Assembly (NCBI GenBank): GCA_026936335.1
Contig: JAPMXV010000075.1
Span: forward strand, 1 to 64,000
Length of the DNA: 64,000 nucleotides
From: Mantamonas sphyraenae STR306
Lineage: Eukaryota > Protista > CRuMs
Reading direction: 5' to 3'
Shown here: in pieces, positions 1-64,000 of the stretch
How the letters are laid out: each line of letters starts with the position of its first letter
How positions within the stretch are numbered: the first letter of the stretch is position 1
Made by a program: the position numbers and the translations under genes
Notes under the pieces: generated by a model
What the model saw: only the letters and a program-made list of their open reading frames with translations
What the model was told of the DNA's origin: nothing
The model's database searches: none

Positions 1-167
1 CCTAACCCTAACCCTAACCCTAACCCTAACCCTAACCCTAACCCTAACCCTAACCCTAACCCTAACCCTAACCCTAACCCTAACCCTAACCCTAACCCTA
101 ACCCTAACCCTAACCCTAACCCTAACCCTAACCCTAACCCTAACCCTAACCCTAACCCTAACCCTAA
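1..167. repeat. Telomeric repeat array (CCCTAA)n = TTAGGG type, left chromosome end
   Basis: About 28 perfect CCCTAA hexamers from base 1, C-rich strand on +, ending abruptly at 167. Confidence 0.98.
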
Positions 168-436
168 GGTGTGTCCATATCCCGTGTATGTGATGATTCC
201 GGTCTACGTCATGTGAGTTGTGCTTGTGTCTGCTGGCGGGGTGGCTGAGTTGGGAGTTGACATGGGGCAGTGGGCAATGGGTGGGAGTGGAAATGTCGCT
301 GGTGAGTGGCCTGTGTCTTGCAACGCCGCGCAGTCAACACTGCCCATCCGCCTTCAACCAAAGTATCACCAACAGCCACAACACCCTCCACAAGTCCAAC
401 ACAATCCACATACACTCCAGTACCACCACCACCACC

Positions 437-3400
437 ATGGACAAAGACTACTCAAGCACTCCGGAGCAACAACACACACCCAACATCTACCCAGCGTGCG
501 TTCTGCCTTCCACTCCGTTTTCTGACTGCCCGCTCCTCCCGCTTCCTTGCCTCCTCCATGCCTCCGTTGCGTCCCTGCACTCCTCCCCTGCATCTCCACT
601 ACCCCATCACCACCGTTGCTGCCTTCTCCGCTCTTCTCCGATCCCATCTCCCCTGTCACTGCCCTCCCCGTGGCCACTTTTCCGCGTCTGCCAATCTCCT
701 CCGTTTTTCCCTCCCTGCTCGTTCCAGCCTCCCTTCACCCCCGCTTCTGCTCTGACGGCGTCCGTTCCGCCTTCCGCTCACCGTTCCCACTCCGCCCTGC
801 CCCTCCGCGTCTCCCCACAGCTACGGGTATATGGTCCCTCCAATGGCTGCCCAGCCGTTTCCGAACGTGCTGCCCGTCTCTGGCGTACAAAACCCGTACC
901 AGCACCCACAACCACCCATCATCTGGGTCCCTGTCAACACCCACCCCCAGCAGCACCACGCATATGCTCATCAGGGCCACCCATACTACGCCTACCCTCC
1001 TCCGCCGCCTCCTCAGCCGCGACAAACCGCCCAGATGCGCTTCGCTCAGCCTCCGTCCCACCCTCCCCCTGCTCAACTCACCACAAACCACAATCGCGTC
1101 CCGAAACGCGTCAGCCCTGCCTTTGTGGGCATCACACGGACTACATCTACCACCACAACGTCCTCCTCCTCCCACCAGGCCACACGGCAGACCGGAGACA
1201 GCGACGACGACGACGCAGACCAAGACACACACACACATGACACTGGCGACGTGGAGGACCTGATGTTCCTGAACTTTGGCCACCGTGAACCACGGTCAGT
1301 CCCCAGCAACTCAGAGTGGATGGCCAGCTCATGGATGGAGGCGTCCGAAGAAGACGACGAGGCAAACGACGCAACCCAGCAGCACGTGGACGACGAGTTG
1401 GACACTCAGGGCCCACTCAGCTTTGCAGACACTGGTGATGCCATGGATGAGGAGTACATGCCGCAAGACGACAGCGACGACAACACAGACGACATGGAAC
1501 AGGAGGACACGGACGAGTGGCAGCCGAGGCGCACAAGTAGAGGCCGCACACGACGAGGATACCACGCCAGTCGACTCACTGGTTCACACTCGATGGAAGG
1601 CAGCGGGCAGCGCAGGCTCAGGGTCACGGCTGGCAGTGGCAAAGAGGCAGGAACGTCGAGCACACTGGCAAGGAGGGCCAAGAACGGGGACAACGGCGCA
1701 CTTAAGAACGCAGGGGTGTACAAGAGGAACAAGTTGCCAGATGTTGTTGCGCGCAAAGGGTGGTCGCAGAACTGGCGCAGTGAAGAGCGCAGCCACAGCA
1801 ACAAGAAGGAGCACACGGCACTGCTGAAGCACATGCACACTATTGCTAACGAGCATCCCATCGACGTCATCCCCGACCTCATGACCCTGCAGGCCCGTGT
1901 TTTGGTCTGCCATGGCACACTGAACACGCTGGTCCGACAGATTCAGCTCGCTCTGGGCAACATTCCCCTCTCCCAGGGCGACATGGCACTCTGCCTCACC
2001 CTTCTCGGCCGTGACATGGATCCACATGCGTGCAGCAATGCCATCCACGACGCCGGTCTGGCCATGGGTGTGACAGAGGCTGGGTTGAAGGTGTGCTGGC
2101 TGGAGGAACCACACGACCACGGCGACACCAACTACGCCCTCCTCCACCTGCTCATGGCAGAGATGGACACCCTTGGCAACAGGCCCCATCCCACCACCTG
2201 GAAGGAGCACAAGCAGACCCAGCTGTGGCTGCAGAAAGCACGACGCCCCGCTGACAACGACAGCGACCCACACTGGACACAATGCGACTACGACCACCAC
2301 CTCACCACCACCAACGTGGACAAGTGGCATCCTGTGTCTGTGCGCAGTGGCTGGAGCTCATCCTCAGACGAGCGTGGCAGCTGCACAGCGCGGGAGTTCC
2401 AGACGCTGCTGGCACACATGAAGGCACGCGCAGCCAAGAACCCTCGCCATCAGCACACACACGAGCACCAGGCACTGCGTGAGCTGATCAACAACGGCAG
2501 CATGAATTCCCTGGTGCGACACATCATCCTGGCACTGGGCAACGTTGGCGTGCCGCCTGTCGACCTGGCTTTCTTTGTCCGTCTTCTGAGGCCACACCTC
2601 ACCTACAAGCAGGTTCGCGTTGCCATCAAGGACAACCTCACCTGCGGTGCCACCTCCCTCTCCCTCAAGATCGCCTGGCTCGATACCCCCCAACCTAGCG
2701 ACGCCACACTGCACACCCTCCTGCACACCCTCATCGACCGCATCACACCCCACATCACCACCCGCCCCACCACCACTGACGCCGTCAATGCCCTCGACAT
2801 CCCCGAGCTTGTTCTCCCCGAGCCCACAGGGGAAGAGATGATGGCCACGGAGGATGGATTGCCAGATGGCGTTGTGCGCAGTGGCTGGACGCAGTGGCGC
2901 AAGAGCGAGCGCAGCCACAGCAACAAGAAGGAACACACGGCACTGCTGAACCACATGCACGCTCTGGCCAATGAGCATCCCGTCGACGACATCCCCGACC
3001 TCACGACCCTGCAGGCGCGTGTTGTGGTCTGCCATGGCACCGTGACCACGCTGGTCCGACAGATTCAGCTCTCTCTGGGCAACATCCCCCTCTCCCAGGG
3101 CGACATGGCCTTCTGTCTCACCCTCCTCGGCCGTGATATGGATCAACATGCGTGCAGCCTTGCCATCCGACACGCTTGTCTGGCCATGGGTGTGACAAAG
3201 GCTGGGTTGAAGGTGTGCTGGCTGGAGGAGCCACACGACCACGGCGACCCCAACTACGCCCTCCTCCACCTGCTCATGGCAGAGATGGACACTCTCGGCG
3301 ACAGACCCCATCCCACCACCTGGAAGGAGCACAAGCAGACCCAGCTGTGGCTGCAGGAAGCACGACGCCGTGCTGACAACGACAGCGACCCACACTGGAC

Positions 3401-4040
3401 GCAATGCGACTACGACCACCACCTTACCACCACCGAGGTGGACAAGTGGCTTCCAGAGTCTGTGCGCAGTGGCTGGAGCAGTGCCAATCACGGCGACGAG
3501 CGTGGCAGCTGCACGACGCGGGAGTTCCAGACGCTGCTGGCACACATGAAGGCACGCGCAGCCAAGTGCCCTCGCCATCGGCATGCAAATGAGCACCATG
3601 CACTGCGTGAGCTGATCAACAACGGCGATCTGCTGTCCCTGCTGCGACACATCATCCTGGCGCTGGGCAACGTTGGCGTGCCGCCTGTCGACCTGGCCTT
3701 CTTTGTTCGCCTCCTCAGGCCACGACTCACCTACAGGAAGGTGCAAGGTGCCATCAGCCACACCCTCACCCGCGGTGTCACCTCCCTCTCCCTCAAGATC
3801 GCCTGGCTTGACAACCCCAATCCCAACGACGCCACACTGCACACCCTGCTCCACACCCTCATCGACCGCATCACACCCCACACCACCACCCGTCCGACCA
3901 CCTCCGCACTCGTCAACGCCTACCCCATTCCCCCCTTCACCCTCCCCAAGCGCAAAGACCCTTCCTCCTCCTCCTCCTCCTCCTCCTCCTCATCATCATC
4001 ATCATCATCCTCCTCCTCCAAACGCCAACGCCTCGAATGA
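437..4040 (+). CDS. Subtelomeric protein with 4 copies (A-B-A-B) of an uncharacterised ~140-aa winged-helix-like domain and a C-terminal NLS-like motif
   Basis: ORF 831-4040. Predicted first exon 437-495 joins in frame through a GTGCGT...CCCCACAG intron (496-820; GC|C TAC GGG TAT ATG). Low-complexity P/Q and acidic N-terminus, two near-identical ~375-aa two-domain blocks, ends in poly-Ser KRQRLE. Confidence 0.8.
1735..3920 (+). repeat. Intragenic tandem duplication, period ~1122-1128 bp
   Basis: GAGCGCAGCCACAGCAACAAGAAGGA at ~1785 and ~2907; GACGAGCGTGGCAGCTGCAC at ~2367 and ~3495. Confidence 0.9.
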
Positions 4041-4512
4041 ACCCTTTAATCTAACCTCCGGGATCTCGACATCATGTTGCCTGCACACGCTTCCATCCAA
4101 ACGCACCCAATGCCAATCCAAACTCGTGCCAGCGCGCCACCGCACGGAATACAACATCCTGACAGCGTACGTCCCTGCAAATCCGCATACTATGTCCCCA
4201 CACCCGTTTATACCGTTTCAGCCGCCCCATTGGTTCATGCATACCAACACGTCAGCACCCACCGCCATTCTGCATTCACCCGTTTGTCCATGCAACTTGG
4301 TAACTGCATCCGTGCCACTCACACCCCGCATCTACCACCTGCAGCACAGGGATGCACAGTTCGCGTGTTGCACCTGCCGGTACACGAGCGAATCCCTCTG
4401 CAAGGTACGCCCCTCCAGCTCCTGGCGCATGTGTCCCAGGGACCCCATATTCCCCTCGCTGACACGTCAACCCGCACAACAATGCACGCACTCACCCTTC
4501 ACCAGTGCGTCC

Positions 4513-7500
4513 ATGGACCTAGAAACCCCTGTCAACACCTCTCGGCGTGCTGCACGTCGACGACCTACCTCATCTAGTGGTGGTACGGGTCTTTGGAAAC
4601 CAACCACCTCCGATTTTCCAGCTGACGGCGATGACACCCGCACAACACGCTCAGTTGCTTATGCCGACGAGCACCATGCCATCACAAACCTCGTGCACGC
4701 ACTGGCCGAGAGCAACCCCCTCCCAACTCTCTCAGAGGACCAGCTGCACCGCGCAAAGCTTGCGTCATCGCCCACGGGCATGCACAACACCATCAAACGG
4801 GTCCTGCTGGCCCTGGGCAATCCGCCCCTCCCTGCCTTCCACATTTGCCTGTTCGCCTGCCTCGTGACACCTGACTACGATCCACAGGCAGTCAACACAG
4901 CGCTCGGCTCCTTCGCTCACAGCCTTCACTACGGCGTCTCAGACTCCGGTCTGCGTCTGATGTGGCTGAAAGAAAACCACACTGACGACGACGAAGAAGA
5001 GGACCCCGTTGCCTATTCGTACATCCTTCACCTGTTGGACAGCAGCTTGCAGGACCTCTCCGAGCAGCCACAGGAAATCGACGACATCAAACGCCTCCTC
5101 TCAACCCGTAGCAACTGGGCCCCAGCCATCTCCACCGAGGGCTCGTGGCCTCGCTACTCCGGACGCAACCACTGTGATCAAGCAGAGTACGTCGAACTCG
5201 TCGCATACGTGCACGACCTGGCTGACAAACATCGGGGCACCGACATCGACGACGCTGTACCGGCCAATCTGTCCGTTCGCTCGCTTTTGCGCCACGTCTT
5301 TGTAGCTGTCGGCAACGTGCCTCTCCCTCCGTTCGAGGCTGCCCTGTTTGCGTGCATCATCCAACCCGACGTCGAACCCCAGCAGTGCCGCAACCGACTG
5401 AGTGACATGCTCGTCAGGGGCGTCACCGACACAGATCTCAAGGTTGGATACCTGTCGTGGGAGCACGTGTCATCTACGCCTTTCATTCCAGCCATCCTGA
5501 AGGAGTTGGACGACCGCCTGACCTCGTCGACCTCGCCGCCGACGACGCTGGAGGAAATCAGTGACATGGTCAGCTCCACATCCGTCACGCCAGACAATCC
5601 AAGCTCTGATATGGTCATAGAGGACACAGTCGGCGTCGCTGCGGCTCCGTGGCTCCTCTCGCCACCACCGGAGTCTGGATGGCCCAAGAAGGGGCCTCGC
5701 GAACACTGCAATCCGGACGAGTACCGCAGTCTATGCGCGCACATTCAGCGTATTGCTTCAGCACAGCAACCCACCTACGCCGACTACGAGGCGCTTGCCG
5801 ACGATATCCCGAACCATGGCGCCCTTGGACTGATGCGCCTGGTGTTTGTCGCGCTCAACTTCACGCCCCTTCCTCCCTTGGAGCTCTCTTTATTTGTGCG
5901 CATGCTCAATCCGGCATACACGACGCAGCGTATCCGCAAGTCAGCCGTCATCGGCGTCCACGGAGTTTTCAAAAACCATCTCAAGCTCGCCTGGGCTGTG
6001 CCAAAGGACGAAGACACATTCTACCCGGCCATTGTCCATCGCATCGCACACTGCCTCTCCATGATCGAAGATCAAATCGTCACCTTTGAAGATGCAGACA
6101 GTGCAGTGTTTGGGCATCTCACCGACTCGGCCGCAGAAATTCACGCTGAAATATCCACGTCTCCGAGTACCATGCCGACATGGCCTCCGAAGCACACACC
6201 GGCCTTTTCGAGGAGCCTGCGCAAGGCTGCCAACGAGTCTGAACTGCAGGCGCTCACAGCCCACATCCGTCGCATCACCATCGACCACCCAGTCACCTGG
6301 AATGAGCTTCGATTCCTTTTCCACATGTTCGACGGCAGCACGGTGCACGACGTTGTCGCTGCCATCTTTGTCTCCCTGGAAAACGTGCCGCTGCCGCACG
6401 GCACCCTGGAGCACTTTGTACAGATTCTGGGCCCGGAGTTCAACCCGACCACTTTTCGCAATTTCATCACTGGCAACCTCATACAACATGCCACCGACGA
6501 CGGCCTCCTGCTCTACACCTACCCTGCCGCCGCCGACGAAGCAGAGTTTTCACCAGGCATCGCCCACACGCTCCTCCGGCGCCTTTCGGTTGCCCCGTCG
6601 TCCTCTGCGGAAACGACCGATGACAGGGACGACTCGGTGGTACGGGTCGACGACAGTGACGACGGCATGGACATCCAAGACAGCCCAACGGCCTCCACAG
6701 CCATCTGGCCGCCCACCGTGTTCGACATGGGCATCTACTCTCCAAGGAAAATGCGAAGCAAGGTCACCCCGGGCGAGTTTGCTGCCCTCAAATCATACAT
6801 CCGCGGCATCACCCTCGCCCACCCTGTGTCACAAGCGCAGCTCGACGAGCTCCCTGACATGGCTGAAGGCAGTATGGTCGAAGAAATCGTTGCCGCCATC
6901 TACGTGGCGCTGGACAACACGCCGCTCCCTCTCTTTGAGCTTGCCCGCTTTGTCCACATCCTCGACCCCACCGTCCGACCCACTGATATGTCCATCATCT
7001 CCAAGCAAGCGCTGAAACCAGTGCGCACACTCGACAACCTGCGCCTGTTTACGATGCCGGATGCACACATGCACGCTGACGGTATCCCTGCGATCGCACA
7101 CTACCTGCTGGCGCATTTAGAGCGTGTGGATAGACCGTGCGCGTCACTGGACTCTGCCAACGCCCACACAACTGCCTCGGCTACGTCCAGCTCAACCTCC
7201 TCCTCATCCTCCTCATCCTCCTCCTCAACTACCATTACTACCACTACCACCACCTCCACCTCCTCCTCCTCTTCCTCAGTCCCTCCAACGTGGCCTCCCG
7301 AGCACCAGCCATTCTCGAAGAGGACGGGTATCCTAACCTTGCGCAAGGCTGCCAACGACGCAGAACTGCAGGCAATCACAGCCCACATCCGCCGCATCAC
7401 CATTGCCCACCCGGTGACCCAAGAGCAACTGGACGACCTGCCCGATTTGATCGACGGTTGCACGTTGCGAATCGTGGTTGCCGCCATCTTTGTCGCCCTG

Positions 7501-10500
7501 GACAACATCCCGCTCTCCAGCCGAGAACTGCAGCAGTTTGTGCACGTGCTTGCCCCCATCTTCAAACCGAAAACAGTGCAGCGCTTTGCGAGTGACTATT
7601 TGCGGGGCACCGCCACCGACGACGGCCTCCTGCTCTACTCGTTCCCGACCGCCAAACAGGAAGCAGACTTCTACCCGAGCATCGCGCACACACTCCTCAA
7701 GCACCTCTCACGACACGTGCCCACTGTAAAAGACGAGATGGATGCCCAGCGATCCGCGCCCAACCCACCCGCGTGGCCACCCGCGCTCACCGACCTGTTC
7801 AACCGCGCTTCAAACGCACGGACCGCCGTTGCCGACGCTGAGTTTGCCGCACTCACAGACCACATCCGCCGCATCACCCTCGCCCATCCTGTGTCACAAG
7901 CGCAGCTCGACGAGCTCCCGGGCATGGTCGATGGGACCATCGTCCACGACATTGTTGCCGCCATCTACGTGGCCCTGGACTACACGCCGCTCCCTCTCTT
8001 TGAGCTTGCCCGCTTTGTCCACATGCTCGACCCCACCGTCCGACCCACGGATCTGTCCAACTTTTCCAAACAACATCTGCAGCGGGTGAGCACGATCGAC
8101 AACCTGCGTCTGTACACGATGCCGGACGCCCACAAGCACGCAGACTTCATTCCAGCGATTGCGCACCACCTGCTGGCACGGCTGGCGCACGTGGATGGAC
8201 CGTGCACCAAGCTGGCCTCTGCCGCCGCCACTCCGTCCACACAGCCGATCACAAACACACCAGGCGCATCTGCCTACTGGCCTCCAAACCACTCGCCCCT
8301 CGATGCCCAAGGTGATTCCGTGTCCCTGCGCTCCGCCGTCACTCCGGACGAGCTCAAGTCCCTGTTGGACCACGTGCGTCACGTGGCCAAAGCACACCCT
8401 GTTTCAGCAGCCGATTTCAGCGAGCTCCCCGACCTGGTTTACGGCAGTGATTTGCAAGAGGTCGCTTTGGCCATCAGTCTGGCCCTTGGCAACGTTCCTC
8501 TGCCGTTGATTGAGCACATCCGCTTTGTTTGCATGATCTGTCCTCAAACGAACTCCCAGTACATGTCCTACTTCATCAAGCACGAGTTTGACGCCTTTGT
8601 CACCGACGACAACTTGGTGCTGTACCATCCGCCCAACGACGCGGCGACAGAGGTGCATTACACGCCTGCCATTGCCCATCACATCCTGGCACATCTGCAG
8701 CACGTGGATGGACCCGCCACCGTGGTGGCCCGCCTCTCGCAGCTGCAGTTTCCTACCCCAGCCCAGCCCGACCTCCGCGCAGCGCCTTCATCATCATCAC
8801 CATCCTCCTCCTCCTCCTCCTCCTCCTCCTCCTCCTCCACCACCACCACCACCTCCTCTTCACATCCCCTGACTTGGCCACCGACCCTACATCCAAACAA
8901 CCCAAACACTGCGGTGAGAAACCCCCGCATGTCGGCCAACACTGCTGAGTTTGCCGCACTCACAGACCACATCCGACGCATCACCCTCGCCCATCCCGTG
9001 TCCCAAGAGCAGCTCGACGAGCTCCCGGGCATGGTCGACGGCACGATGGTCTACGACATTGTTGCCGCCATCTACGTGGCCCTGGACAACACGCCGCTCC
9101 CTCTCTTTGAGCTCGCCCGTTTTGTCCACATGCTCGACCCCACCGTCCCGCCCGCTGATCTGTCCAACTTTTCCAAACAGTACCTGAAACGTGTGACCTC
9201 CACCGACGGCCTGCGCCTGTACACGATGCCCGGCGCCCACAGGCACGTTGCTTTCACCCCTGCAATCGCACACCACCTGCTGGCGCATCTGGAGCACGTG
9301 GATGGTCCGTGCACCACTCTGGCATCCGCCAGCACCCACGACGTTGTCACACCCACCGCCACCATCACCACCCCCGTCTGGTCTCCCACGATCACAGAGA
9401 CAACCGATACCCTGAACGATATCAGGCACGCACGAGTGCTCCTCACCGCCGAGGAGCGAGAGCAGGTCGCCGCCCTCATCGACTCGATGGCCAATGCCAA
9501 TGTGCCCACCCACGCAGACTACCTGAACTACAACGACCTCTGCGCAAACACAGACCATGCTGTGATCCACCAGAGCGTCTTCAACGCTGTCAACAACACT
9601 CCCCTGCCGGATCGCTACCACTTGTTCTTCTGCTTGACCATCAACTCCACCATCCGTCCGAAGCAGCTGGTCAACCACATGAAGACGCACTGCCGCTTTG
9701 GATGGACCGACTCCGGCATTGGCGTCGCTATGCCTCGAACCTCTAGCCGCGACCACTTCAACCCGGTTGTCGCCTATCGCCTTCGAGACGTGCTCGCCTC
9801 TACAACGCCGCCCGAATCCCGCGCAAGGGAGACCCTGCAGGCGCTCGACTTGCATCGGCTGCCGCCACATCCTGCGCCTAGCACACACCCTGTGCGCGAG
9901 GACGATACCACCCACCTGGCGGTGTGGACTCCCGTGATGGCATCCACGAAACCCACCGCGCCACGCTTCACCCTCACCAGCCTCGAACGCACCCAAGTCA
10001 GAAACTACATTGACCGCGTCGCCGCCACCATGCGCAACCCCACGGACGAGGACTACGAGCTGTACGCATCCATCAAGATCGCACGTGTTGCGTTCGACAC
10101 CATTTTCGGCTCGCTGGGCAACCTGCCGACCCTGGTCGTCATCCTTTTTGCCTCGTTCTTCCTCCAAAGAGCGCCAACTTCCCTCAAGAACTTGATGGAG
10201 ACCTATGTCAACCTCTCCTACACTGCGAGTGCCCTCCAGGTGGCCTCTCTGAAAAGGCCCAAACCAGAATGCTTCAACCCAGTCGTTGTTCAGCGCATCA
10301 AAGACTGCCTCGACGTCCTCTCCGAATGGCCTCGGGGCTTGTCCGACGTGGAAAGGGTGATGAACGAGCACCGTGCCATCTTGCCCACGCCGCCCCAACC
10401 GAACCAACGAGGATCCGCTCAACAGCTCTGGTCGCCCACAATTCACAAGCAGGGATGGCGTGGGGCCGAGCGCTACTGTACTCCGAATGAGTACAAAGTT

Positions 10501-13314
10501 GTTGTGGCCACCATCGTGCGCAAGGCCAACCTGGCCCGCTCGCGAACCTCCTCCACAAACGACGTGGAGGCAATCGACGACCTGCTTCACAATGGTTCGG
10601 CATCCGAGGTCGTCCAGCACCTTTCCAACGCCCTGGACTGCATGCCTCTTCCGTACGTACAGTACGCGTACTTTGTGCACCTTGTGTCGCCACACCACGC
10701 CATGTCCAGTGTGCAGGAGGCCATCTCCAACGACCTCGTCCACGGCACGGATTCCACTGGGCTTCGCTTGGCCTGGGTCACTCCTGAGCATTCCATGGGC
10801 CCTCCGAGTCCACACCTGCTCCATGTGCTCGCCAGCAAGTTGCAGGGGGCGACCCGAAACCCCCTCACTGAGCAAGATCTCCGTGCTATTTTCAACGCAT
10901 TCTCCTCCCCCTCCTCATCATCATCCTCATCCTCATCCTCATCCTCATCCTCCACATACCCTTCTCGCTCCTCCTCGAGCCCCGAGCCCCCCGCCTCCCC
11001 ACCCACGCGCCGCTCCTCCCACGCCACCGGTGGTGTGTGGGAGGTTCAAAAACTGCGTGACTCGTGCAACGACCACGAATACGCCGTTCTGATCGAGCAC
11101 ATGCGTGCGACGGCACACAAACACAACGCAGAGCGCCATGCGAGCCATCACGCCAAACAACTGCGCACACCTACCCTACCCATGCTCCTGCGACATATCC
11201 TTCTGGCGCTGGACGGCCAGGCGATCCCTTCCATCGAGCTGATGCACTTTGCCCTTCTCCTGCGGCCCCACTGTGACCTTAAGGAGGCCAACGAGACAAT
11301 TCCCACCGTCTTTATCGTCGTGCCCACCGTCCACGGTCTCCGCCTCGTCCGAGAACCTTTTCCGGACAGGTATCCCATGCCCATGTATGGCCTCCTGCAT
11401 CTCCTCATCGACGCTTTGGGTCGCAACCAGCGGTACGTCCGCCCGACCTCCTTCGACGCCCTCGTTGCGCTGCAGGCACAACAGAACGAGCGCGGAATGA
11501 CACGAGACGCTGGACGGTGGTCACCCAACGTCACCAGCCATGAGTGGTCCCTCGTGTCCAAGGAGCGTGACTGCTGCTCGCTGGAAGAGTACGAATCTCT
11601 CGTGCGCTACATCCGCCGTGTCACAGAGCTGCATCCCATGGACACCATCACTGGCCCTGAGCGAAGGGCAGCCGAGCACCTCGTGCACACCGGCACCATG
11701 GCAGACATCATGCGCCAGATCTCCATGGTCCTCGAGTGCACGCCCATCCCTCCCGTCGAGATGTGTTTCTTCACCTGGCTCTTTCGCACCAGCGTCGACA
11801 CCCACGTCAGCAAGCCTGCCTGCCAGGTTCTCTTCTGCACAGGGGTCACTGACGACGACTTGCGTGTCGTCTGGCTCGAGTCCCCGTCCCGCTTCGGACG
11901 CCCCCTGTACCACTTGGCACACTCTCTACTGTACATGATCACCCAGATGCGCCGTCACCCTGTCAGCTACGAAGACCTCACCCTGCTCAAGATCGATTTT
12001 GCGCGATCACAACCCGCGCTCTCCTCACCGCCTTCCAATCACGACGCATCCTCCTCCTCCTCCACGACTACAACCACCGCCACAAAGATGCCCTCTCCCC
12101 GGCGCAAGAAGAGGCCATTCAAGCTGGACAAGAGCCTTCTCCTCTACGACGAGTGCCGCTATCCCAAGTTTATTCCCCCGGAGTATGTCCACACCCTCAT
12201 GGTGGACACTGCAGAAGCAATCTTGCACAAGTACCCGTCCAAACATGCCACAAACGCCGATCGCCAACGCCTTGACGCATTGATCAATGGCAAAGTGGCC
12301 AATTTGGCAGACGCCATTGCCCTTCTCCTGGGTGGCCAAGACGTGTGCATTCCTGTGATCAACATCTGCCACTTTGTGTCCATCCTTCGTCTCCGCAAGG
12401 GCAAAAAGAAGGTAGTTGTCGGTCCCCGCGGCACCATGAGCAACTTTCAGCTGTGCACCACCAAGCCCTATGGCAGGAAACGTGCTTCAGTCCCGCTTGC
12501 GGCAAGCGAGGGTCGCCTGGACATGGACAAAACCGAACAGCAAACTCCGTTGTACCTGCTCGCGCAGGAGATTGTGGACGTTGCCAAGATGTTCCCTGGG
12601 CCGCCCAGCGCGGTTGCGGAGATGCCGGTGAAGCCGCTTCGTCGGCCGCAGCAAGTGCAGGTGCCTCACTGGCTTGAGTTTGTCGCAGACTTGGAAAAGC
12701 AACCCAAGAAGCAGTACTGGTCCAACGACACACGGTTTGAGTGGACCAGCATCGAGTACCGCTCCTTCATGGCATTCGCGGTGGAGGTTGCTTCCGCCCA
12801 CCCTCTACGCAACCTCCACCACGAGCACAAGGACGTTCTGGACATGTTTGACTGTTCCGAGAACGTCAATACCCTCGTGACCAACCTGTGCCTGTTGTTC
12901 ACAGGCACCCCGGTGCCAGCCATCGCCATTTGCACTCTGGCTCGTCTCCTCGTGCCCGAACACTCCTGTGATGTGTTGATGCGTGCCATCGCACGCACTC
13001 TGTCCACCCAAATGACTTTGGGCAAACTCAGGGTCTGTGTCCCCTACTCGCTGCATATGCATCCATCGCCCCTCTACACAGTCCTGCACATTGCCCTCTC
13101 CCGCACCAAGTACCTGTCGCTCTTCCCCAGGAACAGCCACTTTGTCGACTCCATTCGATCCGTGGCCATTACGTCCCCCGAGCAGGTCATTGCAGTGCTG
13201 ACCAAGAAGAACTCAGGCACAAAACGTGCCCGTGACGATGATGACGATGATGACGACGACGACGACGACGACGACGAATTCTCCAACAGCAAGCGACAAC
13301 GCGTTTCCCATTAG
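4513..13314 (+). CDS. Giant (~2900 aa) subtelomeric protein with ~16 copies of the same uncharacterised domain, poly-Ser/Thr linkers, acidic + KRQR C-terminus
   Basis: Uninterrupted ORF 3673-13314; likely start is ATG 4513 (MDLETP), although upstream exons are possible. Recurrent pattern W-x-P...R...E(Y/F)xxLxxHI...HP...IxxALxNxPLPxxExxxFVxxLxP...T-xx-(G/N)L(R/K)L...(P/Y)xIxHxLL. Ends in DDDD...SKRQRVSH. Confidence 0.85.
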   Translation: MDLETPVNTSRRAARRRPTSSSGGTGLWKPTTSDFPADGDDTRTTRSVAYADEHHAITNLVHALAESNPLPTLSEDQLHRAKLASSPTGMHNTIKRVLLALGNPPLPAFHICLFACLVTPDYDPQAVNTALGSFAHSLHYGVSDSGLRLMWLKENHTDDDEEEDPVAYSYILHLLDSSLQDLSEQPQEIDDIKRLLSTRSNWAPAISTEGSWPRYSGRNHCDQAEYVELVAYVHDLADKHRGTDIDDAVPANLSVRSLLRHVFVAVGNVPLPPFEAALFACIIQPDVEPQQCRNRLSDMLVRGVTDTDLKVGYLSWEHVSSTPFIPAILKELDDRLTSSTSPPTTLEEISDMVSSTSVTPDNPSSDMVIEDTVGVAAAPWLLSPPPESGWPKKGPREHCNPDEYRSLCAHIQRIASAQQPTYADYEALADDIPNHGALGLMRLVFVALNFTPLPPLELSLFVRMLNPAYTTQRIRKSAVIGVHGVFKNHLKLAWAVPKDEDTFYPAIVHRIAHCLSMIEDQIVTFEDADSAVFGHLTDSAAEIHAEISTSPSTMPTWPPKHTPAFSRSLRKAANESELQALTAHIRRITIDHPVTWNELRFLFHMFDGSTVHDVVAAIFVSLENVPLPHGTLEHFVQILGPEFNPTTFRNFITGNLIQHATDDGLLLYTYPAAADEAEFSPGIAHTLLRRLSVAPSSSAETTDDRDDSVVRVDDSDDGMDIQDSPTASTAIWPPTVFDMGIYSPRKMRSKVTPGEFAALKSYIRGITLAHPVSQAQLDELPDMAEGSMVEEIVAAIYVALDNTPLPLFELARFVHILDPTVRPTDMSIISKQALKPVRTLDNLRLFTMPDAHMHADGIPAIAHYLLAHLERVDRPCASLDSANAHTTASATSSSTSSSSSSSSSSTTITTTTTTSTSSSSSSVPPTWPPEHQPFSKRTGILTLRKAANDAELQAITAHIRRITIAHPVTQEQLDDLPDLIDGCTLRIVVAAIFVALDNIPLSSRELQQFVHVLAPIFKPKTVQRFASDYLRGTATDDGLLLYSFPTAKQEADFYPSIAHTLLKHLSRHVPTVKDEMDAQRSAPNPPAWPPALTDLFNRASNARTAVADAEFAALTDHIRRITLAHPVSQAQLDELPGMVDGTIVHDIVAAIYVALDYTPLPLFELARFVHMLDPTVRPTDLSNFSKQHLQRVSTIDNLRLYTMPDAHKHADFIPAIAHHLLARLAHVDGPCTKLASAAATPSTQPITNTPGASAYWPPNHSPLDAQGDSVSLRSAVTPDELKSLLDHVRHVAKAHPVSAADFSELPDLVYGSDLQEVALAISLALGNVPLPLIEHIRFVCMICPQTNSQYMSYFIKHEFDAFVTDDNLVLYHPPNDAATEVHYTPAIAHHILAHLQHVDGPATVVARLSQLQFPTPAQPDLRAAPSSSSPSSSSSSSSSSSSTTTTTSSSHPLTWPPTLHPNNPNTAVRNPRMSANTAEFAALTDHIRRITLAHPVSQEQLDELPGMVDGTMVYDIVAAIYVALDNTPLPLFELARFVHMLDPTVPPADLSNFSKQYLKRVTSTDGLRLYTMPGAHRHVAFTPAIAHHLLAHLEHVDGPCTTLASASTHDVVTPTATITTPVWSPTITETTDTLNDIRHARVLLTAEEREQVAALIDSMANANVPTHADYLNYNDLCANTDHAVIHQSVFNAVNNTPLPDRYHLFFCLTINSTIRPKQLVNHMKTHCRFGWTDSGIGVAMPRTSSRDHFNPVVAYRLRDVLASTTPPESRARETLQALDLHRLPPHPAPSTHPVREDDTTHLAVWTPVMASTKPTAPRFTLTSLERTQVRNYIDRVAATMRNPTDEDYELYASIKIARVAFDTIFGSLGNLPTLVVILFASFFLQRAPTSLKNLMETYVNLSYTASALQVASLKRPKPECFNPVVVQRIKDCLDVLSEWPRGLSDVERVMNEHRAILPTPPQPNQRGSAQQLWSPTIHKQGWRGAERYCTPNEYKVVVATIVRKANLARSRTSSTNDVEAIDDLLHNGSASEVVQHLSNALDCMPLPYVQYAYFVHLVSPHHAMSSVQEAISNDLVHGTDSTGLRLAWVTPEHSMGPPSPHLLHVLASKLQGATRNPLTEQDLRAIFNAFSSPSSSSSSSSSSSSSSTYPSRSSSSPEPPASPPTRRSSHATGGVWEVQKLRDSCNDHEYAVLIEHMRATAHKHNAERHASHHAKQLRTPTLPMLLRHILLALDGQAIPSIELMHFALLLRPHCDLKEANETIPTVFIVVPTVHGLRLVREPFPDRYPMPMYGLLHLLIDALGRNQRYVRPTSFDALVALQAQQNERGMTRDAGRWSPNVTSHEWSLVSKERDCCSLEEYESLVRYIRRVTELHPMDTITGPERRAAEHLVHTGTMADIMRQISMVLECTPIPPVEMCFFTWLFRTSVDTHVSKPACQVLFCTGVTDDDLRVVWLESPSRFGRPLYHLAHSLLYMITQMRRHPVSYEDLTLLKIDFARSQPALSSPPSNHDASSSSSTTTTTATKMPSPRRKKRPFKLDKSLLLYDECRYPKFIPPEYVHTLMVDTAEAILHKYPSKHATNADRQRLDALINGKVANLADAIALLLGGQDVCIPVINICHFVSILRLRKGKKKVVVGPRGTMSNFQLCTTKPYGRKRASVPLAASEGRLDMDKTEQQTPLYLLAQEIVDVAKMFPGPPSAVAEMPVKPLRRPQQVQVPHWLEFVADLEKQPKKQYWSNDTRFEWTSIEYRSFMAFAVEVASAHPLRNLHHEHKDVLDMFDCSENVNTLVTNLCLLFTGTPVPAIAICTLARLLVPEHSCDVLMRAIARTLSTQMTLGKLRVCVPYSLHMHPSPLYTVLHIALSRTKYLSLFPRNSHFVDSIRSVAITSPEQVIAVLTKKNSGTKRARDDDDDDDDDDDDDDEFSNSKRQRVSH

Positions 13315-13315
13315 G

Positions 13316-13316
13316 A

Positions 13317-13350
<34 letters not shown>
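13316..13350. repeat. (CA)n(GA)n compound microsatellite between convergent genes
   Basis: acacacacacacacacacagagagagagagagag in the ~70-bp gap between two stop codons. Confidence 0.85.
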
Positions 13351-13384
13351 ACAGATGATCGTATCGCTGTACCGTGATTGTACT

Positions 13385-16300
13385 CTATGCTTTGTTCCCA
13401 CGCAAAGACCGCAGCTCAATCTCCGCGCCCTCTCCACCCTCGCCCACACCCACTCCCAACGCGTCCAGAAACACACGTCGTCCAGGCTCGTCTTCATGGC
13501 TCACCTTGAGCCAACGTGCCACCCGTTTGCCCCAACGGCGATCCACTGCCTCCAAGGCCTCCACGACCACTTCCCGCGGACCCTGGATTTTCTCCAATCC
13601 CTGCGCCGCCACCCACTCTCTGCACGCACGCATCTCCTCGCACCGCATGGCGATGACGCGTTGCCGCACAGACTTGAGCCGTGTCGCACGCACCATCTTC
13701 TCCAGTGTTTCCATCAGGCGCTCAAACTCGTCGCGTGTGCGTTCGTCCAGCGAAGACTCTTCAAACCGTGCACGCACGGCCCCCACCAGCTCAAACATCA
13801 CAAAGACCACGCAGGTAATCAGCACCATCACCAACACAATCAACGCAGTCCACTCCCACGCGTCCCCTGCGCCAGTATCGCTCCCGGTGACAAACACCAC
13901 ACCCAACATGAGCACAAGGACACTCAATGCAAGCAGAGTGGCCTCGAGTTGGTTTGCAGCTGCGCTTTGGTACGGATCAAAGCGCAGCTGAAGGATGGCT
14001 GCACCCATGAGCACCACCATCCCCAGCAACGCCTGCAACGCAGGGCGCGACGTGGCAAACAGTTGCACAGCGACCACCATGCCCTTGCGCAGCATCACCA
14101 CCGATTCGTACCAATAGAATTTGGTCGCAAACTTGCTGAAACTCGTGGAGAACTTCTCCTGGAACGCCGCGCGCTCTCGCGCAGCCAAACTGCGAGCACT
14201 CATCAACACAGCAAGGATCGCTAGTGGGATGCCCAGCACGTACAGGACGGCAAACACAGAGGCTGCTGGCATAAGACGTGCCTGGAGGCCCGTGTCCTGC
14301 CAGCATCGTTCGTCCGGAAGCTTGTCCAGCACAAACAGACCCGGGGCAATCTCGGTGCAGTCAAACACGGACAGCACCGTTGCGCACAGCGGAATGTACA
14401 ACAGAGTGACAGTGAGCACCATTTCGTTGACCACATAGCGTAGCACTTGCTGGTCGACCACTTCCGCCTCCACAAACAGTCGAGAGAGCTGGTGCCTGGC
14501 CATCGACAGGGCGAACGACACTTCGGTGCTCCCGGACGGCTCGGAACAAAACGCAGGGTGGGCCTGACGGAATCGCTCGCCATAGATGCGCACAAGGTTG
14601 GCATGGAGGAACTGCAGGATGGTGCGCACAACGATGCCACAGAAAACCAGCAACGGAAGTGCCATGACCACGTAAAACACATCCTCGTTGGTCCAACCAC
14701 GGCACTCGGGAGCCACGGTCTGCAGGTCAAAGTTGGCCAGGGTCAGCCAACGCAGCGTGGACTCGACACGCTGGGGCCAGGCGAGTCTGTACGACGCAAA
14801 CGTCGCCAGCACCTGCAGGTGGTTGATGACCAGAGTGGTCACCTTGACACGGGCCACCCCTCGTGCCTGTCGTCGCACCCACTGCAGATAGGCCACAAAC
14901 AGAGCCAACAGCAGCAGCACCGAGCCTGCGTCTGCCCCTGCCTCCGGACACGCCTGACACGCCTCGCCCAGCTTGTACCATCCTTTCTTGCACACGCCAC
15001 ACAGACGTCCAGTGAACCCTTCGGCACAGGACGACTTTGCGCCTCCAAGACACGCTGCACGCGTGGCGCAGCGCACAAACGTCAGATCTTCGGTTTGGAA
15101 GAATCCCGCTTGGGCGTGCGGCGGTTCGCCGAGGCCAGGACACACGGCCCCCTCGGGACATGCAGTGCATGCTTGGCCAGGTTGGCCATAGAATTGGACA
15201 CGGCACACACAGTCGAGGGTGGACCGTGCTGTGCCTATGGACGGGGGCACAAACGAGTTGAGAGGACACAGGATCTGTTGGCTGAGCACCTCCAGGGTGG
15301 ACGCAGCAGATGTGTTGTACCCCTGACCTCCATCAAGGCTCAGAGACACTTGGTAGTCGCCACGTGCAAGGGTGGACGGTGTTTCCACCTGTACTTCAGA
15401 GTCGGTGACGGATTGCGCCGCCAGGACGACCGATCCCAGACGCACGACGACTGAGCCCGTGTCGACAAACCCCGACCCCAACACACGCAGGGTGACACGC
15501 ACCCCAGGGGCCACCTGGGTGGGTTCCACACGAAGAACCGTGGGGAAGGACACCAGTCTCACAGACATCCCCGTGGCCACATACTGTTGCCCATTGTTGG
15601 CAAAGGTCAATTGCAACGCAGAGGCGGTGCCAGTGTAGCTTGGCACGCGTACACGCACGCCTCCGCCCACGGGTGTCACTCCGACGTTCGCCGTCCAGCC
15701 CAGACCATCCAACACCCGCATGCTCATTTCTGTTGCAGGCACGTTGGCATAGCTGCCCACAAGCACTACCTCCGTTCCTCCTGTCCTGTACACCGCCGCA
15801 GGCGAGATTCCTGTCCACGCCGGTGTGGCGTAGCGAGTGAACACGCCGGCGAGCACAAACGACGCGCCGTCGTTGCTGCTCACCTGCACCTGAACCTGCC
15901 CCACCTCTGTGGGTGTGGGCGCTGCAAACGGCGTCGTCACACGGACCTCTGTCCCCTGCGTGCTGCTCGCGTTGGCCAGCAAGCTTGGTTGCTGGCCCAT
16001 TCTCACACGGAAGATGCCTTGACCCAGCAAGCCGCTGCCCACAATCCTCACCTGTGTGCCGCCTGTAACGGGTCCACTCGTTGGCTGCACTTGGTCCACA
16101 CGTGGCGCCACCACATCCATGATGTGGCTGCCGTATACTTGTTGGCCATTCAGACGCACCCCCACACGCACCTGAGACGCGGACAGACTCGGTGCTTCGC
16201 ATACCACCGTGGCACCTGCGTCTTCCACCCATGCGGGCACCGCGGTGGTGTCAAACATCACTTCCAGCTGATCGGTGGCCACAAACCCGTCGCCACGCAC

Positions 16301-19300
16301 GCGCACCTGCAACCTGCCACCGCTGCTTCGGTTTGTCGCCGATGGAAGCAAAGCAGGCAATGTTGTGGGCCACACAGAATCCACTCGCGGCTCCTGACTC
16401 ACATGCAGCCACGCTGCCTCGGTAGCGCCCGCGTCTTTGCCTCCGTTGCACGTCACGGTCACGCTGTGGTTGCCAACGGGCAGCACGGGCGTTTCGCATT
16501 GCACCTGCGTGGCACTGATGAACGTGGCTGCCACAGTGGCCAACTGGCCAAACTGACACTGCAGTTGGTTGCCAGTGTTGCGAAAAGCACGCCCCATCAC
16601 AGTCACCTGCGTGCCCCCAGTGATGGGTGCCCAGCGCGGCATGGACTTGTCCAAGCCAAACACAAACAACGACTGCCATTCACTCCACTGTTGCAAGTTC
16701 ATCGACACAGACACCGTCCACTCGCCCGTCAAGTTCACCGCCTTTGGCAGCGCAATCTCTGCACGAACAGCCGACACTCGCCGCCCCTGGAGAGGACCCA
16801 TCTCCACGCCGCCGCCACCACCACCGTTACCGTGGCGCAGTCGCATGTACACGGGCTCGCCTGTGTCATCAAATGCACGCAGTGCCTCAGGCTGAAGCAC
16901 GAGTGTGGCATTGTGATTTTCGGGAAACACGCCGTCCAGCACTTGCGGCTTTCCCGGGTCCGAGTACAGTGTCACTTGCAGTGCATTGGGATTGGCATTG
17001 TACGTGGAGTGACCAGCGGGTTGCACAAGCACAGTGATGGCCGAGACCTGTCCCAAAGGCGGGTTGAACACGGATTGTGTCTGCCGCACCAGCCGCACCT
17101 GCAGCACATATTCTTCCCCATCCAACACGTACTCAGCACTCCACTTGTTGAAACTATTGGACATGGAGATGGTGGGATTGGCGAGGTTGGCCAGCCAGCG
17201 CCCTCGCAGCGTCAACAACGTCGCCTTGGCTGGATCCTGCTCCAACACAGCCAATTTGGGCTCCAAACTGTCAAATGAGCTGTTGTAGCGATACATGGTG
17301 CCCGCCAGCTCCCAGTTTTGCCCATTCACGGCAATCCAAACGTTCTGAAGCCGTGCCCTGTCCACCGCGGGCAGGATGCACCACACTCCGCCGTCGTTTT
17401 GGTAAATGCCAGTCACCTCCTGCTCGTCGTACCTACAGCGCAGCTGACTTTGATCGTATGCCACAATGCCAGTGCCGTAGTACATGAGAAAACCTGCCAA
17501 CGTGCCGATGCTCGTTGCGTTTCGTGTCTGTCTGCTCCGATCCCAATGCACACGGTATGCCTGCACCACGGGCGCCTGCAACGGATAGCTGCCGTTCACG
17601 TCCATGTGCAGCGAGTATGTCCCCACGTGTGGCAACGGCGGTGTCACACATGTGGCACGGTGTGTTGTGCCGTTGACACGCGTGCATGCCAAGGTGTAGT
17701 CACCCACCGTGGAATTGCGCAACACAGCCTGCATGCCTGGCTGCCACGCACTCTCCACCGTCAGCACCGTGTTTCCAGTCACGTGCACGTACGTGGTCGA
17801 CGTGATGGCCGTGCGCGTAAAATTGCACTCGGTTGCACCCTCATGCAAGGCATACAAGGTCGCTGGACACGCTGTGCATGTCTGTGCCCCAAACATGTCA
17901 CTGAATGTGCCCACTGCACACAGTTTGCAATGCGGACCTGCTCCGTATCCGCTGGCATCCCACGTCGAATGCATCGATTGGCTGCCTGCGGTGCATGCGT
18001 CACGCACCACCGCCCCAAACATAGCCTGTTGGCCCGCCGCCGGCGTATTGGATCCACTCACCAACACTCCGTCCGTGCTTCCAAACACCATGGCCGTGTC
18101 GTCCGCGAGAACCGCCACGCAGGTGGATCGATCCCCACCCGAGCTGCCAAAACCACGCGCCCACATCACCGCCCCTGCTCCAGACACATTCACCTGTGCC
18201 ACAAACACATGGGAGCTGCCCTGTGCGCTCACGCCTTCAAAGGTCGACGCCGCCAATCCCGTCACCAACACACGCCCGCTTTCGCGTGTGTCCTCCGCCA
18301 CATCCAATGCCACTTCGTTTCCACTGCCTCCCATCGTTACTTGGCCCATCCATGTCCCGCTTCCAGCCGCAAACATCGCCACCCACATCTCCTGACCCTT
18401 GCCAGCGACGTATGCTTCGCCAACGGCCACCACCGTTTCCCCCACCAAGCTCATGCGATGAAACGCATCTTGGTTGTGCTTTTGCGACACGTACGACCAC
18501 ACGCGTGCTCCTGTGCTCCCATCCACAGCCATGACCCACGCATCTCGCGTCGACACCCCTGCATCGCTTCCTCCCACCGACGTCCCGTGCAGATTGCCCA
18601 CACTCAGCTCCCCGACGAGATACACACGACTGCAATCCCCGCTGGCGTGTGAATCCAACACAATCGTGTCGTTCGCATGGCTCACTCGCCACATCTCCAC
18701 TCCGTTGGCTGCAAATCTCCAAAGCTGCTGCGGCCGCGACTGCCCATTGTCCGTTTTGGCAGCCACAAAATAGTCCCCATTCGCACACATGGCCAGCGTT
18801 GCATGTGTGTCAAAGGTAGTCGAATCCACCAGCCGGATCCTGTGCACGCCAACAATGTCAGATCCTGCGTGGATTGTCATAACACAAATGCGCTCCAAAG
18901 CCAAACCTACCAGGCCGGTTCGCCCGTCTGTGCATCCAACTTTGCCACAAACGCGTCGTATCCTGCCGGTGTGGCACCCAGGAACGCTCCGTTGGTGTGT
19001 CCTGCCATGAAAAGCGAGCCGTTGTGGAAGCGTAACGCAGAACACACTTGAGAAAACGGCGCCTCAAACACGCGTCGACGCACAACTGAGCCATCCCGCT
19101 TCATCCACGTCAGTTGGATGTCGTACGAAGCCGGGTCGTTGGGTGTGCTTGTTTTGACACTGGCAAACACGACTGTGGAGGCGTCCACCGGAACCGAGCG
19201 CTGGTTTTCCACTGTCCCGGTCAGTGTTGGTCCATCCTGCTTGACCCACAATGCCCCCACATGTGCACACAGTAGCCATTGTACCAACAGCAGCAACACC

Positions 19301-19320
19301 GTCCACCTGTGCACGCCCAT
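13385..19320 (-). CDS. Large surface receptor-like protein: signal peptide, beta-propeller repeats, Cys-rich (GCC2/GCC3-like) modules, multiple IPT/TIG domains, C-terminal multipass membrane domain
   Basis: Exon 1 19320-18911 has the signal peptide MGVHRWTVLLLLVQWLLCAHVGA. Intron 18910-18840 (GTAGGT...CACAG) joins in frame to ORF 13385-19045. IPT motifs such as PTSGPVTGGTQVRIVGSG and APITGGTQVTVMGRAF; CxxCPxGxxC and GFTGRLCGVC motifs; then ~9-10 hydrophobic helices. Confidence 0.85.
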
Positions 19321-19533
19321 TGGCCTGAGATTTCAAAGAGGAAAAGTGTGGTTTCGCCAGTGGATGCCATCTGCCCAAGGCATGAACCCCCCACCAGCCA
19401 TCCTCCCCCCTCTTCCGTCATCCGCCTTCCATCTCACCAACCTTCCCCCTTTCCTCTCCCAGGTTCCGCCCCTCCCAGTCGGCAACTGCCCCACCACAAC
19501 CACCCCCACACACACACACGAACTAGTTTGAGA

Positions 19534-22500
19534 ATGAGCGTCAGCAGAGGAACAGTGAAAGCAGTGCCTTCGGGCGACACCCTTGTGGTCATGGGTAGTG
19601 CCAAGAAGGGCATTCCCACCGACTTGGAGATCACCATCAACAACATCACCGCCCCTCGTCTGGCACGTCGAGCCGGCCAGGACGACGAGGTACGTCATGT
19701 CCTCCCCATGGCCCCAATGCCATCCCCCCGCAACGTGCCAATCCTGTCTTGTTGCGCCGCCCCTGCATGCCACATGACTCCCGTCTGGCCGTAGAGGGCC
19801 CGTGCACGCGTGGAATCCGTTGACGCAAACTCCCCATGTCCCCTCCCGCTGACCCTTTCCGCCGCACACAGCCGTTTGCATGGCAGGCACGCGAGTTTCT
19901 GCGCAAGGCCTTGCTTGGTAAGGGTGTGGAGTTCAAGCTGGTGGGTGCTGGAGGCAACAACTCGCGCCGTTCGTACGCTGAAGTGCGTTTCAACGGTGTC
20001 GACGTGGCCACCAAGCTCGTCGCCAGCGGTTGGGCCCAGCCCAAGCGCAGCAAGAACAAGGACGACGCAGAGGATCCGCTTGCAATCGCTCTTGCTGCTG
20101 CTCAGGAGGCCAAGCTGGGCATGTGGGACACCAGCGTGTCCACAGCCAAGCAGGTACGTACACAGGGGCTCGCACATGCAGCTTTTCCCGTCACGATTCC
20201 CGGCTTCCGACCCCCCCCCACCTGCTGCTGCCGTGCTTTTTTCCCGTCCCCACCCGCTTCCCACGCGCGGTTCACACACCACTCACACGCTTTCCCGGAT
20301 CCCTTTCCCCCAATCACATTGCAGGTTCGCGATGTGGTGCACGACTTTGACGCACAAGCGTTCTGGGAGCAGCACTCGGGAAAGGCCTTGCAGGGCATCG
20401 TCGAGTACGTGCGCGACGGCTCCACGTATCGCCTTCTGGTGGGTCCGCTTGGAGGCAAGGTGGGCAAGGCAGACAAGTATTACTCCTTCCAGTTCTTCCT
20501 GGCAGGCACACAGTGTCCCACCATTCGTAGGGAACAGGTGTCCTCCTCCTCCTCCTCCTCCTCCTCCTCCTCTTCGTCCAACAGTGACGATTGGAAGACG
20601 GTGGCCGAGCCCTTTGCTGAGGAGGCTCGCTTTTACGTGGAGAAGCGTCTGCTGAACCGCAACGTGGACGTGTATGTGGAGGGTGTGGATCGCCGCGGCA
20701 ACCTCTTTGGCTCTGTGGTGCACCAGCAGGGAGGCAACATTGCCGAACATCTGCTGGAGGCTGGTTTGGCACGCACTGTCGATTGGTCGCTGACCCAGTC
20801 GGCGTTCAAGAGCGAGCTGCGCGCGGCAGAGAACGCTGCGCGTGACGCCAAGAAGCGTCTGTGGAAGGGGTATGTCAAGAAGCAGCGCACACTGGCCACG
20901 GAGCTGAGCGAGTTTACAGGAAAGGTGACGGAGATCATCAGCGGTGACTCGGTGGTGGTGCAGGACACCAACACGGGCGCCGAGCACAAGATCTACCTCT
21001 CGTCCATTCGCGCCCCGCGCATGGCCCGTGGTTCCAAGGGTTACAACGAAGACTATGCGTTTGAAGCCCGCGAGTTTGTGCGTCATCGCCTCATCGGCAA
21101 GAAGGTCAAGGTGCTGATTGACTACACAAAGACGCCCGACCCCAAGAAGCGCGGCAACGACGACGACGACAACGACAGTACCACCAGCGGGGACGACAGC
21201 AAGGACACCAAGCAAAGCAGCAGCAGCAGCAGCAGCAGCAGCGGCGGCAACAGCAACAAGAAGCCCGAGCCGATGCTGTTTGCGACGGTGATTGTCAACC
21301 AGGCCAACATTGCAGAGCAGCTGCTCAAGGCTGGCTATGCCAAGGTGCAGCACCACAAGCGTGAGGACGAGAACCGATCTGTGTTTTACGACCAACTGCT
21401 GGACGCAGAGGCAGACGCAGAGACCAAGAAGGTGGGTCTGCACAACGGCAAGATGGCACCCAAGCACCACTTCAACGACCTGTCGCGCAACAAGGTCAGC
21501 GCCAAGTCGATGTACAACTCGCTGGCTGCTGAGGGATCCATCAACGTGCTTGTGGAGTACGAGTTCAACGGCGCTCGCTACAAGGTGATGGACCCGAAGC
21601 AGGGCCTGCTGTTTATGTTTGTGCTGAGCGGCATCCGTGCACCGGCCACGGCCAAGAAGGGTAGCAAGGAGAAGGACGAGCCATGTGCGCAGGAGGCATT
21701 GGCTCTGGTGCGCTCGCAGCTGCACCAGCGCTACGTGGAGGTCGAGGTGGAGAACCAGGACAACTACGGCACGTTTATCGGCACCATGTTTGCCAACGGA
21801 CGCAACGTGGCCATCATGCTTCTGGAGAAGGGCTACGCGTCCATCCACGCACGCTCGGTGGAGTACTGCCGCTGGCGTGACGAGATGCTGGCCGCGGAGG
21901 AGCAGGCCAAGGCGCGTCGCATCGGCATGTGGGAGAACTACGTCGAGCCCAAGGAGGTGCCCACGCCCAAGGAGGCATCGGTGGACGCAGATGAAGCCGC
22001 TGCTTCCGCTGCAGGTGCTTCGTCGAGCAGCAGCGGCGGTCCCGAGGTGCTGGAGATGGAAATCATCGAACCGGTGGCAGGCAACCACTTCTTTGCCAAG
22101 CTGGTGGACGACTCGTGGAAGAAGCTGGAAGAGTCGATGGGCGAGCTGAGCAGGGAGGGTGCCGAGGTGGCCAAGGGAGTGCGCGAGGGACCCATCTACG
22201 TGGCCCGATTCACCCAGGACAACGAGTGGTACCGCTGCCGCGTGGTGGAGCTCATGCGTGACACCAACGAGGCGCGTGTGCTGTACGTGGATTATGGTAA
22301 CAACGAGGTGCTGCCTCTGGACGCCATCTACGAACCCAAGGAGGAGGAGCTGCGCAAGATGCCCGGTCTGGCTCAGGAGTGCTACCTGGCGTGGACCCTG
22401 GCACCCAGTGTGCAGAAGGACGACGACTGGGCCATCGAGTCTCTGGAGTATCTGGTCGAGTTGGCCATGGGACGCACCGTGACTGCAGCTGTGGAGTACC

Positions 22501-22757
22501 GCGTGCAGAACACCCTGTACGTCACCCTCTACGACGGCGACGACAACCTCAACGTCAAGATGGTCCAGGAGGGTTTGGCCTGGGTTCAGGAGCAGCAGCA
22601 GCGTGGAGGCAAGTCCCGCTCCTCCGGCAAGACACAGAACAACCCGCGCTTCAAGCTTCTCGAGGCTGCCCAGGACGAGGCCTCCTCTGCCCATCGCAAC
22701 CTGTGGGAGTTTGGCGAGTTCCGTCCCGAAGAGGCCAAGGAGTTTGGTGCCAAGTAA
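19534..22757 (+). CDS. SND1: Tudor staphylococcal nuclease (Tudor-SN)
   Basis: Starts RGTVKAVPSGDTLVV; repeated SNase domains (PFAWQAREFLRK, EPFAEEARFYVEKRLLNR, AFEAREFVRHRLIGKKV); Tudor cage FTQDNEWYR/YVDYGN; ends HRNLWEFGE. Introns 19690-19871 and 20154-20324. Confidence 0.95.
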
Positions 22758-22882
22758 GGGCACAACGGAGGGGAATGGGATGGAAAGGAAAATGCACGCT
22801 TGTTTTTGAGTTGCGCTCTTTTCTCTTCTTTCGAGCGTTCTTCAACAGGTCGTTGGGTCTGCATCACACAGACTCATTGCAC

Positions 22883-23893
22883 TCAGAGCAAGTCTTCGAT
22901 CATGTCCACCAGCATGACACCGGCAGGCAGGTCGACAAGCTCTGCGACAGCACCCGTTGAGATCTCAATGGACACCACCTTGGTGGGCGTCTTCAGATCG
23001 TACTCAAACTGGCCAATGAAGTGACCCGTCTTGGTCTGCAGGAAGGAGTCGGGCCCCACGTACTGCAGCAGGGCAGGCAGGGAATCGGAACCCACACGGG
23101 TCAGCTTGGCGTTGGTGGTGCTGATCTTGGCCAAATAGGCGGCGGGGAAGGCCCCGTCCTGAGGCGGCTGTGTGTCCTTGGTGCTTCCCACAGACTCGCT
23201 GCGATAAATGTCTGCGTTGGTCAGGGTGCGTGCCACGCCGTACAGGTCTCCGTTGGGGGCCACCTGGAAGTTGTACAGGATCTGCGGCGGGTTGATCTCC
23301 CCCAGCTTGGTCAGCTTGTTGGCCTTGATGTCAAACTTGAAGAGGGCAGGTCCCAGGTCAAAGTACAGAATGAGGTGCTTCTGGTCAAACGCACTCTTGC
23401 CCGTGGGGTACAGCGCAAAGGGCAGATCGTACAGCATCGCTTCCTTCCCTGTGCTCGGGTCCACCTGCACCACCTGCGACGTGTCGTTGTTGTACGGATC
23501 CTCACACAGTTGGTACACCATTCCTTCGGCCGCATGTGTGGCCCAGCAGTAGCGCGAGGGAATGCGTCCGGCGATGTACAGCTCTCGCGTGGATTCGTTC
23601 CGCTTGATGCTCAGCAGTTCGCCCATGGATGCCGTGTCCACCAGGTAGTTCGCAAAAAGCGTCTTTGTGGATGCATCCACACATCCGTCGTGGTCAAAGA
23701 TCCATCCGACGGCGCCCAGCTGCAACTGGACCTCAATGGCCCCTGTGCCCGGGTACACGAGACCCTCCACAGCCGTCCGGGACGTCATATTCAGGTACGA
23801 TGCCAAGAAAGGGACATTGTTTGTCTTTTGCGCCATGGCCATGGACGAGGTCAAGGCCAGCACCAGCAACAGGCAGCACAGAGTGGTTTTCAT
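22883..23893 (-). CDS. Secreted hypothetical protein, probably a beta-propeller
   Basis: 336-aa ATG ORF with signal peptide MKTTLCCLLLVLALTSSMAMA and beta-strand/turn repeats (VQVDPSTGK, FKFDIKANK, VSIEISTGA). Confidence 0.7.
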   Translation of the reverse strand: MKTTLCCLLLVLALTSSMAMAQKTNNVPFLASYLNMTSRTAVEGLVYPGTGAIEVQLQLGAVGWIFDHDGCVDASTKTLFANYLVDTASMGELLSIKRNESTRELYIAGRIPSRYCWATHAAEGMVYQLCEDPYNNDTSQVVQVDPSTGKEAMLYDLPFALYPTGKSAFDQKHLILYFDLGPALFKFDIKANKLTKLGEINPPQILYNFQVAPNGDLYGVARTLTNADIYRSESVGSTKDTQPPQDGAFPAAYLAKISTTNAKLTRVGSDSLPALLQYVGPDSFLQTKTGHFIGQFEYDLKTPTKVVSIEISTGAVAELVDLPAGVMLVDMIEDLL

Positions 23894-24075
23894 GCCTTGA
23901 GTGAGCGAAAGGTGGGTTCTCGTGGTCAGCTATGCGTGGTGGCACAGCCGCAAGTACAGCAGGCGGAGAAGGACATCCCAAGTGTCATTTGTCTCTTGTG
24001 TGTGTGTTTGGTGTGCTTCGTGTGGGTGTGGGTGCATGGACCCTTGCACAGGGACACCCAGCGCAATCCACAGAG

Positions 24076-25848
24076 ATGTCGTCGTCGTCGTCGTCGTTGC
24101 TGGCAGGTGGGAACAGCAGCACAACCACAACCACAACCACAACCACGGTGTCGAGTGGCCATGGTGATCCAAGCCATACCATCACTCCTGAACAGCGACA
24201 AAAGGCGCAGGCGTACCTGGACACCCGTCGTCATCAGGAAGCCGTGGCTGCGCGTGTGTTTGATGCTCAACAACTGCTCATCACCCCGCATCCGGTGGCC
24301 ATGGACCTTATGGACGATTGCGTAGGTTGGCCCTTTGTGCTGTGTGGCATCTTTCAGGCGGAATGTGAATGTCGTCTCGAGACCCACTGACGCTTCGGGT
24401 GCGTGTTTCCGTCTGCCGCGCACGGAGCACAGAGACGGCTGTTGACGCCCAGTCTGTATGAGGATGTGGTGCAAGAGCGTGCGGAATCACAACTGTGTGG
24501 ATGGCCGTTGTGTGGCAATGAGATCGACGAATTGGTGCGGACAAAGCGGATGCACATCGACTGGGCCAAGCGGACCATCGAAGACACCGCCGAACGGCAA
24601 TGCTACTGCAGCCGGGAACACATGGACGCGTCCAAACACTACGCAAGCTCACTCTCTGAGGATGCAGTGCATCTGCGAGCAGAGAGCACACTGTATGCAG
24701 CAGGGCAAGGGCGAGATGGAAAGGATGGATCCAAATCAGGCCAGCAGCAGCAGCAGCAGCAGCAGCACGCACTGGACAATCGCACGATGAAGGTGAGCAT
24801 TGTGGAAGCCATGCCGAAGCAGACAAAGAGCAGCGCACGGGCACCCAGCAAGGACACAACCAATGCATTGGCACCAGGCAGCATCGAAGGGTACGAGTTG
24901 GGAACTGGGGCAGTGGCAAGACCCAAGGCACACACAGAGGATGAGGAGGAGGAAGGTGGGAAGGGAAAGGGCAAGGAAGAAGTGGAGAAGGTGGAGGTGG
25001 AGGAGGAGGAGGATGCACGTGCAGTCATGGAAAGTCTGGGATTTGCAGTGGGAAGCAAGGATGACCCATGGTACGGGGATGAGTGGGAGGAGGATGACGA
25101 AGAGGAGGAAGAGGAAGACGATGGAGACGATGGGGATATGGGGGGACTCATCAGCAATGATGGGCAGGGTGGATGGAGCATGCCGAAACTCACGGGAAGC
25201 AATCAACTATGGGCCTTCCTCAGCATGGCTGGCACGGAGAGGACCAGCAATTTGGTGATGCAGGCACGCAAGGGGAACAAACAAGACAGGGAATCTGCAA
25301 CGGAGGCGTCGTCATCCAGCACCACAATGACAGAGGAGGAGGAGGAGGAGGGGGAGGAGCTACAGCAGCAGAAGGAGCAGAAGCAGCAGCTGGTGACAGA
25401 ACGAGGACTGGCACCAGAGGACGACGTTGACTTTTTGTTTGCAGAGATGCAACGTGCAGAATGGTTGACCAACACGAGCGCATGGCGAGCGCAGGAGGGA
25501 TTGGCAGAGGAGATGGATTGCCAGCTTGTGGTGGCACCCACCAAGGAGCGTGGTGACAGGGAACGAGTGCTCAAGTCCCATCTTCAGGCACCCATCAAAG
25601 ACGTGTGCCAACGCGTGGGACTGTCCCTCACAGAGGTGCAGGAGGCTGTGTGGCCTCTGCTGGCTACCTTGCGTCTCCACACACGCATCCCTAGTCTCGG
25701 CCACCATGGCTGGCGTACCATGGCCCTTGTGCTCGTGTGGGCCACTCTTTCCACACAGGTGGACCCACAACGATGGCAAAGGTTATTGTCCCGCTGGGAA
25801 TGTGCCCAAGACGAGCTCGACGGCCTTGTCGATGCCATGTGTGCGTAG
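24076..25848 (+). CDS. RPAP2: RNA polymerase II CTD phosphatase RPAP2/Rtr1 homologue
   Basis: LTPSLYEDVVQERAESQLCGWPLCGN...YCSREH zinc-finger motif; phase-0 intron 24322-24432. Confidence 0.85.
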
Positions 25849-25881
25849 GCTCACCCATTGAATCAATCCTATTTCGTCACA

Positions 25882-26611
25882 ATGAGCGGTTCCATGGTAT
25901 GTGTCCTGTCCCGCCTTCCCTTTGCTTGCATCGGCACCTGCGCCCTCGCCCGACCCGCTGATCAGCTGGCAACGAATATGTGCGAAACGGCTGCCTGCAC
26001 GCGGGCCCCGTGCAAGGCATGGAGGTGTGCAGCACGCACAGAACCAACACGAGAGCGTGTGATGCGTCGGCCAGTGGGACGGTGGGATGTCATGGGGCGA
26101 TGTGTGCACCCATGTGGCTGTGCAGGACTCGGAACTGACGTTTTTGGCGCGCTGGTCGAACCCCTCTCACACTCCACCCCTCTGCTTTCCTGCCGTCGAC
26201 GCGGGTGGCCGGACAAATGGTGTACAGCTGAACAGGGAGGAGGAAATCGAGGTGGAAGTCACTTTGGATGACCAACGGGACATCAACGAGTTTAACCGCA
26301 CAAACGCCAAGCTGCAGGAGCTGACGGAGGACCTGCAGACCGTGCGGGACAAAATCGAGGCTCTGGAGGAGGCTGAGGACGAAACAATGCTGGCTGGTGA
26401 GAGCAACTACCTGTACAAGATTGGGGACACCTTTGTGGACATGAGTGACGATTCCGTGGAAGAGACACTGGCCGAGGCAAAGGCAAAGTGTGAAGAAGAG
26501 GCCGATGCCCTTCAGGAGCAAGTGGACACCCTCCAGAGCAAGTTGGATGCTCTCAAGAGCAAGCTGTACCTCAAGTTTAAGCACACCATCAATTTGGACG
26601 AGCACGCATGA
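25882..26611 (+). CDS. PFDN4: Prefoldin subunit 4
   Basis: EVTLDDQRDINEFNRTN...YKIGDTFV...LKSKLYLKFKHTINLD; intron 25897-26227 (GTATGT...TACAG). Confidence 0.92.
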
Positions 26612-27042
26612 GTGGGGACACATGAGAAGGGGGGGGGATTTTGGGGATGGGGATGGGGAAGCAAGAAACTCAGACTGCAGGGAAATCATGCCACAAATGG
26701 ATCAGACGGAAGATACCAAGCATCAAAGCCACTGTGCACTGTCCTCATGTTGCGTTGTGTTTGGGAAGTTCCTATGGGGTGAACAAAGTGTTTGCAAAGC
26801 CTCATGCCACTCTCTGTGCCTGACTCTTTGCATCGAAAAGGATTCTCACAGAACCGAGTGTGAGGGCACACACCCAGAGTCGTGGATGCTTCATCCTGGT
26901 CGTCTACAGCACACGTGCACGCCGAGAGTGTGTCGCACTTGTTCACTCCTCCGTTGCATGCACTCAGCTTGGTCTCTGTGTACACCAGTGCACAGGGCGA
27001 TTGCCAAGATGCATATCAAACGCCGATGATTGTCAAAATCAC

Positions 27043-27441
27043 ATGCACAGTCCCATGGAGCTGGCCAAGGCAGCCTACCGTCAACTCACGTCTGGCCACC
27101 GTTCCACACGATGTCGAGTGCTTACACTGTGGTTCCTTTGCCTGTGGATGCCCCAGCATACGTTCCATACATTCAGTGTCCTCACTCACCCCCTACACTT
27201 CTCCCTCTGGCCACACTCGTCACCTTGTCTCCGGACGACATATCCAATGTCCGTGGAAGTTTTCCTTTGCACCTCCGAAAACTTCCACATGCCATTCTCA
27301 CCCAGGGCACCCTATCCCATGTCCCCAGCATGCCATCCCATCGTATGTACGCTAATGAACCACATCGTCGACTTCCATACGCTGAAAGTGTCTGTGAACG
27401 ACGTGCGCCTAGAAAACAACCAGGACAACCCTCGTCTTTAG
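27043..27441 (+). pseudogene. Possible degenerate/truncated third cyclin paralogue (N-terminal region only)
   Basis: MELAKAA matches the N-terminus of the 30459 cyclin at DNA level; SVEVFLCTSE..PYPMS resembles DFESFLMQSPE..EFPAS; NHIVD resembles NHIID. Stops before the cyclin box. Confidence 0.4.
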
Positions 27442-27802
27442 AGCCCCTTCCACACTGCATACCAACACCATTTCACCCACAACTCCCTCACAGCACACCC
27501 ACACTCTACTTCCGTCGTTCACCGTCTTTGCACTGCAAGCAGACACCCCATCATTGCCCACGGACAAGCCGTTCACACCTACTCGTTTGTCGCCGACTGG
27601 CTTTCCGACAACGTCTTGGCCTCGGCTACAGAGGTCCTCCCACCTCCTCATCGCTTCGTATACCCATCTCTTCCACCCTGGACAATGCTACTGTGCATGT
27701 GCATGCGCTTTCCTCGTGTTTGCAGCAGCCTTTACAAGGGCCCGGGCTCTCGAGCGCCGTCGAAACCAAAAAAAACGGTGGAAAAGTCGGGCAGAACAGT
27801 GA

Positions 27803-29077
27803 ATGATGAGCAACACAGAGAGGAATACATGCGCCAAGGGGTCCTACGCACAGGCCATGGACACCCTCAAGGCAGAAATGGACATGAATGAGCCTGTACC
27901 GGGATATCTGAACGGAAACGAAAGCTTCGAAAGCTTCCTTGCGCGTCCATGGAAGGACTTTGGCTGGCGAACATCAGGAGCAAGCGAGTTTCCGCAGGTA
28001 TGGCAGGCACCAGAGGGTGACGAGACACCTCTGGTGTTGGAGAAGTACATGGACACAAACCATATCATCGATGCGCTGGTGGGATACTTTGATGTGCTGG
28101 TGCAGAGGAACAAGAGCCACCTGGATGCAAACGGGGCAGTGCAGAGCAGCAGGGGGAGAGATGGGGAGGGGACACAGGTGTATGGATGTGTGGAGGAACA
28201 GGATGCACACCTGTTTGAACTGAAGTGTGAACCTGGGGAGACGGTGGATGTGAGGGACTACCTGAAACGGTTGAGGAAGTACTCGCGTGTGAGCAGGGTG
28301 GTGTACTACCTGGCAGTGGTGTATGTGGAGCGGTTTGTGGAACACACGGAACTGGTGGTGAACGAGACAAACGCACACAAGCTGTTGCTGGCGGCGTTTG
28401 TGGTGGCCATCAAGTACTGCGAGGACAGGACACAGAACAACGAGTTCTACAGTCGGGTGGGCGGGATCACGCTGACGGATATGAACAAGCTGGAGAAGTT
28501 GTTTCTGCAGTACGTGGGGTTTGATCTGTATGTGGAACCAGAGGAACTGTACAGGGTGGCGCTGATGTTGGACAATTATCAGGCGATGGTGAACATGCCA
28601 GAGGGGCTGGCATATGTCAAGCGTGTGGTGATGGAGAAGATGGAGGCGGAGGAGGATGGGGAGGTGAAGACGATGTCGGAAAGCAGCAGGAGTCGAAGCA
28701 GCAGCAGCGGGGGAATGGGCGAATTGTTTGCGTTTGATGAGGACGACTATGCGTTGATGATGAAACAACGGGGAGTGGATGAGGAGGATGAGGGAGCAAG
28801 TGTGGGTGACGAATGTGGGATGGATGGTGGCATGCAGGTGATGATGGAAGACGACACGCCCGAGGGATCTGTGTATGGAAGCGATGGGGAAGGAGAAGAG
28901 GAAGAGGAGGATGGGGTGGATGAGGTGGAATTTGTACAGGACGAAGAGGAGGAAGGCCAAAGGATGAGTGGGAAGAAGCAGGACGGAGTGGGGGAGACAC
29001 GGGGTCGGAGGAAGCGTGAGCGGGGAATGAGCTTGCGGGAACAGCTACTGGGGATGTTTTCCAGCAGACATGGGTGA
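27803..29077 (+). CDS. Cyclin, PHO80/P-U type, paralogue 1
   Basis: Cyclin box DYLKRLRKYSRVS...YLAVVYVERF...NAHKLLLAAFVVAIKYCED...NEFYSRVGGITLTDMNKLEKLFLQYVGFDLYV; acidic C-terminus. Start may be ATG 27857. Confidence 0.9.
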   Translation: MMSNTERNTCAKGSYAQAMDTLKAEMDMNEPVPGYLNGNESFESFLARPWKDFGWRTSGASEFPQVWQAPEGDETPLVLEKYMDTNHIIDALVGYFDVLVQRNKSHLDANGAVQSSRGRDGEGTQVYGCVEEQDAHLFELKCEPGETVDVRDYLKRLRKYSRVSRVVYYLAVVYVERFVEHTELVVNETNAHKLLLAAFVVAIKYCEDRTQNNEFYSRVGGITLTDMNKLEKLFLQYVGFDLYVEPEELYRVALMLDNYQAMVNMPEGLAYVKRVVMEKMEAEEDGEVKTMSESSRSRSSSSGGMGELFAFDEDDYALMMKQRGVDEEDEGASVGDECGMDGGMQVMMEDDTPEGSVYGSDGEGEEEEEDGVDEVEFVQDEEEEGQRMSGKKQDGVGETRGRRKRERGMSLREQLLGMFSSRHG

Positions 29078-30458
29078 AGGACAGGAGGGTACAAGCGTGT
29101 GAACGCAGAGAGAGTATAGGGTGCATGTATTGCACGGTGCAGGGCATAGGAGGCAGTGTGGAATGCATACTTGGGCCAGTGCACGTTTTCACAGAGAATG
29201 AATTTTGTGTAAGCCGGAAGAAGGATTTTTGTGAGGTGGATGATGATGTGTGGTGTGAGGCTTGCATATTGCACAGTGTGGTTGTGTGTGGTTGTGTGTG
29301 AGCACGTGTGTGTGTGTGGGTGTATGTGTGTGGTTTGCAAGACAATGGGGGAGAAGAAGAGTGGGCATCGGCAAGAAACAAACGTGTCACTTTGTGGTGG
29401 ACTTTGGGATGGAATGGAATGCATTGCGGGAGACCCCGGATGGAATGGAAGTGAGGTGGGAGTCACGGGGGGGATGGGGAACAAGGGACACGGAGCAGAC
29501 ATGGGTCCATGTTGCTGTTCCGGTGGTGGGCAATGTGGGTGAGTGAACATGACACCAGTTGCACACACAGTGTCCCCACACTCCCTTCTGATCCCATGGT
29601 CCCTCCTCTGCCGCTCTGCATGTCCTGAACACCCGTGTGGGGCCTGAACACACGTCCGTTGAGGGCAGTTGCTCAGCTCGGAGGCGAACTAAATGTGCCG
29701 ACGAAACTCTCCGCGGTTGTCACTCTTCAAAGAACACCCCCCACCACGCACACACAGTTGCACACACACTTCGTCTGCACACACGTCCAGTGTACCTCCA
29801 TCACCACCCCACTCTGGCTCCCGAGTCTGGGGATACCTGTGGCAGACATGCGCAGACACATGGAAGGGTGTGCTGCACGGCTGCAGCTCCGTCGTGGAAG
29901 GACACTGCACACAGCCTTGGTATCATGCACATGCACCTCGTCACAGACCCACCATGCCACGTGTGTGACCCCCACTCCATCTGTGACGTCACCCCAAGTG
30001 TCCACGTCACCGGTGACACCGTGCTTTCCCGCTGGGAACTCCTCGTCTTTCCACCTATCAAGTCAACACACACACACTTTCTCAAGCACACGCAAGGATT
30101 GACCCACACCACTGCATTCATCGACCACCGTGGATGCATGTGCCCTTGTCCATGGGCCGAGTCTCCGGACATGGGTCGGTGCGTTTTCCCCAGCTTTCCC
30201 GACCATTCTGGGTCCGGGGAGAAACCTGCCTCGAGAGCAACCCTGCCAACCCCGACCCATCCCCCGCTCACACAGACCACCACACACCCACACATGCCTT
30301 GCACACACTCCATTCCGTCCCATGGTGACATAACGGCCGTCCACGCTTTTTCTCTTGGGCACCCTTCAAATACCCGCGGAACCCCGTGCGCGCCCCGGCC
30401 CAAGAAATATCCGCCAAAGTTGCGAAGAACGGACGAGAAACACACAGTGAGAAAAATC

Positions 30459-31712
30459 ATGGACTACAGGAATACACAGAGTATGGAGCTTGCCAAGGCG
30501 GCTCTGGACAACAAGGAGAATGGCGAATGGTGGCTGGGTGACGACGCAGACTTTGAGTCGTTCCTGATGCAGTCGCCCGAGCGGGTGTCGTGGGAAATGG
30601 ACCGGGAATCGGAGTTTCCGGCGAGCTGGGAGGCGACGGAGGGAACGGGCACACCACTTGCCCTGGAGCATTTTATGGACACGGAACATGTGATTGATGG
30701 CATGGTGGGATACTTTGACGTGCTGGTGAGGACCAACAAGGAACGGGAAGTGCGTGAGCTGCAGTCGAGGCTGCTGCATAGCCATGGTCAACCAAGGACG
30801 GGAGTGGTTGGTTGGAAGTATGGAAACATGGATGAGGAGGACGCACGCGCCTTTGAACTGAGGTGTGCTCCGAGTGAGACGGTGGAGGTGCGTTCGTACC
30901 TGCGTCGTTTGCGAAAATACGCACGTGTCAGTCGGGTGGTGTACTACGTGTGCTTGGCGTATGTGGAACGGTTTGTGGCACGCACGGGACTGGTGGTGAA
31001 CGAGCTGAATGCGCACAAGCTGCTCCTGGCAGCGTTTGTGGTGGCGATCAAGTTCTGCGAAGATCGAGTGCAGACGAACGAGTACTACAGCCGCGTGGGA
31101 GGCATCCACGCAAAGGACATGAACAGGCTGGAGCAGTTGTTTCTGCAGTACGTGGGATTTGACCTGTATGTGGATGGCAAGGAACTGTACCGAGTGGCAC
31201 TGCTGGTTGACAACTACCAGGCGATGGTGAACATGCCGGAGGGCCTGGAGTATGTGAAGGAGCTTGTGATGGAGATGGCAGAGGCAGAGGCAGAGGAGGA
31301 GGAGAGGATGAGCAGTGGCAGCAGCAGCAGCAGCATGAGCATGAACAGTGCAAAGGGCAAGGGTGGAATGAGGCATGTGTTTGAGTTTGATGAGGACGAC
31401 TATGCGCTGATGAAGAGGGATGCACTGAGTGGAAGTTCACGAGTGTTTGCGGTGGGTGCAGAGGAAGGGGAGCACATGATGGTGCTGGAGGAGGAGGAAT
31501 CGACGGAGAGCGTGTATGGCAGCGACGACGAAGAGAGTGTGGTGGATGCGGAGGACATTGAGTATGTGGAGAAGAAGGGGTATGTGAGTGGGGTGGAGGT
31601 GGAGGATGCACACGGGATGGAGGAAGAGCAGGAGGAGGACCGGGTGGTGGAGAAGCGCGGAAGGAGTCGCAGCTTTCGGGAGCAGCTGCTGGGATTGTTT
31701 AGCATGGGATAA
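30459..31712 (+). CDS. Cyclin, PHO80/P-U type, paralogue 2
   Basis: Same cyclin box (SYLRRLRKYARVS...NAHKLLLAAFVVAIKFCED...YYSRVGGI) and shared C-terminal S(L/F)REQLLG(M/L)FS. Confidence 0.9.
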   Translation: MDYRNTQSMELAKAALDNKENGEWWLGDDADFESFLMQSPERVSWEMDRESEFPASWEATEGTGTPLALEHFMDTEHVIDGMVGYFDVLVRTNKEREVRELQSRLLHSHGQPRTGVVGWKYGNMDEEDARAFELRCAPSETVEVRSYLRRLRKYARVSRVVYYVCLAYVERFVARTGLVVNELNAHKLLLAAFVVAIKFCEDRVQTNEYYSRVGGIHAKDMNRLEQLFLQYVGFDLYVDGKELYRVALLVDNYQAMVNMPEGLEYVKELVMEMAEAEAEEEERMSSGSSSSSMSMNSAKGKGGMRHVFEFDEDDYALMKRDALSGSSRVFAVGAEEGEHMMVLEEEESTESVYGSDDEESVVDAEDIEYVEKKGYVSGVEVEDAHGMEEEQEEDRVVEKRGRSRSFREQLLGLFSMG

Positions 31713-31953
31713 GGTGGATGGGGGATACCATTGTGGCAGGGAGGAGAGATGGGTCGACACACACACACACACACCAATGCTACCTTTGTCATTTATTGTC
31801 ACTGAACGATTTTTCCAACTTGCTTCTTCACAGCTCTTGCCACAAACCCCACCCATACACACCCTACCCTTCCCCGTTCATATCTCGTCCCCACCAGCCT
31901 TGCTGTCTCCATCCTGGCAGCCATCCCATCCACACCCAACACAACAATCTGCG

Positions 31954-33332
31954 ATGTTTGCGCGCCGCTCCCGTGCAGCCATGCACAGTGCGCCTGTGTA
32001 CTTCCGTGCCATGACCTCTGGTGCAGAGATGGAACACATGGATGAGTTGTGTATGTGTGGACCCATGCCTCAGCGAGGTTCCCCTGCCCCTGCGATCACC
32101 CCGTCTCACCCCTTCCTTCCCAACCCACCACCGGCAGTACGCCGATTCTCCCTGACAGGAAACACACGCATGATTGAAAAGATTGAACGGATGCAATCCC
32201 TGCACACGGAACTGAGCGACAAAATAGCCCAGGGGATGGTAAGGGGCAGTGTGTGAAGATGACACCCTCGTGCGCTCCCTCTTGCCGTCCGTGCTTGCTG
32301 ACACCCACCCGTCACAGACACCAGACATGGACCATCGAGAGTATGCGGCAACTGCAAAGCGTGTGCACCAGTTGGGTGGTGTGGTCTCTGTACGAACAGT
32401 GGCAGGGGAAGCGGGAGGAGGTGGAGGAGCTGCAATTGCTGCTGAGCGAAGCGGACGACGGGGAGCTGCGCACCATGGCACAGACTGAACTGGAAGAGAC
32501 CAGGAGGGCATGTACAGACGTGGAGAAGCAGTTGTTGTACGAACTATTGCCCAAGGCAGAGGAGGACGAACGCGCTGCCATTCTGGAGATCAAAGCGGCT
32601 GCGGGCGGAGAGGAGGCGGCCTTGTTCGCTGCCAATCTGATGGGCATGTACCGTGGGTATGCCAAGACCAAGGGATGGCGCACAGAGGAGTTGAGTGTGA
32701 CATACACCGGATCGGGCGGGGTCAAGGACTGTGCGCTGAGCATTCAGGGTCAGGACGTGTTTGGTGTGCTGCGATATGAGAGTGGCGTGCACCGCATCCA
32801 ACGCGTGCCTGCCACAGAGACCCAGGGCAGGGTGCATACGAGTACAAGCACGGTGGCCGTGTTGCCCGAGGCGGACGAGGTGGATGTGCAGATCAAGGAC
32901 GACGACCTGCGTGTGGACGTCTACCGCAGCTCGGGAAAGGGTGGTCAGAGTGTCAACACAACCGACAGTGCGGTGCGCATCACACATTTGCCCACAGGAA
33001 TTGTCGTGGCCATGCAGGACGAGCGCTCGCAGCACAAGAACCGCAGCAAGGCCATGAAGGTGCTGCAGTCGCGCCTGTACGAGCAAGAACGGACCCGTGC
33101 CCAGAATGCACGCCAGGCGTCACGCATGTCCCAGGTGGGCAGTGGGGAGCGCAGCGAACGCGTGCGCACCTACAACGAGCCGCAGGACAGGATCACAGAC
33201 CATCGCCTGGAGGGATTGTCCCGTAGCGGCATCGCGCAGATGTACGCAGGGGAACTCCTCGACGAGTTTGTTGTCCCGCTGCGCCTGAATGCGCAGATTC
33301 AGGCCATGGCTGAGGACGAGGTGGAAATGTGA
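31954..33332 (+). CDS. MRF1: Organellar (mitochondrial) peptide chain release factor 1
   Basis: [24 protein letters not shown] (PxT RF1 motif), [18 protein letters not shown] (GGQ), [11 protein letters not shown]. Basic N-terminal presequence and short introns (e.g. 32239-32317). Apparent frameshift near 32388. Confidence 0.9.
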
Positions 33333-33427
33333 GGATGTAACATATGTGCTTTTTTGATTGACAATGAAATCACGGGTTGTGAGTGAGTGCTTTGATTTTG
33401 GTTTCAATCAAAATTTATACACCGCCA

Positions 33428-34858
33428 TCACTTGGGTAGCGGCAGCGGCGAATTGTCGCTGCCTGCAAGGTTGTAGAGGAGGACAAAGGATGAGAGCAGG
33501 AGAGAAAACACGGTGCTCAGCAGCGGCGTGGTGATCTCGATGGCGTTGAAGAGACGGACGCCGGTGACCCTTTGGGTTTGGGCGTTCATCATGACGTCGA
33601 CCTCTTTGGTGTCGGGCAGCTCGACGCCGTCCTCGACAGTGACAGAGAGGTTGCGCAGGCGTACGTGTTGTGCACCAAAGGCAGAATTGTGGCCCGAGTT
33701 GTCTTCGTTCGCATCGTTCTTGCGGCAACGGCGAGGCGGGACGGCGACGAGGGCAGCAAACTGCTCGTGGCATTGGCGAAAGGCAGTGTGAAGGCGTGCA
33801 CAGAAGACGAGGAAGGCCACGGAGATGAGGATGTTGTAGACGAGCCACCACAAGTCGGAGAGGATGGTAAAGAGGTCGTCGCCGCCGACGCGAAGGGTGC
33901 GACGAACGAGGATGACGACGAGGAGCATGGCAGAGGCAGGGACCCAACCGCCAATGATGGCACCAAAGGTTTTGTTGTACCACATGACGGAACGGGTGAC
34001 ACTGAGGTGCACCCTGCGGTAGGTGTCAAAGGAGTGTGCGTCGAGGACGAGGATGTTGCTCAAGTGGTTGCGCATGACGGTGAGCTGGCGGGTCCAGACG
34101 AGGATGGGTGGGATGAGAGGGGCAGCGGTAAGGACCCATCCTGCAGTGTTGAATGGCACCACCAGGTTGATGAGGGTGGGCAAGAGGGTGGGGTTGCCAG
34201 GGAGGAGGTTGAGGGGCCAGTAGGAGGGGCCGTCGACGTTGAGAAAGGCCCAGACGGTGCCGATGACGGAGTTGACGACAATGCAAAAGATGAGGAAAGG
34301 GTAGAGGAGTCGCATCATGCGGTCGATGTGTTGTGCGCGTGCTTTGTCGTTTGCAACGAGGGTGGAGACGAGGGAAGGGAACCAGTCGGGCGGGAGGGTG
34401 GACCAACACAGCAGGACGACGGAACCGGTGGCCACCAACCAGATGACCATGACAGCCATGTAGGTGGATTGCTCACGAGGGGTGGGAAGGACCAACACAG
34501 TGAGCACCACACGCACCATGCGAAACACAAGCAGGAACAACACCACCCGCGCAAAGTAGGCATAGCGAGGCCAGTACCGACTGCGTTGGAACAGAAACAC
34601 ACACAGCAGTGTGTTCACCCTCCTTGTCCATAGGGGCAGTGTTGCCACCGTGCACTTTTGATCCAAGGACATCGAGGGCCGCGCGTCGTGGGCCTCGTCG
34701 TCGTTGGAAGAACCCATTTCCGTCGCCATCAGCAACGCCTCGTTTTCCCTGGGACGCAACCCCGTGGATGAGCTGTGTGTCGAGGATGGGGGGGACGATG
34801 ACGTGGTGGACGACGATGAATGTCCACCTCCTTCGTTGGTGATCAGTGGTACGTCCAT
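33428..34858 (-). CDS. Gustatory-receptor-like 7TM ion channel (7TMIC/GRL) paralogue 1
   Basis: Seven hydrophobic segments, no signal peptide; HLSVTRSVMWYNKTFG before TM5; FCARLHTAF after TM6; terminal GVRLFNAIEITTPLLSTVFSLLLSSFVLLYN resembles the GR TM7a/7b signature. Confidence 0.7.
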   Translation of the reverse strand: MDVPLITNEGGGHSSSSTTSSSPPSSTHSSSTGLRPRENEALLMATEMGSSNDDEAHDARPSMSLDQKCTVATLPLWTRRVNTLLCVFLFQRSRYWPRYAYFARVVLFLLVFRMVRVVLTVLVLPTPREQSTYMAVMVIWLVATGSVVLLCWSTLPPDWFPSLVSTLVANDKARAQHIDRMMRLLYPFLIFCIVVNSVIGTVWAFLNVDGPSYWPLNLLPGNPTLLPTLINLVVPFNTAGWVLTAAPLIPPILVWTRQLTVMRNHLSNILVLDAHSFDTYRRVHLSVTRSVMWYNKTFGAIIGGWVPASAMLLVVILVRRTLRVGGDDLFTILSDLWWLVYNILISVAFLVFCARLHTAFRQCHEQFAALVAVPPRRCRKNDANEDNSGHNSAFGAQHVRLRNLSVTVEDGVELPDTKEVDVMMNAQTQRVTGVRLFNAIEITTPLLSTVFSLLLSSFVLLYNLAGSDNSPLPLPK

Positions 34859-34889
34859 CTGTATTGGGTGCGATTGGGTCACCTTCCTC

Positions 34890-36148
34890 TCACCCACTCC
34901 CAGTTTGCGCATACCGCTGGGTGACGACAAAGCCAGACACAAGGAGAGAGAGGATGGAGCTCAGCAATGCCGTTGTGACTGGCACGGCATTGAACAGCCT
35001 CACGGCAGTCACCCTTGCCTCATGTGCCTGCAACATGAGCGACAGCGAGTGAGTTGTGGGGAGCCCCAGGGCGTTGTGTGGTTTGGCGCCGTTGTTGTCA
35101 GGAACCCTCGTGGGTCATCATCATCCACCTGTAGCAAGGCTGCAAACTGCTCGTGGCAGCGTCGAAACGCCCCGTGCAGACGTGCACTGCTGATGAGAAA
35201 CACAGAACACACAGCGGTGATGTACAGAAGCCAAAAGTCGTCGGGTAGAACACGCACAGTGTCGTCTGCACTGTGCATGGTCCTGCGGACAAGCAGGAGT
35301 ACGAGCATCAGGGCACTGGCGCCACTCCACACGCCCACCAGAGGACCAAACATGTCATTGAAACGCATGAGAGCACACGACAATGTACGATGCACACGTG
35401 AATAAGTGGAAAAGGTGGGTGCATCCAGTGTGTCCACGTGCTTGAGCTGTTGCAGCAGTTCGTCGAGCTGACGCGTCCACACAAGCACAGGGGGGAGGAG
35501 AGGGACGGTAAGAAGCACCCAAGCGGCCCTGTTGAAGGGTATCACAATGTTGATGATGGTGTGTGCAAGTGTTTTGTGCTCAGGCAGCTGATCAAAGGGC
35601 CAGTAGGCCTGTTCCTGAACGCCCAGCGCAGCCCAGACGGTGGCGATGATTGAGTTTGCCACAATGCACACAAGTAGAATGGGATACATGATTCGCATCA
35701 TGTCCTCGACGTGTTTGCGACGAGAGGCATTGTCTGCCACGAGGGTGTCGACGAGGGACGGGAACCAGTCGCTGGGCAGGAGATGCCAGCACATCAACAC
35801 AGCCACACAGGTGGATGACAACCATATGGTCATGGTGGCCATGTATGTGGAGATTCCATGGCCAAGTGGGCTCAACACAAGCGCCAGGAGAATGCGTCAA
35901 CACGCGGAGAATCAGCACCAGGTGGACCACACGCGCTACCACTGCATAGCGTGGCCATTGGCGACTGTGCTGCATGCAAAACACAATCAGGAGGGTGTTG
36001 ACACGTCGTGTCCATGGAGTCATCATTGTCATTTGCGCATGAAGGAGGACCTGTGTGGGTGCCTCCCCCCCTGCTCCACCTCCTCCTCCTCCTCCTCCTC
36101 GTCCCCCACACCACTCCCCGTGTCTGACCCAATCAAAGGGGTTTGCAT
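34890..36148 (-). pseudogene. 7TMIC/GRL paralogue 2, interrupted by three frameshifts (pseudogene or assembly errors)
   Basis: MQTPLI start at 36148; homologous segments in alternating frames with shifts at ~36030, ~35897 and ~35100. C-terminus RVTAVRLFNAVPVTTALLSSILSLLVSGFVVTQRY ends at TGA 34890. Confidence 0.7.
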
Positions 36149-36207
36149 TGCTTTATGCTTTTCTTTTTGTTTGACCTGGGTCCCCCTGTGCATGCATCTC
36201 CTCCATC

Positions 36208-37854
36208 TCAGTTGTTTCCCAGAGGGAGCCCCGTCTCGTTGCCCCGGACGACATTGTACATGACCACAAAGGCAGACAGGGTGAGGGAAAACACAGAGCT
36301 GAGCAGTGGGGTTGTGATCTCGATGGCATTGAACACACGGATGCCCGTCACACGCACCATCTGGGTGTGCATCAACAGGGAGACCAGACGGACGTCGGGC
36401 AAGTGCACCCCATCCGATGGCATGGAAACACTCCGCAATCGCAGGTTCTGGGAAGCATCACGTGCGGAGTAGCTGCTGTGTTTGCCCTTGTCGTGGTAGT
36501 CAGCCTCTCCATGCTGCGGCTTGGAGGGGTGGGATTGGTGATCATCACCATCACCATCACCACCATCATCATGATGATGATGATGATCGTGATGAGGATG
36601 GTGCAAGTCACCCGTGGCCATGACACGATTGAACGCATCCATTCCATCAGCAGCAGCAGCAGCGGCAGATGCGGTCAGCGAGGAGGAGGAGGAGGAAGAG
36701 GCGGAGGTGTGCACGGGACCGGCTACGAGGGCAGCAAACTCTTCGTGGCACAGACGAAAGGCGGTGTGGAGACGTGCACACACAACGAGAAAGACCACAG
36801 AGATGAGAACATTGTAGACAAGCCACCACAAGTCGGCGAGGATGGCAGCGACGGTGTCCCCAGCCGCCTTGAGGGCCCTGCGCACAAGGATGATGATGAG
36901 AAGCAAGGCCGAGGCAGGGACCCAGACGCCGATGATGGCACCAAAGGTGGTGTTGTACCACATGATGGCACGTGTGACACTGAGGTGAACCCTGCTGTAG
37001 GTGTTGAAGGTATCGGCGTCCATGAGGGTGATCCGAGCCAGGTGTTCACGCATGACGGTGAGCTGGCGCAACCAGACGAGGACGGGAGCCATGAGGGGTG
37101 GAAAGGCAAGCACCCAGCCTGCGGTGTTGAATGGGGTCACAAACACATTGACGAGGATGGGAAGGAGGGTGGGATTGCCAGGGATGAGGGTCAGGGGCCA
37201 GTTCACACGCGCACCCACCCCCATGGCAGACAAGGCCACCCCAATGGCCGAGTTGCCAATGATGCAAAACAACATGATGGGATAAAGGATACGCATGATG
37301 CCATCGATGTAGAGTGCACGTGTACGATTGCCTGCGACGAGGGTGGTGACGAGGGAGGGAAACCAGTCGGGGGGAAGGGTGTGGTAGCACAACATGACCA
37401 CTGCACCGGTGCCAGTGAGCCAGGTGCACTTGACTGCCAGATAGGTGGATTCACTGGGAGTGGTGTCCACCACCATGGCGGTGAGGTAGGCACGAAGCAT
37501 ACGCAGCACCAGAAAGAGGTGCACCACACGTGCCACCATGGGCCATCGTGGCCATCCACGGCTACGTTGGAATGTACACACACACAGCAGTGTGTTCACC
37601 CTCCTTGTCCACACGGGCAGTTTCGACACCACACACCTGTGTTCCAACGAAACCGCAGACGTCTTCAGCAGCGCTTCCGCCGCGCCGTGCAACCCGGTCC
37701 CGCGACCTGCCGACGTGCCGCCTCTGCTCGCACTGGCTGCCTCTGCCACACTACCAGACACCCCAAGCGCATCCTCTGCTTCCTCTGCTTCCTCCCGCAT
37801 TTCTTCGTACGCCCCACTCTGGCCATTGGACGTAGAGATGAGAGGAACGTGCAT
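36208..37854 (-). CDS. 7TMIC/GRL paralogue 3 with long His/Asp-rich loop
   Basis: Intact 548-aa ORF colinear with paralogue 1 (WTRRVNTLLCV, LPPDWFPSLV, WYNTTFGAIIG, GIRVFNAIEITTPLLS). Confidence 0.72.
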   Translation of the reverse strand: MHVPLISTSNGQSGAYEEMREEAEEAEDALGVSGSVAEAASASRGGTSAGRGTGLHGAAEALLKTSAVSLEHRCVVSKLPVWTRRVNTLLCVCTFQRSRGWPRWPMVARVVHLFLVLRMLRAYLTAMVVDTTPSESTYLAVKCTWLTGTGAVVMLCYHTLPPDWFPSLVTTLVAGNRTRALYIDGIMRILYPIMLFCIIGNSAIGVALSAMGVGARVNWPLTLIPGNPTLLPILVNVFVTPFNTAGWVLAFPPLMAPVLVWLRQLTVMREHLARITLMDADTFNTYSRVHLSVTRAIMWYNTTFGAIIGVWVPASALLLIIILVRRALKAAGDTVAAILADLWWLVYNVLISVVFLVVCARLHTAFRLCHEEFAALVAGPVHTSASSSSSSSLTASAAAAAADGMDAFNRVMATGDLHHPHHDHHHHHDDGGDGDGDDHQSHPSKPQHGEADYHDKGKHSSYSARDASQNLRLRSVSMPSDGVHLPDVRLVSLLMHTQMVRVTGIRVFNAIEITTPLLSSVFSLTLSAFVVMYNVVRGNETGLPLGNN

Positions 37855-37913
37855 GGTCGGTGGGATCGTGTGTTGCCCCCCGCTCGCAAACCTTTCTCAC
37901 CCCCTCCTTTTGG

Positions 37914-39403
37914 ATGCCACGCATCCACGCAGTGGACACGGATGCACCAGCAACCATTCTGGACACCATCCGGTTGCACTATGGACGCAGTGGTTCGTGG
38001 TGGGAGCACGTGGAGCCCAGCGAGGAAGAGGCCCAACACAGCCTCCTGCAGCTGCCCACAGAGGTGGTGGACAGGATAGGAGGCTTCCTGGACCACACTT
38101 CCCTCATGCGATTGAGTCAAACCTGTCGTCGATTGCATGCCATTGTGCAACGGCCCCACACCTACCGGCGCCTCCTTCTCGAGCTCGACACACACCCCGA
38201 CCGCACACGACCAGCCCCCATGGTCGACTTGGACGCCTACAGCAGCGATCTGTGGGACTATCGACGGGATCTGTTGGTGCGTGTGTTGCGGCAGCGTCGG
38301 TTTGGGCCGGAAGCGGAGGCGGACGAGGTGCGGCTGACGGATGCCGAGAGCAAAGAGTGCTCCAAAGAGGCGTACGAGAAGGAAAGGGAGGAATGGGAAC
38401 AGAGGAGACAGGAGGCATTGTCACAAGACACCCCAGGGGAGGATGACATGCTGCGTTCGGTGTACATTGGACTGGTGGTGCAGCGCAGTTTGCTTCCGCT
38501 GGAGCTGGAGGAAGCCAGGAAGGAGTTTCACAGCGATGAGGTGCAACGCAGTGTAGCGTGGGGTCATGTCACCATGTGGAGTGGATGGAAGGTGTGTGTG
38601 TGGCTTCTGACGATGCTTGTGGACCTTCTACCACCGGTGATCTTTGCCCTTGTGCAGGTGTACATGGTTGACACCACCAACCAAGAGATGTTGGTGCGTG
38701 TGGCTGCCGGGTTGGTGTTTGTGCATTGCACTCTGTGCACACTGTGCTTCACCATGCAAAACATGCTGGTGTTGGGGCTGGTCCTCACGGGGGTACCCAT
38801 GGTCCTGCTGAGTCTCCTCGTCACAGCGATGCCTCTGTCTGTGGATTTGCCCATGGTTCGATTTGGCATTGCTGTCCTCTCCATCCTCAGCGTCACCTTT
38901 ACTGCGCTGGTGTTGCAGGGCATCGGCAAGTGGATTGTGCGAAGTTGCGCCCTCACCCAGATGCAACCGTTGCCACGCGTGGAAGCCATTGTGCTCTGGA
39001 TGTTCTTCCTGCTCATTCGCACTGTCCTCATCCTCTCCAACCTTGCCGAATTGTCCTTCCTCCCGTCTGCGCTGGGACTCATCACACCGCTTCTGGAGTG
39101 GCGTCAGCATCGTTTCCGTCGCAAACTGCCCCGCATCCTCCTCCTTGCCTACGCCGTTCCCATCGACCTCACCGTGGTCATTCTCCATGCCGTTCACGCC
39201 GCCCATCACAATCTCCAACAGAACGCCGTCCCCGTGCCTGTGCAAACACTCCCCTGCTTGTCCCCGTTCTCCACTGGACCCGCGTGTGCATCACATGGAA
39301 CTCAAAGTGGTTTGTCGCCTATGCCCGTGCCAAACATGGATGGCGTCGTGCCTTTCGTCCCCCTGTCCTCCATGATTTTGTCATGCTGCTGCTACGACGA
39401 TGA
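37914..39403 (+). CDS. F-box + multipass membrane protein, paralogue 1
   Basis: F-box LLQLPTEVVDRIGGFLDHTSLMRLSQTCRRLHAIV, then a helical linker and ~7-8 TM segments. Paralogue alignment (LPLLVPVLHW) implies a 1-nt deletion in a C-run at ~39251 and a true stop at 39403. Confidence 0.8.
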
Positions 39404-39443
39404 GGACGATGCGACCAAGCGGCCACGCGAATGAAGCCTACAC

Positions 39444-40988
39444 ATGCATCCAGCATCGGCAAGTGACAAAACGCCATGGTTGTTGTCCTCCCCAATGCGC
39501 CATCACCCGTCCGCCTCCCCACCCTTGGATGACGATGACGATGACGACGGAGTGTCCACGCGGATTACGATCTCCCTCGACAATGACAACGACGACGCCC
39601 CACACAGCCTTCTCCTGTCCCTTCCCATCGAAGTGATGGACAGGATAGGAGGCTTCTTGGACCACGCTTCCCTCATGCGCCTGAGTGAGACCTGTCGTCG
39701 CATGCATGCCGTTGTGCAGCGTCCAGAAACCTACCGTCGTCTTCTCCTCGAGCTCGACCTTGCCACCGACCGTCGTGAAGCACACACCCTGGATCTGGAT
39801 GCCTATCCCAAGGACATGTGGGACTATCGACGTGACCTTCTGCTGCGTGTGTTGCTCCAGCGTCGCCACGGCCCTGTGCCCAGGCAAGACAACGTCCGCT
39901 TGACAATTGCCGAGAATGACCAGTGTTCCCAGTACGCCTACAATGCAGAAATGGCACAATGGCATCCCATGCGAGAGGTGGTGCTGTTCAAGTCGTCCAA
40001 CGATGTGCACAAGTTGCGTCAGACGTACCAGACGCTGGTCGAAGCCACAGGTCCGATTTCCCGGGAAGTGCACATGGCATACGAGGCATTCTACACAGCA
40101 GAGATGCAACACAAGGTGGCATGGGATCATATAACCATGTGGCAGCCCTTCAGGGCAGGCTGTGTTGCAGCCGGAGCTGTGTCGACGCTCCTGTTTCCCA
40201 TCACCGTCCTTCTCGCTGCGCTTTCGCTGGGAGACATCATTTATGTGCACCCTGTGGCATTCTATGTCCTTGTCTGTGCCTATATTGTTCTGTTCCCCAC
40301 GCTGTCGTGGTATGGCGAGCCTGTGGTGATTGGCATCGGCGTGTTTTACTCCACCATGTGGGTGTTGCTCTTTGCCACCTTTCTCCCTCTGAGCACATCT
40401 CTGTGGTTCACCATGGTGGCCATCTTTACCACCCTTTGCATAGGGTTTGGTGGTGTGTGCATGCTGATCCTATCCTTGTTTGGCATGGTTGCCAAGCTGT
40501 GCTGGCCAGACATGCTCCCTGATCGCGATTTGGCACCCAACCTTGCCATCCACACGTGGTTCTCTCTCCTTGGTGTCCGCATAATGATGGTCTACTTGGG
40601 TGCCGGTGTGCAGTGGGCGATTATTCCTGCAGCTCTGTCGCTGGTGGCTGTGCCTGTGATTGCCCTGCGGAAAAGGCGCATGGATCACCCACCCACCTAC
40701 CATGCCATTGTGTTCTACATGATGCCATTCGACCTGTCGATCAGTGTCCAATATCTGGTGTCGATCACCGGGGTGCATCTCTCTGTGCCCATGCAACTGT
40801 TGCCACTGCTGCTCCCGTGCCTCCATTGGCCCATTGCCTCATCCCTCTTTGCCGGCTACACCTTTGTTGGACATGCCATGGAGAGTCTGCACTTTCGCAC
40901 CCGCATGGGCATGCGATTCCCCACCGTGGATGATGTGCGAGTGTGGTGGGCAACGCGAAACGCAATCGCAACCAACCCCCTAACTTAA
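39444..40988 (+). CDS. F-box + multipass membrane protein, paralogue 2
   Basis: LLSLPIEVMDRIGGFLDHASLMRLSETCRRMHAVV; WDYRRDLLLRVL; VAWDHITMW followed by TM helices; intact ORF. Confidence 0.85.
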   Translation: MHPASASDKTPWLLSSPMRHHPSASPPLDDDDDDDGVSTRITISLDNDNDDAPHSLLLSLPIEVMDRIGGFLDHASLMRLSETCRRMHAVVQRPETYRRLLLELDLATDRREAHTLDLDAYPKDMWDYRRDLLLRVLLQRRHGPVPRQDNVRLTIAENDQCSQYAYNAEMAQWHPMREVVLFKSSNDVHKLRQTYQTLVEATGPISREVHMAYEAFYTAEMQHKVAWDHITMWQPFRAGCVAAGAVSTLLFPITVLLAALSLGDIIYVHPVAFYVLVCAYIVLFPTLSWYGEPVVIGIGVFYSTMWVLLFATFLPLSTSLWFTMVAIFTTLCIGFGGVCMLILSLFGMVAKLCWPDMLPDRDLAPNLAIHTWFSLLGVRIMMVYLGAGVQWAIIPAALSLVAVPVIALRKRRMDHPPTYHAIVFYMMPFDLSISVQYLVSITGVHLSVPMQLLPLLLPCLHWPIASSLFAGYTFVGHAMESLHFRTRMGMRFPTVDDVRVWWATRNAIATNPLT

Positions 40989-41002
40989 ACCGAATTAAAC
41001 CA

Positions 41003-42533
41003 ATGTATCGAAGGCTGTCATCGTCCGACAGCCCATCCGAGGCGGTGTTGGACATGGTGCGTGAGCGATATGCCACTTCCGGGTCCTGGTGGTCGCATCT
41101 GGAGCCGTCGGAGGACGACCGAGAGCACAGCCTCCTGCAGCTGCCCACAGAGGTGGTGGACAGGATAGGAGGCTTCTTGGACGACGCTTCCCTCATGCGA
41201 TTGAGTCAAACCTGTCGTCGGTTGCATGCCATTGTGCAACGGCCCGAAACGTACCGACGGCTGGTGAGCAACCTGCACACAGACCCCAAGGACACACATG
41301 ACATGCGTGTGCGTTTGGATGAATACGACCATGAGGTGTGGGATGCAAGACGTGACCTGTTGGTGCGTGTGTTGCGCATCCAACGCCACGGTGGAGTGGC
41401 AGAAGAGGACCCCGAAGATGTGGAGCAGCAGCAACCTGGCGCCCCCGTGCCTCCGCTCCCGTCCCACGTCCACCTGTTGCCCGAAGAGGAGCGGGAATGC
41501 AATCGAATGGGATTCCTCAACGAGAGGAAAGACACACAGGAGGCCCAATTGAAAGCCATGGAGGCAGGGGACGACGATGTTCGGTTTGCGATACATCTCC
41601 CTTTTCCTCCACTACAAATCCATCCGGATGGAATTGGATGACACTGCACTTCGTCTACAGGACCCACGTGAGCAGCAAAGGATAGCATGGGATCACCTGA
41701 CCCTGTGGAGCAGGTGGCGGTTGGCCCAACTCCTCTTTGCCTTCCTGGTGGTGCTTCTGGGACCCGTGAACTACGTTCTCTTTCTCATCCATCTGTACGA
41801 TGCCACCGTTCCCATCGTCGCCTCTGTCCTCACCGTGCTTGTCCTCGCGTACATTGCGTTGGCAGGATTGTGTTTTTGGATGATCTCCTCGCGGACCATC
41901 TTCCGTGGATTCTCCTTTGGTGTCGTGTGGGGATTGGGCTCGGCGGTGGCATTCATGAGTGTGAACTTCATCGTGTTGGGCTTTTCCACGTCGATTAACC
42001 TGCCCATGTTCATCATCGCACGCATCTGTGTGGCCCTCTCCATTCTGTTTGTGCTCCTGCGCTCCTTCATCGCCATGGTGTTTGCTCTCATCACACGACG
42101 TGGTCCCTGGTTTGAGATTGATCCATCGTTGGTGTTGTGGTGTGCCACACGCTTCACCAACCTGCTCCTGGAACTCGCCGATGTCGATGCCATCCTGTCT
42201 GCCATCCCCATCCTCATCGCCATCCCCAGTGTGCCCATCCTCGCCTATGTGCGCACTCGCATGGCCAGCAAGGCCCTTCGTACCGCCATTTTGGCGTATT
42301 TGCTCCCTGCTGATGTGGCCTTTGCGCTGCACACCGTGACACGATTTTGGAACACCTCGGTGATCCTGACCACGCTTCCCCTCCTTGTGACAGTGGCACA
42401 CCACACACACCTCATGTTCAACGTGGTCACTCTCCAATGGATCAATCAGATGCACCATCGCAATCGCCACCGAATGGCATGGCGCAGTCCACGCTGGGCG
42501 GATCTCCGTGCCGTATTCTGTGCCCTCGCGTGA
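41003..42533 (+). CDS. F-box + multipass membrane protein, paralogue 3 (one frameshift)
   Basis: F-box in ORF 40943-41641 and TM domain in ORF 41577-42533; one extra T at ~41585 (GTT CGG T TTG CGA TAC) breaks DDVRLRYI, which aligns with DMLRSVYI in paralogue 1. Confidence 0.78.
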
Positions 42534-42665
42534 CCCACAAACACCAAAGGGAAGCAGGGACAATGCATCCACCCACCCGAGTACGGTCTCTATACACAAC
42601 AAACACACATGAGTGCATCCACATCCCATGGTCAAATACATTTCGCCGTCTGTTCCCACGCCACG

Positions 42666-43016
42666 TCATTCGTCGTCGCTGCGCTCTTTCCCATGGCGCC
42701 CTCGTCGCCCACGTCGGGACCTTGCCTTCCAAAACTCGTCGTCATCGTCAACCTTGATACCTGCACCACGCTCCAGCACACCCTCGTGCTTGCTGGTGTC
42801 CTCCAACATGAGGAAAATGCCCGGACGTTTCTCGGCCTGGTTCTTGGCGCCTCGCAACACCTCGGCGCCCCAGTTGTCCAGCAGCTCGATGCCCCTACGC
42901 ACCGTGCGGTTGCGCACGGCGTTGTGACGCAACACAATCCCATGCAGACGGCTCACAGCCGCCAGACTCGTGGCCACCAGGCTCACATCAATTGCTGCGT
43001 GCACCCATCCAATCAT
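42666..43016 (-). CDS. Small DUF1748-like protein
   Basis: MIGWVHAAIDVSLVATSLAAVSRLHG...VRRGIELLDNWG resembles the DUF1748 pattern (HxxxDxxLxSxxLAxxxRxxG). Confidence 0.5.
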   Translation of the reverse strand: MIGWVHAAIDVSLVATSLAAVSRLHGIVLRHNAVRNRTVRRGIELLDNWGAEVLRGAKNQAEKRPGIFLMLEDTSKHEGVLERGAGIKVDDDDEFWKARSRRGRRGRHGKERSDDE

Positions 43017-43102
43017 TTTCGTGTGTGTTTGTGTTGCGTTGGGTTTTTGAGTTGGCCCCCCCACGCCGACACACACACACACACACATTCATCATCATCA
43101 TC

Positions 43103-44353
43103 ATGCCCACGGGGTTGTTTGTGCATATCGACCACCTGAGCTTTGCCTGTGTGGTGGAACCGTCGTGGTCAGTGGTGGAATGGATGCATCAGGTGACTCA
43201 CATGGTCAAAAGCCGAAGCGACGGCCGGCTGCAACTCTCTCGGGTGCTCTCCCTCGATGTGCTGGACGCCGACGACACAACCCTCCACACCTACCCATGG
43301 AACACCCTCAAACAAAGCGAATTCACTCTTGACCTGCTGTTGTCCGATGTGCAGCGGTTGGGGCGGGCCCACGACGAGGACGACGCCGCCGTCGAGGCCA
43401 CACTGGGGCCTCCTTCCTTCCGCCTCAACACCATCACCAAAGGCAGTGTCCTCACCGACGCAGACACACCACTGTCCCAACTCGACAGCGACCAACTGTT
43501 GGAACATCAGTTGTACACCGTGTTGTCATCAGCCACGTCCTCGTCCCCAACGCCAACCACAGACACAACTCCAGCCAAACTCACCACATCCTCATCCTCC
43601 TCATCCTCATCCTCATCCGCATCCTCTCATCTTCGCCCCGCCTCCACCACAGCCGATTCCACAGCAACACCGTCGAGTGTGGTGAGCGAAGACCGTGCGC
43701 AGCTGCGGGAAACCGGACGGGCATTGGAAGGCGAGTCGCGCACAGCCACGGCAGCACTGTTTGACGAACTGGACAAGCAGATGCTGTCCAATGAGCTCCT
43801 TTCCACTGCCACAGAGATTCCCATTGAGGATGAGGCAGCACAGGCGTTTTGGTGGTCTGCGTTTGCTCAACCGGTGTTGGATGCCCAGCAGCAAGGCCAC
43901 CAGGTGGCATCCACTGTCCGCTGGAACGAATTCCAAGAGGCAGCATTGGCACAGGAGTCCCTTCATATCACACAGGAGCTGTTGGAGGGCATCAAACCCT
44001 TGTTGGTGGACATGCACGACTTTGGCAAACATTCCCAGGTGTCCACATCGGCCATGGATGCGTTTTGCCACCTGTTTGGAGGTTGGTCCAGCGAGTCGGT
44101 GGAAACGGCCGCATCCATGTTTCAGTACGACTGGTTCCTTGCCTATTGCACAGACAAGACGGCCTTGCAACGGTTGCAGACCATGCCGGACGAGGCTGCT
44201 GTCGTCCACCTCTCCTTCAAGCACCCACACCAGTTCATCGTCCTGTTTTGGGAGGACTTTGACGAGGAGGTGCCTGTGGCTGAGCGTGTGGCACGCAAGG
44301 CTCGCACTCCAAAGCTGGCTCGCATGCTGGAGATGGTGGAGGATGCCCAATGA
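43103..44353 (+). CDS. Protein with Cbl/Shk-type EF-hand-like region plus degenerate SH2 domain
   Basis: FWWSAF...VRWNEF...IKPLL...VSTSAMDAFCHLFG...WFLAYCTDKTALQRL...AAVVHLSFKHPHQF mirrors the EF-hand-SH2 module of Cbl/STAT/Dictyostelium Shk-type proteins. Confidence 0.55.
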   Translation: MPTGLFVHIDHLSFACVVEPSWSVVEWMHQVTHMVKSRSDGRLQLSRVLSLDVLDADDTTLHTYPWNTLKQSEFTLDLLLSDVQRLGRAHDEDDAAVEATLGPPSFRLNTITKGSVLTDADTPLSQLDSDQLLEHQLYTVLSSATSSSPTPTTDTTPAKLTTSSSSSSSSSSASSHLRPASTTADSTATPSSVVSEDRAQLRETGRALEGESRTATAALFDELDKQMLSNELLSTATEIPIEDEAAQAFWWSAFAQPVLDAQQQGHQVASTVRWNEFQEAALAQESLHITQELLEGIKPLLVDMHDFGKHSQVSTSAMDAFCHLFGGWSSESVETAASMFQYDWFLAYCTDKTALQRLQTMPDEAAVVHLSFKHPHQFIVLFWEDFDEEVPVAERVARKARTPKLARMLEMVEDAQ

Positions 44354-44469
44354 AACCCAAAGTTTTTCCCCACTCGCACACCGTCTTGTGTGCCTCTGTG
44401 CCTGTGTGTGTGTGTGTGGTGTGTGGATGGGGTGTGGGTGTCTCTTACACACAACGTGCGTGGTTTGTA

Positions 44470-46971
44470 ATGACAAAGCGTGGTCCGTCGCCCTTCCCTT
44501 GGGCTGTGGAGAGTTCCCGGGAATCCAAACGACAACGGATCGACCTCGCAGACGACAACGAAGCATACTCCTCGTCGTCCTCACCCACACATCAACCCTA
44601 CTACCTGCGCACCTTTCACACCATGCTCGACTCGGTACATGACACCCATGCCCACCTGCTGCTGGCCAGCGAGCAACATCTGCGCTCTGTGTTCGGCTCC
44701 CTCCCTCGCGACGCACAAGCCCTCTTTGTACGCCTCTACCAACGCAAGGGGCCCCTCTTTCGCACTTCTCAACTCGCCTATGATGACCTTGACCTACCAC
44801 AGGCCATCCATCACCTCTGCGAATCAGGCCTCGCCTCCCTCGTCACGTACCTGGACCCGGAACTGAGTGCGACCCCCCGCGAGAGTGATCAGGACGCAGA
44901 CGAAGACGCAGACGAGGAGGACGATGACGACAAAGACACGGCGGCCGACGACGATAGAGACGAGACGCACGCCCTTCTGCTGGGCATGCTGGACACCCTA
45001 CGAGCACACGAACTGCGTGCGTATGCAGACAAGTTCCGTGTGCGAGGCGCCTCGGGCTCCCGTACCGCAGTGCTTGCCGCGGTGGTGAAGCAGCTGCGGT
45101 CGGCACACGCACGCAAGGGGATATTTGGGCAGATGAGAATGAGCAGCAGCAGCAGCAACGAGTCTGCTGGTGGGCTGCAAAGACGGTATGCCAAGGAGTT
45201 GCACGCGTTGGGAGGCCCCTGCCTTGTGCTGGGGGAGCACGTGTTGCGCTACCTGCACCGTGTACAGATGCTGTTCCATTTGCACGACATACCGCAGTAT
45301 TCGTACCACAATCCCAGCAACAACAGTCTGACCTCGCTGATTTTGGTGGACATTGGTCGTCGTGCGTTTGCCCGCTACACGGTCACACGCACCCACCCCA
45401 TCTTCCACTCACGTGCCGACTTGTTGCACTACGAGCGCGCCTGTGCATACCAACAGGACATGGAGATGCTGTGCATGGACTTTAAGGCCGCCAGCAGTGA
45501 CGACGAGCAGCTCGCTGCCATCCTCGGCCTCTACCATCACGCACGCTCTCAGCTGCTCCACTGCACACGTGCCATCGCACAGGGCACCATGCCCACTGCC
45601 CTTCACCCATACATGAAACGCTTCACTCCGGGATGGGCGTACACAAGCATCATCCATCACGCCGTGGGTGTCCTGGAGAAACTCAAGCGATACCACGAGG
45701 CCGTCGAGGCACTGCACTTGCTGCTCATGCCTGTGACCACCCAGCCCTTCCGTCCGCTGAAGCGTGGACACTGGTGGACTCGCCTGGTCATCAACCACGC
45801 ACACATTGGCAGCGATCCCACACACCTCATCGAACTTTGCTCACGTGCCCTCGACGATCCTCACGTCCACCCGCATTGCTCGTCACGCCGCGCCCTCGAA
45901 CGCAGGCTGGTCAAGTTGCACTGCAAAACCAAATCCGATCCACCCCTCGTGCTCATGCAGGAGCACACCGTGCCCGAAACACTCATCCACGCACCCCTCA
46001 AGACAAAGGTCACCGGTCGCAAGAGTGTCTTTCAGCTGCCCACACACCTCCTGGACGATCCACGCGTGCGCGACTTTCTCACCCACTCTGCAGACCAAGA
46101 CATGGACAACAACGAGCTCATCCCAACCCAGATGGCCCAGATGCCACCCTCCTCATCCTCCTCATCCTCCTCATCCTCCTCATCGCGACGCATCATACAC
46201 ACCGTGCTGGGCGATCAACATCACTGCAGCGTAGAAACCCTGGCCCTTTGTCATTACATCCACGAGGGCTGGGACAACGGCGTCCACTGCGAAGGTGCCG
46301 TGTACAGACACCTCTTTGTCCTCCTCATGTGGGATGTCATCTTTGCCCCCATTCCAGACGTCTTTATGACCCCGTACCAGTATGCCCCTGTCGATTTGTA
46401 CACAGAAGCCTTCTACCCGGCACGCGAGGCCCTCATCGAGGCCCAGCTGCAACGCATCCGCGACGGCCAGGCCCCACAGATCATACAGACCTGCTGCAAC
46501 ACAAACTACGGCTGCATGGCCATCGGTGTCAATTGGGAACGTTGGCCTCTCGATGACATCCTCACCATTGCCAACGGCATGGGTGGGGAAGCCCTCGCTG
46601 GGATCTGCCACACCCTCTGTGTAAATGTGCGTGATCAATGTCAAAGTGCAAAGAGGGCGCCATGGCCATGGTGCTTTTTGTGTTGTTCTTCATTCGTTGC
46701 TGACACACGGTGTGCATCACCCCTTCCGAATTGCTCCATGCTCAATTTGGCACCACAGTTTAAAGAGTGGAGTGGCGGCTTGCCCGACCTGTTGTTGTGG
46801 AAAACCGACCCGGATACAGGAGAGGCTGCTGTGCTTGCGGCCGAGGTCAAAGGCCCACGTGATAGACTCATGGAACGTCAACGAGACTGGTTGCAGATCT
46901 TGCTGCGGTCGGGCCTCAACACAGAGCTGTGTCTCGTGTCAGAGGAGGGTCATCAGGGTGAGGACGAATGA
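44470..46971 (+). CDS. FAN1: Fanconi-associated nuclease 1 (VRR-NUC)
   Basis: LFVRLYQRKG, KRGHWWTRL, CSVETLALCHY...GVHCEG, LLMWDVIF, YQYAPVDL, SGGLPDLLLW, EVKGPRDRLMERQ; in-frame intron 46627-46758. Confidence 0.93.
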   Translation: MTKRGPSPFPWAVESSRESKRQRIDLADDNEAYSSSSSPTHQPYYLRTFHTMLDSVHDTHAHLLLASEQHLRSVFGSLPRDAQALFVRLYQRKGPLFRTSQLAYDDLDLPQAIHHLCESGLASLVTYLDPELSATPRESDQDADEDADEEDDDDKDTAADDDRDETHALLLGMLDTLRAHELRAYADKFRVRGASGSRTAVLAAVVKQLRSAHARKGIFGQMRMSSSSSNESAGGLQRRYAKELHALGGPCLVLGEHVLRYLHRVQMLFHLHDIPQYSYHNPSNNSLTSLILVDIGRRAFARYTVTRTHPIFHSRADLLHYERACAYQQDMEMLCMDFKAASSDDEQLAAILGLYHHARSQLLHCTRAIAQGTMPTALHPYMKRFTPGWAYTSIIHHAVGVLEKLKRYHEAVEALHLLLMPVTTQPFRPLKRGHWWTRLVINHAHIGSDPTHLIELCSRALDDPHVHPHCSSRRALERRLVKLHCKTKSDPPLVLMQEHTVPETLIHAPLKTKVTGRKSVFQLPTHLLDDPRVRDFLTHSADQDMDNNELIPTQMAQMPPSSSSSSSSSSSSRRIIHTVLGDQHHCSVETLALCHYIHEGWDNGVHCEGAVYRHLFVLLMWDVIFAPIPDVFMTPYQYAPVDLYTEAFYPAREALIEAQLQRIRDGQAPQIIQTCCNTNYGCMAIGVNWERWPLDDILTIANGMGGEALAGICHTLCVNVRDQCQSAKRAPWPWCFLCCSSFVADTRCASPLPNCSMLNLAPQFKEWSGGLPDLLLWKTDPDTGEAAVLAAEVKGPRDRLMERQRDWLQILLRSGLNTELCLVSEEGHQGEDE

Positions 46972-47057
46972 ACACATCCTTGTGTGCATGATTGTGTGCT
47001 CACGAGCTGAGCTCGCGCAGCTGCGCAACCCACACCAGTCCAACCGCGCTTCTCCCA

Positions 47058-49469
47058 ATGTCGTCCATGCAAAATCGTCTGCGTAGCATCCAACGGGCTT
47101 ACACACACGTCCGTGGCAGCCTCACGGGCGTCTCCTTTCTCTCCTCCAATGGCAAAACACGTGTGCTCAGCGGCAACGCCATCACCGTCATCGTCAGCTT
47201 TGCTCTCTCCAGTACGCCCGTTCACCTTGTTCCCCTTGCACCCACCCATCGCCTTATCTCCTCACTGACACACCCATCCGTGCGCTTCCATACCTCACCC
47301 AGCCTCGCAAACGTCCGAACCGCTGCTGATTCTCATCCGCCGAGCTGATCCCCAACGTGACGACGACCTCTACTTCTCCGACCTGAGGATAGAAGTATGT
47401 GCCACAGTACCACTCGTCACCCCGTTGTACACACACACACACACACCTCTCTCTCTCTCTCTTCTCTGCCCCTTCAACCAGCGCACGCTCGCTTTCCGGC
47501 GCGCAAACCCTTGCCAGATTCCTGATGACTCACCGCGGTGTGTTCCCGGTCCCCGTTTCCCCACACAGGTGGAAGAGTGCACCTTTGTCATTCAAACACA
47601 AGCGAAACAAAAGGTGGCCATCAACGTGTGTGGCAATGCCCTTGTGCTCCAGCTCTCCTTCCTCACCTACAGCGACGTACGCTTCATCATAGCCCACCTC
47701 CCAACACATCTCGTCTCCCACAGCCTAGGCAACGTCGAACATGAGGGTGCGTTGTACCGTCCCACTTGCACACGTCTCCCTTTTCATTCCCTCGCTTCCC
47801 TAGTGTCGTTCGCATGCCCACCCACCTTGCCACTGCGGCATCCCTCTTTCGGAGGTGGTCCTTGTTCGAGCATTTTTGGGGATCGACTGACAATCCACGG
47901 GGCGACCCCTCAGAGACGACCATCAAGGCCTCTTCCGACGTGTTGGAACGTATGCAGAGCTGGGACGGCTACTGTCGCTTGCTCAAGGGCACCAAAAACA
48001 TTTCTGCGCCCTCGTCGGGGGGCAAAGGGACGACAACCTCCAACGCCAAAGCAAGTGCTTTTGAGCGCAAGCAATCGTTCAACAACGGTGTTCTTGGGTA
48101 CCAAACGTCAAACACACTGACAGGCACCCCAGCAGTAGGCAAACACGTCTTTGGCGTCAACGGCAGCATGCGCAACATCTCTGTGCCAAAGTTGAAACCC
48201 AGCACACGTGAAGGCGTGCCCGAGCCTCGGCACAGTGTCTCCTCCAACATGCATTTCGCCAACCTCAGCAGCAGCAGTAGCAGCAGCACAACATCCAGCA
48301 ACAAACCCTGGTCGGCACAGAAGGACAACACATATACGTCATCCTACTCGTCCTCAGCTGCTGGCAAAACACAAACCAACCTTCTCAGCTTCATGAACAA
48401 GGGCTCGGCCGCCAAGGACGAGGGAATCAAGAATCTGGGCAACACCTGTTACATGGGTGCCACTCTGCAATGCCTGCTTGCGTGCCGGTCGTTTGTGCAC
48501 CAACTTCGCGACGTGGTGCATCAACACAAAGACGTGTACCGTGCCACCTCGGTCACTCGCCGTCTGCTGAACCTTGACGACACACGCTCCGCCAATGGCT
48601 CCTGTGTGCTCGACCCCACCGCCTTCAAGGCCAGCGTTGTGGCAGAAGCACCTATGTTTGCAGGCTTTTCCCAGCAGGACGCCCACGAGTTTCTCACCAC
48701 CATCCTTGCCCTCCTCGTCGACGAGGGACTGCCTGTCGTGCGCAACGGAGGCTTTGAGCGAAAGGTAGTCTTTGCGAAGGACGACGCGGACGACGGGACG
48801 ACGACGACGACGACGATGACGATGGCACGAACAACGGGGACGGGCAGCAGCAGCTCACCCAGCCGCAACAGCCCGAACGCATTCACTACCTTTTGCCATG
48901 GCATGCCAATGTCGATCCCGTGCACGTGCACTTTGACATGGAGATGGAAGTGATGCTGGAGTGCGATGCGTGCGGCCACCAGCAACCCAAACACGAAATC
49001 TACCAGAACCTCAGCATCGAAATCCCAGAAACGGCAGAAACCAGCCAGCAGGGTCCATGGGACCTCACCTCCCTCCTTCGCCTGCACTTCCAATGTGAGC
49101 GAGTCGACTTTCGCTGCGAATCCTGCAAGAAGGACGGCGGCGTCAAGTCGGAACGGGTGTTGCACCTGCCACGCGTGCTCGTCATCCACATCAAGCGCTT
49201 CCTGTACGACCCCACCACCGTCTCGTACCGCAAGATGCGTGATCGAGTTCAGTATCCACTGCACCTCGACATGGCCTTTGCTCTGCAGCACGCGCCCAAA
49301 CCGGACAAACGGCAGCAGCCGCACGGCGACGATGCCATGGAGACAGAGTCCGCACATGGCGGTGATCAAGGCAAAGGCAATGACACCGATGACAATGATG
49401 ACGATGATGACATGACTGTACAGTATGTGGGTGCCTTGAAACCTGCCTCCCTGCCACCGAACCACGCTG

Positions 49470-49503
<34 letters not shown>

Positions 49504-50975
49504 ACCACAAAGCATCACCAGCCATTTCCAAGACAAAGAGAACCAACAGCAGCAAGACAAACAGCAAGCACAGACACAGGAACACTACGCACAGCCGCAG
49601 GACAACGTGCCTGTGGGCAGCAAACGCAAGCTGGATAATCCCAAATTGTTGTCAGGTCTGAGCACAGTGGATCACAAGAGACAAGCTTTGTGGCTGGAGG
49701 ACACACCGACACCTGTGCGCAGATCCGTGAGTGCCATCCGCAGTCCACCATCACAAGGACGCACACACATTCGCAAGGCTGCCACTGTGCCTGATCACGC
49801 CGATGAACTCGACGAGGATCTGCAGCGTGCCATGGAAGCCAGCATCCGGTCGTCCTCCTCGTCCTCCTCGTCGTTCACCACCACCACCACACACCACCAG
49901 CCGCATGCAGCGGGACAGAGACGACGAATACGACTTTGTCGACACTGCCTTACACCATGACAACTCCACACCACGCGCGGACAATGACAATGATGATGAT
50001 GAGGACGAGGAAGACGAAGACCTGCAACGGGCCATCAACAACAGCATCCGCGACAACGAACTGCAAACCTTGCAGAACCTGAGCTCGCAATGGAACAGGA
50101 ACCAAAGACCAGCGGTTGTGGGCAGTAGCTCGGCCTTTCTGCACGGCAACAGGGACCAGGGCAAGGTGGTGGCCCAACTGCCGCCATCGGAATCCGATGC
50201 GGATCTGAAGGAGGCGCTGCAGAGGAGCATGGAGACAGCCAAGGAGGAAGAGGCCAAGCGAGAAGAGGAGTGGCAACGGCAAAGCCAGGAGGAGGCGGAC
50301 GAGGACGAAGAGGCACAGTTGGCAAAGGCTCTGGAGCTCAGCCGCGAGGAAGCCGCCAAGAAGCAGGAGGAAATCGACATTTTCGCACAACTGGAAGACC
50401 TCAGCGACAGCGAGGACACACAGTTGCGCAAGGTCATGGAGCTCAGCAAGCAGGAAGTGACATCGTCGGCGGCTGCTGCTGCTGCTGCCGAGGCTGCTGC
50501 TGCCGAACACAACAACACCGCAACCACCACCACCACAACGACAACCACAACGACAACCACGCAAGAGGACGAGGAGACGCAAATGAGCCGTGCGTTGGCA
50601 CAAAGCACGCAAGAGATGCACGAGACAAATCTCATCCAATCCAGGCAGGAGCAGGAGCTGATTGAAGAGAGACGCAAGGAGCGCGAGGCTGCCGGTCACA
50701 AACCGGCCGAATTTGTACAGTATGCCACCAAAGACGAACCTTCCAGCGCTTCCGAGGAACAGACCACACACTCGAGATATACCCTGCGTGCAGTGATCAA
50801 CCACGAGGGCAACTCGGCGTATCACGGTCACTACATCAGCAGCATCTACGACGCCGAGCACGACCGCTTCCGCACCTACGACGACGCCACAATGTGCGAA
50901 ATGACCACAAAGGTGGTCATGGGACGGAATGGCCAGTGTCACGGCTACCTGTTGTTCTACACACGCGACAAATGA
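47058..50975 (+). CDS. Ubiquitin-specific protease, USP37-like, with ~6 UIMs inserted in the catalytic domain
   Basis: Cys box GIKNLGNTCYMGATLQ, QQDAHEFL, zinc-finger CxxC pairs, His box HEGNSAYHGHY, YDD, GYLLFY; UIMs such as DEDLQRAMEAS. 5' exon structure uncertain; frameshifts at ~48796 and ~49880. Confidence 0.85.
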
Positions 50976-51032
50976 ACAAGAGGGGGGGGTTTCCATTTCG
51001 TCGTGCCTTTGTCACACAGTTCCACACACGCA

Positions 51033-52641
51033 TTACGCACCCACCGATGCAAGCCACTGCTGCTTGATCTCTTCGTCATCCTCCTTGCCGTCCAGGTTGG
51101 CACGGATGTCCCACAGCATGTCACGGTTGGCCTCGTGCGCGACAAGGGCGGGCCATTCGTTCTGCAGACGCGAAAGCATGTCGCCTGCAACACCCTCCCA
51201 CGAGTCGACGTCTGTCTGCTGCGACACCGACGACGACTTGAGATTGGACAGGCGTGCGGACGAGCTTGCAGCTCGCTTGCACATGGCCTGCAGCACCTGC
51301 AGCACCTGAGGCAAAGCCATGTACTTTTGCACCGCCTCTGTGTCCGGCAGCACGTGTGTGCGCACCATGCGCACAATATCTGTGGTCAGACGCAGGTCAT
51401 AGGTGTCCACGTTGCCAAGCATGGCTGCGTGCAGCTCTGCCATGCTGGCATCCTTGTCGTCACCCTCTGCTTCCTGTGCCGCCACCACGTCCGGCAACGC
51501 ATACAGGTACGCCAGCAGCATGTGGCGTCCCTGTTGCTTCTGCATCAGCGACAACGCACGTGCAATCAGACGCCTGCCCTTGTGCAGCGAGGCAAACGCC
51601 GTAAACGCCGGCACTGCGTAGCTCGAGTCGCCGCTTCCACCACTGCTGCCGCTGTTGTTGGTGCTGCTGCTTGCGCCTGCCTCTGCGTTGTTGCCTTCGC
51701 CCTCTTCGCCCTCCTCCATGGACCAGGCGTTGGGCAGGAGAAAGACGTCAAAGAGGTTGCTTGTGATCTCCCTGCGATAGCTCTGCACCTGATGCGGCAG
51801 CTTCTTGCGATCCTTGCGCAGTCGCTTGTCAATGTCCTCAATTTCCAGAATCATGTCCCACGCCGCCTCCACCTGCATGCGCACGCGATACGGATCCTTC
51901 AGTGCCTCGGCCGTGTACGCTTGCACCCCTTCGCTCTCACGCATGCGACGCGGAGCACGGATGGCGTTTGCCGTGGGCATGCCCAACGCACCCACAAGTG
52001 CGGCAGGCAGCTCCCGTTCCTTCTCCTTCTCCGCCTCCTTCTTGTCCCGGTTGAGGATCTTGATCGGCACACTCACACGCGGCGTCTGCTGGCCCGTCTT
52101 CTTCAGCTCGAGCGCCTGCGAGTAAAAGTCATCCACCCACGGCGTCATGCTGTTGATCTGTGCCTTTTGGATGCGCACCAGGTTGTCCAACTCGTACTGG
52201 GTCATCAACTTGTCGTGCGATCGCTTCTTTCCGCCTCCACGTCCTCCTCCTCCTCCTCCTCGTCCCTTGCCTCCCTGCTCTTCCTCGTTCTCCTCTTCAT
52301 CATCCTCCTCATCAGTTTCATACTCCTCCTCACTGTCGTACTCTTCCTCGTCTTCCTCTTCATCAAACTCATCACCTGCTGCTGCTGCTGCTGCTGCTGC
52401 TGTGCCTTTTGCGCATGCTGTTGTGCTTGTGCGTGTGCTTGTGCTTGTGCTTGTGCCTGTGCATGTGCATGTGCCTGTGCCTGTGCATGTGCATGTGCTT
52501 GCGCCTGCATTGCTGCCAGACGTTGCGCCTCTGCATGCTGTGCTGCCTGTGCCTGTGCCATGGCATGCATGTGTGCTGCCTGTGCCTGTGCATGCATGTA
52601 CATCTGCTGCTGCGGCCCGTGGTGTTGTTGCTGGTGGTGTC

Positions 52642-52673
<32 letters not shown>

Positions 52674-53968
52674 ATGGCACCCATCTGCAACTGTTGCATC
52701 ATTGCCACCTGCTGTGCCGTCAGCTGTTGAGGCCCTCCAGCACCGCCCACAACCTGCACACCGCCTCCTCCATACCCACCACCGCCGTGCTGCTGCTTCA
52801 TCGACTGCTCAATCGCTCCCACAGACATCATCTGCTGCGGAGGTGCCTGTTGTTGCTGCTGTCCACCATTGTGTCCGTTGGGTTTGCTGGCCCACGTTGC
52901 ATTTGCCAGCGGCGATCCAAACACTCCCGCTGCACCGGGAGTGTGTTGCTGCTGCTGCTGCTGCTGCTGCGGGGTCGACATGCCCACACCACCACCACCA
53001 CCACCACCATGCCCTTGTGTGGCGTGGATGTCGATGTGTGTTGACTCTGCTTCTTCTGCTGCTGTTGCTGTGCGGCTTGTCCATTGCCCTTGCCCTGCTC
53101 CTCCACATCCTCCTCCTCCCTCGTCCTCGTCCTGTCCATCATCCCACAGCCTTCGCGTCGCTTCGTCCACCGCTGGCAAGCTGCTCAGACTGGTGTCCCA
53201 CGCTGTGAAGCCCGACGTGCCAATCACCGCCAAGTCATCCGTGTCGTGTTGCCAATCAAAGTCTGTGTCCAGCAGCAGGTCGTCTCCTGCGTCGCCCATC
53301 AGGTTGTACAGGTAGTTCCTTTCCACCTCCTTCAAGTGCTCCTGCTCCGCCACCTTGGCCATCTGTTCGTGCGAAAGCATCCAATCATCCGCTGTCGTGT
53401 ACGTACCCACACATGTGCACGTGTGTCAATCTCCAAACCCTTCTCCTACACGCGCAGGAGGCCAAAAACCAAACGTCATGGCCGCCGGTAATGCAACACC
53501 ACGCCTCCCAAAAAAAAACTTACACACGTCTCCCACGTCCACCCCAAAGGTCTCGTCGTCATCATACCCTCCTCCACCACCCATGCCCATCCCATCGTTC
53601 ATGTTGCCCAGTCCAAACACATCTCTGCACGCCCACCCTCGTGTGTGTCAGCGCCGGGCCGCTCTTCTTGTGTTCCCGCCATTCCGACCCGCCGGCCTTT
53701 GGTTTCCGCGGTCCCTCCCACGTCCTCCACAGCCGCATGACGCGCCCATACGGCCCATCTCACCCTCCATCCGCCTGTCTCGTCGCCCAACCTACGGTGT
53801 GTCCACAGGCTCTGGCACATAGCCGCCTCCCAGCGAAGCACTGGGCGTGCCAAAGAACGACTGCGGGTCCAGCAGCTGCGTTTGTGCAGCAATGCCCTCC
53901 AGCGAGTTGTCCCACTCGTCGTCCTCCCCACCTCCAAACGTGAGGTCGTTCAGATCATCTGCACTCAT
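51033..53968 (-). CDS. PAT1: mRNA decapping activator Pat1
   Basis: N-terminal NDLTFG/DDETFG motifs, Q/A/H-rich middle, LMTQYELDNLVRIQKAQINSMTPWVDDFYSQ, and KGRRLIARAL. Introns ~53795-53625 and ~53523-53392; frameshift in the (GCA)n run at ~52402. Confidence 0.82.
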
Positions 53969-54119
53969 CACTGTATGTGTCTCTTGTTTTCCGTCTGGCT
54001 GTGTGTGTGTGTGTGTATTGCTGTATGTGTGTGTGTGTGTGTGTGTGTGAAAAAGCCACGGTGGCTGCCCCGGCGCATCCACCATCATCCACCCACCACC
54101 CACCCACACACACCCACAC

Positions 54120-57100
54120 ATGGACGAAGAAGACGTGTTCGACCTGTCCAGCAAGGAGCGCAAGCGGCTGAAGAAGGAGAAGAAGAAGGCGAAGAAGGCA
54201 AAGGCCAAGGCACGCTCCAAAGCCAAGAAGCGAGGCGAATCCGTCGTGCAGATCCAACGCGTGGCTGAGGGCGATCTGAGGGGCAAACAGTCCTTTATGG
54301 AGGCACTGGCGTATGGAGAGGAGAGTCAGGAAGGCAATGGGATGGAAGAGGAGGACACGGGGGACCTCTTCTACGAAGACCGGACCGGGGGACACATGCA
54401 CGTGCAGCGGCATGATTCCGCGGCGTCGCCGTATGCCAACGAGGCAGCGATGTACGACCAGGACATGGCATACGAGTATGCAGAGCCGCAGCGACGGGAA
54501 CGACCCAAGAGGGAGCATACCAAGGCGAGCAAGGTGCAGAAGAAGCGAAAGAAGAAGAACAAGGCCCTGGCTCGCTTCCACGACTTTGGCAGCGTGGCAC
54601 AGGACACGCGCGAGTACTTTGCACACGTGCAACACATGTTGGAAAACCATGAGTTTGAGGACCAGGACGATGTGGCCATGTTTCTGGAGAGCAGTTTCCA
54701 GGAAGTGATTCATCGTCCACTGGCCCTTGCTGCGGATGCACACTGTTCACGGGTGCTCGAGGACATCCTCAAGTTTGCCACTCCCATCCAACTGCGTTCC
54801 CTCATGGCTGCCTTTCGCACCCACTTTCGTGCGCTCAGCACACACATGTATGCCTCCCACGTCCTGGAAACCCTCCTCATGGTCTCTCTCCGCGTCGTAC
54901 ACAACGAAGACGAGCGCGACCTGGCCGACGACGACGCCGCACAAGCCAAGATCCATCGCAATGATGGCAATGCAATGGCAATGGCAATGATGATGATGAT
55001 GATGACGATGATGAGGCTGTGAGGAGTGCGCCTCCGCCGCCGCCGATGATGATCCGCTTGGTGTTGGACATGTGTGCAGAATTGCAACCGCACTGGTTGA
55101 CACTCATCACCAACGAGTATGCGTCGCATGTGATGAGCAGTCTCATCCGAGTGTTGAGTGGGTCGGATCAGGACGATGTAGCAGACACAAAGGTGGGCAA
55201 GAAAGCGAGCAAGCTGACAGGCACTGGGGCAAGCATGGGTGCCACAACCGCCGCCACCACATCCTCCTCATCTTCATCATCATCGTCATCGTCATCGTCA
55301 TCCTCCGCAGCAGCAGCAGCACGGGGCAAGAAGAAAAGGTCGAAGCGACGTGTGTTTCAGGTTCCGGATGCGTTTGGGGACGCGTTGAACGCGCTGCTGA
55401 CGGCTGTGTTGGAACGAGCGAACGAGGGTCGCCTGGCACAGCTGTGTTTCCACGCCAGTGCCTCGCCTGTGTTGCAGGTGATGCTTCAGTATGCACGGTA
55501 CGACGTGTCCCTTGTGGAGGCGTTGACGGTGCAGTTGCTGGGCATGGGTGATGCGGACGAGTTGACAGCCACGGGCAAGGAGGACGAACGTGTGCATGCA
55601 CACGTGGACGCCCTGTTGCACGATCCCAGCGGAAGCCGGGTCTTGGAAAAGCTGCTGCAGGTGGGGCCCGACAGCCTGTTCACCTACCTGTACCAGTGCC
55701 ACCTGCGCAAACACCTGTTTGTGTTGTGCAGCGACAAGAATGGCAACTTTGTGGTGCAACAATTCCTGGAGCATTGTCGCCACGAGGCACCCATGCACGG
55801 GGCTCTGGAGGAACTGGGCGATCTCTTGCCCGCCCTGGTCAACGCAGGACGACAGGGGGTCGTCCTCAAAGTCGTTCAGGTGGCCGCACGATGGGCCATC
55901 TCCCAACAGGCCGTCTTTGCTAACCTCCAGGCATGTCTCAAGACGGACAACAGCACCGCGCAACGCGAACTCTTTGTCCGTCGCGTCCTCTCCATGAGTG
56001 CACGCGGCACCTCCTTGTACCCAGACACTCGCGTCGAGGACAATGGCGATGATGGTGATGACGGCAATGATAATGATGGTCATGATGATGACGGCAACAG
56101 CAGCAGCAGGAACAGCAGCCGGTATGCCACACCCCTGTATGCCACCCCCTTGGGTGCCCAACTCATGGCTGCCCTGCTGGAGTACCCCGAGGAGATTGTA
56201 CGTGGTGTGACAAAGGGCTTTGGCATGCTGGGTGCACCCACCTTTGCCAGCCTGGCAAGCAACAGCATCGGCAGCCATGTCATTGAGAACATCCTTGCCA
56301 GCGACCGCGTGCTTGCCAAACACAAACGCAACATGGCCGAGGCCCTTCGTGGCAAGTATGCCCACCTGGCGGCCGACAAGTATGCCAGCCATGTGGTGGA
56401 GCGCCTCTTTGCGCTGTGCGAACCTTCCACCCAGGAGGCCATCATGGTGGAGCTGCTGGAGGACGAGGAGCTCGTCAAGGCCACCCACCACGGCAAGCAG
56501 GTCCTGCGCAGACTCAACATGGACCGATTCAAGCGTGAACGTGCCGATTGGGTGGAGGAGAAGGAAAAGAAGGAACGTCGCCGAGAAATGTTTGCCGACG
56601 TCCTGGCACAGGGCAAGTCGGAGTTTGCCGGTCGAACCGAAGCCATTGCAGACATCATTGGCGCACCTGCGGCAGCAAAGAGGAAACGAGACGAGGAGGA
56701 AAGTGAGAGTGAAAGTGAGAGCGAGAGTGCGAGAGTGAGGGTGAGGACGATGGCCCCAAGCTCACAGGAAAGGCCAAGAAGAAGGCCAATCGACGCAAGA
56801 ACAAAAAGAGGAAGAAGGAAGCGGAGAAGAGGAAACGACGGGATGCCAACGACGAATCGCTGCACTCTGTGCTGGCGGCTGTGCGTGGAGCGGACAAGAA
56901 GAGCAAGAGCAAGAAGGAGAAGCAGAAGAAGCAGAAGCAGAAGAAGAACAAGGAAAGCAAGGCACAGAAGCACAATGGGAGCAACGACGACCAAGACGAA
57001 CAAACAGCAGCAGCAACCACAAAGAGCAAGAGGCAGAGTGTCGACAGCGACAGCGAGAGTGACAGCGATAGCGACAACGATAGCGACAGTGACACCGGTG

Positions 57101-57180
57101 GTGCCACCTCAATTCGACGAAGCAACAGGAGACAAGACTCGTGGGACAGTGCGTCTGAAAGCGAATCCGACACAGAGTGA
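54120..57180 (+). CDS. NOP9: Nucleolar protein 9 (Pumilio-like repeat)
   Basis: PUF-like repeats CSRVLEDIL, YASHVLETLL, ASASPVLQ, SGSRVLEKLL, NGNFVVQQFL, IGSHVIE, YASHVVERL; K/E-rich ends; frameshifts at ~54972 and ~56740. Confidence 0.88.
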
Positions 57181-57217
57181 ATCATTTTGCACAACATCCA
57201 TCCTCAGAGTACCTTCA

Positions 57218-59408
57218 TCAAGTTTCCTCTTGCTCCTCATCCCCGTCGTCATCGTCATCCTCTTCTTCCTCCTCTTCCTCCTCCACCGATGCCTCCACCA
57301 CCTGTGCGTCGCCATCCAGAGGCAATTGCCAGAGAGAGTCGTCGACGGCGCCATCGAGGAGCTGTCGAACGGCGGGAGCAACGAGGGCATTGACCTGTGC
57401 GGCTGTGTATGTGTGGGGCACCCTGTATGCAATGGAACGCACCATTTTCTGTGCATAGGTGCAGGGTTGGGGCTCGGCACCCATCTGTTGCACCGCCTGC
57501 ACGCTTGTGGTTTGCACCTGCATGCCACCACTCTCCAGGGCCTTCATCAACTTGTCGTGCTCGTTGTGATCCCCATGCGCAAGGGTGCCATACTCGTCGC
57601 CCTGCGCCAGCACAGTGCGTTTCACGGGGCTGCTGTTCAGCGTGCTGCTGCTGGCACCCAGCACGTCCGGTGAGCTTCGCCACACAGAGGCGTATGGAAT
57701 GGCCAGGTGGGTGTGTTGATCACGAGCCAATGCCAGCAGGGTTTCAGCCACGGCGTCGTCCAGGGGCATGCCGTCGCGTTCCACAACCACGGCGGGCATG
57801 CGGTGAGGAGCGTCACCCACCACACGTGGCACATGGAACCAATTGACCATGGATTGGCAGGTGCGCAGACGCAGGTCGTACGGCGTCACAATGGCCCCGA
57901 CAAAGGGTTCCACGTTGTACGTGTCGTCCTTAAACAGCGTTTGGTACCGCAGTTGGTTCGACACATCACGCACCGACGGGTCGGGTTCGAATCTCGGGTG
58001 CGAATGATACCATCCCACAACCTGCAACTGCTTGGCGGCAATCTTGTCACGCACCTCCACCTCACTCTCCGGATCCATCTCCACCGTCACTGTCGACTCC
58101 TCAATCGTGCCCTTGCACGGAAACGCCTCCTTGATGTACAGCCGCCCGTTCTTGTTGTCCCACACCCCACCCAGCAATCCAATGATTTCGATTTCCGTCA
58201 GATGTGCGTGAAAGTCCATCACCACCATTGCCTCCGCCTCCACATGCACACTGAACGGAGGCCGCCGGTACGATTGGCACGGGATCAGTGTCAACGCATC
58301 CCCTTCGTCCCCTGCGTCATGTCCCATCACCCGGTTCGCATTGTAGCTCATTCCCTGGCGCTTCGGCCGCGCTCGCTGATACTTGGTCCGTTCCGCAGGA
58401 CCGTTGCCAGCTCCCATTTTCTTTCCACCACCACCCAATTCATCCTCGTCCTCATCCTCATCCTCATCCTCATCCTCATCGTCATACAACCCTGCCTTGC
58501 GTCGCTTCTTGGCCAACGCCTCCATCTTGCGCTTGGCTGCCTTTGCCTTCTTTGCCAACGCTGCCTCTTCCCTCTGCTTCTCCTTCAGTTTCTTGGCCAC
58601 CTCCCGCTCCGCCGCCTTGCGTTCCTTCTCTGCCACCTTGCGTGCTCGATCAGCCTCTCGCTGTGCCTCATCCTTGCGAGGCTGCACCTTGACCGGCGGC
58701 AACGGCCCTTCACTCTCGTTCAGCTGCTTTGCCACGTCGTCTGGCCGATGCACCATCGCATACGTCCCATCCGGCTGCTTTCGCGCCAAATTTGCAGACT
58801 TCATGTACGGCAACGCCGTCTTGCTCAGCGGATTCAGAGGCTTCCCGCTCAAGCTGTACCCACAGCCCGTCTCACGCACCCGTTCGGGCAACAGCTGGTT
58901 GTCCCGGTACAGTTTGATAAAGTGCTTCTGTGCATGCGAGCGCAGTGACAGTTTGTTGCGTGTGCCCACGTGTGCCTGGAATTTGTCCCAGTCCCGGCCA
59001 TGCACCTCCAGCCCTTCCAGGAACCGCTCCTCTTCGTCCTCTGTCCACGGCCCTGTTGCATACTCCTGTTCCCCTTCGTCTTCCTGCTTCGTGTTGCGCT
59101 TCTTGCTTGCCGGCGGTGCCCCTGTTGAGTGTGTGCGTGTCCAGCGTGCATGTGAGTGTCCGCTCGTGTCAAAAAGTGCGCGCTTTTCCCGCGCAAATGC
59201 CCAGGATGCCCTTTGCTGCCATCGTACCTGTGTTTCCGCCACTGCTGCTGCTGCTACTGCTTGTGTCGGTGGCATTCTTTACGTCTCCACCACCCTCCGT
59301 GTCCATGGCATCATCCTGTGCCGTATCCAGGCGCAGTTCGAGGGCGCCGTCCTCATCACCGGTGTGATCATCCTCCCGCTTGCGCTTGTGCTGCTCCCCA
59401 TCCGACAT
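57218..59408 (-). CDS. MYSM1: MYSM1-like Myb (SHAQK) + MPN+/JAMM deubiquitinase
   Basis: WTEDEEERFLEGL...RSHAQKHF; MDFHAHL...EIIGLLGG...VVGWYHSHPRFEPDPSVRD JAMM motif; intron ~59227-59122 links the MSDGEQ first exon. Confidence 0.85.
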
Positions 59409-59530
59409 TTGCTGCTGTGCTGTGACGATGCTGGTGTTATGCTGCTTCACGCCTCCGTCCCTGGTGTTTACTTTTAGGTGCGTGTTGATGCGATGGCAGC
59501 ACAATTGTGTGCGTTCGGGCACCAACACCA

Positions 59531-61418
59531 ATGCGACCCGCTGCTGCTGCCCCCGTGCTATCCGCCACCACACTCTACGCACACCGAAACACCATTGTGG
59601 CGTCTTTTGTGGTGCTCCTCACCCTGGCCACTGTGTTCCTGACCCGAAGCTCCATGCACGCCGCGCACTCTGGAATCGACGCGGGAGTGCTGGACGACAG
59701 CAGCGCCTCCACGCTTGCCACACACCCATCGGACATGCACATCCCCCTACGCAGCACACCATACACCATGGGAGCACGGAAAGAGCTTTTTGTGGACACC
59801 CATCTGATCCACACCATGCACGGGGCGCGGTTGCGTCTGCACACACCCACACGTCGCGAGATTGTCCTCCGTGGAAATGACGTGCCGTGGGAAGGCTCAT
59901 CATCGGCTTACTTTACTGCCCTGCCACCCGACCAGGGCATCCACGCGCCCACACGGCTTATCTACAGAGGTAGGGGGCGAGACAGGCATGAGTTCTCGCC
60001 CAGGCTGCTGACACGCAGACGCACACACACTCGCCACACTCACTCCCACACCAACTGATTCCACTGACTGACTGAATGGGTGGCGGGGGGCAGGGTTTTG
60101 CGATCATGATGCAAGTGTGAACCAGGTGACGTGTGTGGCACAGTCCCACGACGGCGGGCTGTCGTTCACCCGTCCGCGTCTGGGACTGCACGCGTTTGGG
60201 GAACACCGGTCCACCAACATTGTGCTCAAGGGGGTGGACTCGCACAACTTTGCTCCTTGGTTGGATACGAATCCAGAGACGAGGCCGGAGGAGCGATACA
60301 AGGCTGTGGGTGGCCTTGATGTCACCGTGCCCGTGCTTGCGGAAGACCTCCATTCGTGGCGCGACGATCCACGCATCGACGAACTCATGCCGGGGAAGGA
60401 CTATCGATGGGGTTTGTATGTGTACGTTTCACCCGACGGTGTGCATTGGAAGCGCAAGTGGGATCGACCGGTGCTCACGGGTGAACCGTTGGATTCCCTC
60501 AACGTCTGCTTCTACGACGCAAACATCGACCGCTACCGCCTCTACACGCGTCACTGGCGCATGTGTGACGAACATGAGGATGCATACGGCCCAGGTGGGA
60601 TTTGCCATGGGTATCGACGACGCGGGGAGGAGGCGCTCTACCGCTCGTTGCGCATGCGTACATCGTCCGATCTGTTGGAATGGTCGCCTCCAGAGGACAT
60701 TGAACACGCGTCGCAGCTCTACACCAACGCTGCCATGCCCTGTCCCGACGCAGAACACATCCTGTTGATGTTTCCCATGCGGTTTGTGCCGTATCGACGC
60801 GTGCTGTCTCGTGACGAGATGCCCGACCATGGCGTGTCCGATTCGGTGTTGATGACCTCTCGCGACGGCGTTCATTGGGCACAGACGTTTCAAGAGCCGT
60901 TTGTGGCGCCGAGTCACGACAGGCACAATTGGGGTCAACGAAGCAATCAGATCGCACACGGCATCTTGACTCAGCTGCCACGCAGGGTGCCGGGTCATTT
61001 GCAGGAAAACATCACTCATGGTGGCGACGACCATGTGTGGACCCTGTTCAACCTGGAACACTACCAGCTGCCGAGCATGTATTTGCGACGGATGACCATG
61101 CTGAAGCACCGATTTGGCAGCATCTACGCAGATGGCCGAGGCGGGGTCGTCACCACACAGCCATTCACATTCGTGGGTCGCCATCTGCACCTCAACTATG
61201 CCACGTCGGCTGCGGGTTCCCTCCAGGTGGAGCTGCTGAACGGGCAAACGGGCGAGCACGTGCCGGGCTTCACACGCAGCGCGTTTCCCACTCTCTTTGG
61301 CGATGCCGTCGACCATTGTGTGTGTTCTGTGGATCTCATCTCCCTCCAGGGCACCCCTGTGCTTCTTCGCTTCCACCTGATGGAGGCAGATGTATTTGCG
61401 TGGCACTTTTCATTGTGA
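59531..61418 (+). CDS. Membrane-anchored five-bladed beta-propeller glycoside-hydrolase-like protein of bacterial type
   Basis: N-terminal TM anchor; ELFVD...PWEG...RLIYRG...AQSHDGG.F.RP.LGL...YKAVGG...SPDGVHW...TSSDLLEW...TSRDGVHW Asp-box-like blades; C-terminal beta-sandwich (GxVTTQPFTF...LNYATSAAGSLQVEL); intron 59970-60093. Confidence 0.7.
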
Positions 61419-61428
61419 TCTGATCTGA

Positions 61429-63410
<1,982 letters not shown>

Positions 63411-63573
63411 GTTGGGATGTGTGCGGTCGCAGGTGTGTGGCTGCGCGGGCGGGGAGCCAGCCGCCCCAAACAAACCTCTCTCTCCGTTTCTGTGCTGTGT
63501 CAATTTGTACATTTAACACACACGCACACACCCACAAGCGCACATCACCTCGGGACGCAAGTCTGCAAAAAGC

Positions 63574-64000
63574 ATGCACAAAGACTCGCAGGTGGAGGAA
63601 CCCGAATCACCCGGGGAGGCCTGGCCGAGTTCACCTCGTTCCCGGCAGGAGAAGGAACGGAGAACAATAGGACACGCCCTACGCGACCTGGAGAGTGCCA
63701 GACAAAACACAAAAATCGTGGATGTGGAGCTGGTGAGTGTTGGGGGCCGGGCAGGGGTTCCTGGTGGAATTTCCCGATTTGGCTGACTGACACACACTTG
63801 CCCTTTTCGGGTGCGACGGACGCAGGCAGAGCAGCATGCGCTGAGCCAGATGTGCATCCGTTATGCACAGCGGTATGACGGCACACGCCAGCCGCTGCTA
63901 TACCCCGTGAACATGCCGTTTTGGAAGCTGGCGCGCTTCGGCGTGGGAGTGGGCATCTACTATCGCATTGTGATCTATTTCGGCGTCCTCTACGCCATTG
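63574..64000 (+). CDS. Partial gene, OSCA/TMEM63- or TMC-like membrane protein (runs off window)
   Basis: Exon 63574-63732, intron GTGAGT...CGCAG (63733-63825), then ...KLARFGVGVGIYYRIVIYFGVLYAI, resembling the FGxGxxxY(F) pre-TM motif of this superfamily. Confidence 0.45.

Follow-up and report, generated by a model that had tools for sequence, protein, structure and literature searches.

The window analysed here is the first 64 kb (64,000 nucleotides) of contig 75 in the 25.06-Mb, 78-contig genome assembly of the deep-branching protist Mantamonas sphyraenae; in the published assembly, telomeres were reported at both ends of 59 contigs and at one end of 14 (PMC10492846). The window opens on a chromosome end, and behind the telomere repeats lie two plus-strand genes, designated gene A and gene B, that are built from tandem copies of one module of about 150 residues (Table 1). 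The genes beside them in the window are ordinary eukaryotic ones (Tudor-SN, FAN1, cyclin and NOP9 by Pfam). Gene B is faced by a convergent receptor-like ORF on the minus strand (13385-19045; 1886 aa), which has IPT-like repeats, several membrane segments and a Cys-rich region and ends about 70 bp from the stop codon of gene B.

Table 1 Features of the telomere-proximal part of the window. Codons of gene A are counted from the ATG at 831.
Feature	Position	Strand	Basis or remark
Telomeric (CCCTAA)n array, chromosome end	1..167	.	27.8 perfect copies
End-specific spacer between telomere repeats and conserved unit	168..190	.	Unalignable between ends (22 ends)
Gene A conserved leader, presumed promoter and 5' UTR	190..436	+	Comparison of ends
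Gene A exon 1, 19 codons + 2 nt	437..495	+	Frame check; conserved between ends; RNA-like joints
Gene A intron, phase-2, GT-AG	496..820	+	Depth drop and joints 493/495 -> 821/827, run X3 only
Gene A exon 2	821..4040	+	ORF list, repeat profile, frame check
A repeat 1, type 1	1749..2195	+	Repeat profile, dimer model
Helix 3 of A repeat 1, presumed recognition helix	2022..2051	+	Dimer model; hypervariable codons 399, 403, 406, 407
A repeat 2, type 2	2319..2774	+	Repeat profile, dimer model
Helix 3 of A repeat 2	2604..2636	+	Dimer model; hypervariable codons 593, 596, 597, 601
A repeat 3, type 1, 84% identical to repeat 1	2874..3317	+	Helix 3 at 3144-3173
A repeat 4, type 2, 81% identical to repeat 2	3447..3902	+	Helix 3 at 3732-3764
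Gene B exon 1	4352..4404	+	Start codon inferred from frame; joint in run X3
Gene B intron, phase-2, GT-AG	4405..4505	+	Joint 4402 -> 4504 (GT..AG, cut +2), run X3 only
Gene B exon 2	4506..13314	+	16 diverged modules, acidic tract, terminal KRQR
B repeats 1-3	4588..6087	+	Repeat profile
B repeats 4-9, 34-75% identical	6169..9318	+	Repeat profile, pairwise identity
B repeat B7, the folded model	7762-8229	+	AlphaFold2
B repeats 10-16; B11, B15 and B16 divergent	9367..13113	+	Repeat profile

The single-exon ORF of gene A runs from 831 to 4040, and its spliced product of 1092 aa begins with a low-complexity N-terminus (Pro/Gln-rich, acidic and basic), continues with four modules and ends in a Ser tract and KRQR. 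The modules form two dimers, each of a type 1 followed by a type 2 module, the two types being 29-32% alike. The linker within the dimer (2196-2318) is conserved, with a predicted helix and a His/Cys/Asp-rich stretch; the latter lies in a low-confidence part of the model and might bind metal. Gene B, whose ORF extends from stop to stop over 3673-13314, has a spliced product of 2953 aa, and the two genes share a short first exon, a phase-2 intron and the KRQR end. The terminal KRQR had been pointed out for both proteins in an earlier sequence-only reading of the locus, and it is found in nearly all copies of gene A that were read. Neither a signal peptide nor a convincing transmembrane segment was detected, as the same reading had stated, the best 19-residue hydropathy being 1.9 and within repeat helices. 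Its description of poly-Ser/Thr linkers applies to 5 of the 15 linkers of gene B and fails for gene A, where no such tract lies between repeats and the linker carries a predicted helix.

Both introns were predicted from the sequence before reads were mapped. Four public runs were then aligned to positions 250-5600, one of which (X3) is RNA-like, its RNA status being deduced from its coverage. In X3 the depth is zero between the two genes and drops strongly inside the intron of gene A, and the splice joints, those of gene A lying on paralogue contigs, are absent from the three other runs. Genes A and B are therefore both transcribed and spliced as far as this run supports it, in line with the earlier expectation that the ORFs are expressed. 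The start of gene A at 437 holds as well, since the intron links this exon in frame and the joint is seen in the RNA-like run. Many distinct paralogous contigs of X3 fall on gene A, and thus many of its copies are transcribed. The joined exons served frame and hydropathy checks alone, and every search used single-exon references. In the published annotation repeats were masked ahead of gene prediction (PMC10492846); the masking presumably covered these genes, which were probably missed for that reason.

A profile built from 17 anchored repeats recovers exactly 4 modules in A and 16 in B, with no others in the rest of the window; the earlier reading had likewise given 20. With close paralogues removed, 17 repeats had leave-one-out scores of 50-123 bits and the divergent B11, B15 and B16 scores of 18-55 bits, and shuffled repeats reached at most 11 bits (500 shuffles per repeat). 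The consensus W...R...E...LxNxPL...TxxxLxL...H is as noted before.

The family had been called unrecognised, and the database searches bear this out. Pfam searches with both proteins and all 20 repeats gave weak unrelated matches only; no effector domain and no target was found for either protein. Among protein sequences, nothing was returned from 5.8 billion entries for residues 300-660 of A (targets of 0.55-1.75 times its length), no homolog was found by the profile in 1.84 billion representative proteins, and metagenome contigs held no relatives. Foldseek searches of the PDB and of viral structures and searches of the ESM Atlas by shape and by features gave nothing significant, and no paper on gene A was found in the literature. 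Two candidates were rejected: the lone PDB sequence-profile match, a short helix of a cytochrome construct, and the single profile match among the representative proteins, a tandem PDZ protein whose score was summed over seven weak stretches (hhalign probability 1.6%). CRuMs are barely sampled, so the lack of homologs marks a restricted family, not necessarily a species-specific one.

The suggestion that the module resembles a winged helix was pursued on a single repeat and on a dimer. AlphaFold2 with an alignment of 20 diverse repeats folded B7 with a pLDDT of 91 and a pTM of 0.87, as an N-terminal arm, a long helix, helix 0, three helices, a beta-hairpin and a C-terminal helix (core elements H61-71, H79-89, H95-105 and E107-119). 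The confidence of this model is probably owed to the diverged B repeats, which occur in this window alone. The A dimer model contains two such domains (pLDDT 85, pTM 0.69), joined by a linker predicted to be part helical and part disordered. In wide structural alignments the top-50 matches of both independent models were all winged helices, with weak Z scores of 4-6; among them are F-93 (Z 6.0, rmsd 3.9, 81 residues), Hop2 (Z 5.8, rmsd 1.7 A, 59 residues), Fur (Z 5.7, rmsd 2.2 A, 66 residues) and FOXM1 (Z 5.4, rmsd 2.9, 78 residues), besides RNA polymerase delta, histone H5 and domains of cullin, MCM and RPC62. The weak Foldseek matches were likewise winged helices, none of them significant. 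At the level of fold, the predicted models thus support an extended winged helix: a three-helix bundle with a helix-turn-helix, followed by a beta-hairpin wing, to which extra helices are added. None of the top-50 matches spans the whole 150-aa domain, and Z scores of 6.0 or less would reflect a common arrangement and not kinship with one family.

The shared arrangement of three helices and a beta-hairpin recalls HARE-HTH/RNA polymerase delta, forkhead, H15, Fur, Hop2, SSV1 F-93 and LOTUS domains, on which the predicted core superimposes at 1.7-3 A over 59-80 residues, but none of these matches in sequence, and with the added N-terminal arm, long helix, helix 0 and C-terminal helix the module is a 150-aa unit that no match covers in full. 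A HARE-HTH domain is defined by an extra helix inserted in the helix-turn-helix (PMC11037411); the module has no inserted helix, helices 2 and 3 being joined by a turn of 5 residues, and no HARE-HTH match in Pfam at E up to 1. Forkhead domains gave no Pfam or PDB sequence match and 6-7% identity in the structural match, and helix 3 is not conserved. For linker histone H15 there is no Pfam match, and the modules are neutral to acidic, with no basic tails. LOTUS/OST-HTH, which may be remotely linked, has no Pfam match and is not among the structural matches listed.

What the sequence-only reading overlooked is that gene A caps essentially every chromosome end, and its notion of a two-gene family gives way to a gene with well over 150 copies. 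Genome-wide, the repeat profile returned 735 candidates, and the 150 of them that were scored lay nearly all 2-4 kb from a contig end and always pointed away from the telomere. Searches with the 5' part of the unit gave 177 candidates and with the telomere-side leader 132, the number of published telomeric ends (2 x 59 + 14); these are counts of candidates and not exact totals, the copy numbers given here being based on search candidates and about 50 loci. The unit was present in 22 of 22 left ends read, chosen from contigs with matches, and stood directly behind the telomere in 20. Gene A is therefore part of a unit of about 4 kb, roughly 89% identical between copies across that length, that abuts the telomere at essentially every chromosome end, with about 177 copies when tandem ones are counted. 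The donor context of its intron is kept in 22 of 22 ends. Of 109 distinct frames counted by hand, 85 stay open over 1040 codons or more, the shorter ones comprising complete one-dimer versions and frameshifts that are real or due to assembly. The number of dimers varies from one upwards.

The two borders of the unit differ. On the telomere side, each end has a private spacer of 20-100 bp, often AT/GT-rich, with a heterozygosity of 0.64 vs about 0.1 downstream (22 ends; window 168-190, L037-L056), and inner tandem copies share a junction, 8 of the 9 listed starting at 343. On the inner side the unit has no set limit: it extends between a few bases and more than 900 nt beyond the stop and shows no poly(A). 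A border that is fixed towards the telomere and ragged inwards is consistent with copying from an internal invasion point out to the chromosome end, by break-induced replication or gene conversion. Retroposition of the unit is unlikely because the only RVT_1 match in the genome, a lower bound, is telomerase (TERT) and because the intron is retained.

The copies at different ends allow selection on the module surface to be read codon by codon, for which the analysis took in about 50 dimer units drawn from some 27 loci. The ratio of per-codon pN to global pS has a median of 0.26 and exceeds 3 at 17 codons; helix 2, the wing and the C-terminal helix of type 2 are nearly frozen (0.08-0.32). Hypervariable codons carry 9-12 amino acids and comprise 313/314 (arm) and 399, 403 and 406 (helix 3) in type 1, where 365 at the start of helix 1 carries five, and 510/511, 559, 596, 597 and 601 in type 2. 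Placed on the dimer model, they would occupy the arm, the first turn of helix 1 and positions i, i+3/4 and i+7/8 of helix 3, alternating in helical register with buried positions that are conserved. Positions 309, 317, 318 and parts of 649-661, which chiefly separate first from later dimers, were not counted as hypervariable.

This pattern is present in first and later dimers taken separately, and homologous columns vary in types 1 and 2, which are about 30% alike (Spearman 0.39, p 1e-6; permutation p <1e-5). Model M2a was preferred to M1a with 2dL of 176 and 293 and omega of about 6 on 5% of codons. This test alone was not trusted, because recombination yields false positives; in neutral simulations with recombination (n=14) false 2dL values of 9-111 arose, all of which are exceeded by the real ones. 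At least 10 such codons exceed a heterozygosity of 0.5 at the first as well as the second position (0.44 expected from four-fold sites). First and second positions of variable codons stand at 0.57-0.61 vs 0.135 at four-fold sites, and heterozygosity in the intron and leader is near 0.1. Heterozygosity is elevated at the third positions of these codons too (mean 0.40-0.44 vs 0.135), in part because amino-acid changes force change there. The module scaffold is under purifying selection while one surface, formed by the outer face of helix 3, the start of helix 1 and the N-terminal arm, diversifies; positive selection is confined to these codons of the tandem modules, the presumed contact positions.

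Taken together as a code, the 12 variable residues of a dimer differ in 38 of 39 units, and the six residues of a single module are distinct in 37 of 40 type 1 and 46 of 47 type 2 modules. The residues are mostly S, Q, N, H, L, K and R, with P, I and V occurring too and aromatic residues below 1%. Most variable sites are unlinked, and are thus shuffled between copies. Many modules are neutral or acidic (12 K+R vs 17 D+E in type 1, 9 vs 24 in B1).

Gene B has a different history. No second genomic copy was found in a DNA-level search, and no B-like paralogue ranks above the A repeats in the genome profile search. Its repeats are mostly 11-31% alike, with the exception of the block B4-B9, a younger internal expansion; within the trio B5/B7/B9 the largest differences lie in the arm, the start of helix 1, the wing and helix 3. 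Gene B is a single-copy and much older array of the module, with 16 fixed and different surfaces.

Winged-helix transcription factors insert helix 3 into the major groove, and the fold is also known to bind Z-DNA, RNA and proteins (PMC11037411). We favour, at a probability of roughly 55%, the reading that gene A encodes a repertoire of nucleic-acid readers engaged in genetic conflict, because a constant scaffold is combined with a diversifying face of helix 3, a basic terminal motif and an acidic, Pro/Gln-rich N-terminus. The unit would have spread to essentially all ends and be kept in constant exchange by ectopic recombination. Its protein, probably nuclear, would present two to many extended winged-helix modules of 150 aa. 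Recombination would reshuffle the diversified surface between copies, such that a cell may express hundreds of variant binding surfaces. By inserting helix 3 into the major groove, as is usual for winged helices, these would recognise DNA (or RNA) sequence; the N-terminus may recruit partners for silencing, transcription or degradation. The opponents could be invading or selfish DNA, or rival copies. Nuclear location, a nucleic-acid ligand and a role in conflict are what we infer; recognition of foreign DNA by A, an idea of the sequence-only reading, is compatible with the diversifying selection. The repertoire that the data suggest would comprise about 150-180 sequence readers, a kind for which there is no earlier description. 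A natural, programmable winged-helix code with a reader gene at every end, diversified by selection and shuffled by recombination on the telomere side, serving as an anticipatory repertoire against foreign DNA or as a private barcode of each end, is a more tentative proposition.

The nature of the variable residues bears on the best of the alternatives, that the surface binds proteins, either in recognising viral or symbiont proteins or in homotypic self-recognition as in poison-antidote meiotic drivers. Variable protein-binding sites are typically rich in aromatic residues, which are nearly absent here, and the variation falls on helix 3 and the start of helix 1, the canonical DNA-facing parts; the NLS-like KRQR that ends both proteins also speaks against it. 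Winged helices do often make protein contacts, as the cullin, MCM and RPC62 domains among the matches recall, many modules lack a net positive charge, and L, P, I and V are present at variable sites, so that we regard protein binding as improbable but worth keeping in view.

Somewhat less probable is an end-identity system, in which the reader of each end binds with its private code to that same end, for instance to the spacer or adjacent unique DNA, for homolog pairing, end protection or cis-preferential copying. At least one copy of gene A at essentially every end, a private code in nearly every copy and a private spacer beside each telomere would suit it. Meiosis genes are present, with two Spo11-like matches, and a meiotic HORMAD has been reported in Mantamonas (PMC10907721), as have about 66 small chromosome pairs (PMC10492846), which need pairing. 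Proteins, however, act in trans, and X3 was probably obtained from ordinary culture. Some copies are tandem, broken or interstitial, the spacers might consist of telomere repeats that have decayed, and free shuffling of code sites between ends would destroy lock-and-key matches.

A selfish telomeric element of the HeT-A or Y' kind, whose protein promotes its own spread and which would diversify through rivalry among copies or in evading silencing by the host, is again a little less credible. In HeT-A the 5' end faces the telomere, and so does that of the A unit, which occurs in head-to-tail tandem copies with the common junction at 343, has an inner boundary lying 0 to more than 900 nt past the stop and makes up about 3% of the genome. 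Against this, Pfam finds no RT, nuclease, helicase or transposase in the unit, the genome holds no reverse transcriptase match other than telomerase, the intron is kept, there is neither poly(A) nor a fixed 3' end, and the fixed telomeric and ragged inner sides suit break-induced copying better than retroposition. Finally, that A is a fixed-target binder of telomere repeats (TTAGGG) or of general chromatin, with its variation due to relaxed constraint or local hypermutation, accords with the location beside the telomere, with histone H5/H1 and Hop2 among the structural neighbours and with a single-copy gene B that could be structural, but is largely refuted for gene A and the least probable of all, for the variation is several-fold above the neutral level and skips buried positions of the same helix, and TTAGGG binding, raised by the sequence-only reading, is disfavoured because no part of the protein varies more than its presumed recognition helix and because telomerase and POT1 genes are present in the genome.

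The A and B modules fit no family tested; in its workings, gene A is most like a repertoire of zinc-finger arrays, and in its placement like TLO or Y' genes. PRDM9 has tandem modules in variable number with nonsynonymous hypervariation at three contact codons (PMC3890296). With PRDM9 and KRAB zinc-finger arrays gene A shares tandem modules, a homogenised scaffold and few hypervariable codons; unlike them, its module is a 150-aa winged-helix derivative with no C2H2 pattern and no SET or KRAB domain, and unlike PRDM9 its diversity lies among about 177 end paralogues and not among alleles of one locus, its binding being putative. The TLO (Med2) genes of Candida albicans, 14 spliced copies of a Mediator subunit at most ends, undergo subtelomeric recombination (PMC4335505); gene A is likewise lineage-specific, spliced and expanded to chromosome ends, and TLO differs in having no DNA-binding array and no hypervariable helix. 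The four zinc-finger genes HIM-8/ZIM of Caenorhabditis elegans are paralogous, chromosome-specific DNA readers (PMC11605055), to which the A paralogues compare through putative differing specificities tied to chromosomes, the relevance being hypothetical; HIM-8/ZIM are, unlike A, not encoded on each end. The RHS genes of trypanosomes form a multicopy subtelomeric family with broken members (PMC7563717).

The A unit resembles RHS, Y' and HeT-A in being multicopy and telomere-abutting, single or in tandem, with some copies broken, and differs from RHS, Y', TLH and HeT-A by the lack of an NTPase, helicase, Gag or RT and by the retained intron. Yeast Y', fungal telomere-linked helicases and Drosophila HeT-A are multicopy coding units, subtelomeric or telomere-abutting, single or in tandem. 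Telomeric retroelements such as HeT-A/TART, Athena and terminons are set apart by RT/Gag and by a poly(A) or fixed 3' end, none of which was found here; surface antigens such as var and VSG are set apart by a signal peptide and a membrane anchor, and the hydropathy scan revealed neither. Two architectures of hypervariable modular DNA reader are known, zinc-finger arrays and TAL repeats; a winged-helix reader repertoire would, if true, be the third. The subtelomere would then be diversifying a nuclear reader and not a surface antigen. Its natural variants, several hundred on a single constant scaffold, would make a recognition code directly testable by SELEX.

Several individual loci carry features of their own. 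At the left end of C3, the TERT gene lies directly inside two tandem A copies and is convergent with them (C3:3700-10200, L032), the inner copy being complete with a single dimer and 681 aa long. In an interior cluster of the longest contig (C29:74800-104600; L022, L034-L036), long A arrays in convergent orientation, with frames of 1902, 2172 and 3224 codons, flank 9 kb that hold a multicopper-oxidase/ABC-like gene and an MFS-like transporter; no telomere repeats occur in the flanks read, and the cluster could be a fused minichromosome or a misassembly. The left ends of C74 and C8 (L040, L056) have in common an insert of about 700 bp with 22-bp tandem repeats, between the telomere and the A leader, that matches no Rfam family and no tRNA. 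Two tRNA genes, tRNA-Thr(AGT) (L017:1124-1195) and tRNA-Leu(AAG) (L018:887-968), are found no more than about 200 bp from where an A unit ends, at two chromosome ends, and on C13 the unit is directly followed by an ORF (L031:4059-5399) that we take, by eye, to be flavohemoglobin-like.

Follow-up and report, generated by a model that had tools for sequence, protein, structure and literature searches.

Most known examples of rapidly diversifying arrays of DNA-binding modules are zinc-finger genes of animals and TALEs of bacteria; hypervariable subtelomeric families have mostly been described as parasite surface antigens. Telomere-adjacent units that were spread and diversified by ectopic recombination include the contingency families var and VSG and the telomere-linked units yeast Y', DUX4/D4Z4 and Drosophila HeT-A. 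In this study we analyzed a chromosome end of Mantamonas sphyraenae (contig JAPMXV010000075.1, positions 1-64000; hereafter the window, 64,000 nucleotides), whose first gene, gene A, belongs to a previously undescribed family of chromosome-end genes with predicted winged-helix domains. The paper describing the M. sphyraenae genome does not mention this family, and repeats were masked ahead of gene prediction (PMC10492846), which may be the reason why the family is missing from protein databases.

The following elements were distinguished at the chromosome end:

1..167, no strand: telomeric (CCCTAA)n repeats at the left contig end, read from the sequence
168..342, no strand: telomere-adjacent cap, common to terminal copies and missing in internal tandem copies
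343..4040, plus strand: subtelomeric gene unit, delimited by comparison with other copies
437..495, plus strand: gene A exon 1 (59 nt), ATG at 437
496..820, plus strand: gene A GT-AG intron (325 nt), from RNA run X3 and copy comparison
821..4040, plus strand: gene A exon 2, with four units (A1, B1, A2 and B2)

Tandem copies restart at window position 343, and in tandem arrays elsewhere the unit, spacer included, is about 3.87 kb long. Likeness among copies stops at the stop codon or shortly beyond, and no poly(A) was found at the 3' junctions. Of 32 copies, 31 have an exon 1 of 59 nt and one is truncated at the 5' end; all frameshifting indels seen between 437 and 830 fall within the intron. 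In RNA run X3, compared with 78 repeat letters at 3955-4032 skipped, no contig covers 594-790; at 495 a loose end runs on as exon 2. A start at ATG 831 was dropped, since this run revealed the upstream exon and intron; residue and codon numbering starts at the Met of nt 831. The spliced product (1092 aa) contains, within its exon 2 part, Pro/Gln/His-rich, acidic and Arg-rich segments, the units, poly-Ser and an NLS-like tail.

Genome-wide sequence comparison revealed paralogues of gene A on at least 73 of the 78 contigs, mostly adjoining telomeres. This large family at nearly all chromosome ends is the main fact that the first-pass annotation, concerned with differences between repeats in the window, had overlooked. 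The genome contains about 400 two-unit blocks (about 405 first-look candidates, a figure that is not a copy count). At very many chromosome ends the first gene is a family member, and head-to-tail arrays keep a single orientation; frameshifted copies also occur. The family is transcribed and spliced (RNA run X3), and its GT-AG intron is conserved. As part of the overall explanation given below, whose chances we judge to be about balanced, the chromosome ends would carry roughly 150-200 expressed family genes; 200 intact copies would amount to about 2% of the gene count of M. sphyraenae. The NLS-like C-terminal motif and the lack of a signal-peptide-like N-terminus indicate that the proteins are probably nuclear. 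A subtelomeric surface antigen was rejected on a hydropathy scan (N-terminal value low, 0.77; the maximum, 1.86, falls in the buried core of helices 1-2) and is also disfavoured by the basic C-terminus. Retroelement origin (HeT-A/TART, Athena) was rejected as well, given the absence of RT or Gag Pfam domains and of a poly(A) 3' junction, and the conserved GT-AG intron.

Members of the family usually have four units of about 145 aa in a fixed A-B order. The units of gene A and their sub-features, all on the plus strand, are as follows:

1749..2183, plus strand: unit A1, composed of an arm, two helices, the winged-helix core and a closing helix
1764..1784, plus strand: N-arm of A1 (aa 312-318), hypervariable, with 17 residue types at position 313
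1920..1925, plus strand: variable start of winged-helix helix 1 of A1 (aa 364-365); homologous starts at 2502-2507 (B1), 3042-3047 (A2) and 3630-3635 (B2)
2022..2054, plus strand: helix 3 of A1 (aa 398-408), hot codons 399, 403, 406 and 407
2340..2759, plus strand: unit B1, AF2 pLDDT 93
2352..2369, plus strand: hypervariable N-arm of B1 (aa 508-513), in-frame indels present
2604..2636, plus strand: helix 3 of B1 (aa 592-602), hot codons 593, 596, 597 and 601
2874..3305, plus strand: unit A2
3144..3176, plus strand: helix 3 of A2, from block alignment
3462..3890, plus strand: unit B2
3732..3764, plus strand: helix 3 of B2, from block alignment
4020..4031, plus strand: C-terminal KRQR, NLS-like, behind poly-Ser; kept in nearly all intact family copies

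A-type and B-type units are only 33-36% identical and have mean net charges of -2.9 and +6.5, respectively; the wing is short, with hardly any basic character. AF2 models of two different unit types (pLDDT 93 for B1) both contain a winged-helix core, i.e., a bundle of three helices and then a beta-hairpin wing, which supports the earlier reading of the units as winged helices; the helix singled out in that reading becomes helix 3. The best structural match is the Hop2 winged helix (Z 9.6, 60 of 64 residues, 1.6 A); 16 chains reach Z >= 8, and winged-helix domains make up essentially the whole top 50. Foldseek returned a probability of 1.0 and TM of 0.6-0.75, but with E > 0.03, i.e., not significant. 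The extra helices around the core had no structural match, nor did the whole unit over its full length.

Word-indexed searches of proteins, queried with one block and with the full exon 2 protein, found no homologue outside the M. sphyraenae genome (exon 1, with 19 codons, is too short as a query, and the queries were exon 2 products). A profile search of 1.84 billion representatives gave two matches, each of them a spurious score summed over unrelated repeat proteins. No homologue turned up either in JGI metagenome and viral contigs, the ESM Atlas, Pfam, PHROGs, PDB sequences and BFVD. Pfam searches detected no nuclease, transposase, reverse transcriptase, helicase or SET domain, no RHS or MAGE profile, and no C2H2 finger, KRAB or PR/SET domain (the fold also differs from these last). 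Forkhead membership was rejected: none of 58 cores had any Pfam match, PF00250 included, a whole-genome profile scan run without a positive control was also negative, and the positions of the conserved helix 3 motif N(S/A)IRH are hypervariable here. Linker histone H15 (PF00538) was rejected for want of a Linker_histone profile match; the likeness (Z 8.2) is structural only.

Downstream of gene A lies a larger gene with the same kind of units:

4405..4505, plus strand: gene B 5' GT-AG intron (101 nt), spliced in RNA run X3
4513..13314, plus strand: gene B, starting at 4513 or, upstream of the intron, at 4352; ends in KRQR

Gene B is a single-copy old paralogue of gene A, intact and expressed. 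Its 16 diverged units, one of them partial, span 4618-13122 and are mostly neutral or acidic; with the four of gene A they make up the 20 repeats counted earlier. For units 5, 7 and 9 the sequences quoted in the first-pass annotation are correct, but, contrary to what it claimed, helix 3 does not hold a concentration of their differences: between units 7 and 9 they affect 2 of 11 residues of helix 3, 5 of 13 of the wing and 8 of 10 of the arm.

Within gene A the pattern is different. Its two blocks differ, over 362 aligned codons, by 65 amino-acid and 38 synonymous-only changes. The helix at 2595-2645 indeed differs from that at 3723-3773 in 9 of 17 residues, while the preceding 26 residues are identical and carry six synonymous changes; the differences described for the A-type helix, the helix-1 starts and the N-arms are also present. 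Taken alone, this pair is borderline (17-residue window with nine changes, permutation p = 0.048), and the evidence for concentration in helix 3 rests on the family: in 95 other paralogous blocks pN was 0.272 [0.189-0.364] in helix 3, 0.062 [0.048-0.079] in the other helices and 0.034 in the wing. The diversity analyses covered 99 blocks from 70 loci, chosen as best matches to the window's blocks, so that diversity may be understated. Mean entropy is about 2 bits in helix 3 vs 0.43 bits at other polar positions. Judged by helix periodicity, the variable residues would lie on the outward side of helix 3, at 165-170 degrees to its hydrophobic moment. The hot sites are homologous between A and B units and show i, i+3, i+4 spacing around a conserved Ala-Ile. 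Their residues are Q, N, K, H, R, S, T or D in 69% of cases, and W, Y, F and E together account for about 2%; at site 597, the hottest of the B type, 49 of 99 blocks have Pro or Gly, and at site 406 Pro is present in 13.

In held-out blocks, helix-3 pN equals 1.73 times the gene-wide pS, whereas the conserved codons within helix 3 have a pS of 0.127 vs a background of 0.128. The variation lies mainly at codon positions 1-2 (diversity at positions 1/2/3: 0.68/0.71/0.31 for codon 403 and 0.69/0.72/0.21 for codon 597). In simulations matched to the four-fold-site diversity spectrum, neutral codons reached a mean position-1/2 diversity of at least 0.65 with P <= 0.0003. The tree-based FUBAR/FEL-like tests were downgraded, because recombination makes them unreliable (recombining nulls yield 2-8 false sites with LRT > 10, and kappa of the B segment in the first run was probably unconverged); only 403 (LRT 68) and 597 (LRT 64) pass, exceeding all six recombining null simulations (maximum 44). 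Local dN/dS, proposed earlier as a check, is about 1.07 for helix 3 as a whole and 0.42 elsewhere; in the arms it is 0.72-0.85 with raised local dS, and there synonymous diversity is as high as non-synonymous and indels occur. The proposed diversifying selection on the surface has good support at a few codons, chiefly 403 and 597, which are homologous to each other. Support is weaker for the helix-1 start, for the N-arms and for helix 3 taken as a whole, whose ratio is high only relative to the rest; the scaffold is under purifying selection. A regional mutation hotspot was rejected, since neighbouring conserved codons and the third positions of 403 and 597 are near background; a DGR-like adenine-specific mechanism was rejected too (all bases vary, and no RT was seen). 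Linkage decays inside about 30 bp and nearly every block has a unique residue combination: the family is homogenised and shuffled by fine-scale recombination, and the variable patches reassort freely among ends and blocks.

The helix-3 variation pattern suggests a putative zinc-finger-like recognition repertoire. In our judgement it is a roughly even call that the expressed chromosome-end genes, encoding probably nuclear proteins with tandem winged-helix modules, form such a diversified repertoire. Ectopic recombination between telomere-proximal units, not retrotransposition, would homogenise the scaffold and shuffle short specificity patches, and selection would favour novel residues at presumed ligand-contacting positions. 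Less firmly, the ligand may be double-stranded DNA, with helix 3 in the major groove and further contacts by the arm and helix 1, and the acidic, Pro/Gln low-complexity N-terminus might recruit chromatin or transcription machinery. By analogy with KRAB zinc-finger repertoires, the most likely driver would be an arms race with mobile or viral DNA. Both the winged-helix fold and the contact role of the hot positions are predictions, derived from the models and from the placement, periodicity and chemistry of the variable residues. The base-reading residues of FOXC2 helix 3 are Asn118, Arg121 and His122 (PMC6468292), and their spacing matches that of the hot sites, in a register taken from the pattern, which favours DNA reading; Pro/Gly in helix 3, the acidic A-type units, the mostly neutral or acidic gene B units, the short wing with little basic charge and the lack of the pattern in gene B argue against it. 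A code by which the modules would read adjacent subsites, in the way of ZnF or TALE repeats, is likewise conjectural. A bolder version, in which about 400 interchangeable telomeric blocks with conversion-shuffled patches constitute a programmable DNA-recognition system with a near-unique code per gene, seems doubtful to us; if true, a deep-branching eukaryote would possess an adaptive repertoire of readers directed against viruses and transposons, from which winged-helix modules with a learnable helix-3 code could be engineered.

Possible, if on balance unlikely, is that the selected surface binds proteins or RNA, as an intracellular receptor repertoire for viral or parasite nuclear proteins or transcripts or as a self/non-self system, with winged helices employed as in LOTUS, ROQ, Z-alpha, ESCRT-II or MAGE proteins. 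RNA- or protein-binding winged helices (LOTUS, Z-alpha, ESCRT-II) do match at similar Z, and the acidic A units, the weakly basic wing, the tolerance of Pro/Gly in helix 3 and the unmatched extra helices fit such a role. Hypervariable protein-binding surfaces are typically enriched in aromatics; the hot sites, however, lack such enrichment and are rich in Q/N/K/H. Moreover, the hot patches (helix 3, helix-1 start and N-terminal arm) are the usual DNA-facing parts of forkhead complexes (PMC6468292).

We consider it quite improbable that the family is a selfish subtelomeric element or drive system whose proteins bind chromosome-end DNA (that of their own unit or of rival units) and bias recombination or transmission to their own advantage; target erosion would then bring about PRDM9- or wtf-like Red Queen turnover of specificity. 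The first-gene position at very many ends, the one-orientation head-to-tail arrays, some frameshifted copies and the intense fine-scale recombination inside the unit are in keeping with it, but the Pfam searches gave none of the catalytic domains listed above, the intron is kept without a poly(A) junction, the old 16-unit paralogue gene B is intact and expressed, and in 32 copies the cap, leader and intron contained no hypervariable non-coding patch that could be a co-evolving target. Very improbable is the absence of positive selection, with unconstrained exposed residues or local mutation/conversion hotspots in a conversion-homogenised family: the low helix-level and arm dN/dS, the raised local dS, the false positives of tree-based tests and the borderline window pair speak for it, but against it stand the low entropy of other polar positions, the rarity with which matched neutral codons attain the observed values, the near-background third positions and neighbours of 403/597, and identical hot positions in two such dissimilar unit types.

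The family can be compared with several known systems. Var and VSG encode surface proteins, whereas here an NLS-like motif is present and no signal-peptide-like N-terminus; Y' encodes a helicase, which this family lacks; DUX4 is homogeneous, whereas this family is hypervariable. HeT-A shares the 5'-distal orientation, but, unlike HeT-A/TART, the family keeps an intron and has no poly(A) or RT. Trypanosome RHS proteins are likewise a large, mosaic, recombining nuclear family, partly subtelomeric (PMC7563717); they are unrelated in sequence, only about 30% of their genes are subtelomeric, and they are not described in that paper as tandem winged-helix arrays with a hypervariable helix face. Known winged-helix domains (Hop2 N-domain, Fur/Zur, MecI/BlaI, forkhead, linker histone H15 and Z-alpha) share the predicted core topology (Z 8-9.6), and forkhead also the i, i+3, i+4 spacing around a small-residue-Ile pair in helix 3; they differ in showing no sequence-level match, and the core here lies between an arm with two helices and a closing helix. 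With this near-constant scaffold and its natural variants, a winged-helix specificity code becomes directly testable.

KRAB C2H2 zinc-finger families resemble the present one in their large duplicated nuclear repertoire, tandem modules and positive selection on presumed sequence-reading residues of a conserved scaffold (PMC6116924), but they use 28-aa fingers, not winged-helix modules of about 145 aa, and diverge as lineages, whereas here short patches are exchanged freely among copies that lie at chromosome ends and have no KRAB or other known effector domain. The PRDM9 array shares concerted evolution by conversion and diversification restricted to contact residues (PMC6116924); it is one minisatellite locus with PR/SET, unlike the about 400 blocks on at least 73 contigs, without a catalytic domain, described here. 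The family works like KRAB-ZNF and PRDM9 in that positive selection is confined to presumed contact positions of a conserved module that evolves in concert, firmly so for 403 and 597 and with supportive evidence for several more. If the recognition-repertoire reading is true, a free-living CRuMs flagellate would have invented such a reader repertoire independently, with another fold and another diversification engine.

The family of gene A (window 437-4040, plus strand), a subtelomeric gene of four repeat units (A1, B1, A2 and B2) forming two blocks of one A-type and one B-type unit each, is real, expressed and lineage-restricted, and falls outside every family described so far. It did not turn up in literature searches, known-family sequence profiles gave no match to the units, and protein sequence and profile searches covering exon 2 of gene A, including JGI metagenome and viral contigs and the ESM Atlas, found no homologues outside this genome.

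The window is the left end of contig C75 and opens with telomeric repeats (1-167). The FALCON assembly of M. sphyraenae (CRuMs), 25,061,354 bases in 78 contigs with 59.19% GC, has 59 contigs telomeric at both ends and 14 at one (PMC10492846). Term searches of the text of the genome paper met no mention of the subtelomeric family, and repeat masking is described there as preceding gene prediction (PMC10492846). The family block gave 114 scored matches (82-87% identity) among ~405 first-look candidates in the assembly, and at least 73 contigs carry block matches. Most matches start either ~1.7 and ~2.9 kb from a contig start (plus strand) or at high contig coordinates (minus strand), reading inwards from the telomere in both cases. 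Head-to-tail arrays are present at many ends (repeat unit ~3.87 kb, restarting at window position 343); likeness to chromosome-specific DNA stops at or soon after the stop codon, where there is no poly(A). At ~2 blocks per gene, the family is estimated at roughly 150-200 genes.

An internal cluster far from the contig start (C29:75640-102874), with plus-strand arrays at 75-86 kb opposite minus-strand arrays at 94-103 kb and many-block open frames reaching 3224 aa, resembles either a small unit with two ends or chromosome ends that have been rearranged. The left end of contig C76 (L003:1-200), where telomeric repeats are fused directly into exon 1 at the equivalent of window position 443, is a truncated, healed end that has lost the start codon. 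Identical blocks on different contig ends (C17:4031/C71:287603, C70:2867/C22:229280 and C70:1739/C22:230476) arose either by copying from end to end in the very recent past or by duplication in the assembly, and the copies split by frameshifts at four loci (L004, L005, L034 and L049) are pseudogenes or carry residual long-read errors.

Among four public sequencing runs compared, X3 is RNA-like: it contains a GT-AG joint in gene B, the old paralogue at 4513-13314 (plus strand; intron 4405-4505), and has no contigs across intergenic 4140-4336. Contigs are also missing over 594-790, a stretch present in the other three runs, and a loose end at 495 is followed by sequence resuming at 821, which together delimit the following features of gene A:

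437-495 (+), exon 1 (X3 loose end and contig gap)
496-820 (+), intron (X3 loose end at 495 joined to 821)

The donor GT is present in 32 of 32 aligned gene A copies and the acceptor AG in the listed variants, exon 1 being 59 nt long in 31 of these copies. Every frameshifting indel between 437 and 830 lies inside the intron, and 11 of 13 indels in the coding part after 830 are in frame. X3 contigs occur on every gene A coding bin (965 pieces vs 939-1456 in runs fully covering intergenic DNA, contig depth being no measure of expression level), so the family is transcribed and spliced. These contigs do not single out the window's copy, and the transcripts probably come from many family copies. 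Words sampled from gene A (831-4040) also occur in two biofilm metagenomes (6-9% in X5 and X6), possibly from a related Mantamonas or as low-complexity matches.

The 1092-aa gene A protein, which has no signal-peptide-like N-terminus, consists of Pro/Gln/His-rich, acidic and Arg-rich segments, the units A1 B1 A2 B2, and a poly-Ser and KRQR end. The Arg-rich segment before A1 (window 1521-1740) is variable, with higher diversity at codon position 2 than at position 3 and in-frame indels; it is possibly a further selected nucleic-acid-binding patch.

Convergent with gene B is a large receptor-like gene (13385-19320, minus strand; IPT/TIG, DUF7630, Cys-rich, multipass membrane). Ordinary genes recognised by Pfam in 19534-59275 encode Tudor-SN (SND1), RPAP2/Rtr1, two cyclins, an F-box protein, FAN1, NOP9 and a Myb+JAB (MYSM1-like) protein; ORFs 33431-34942, 36211-37854 and 51003-52727 had no Pfam match.

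An iterated profile recovered the 20 repeats counted in the first-pass annotation, four of them in gene A and the other 16 in the single-copy gene B. In gene B neutral or acidic units predominate, and units 4/6 and 5/7/9 (window 6175-9309) are internal duplications of intermediate age. The two block copies of gene A (~375 aa each) differ over 362 aligned codons by 65 amino-acid and 38 synonymous-only changes. Nine of 17 residues differ between 2595-2645 and 3723-3773, downstream of an unchanged stretch, as had been annotated, and the remaining variable patches also match that description; for the window pair alone, the clustering of changes is borderline (p = 0.048). The helix-3 concentration proposed for gene B units 5/7/9 did not hold, since wing and arm differ there as much as helix 3.

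The AF2 model of unit B1, built from an alignment including diverged gene B units (pLDDT 93, pTM 0.88), is ordered as an arm, two helices, three helices, a beta-hairpin and a closing helix, and in a wide structural search it matched winged-helix domains almost exclusively (residues 58-123, Z ≤ 6.2). A separate, independent model of the A-type core (pLDDT 74.5) best matched the Hop2 winged helix (Z 9.6, 60/64 residues, 1.6 A) and reached Z ≥ 8 with 16 chains including Zur/Fur, FoxP4, MecI and histone H1, rank 50 still scoring Z 7.4; Foldseek gave probability 1.0 and TM 0.6-0.75, but E > 0.03. The two models and the structural matches agree with the winged-helix assignment made earlier, and the units very probably adopt this predicted fold. 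The putative recognition helix corresponds to helix 3 of the modelled core (aa 398-407 in A, 592-602 in B).

In 99 blocks (97 distinct) from retrieved family loci, hypervariable positions are 313 (arm), 365, 399, 403, 406 and 407 in A units, and 509-512 (arm), 559, 593, 596, 597 and 601 in B units. The hot sites are homologous (365/559, 399/593, 403/597 and 407/601) in unit types only 33-36% identical. In helix 3 the variability moment lies 165-170 degrees off the hydrophobic moment, and polar sites have an entropy of ~2 bits in helix 3 vs 0.43 elsewhere. The dN/dS is 0.54 overall, 0.42 outside helix 3 and the arms, and 1.07 in helix 3; without the window's own blocks, pN is 0.272 (0.189-0.364) in helix 3, 0.062 in other helices and 0.034 in the wing. 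A regional mutation hotspot was rejected, because synonymous diversity in conserved helix-3 codons is at the background level (0.127 vs 0.128).

Positions 1-2 of codons 403 and 597 are nearly saturated, and 14 amino acids occur at each of the two codons, while position 3 remains mostly T. Mean position-1/2 diversity is at least 0.55 in nine codons and at least 0.65 in four of these, values found in at most 0.5% and 0.03%, respectively, of draws simulated under full neutrality to match the four-fold-site spectrum. Recombination inflates tree-based tests (LRT up to 44 in null simulations), and the null maximum is exceeded only at 403 (68) and 597 (64). The helix-3 face is very likely under selection, as first proposed. 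In the arms, synonymous diversity equals non-synonymous in height and A-arm variation in part separates first blocks from later ones, which makes selection there less certain.

The blocks share 89.5 +/- 1.1% DNA identity; r2 is 0.14 below 10 bp and at background past 30 bp, and ~95% of site pairs have all four gametes. Only the arm consistently separates first from later blocks, strong hot-site associations are mostly inside one patch, and among the 97 blocks 90 have distinct A-type and 93 distinct B-type residue combinations. The simplest reading is a single module pool under frequent short-tract conversion, with a possible contribution from recurrent mutation along a star-like genealogy.

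DNA is a reasonably likely ligand of the helix-3 surface: in forkhead complexes the parts equivalent to the hot patches face the DNA, and Q, N, K, H, S, T, R and D make up most of the hot residues, with aromatics and Glu nearly absent. Against it stand the frequent Pro/Gly at 597, the acidic A units, the weak wing and structural matches that include RNA- or protein-binding winged helices, which would suit a protein/RNA receptor, an unlikely reading overall. A selfish subtelomeric element, for which the location would be fitting, is improbable. An absence of selection on the variable patches is very unlikely. With an even chance of being right, we favour a nuclear DNA-reader repertoire at telomeres, where ectopic recombination would homogenise the scaffold and also reassort selected specificity patches.

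As a further point for DNA, Asn118, Arg121 and His122 of FOXC2 (PMC6468292) are paralleled here by the i, i+3, i+4 spacing of hot sites around a conserved Ala-Ile, in a putative register. By analogy with KRAB-ZNF and PRDM9 (PMC6116924), an arms race may be the driver, and the gene A family probably works like such a repertoire.
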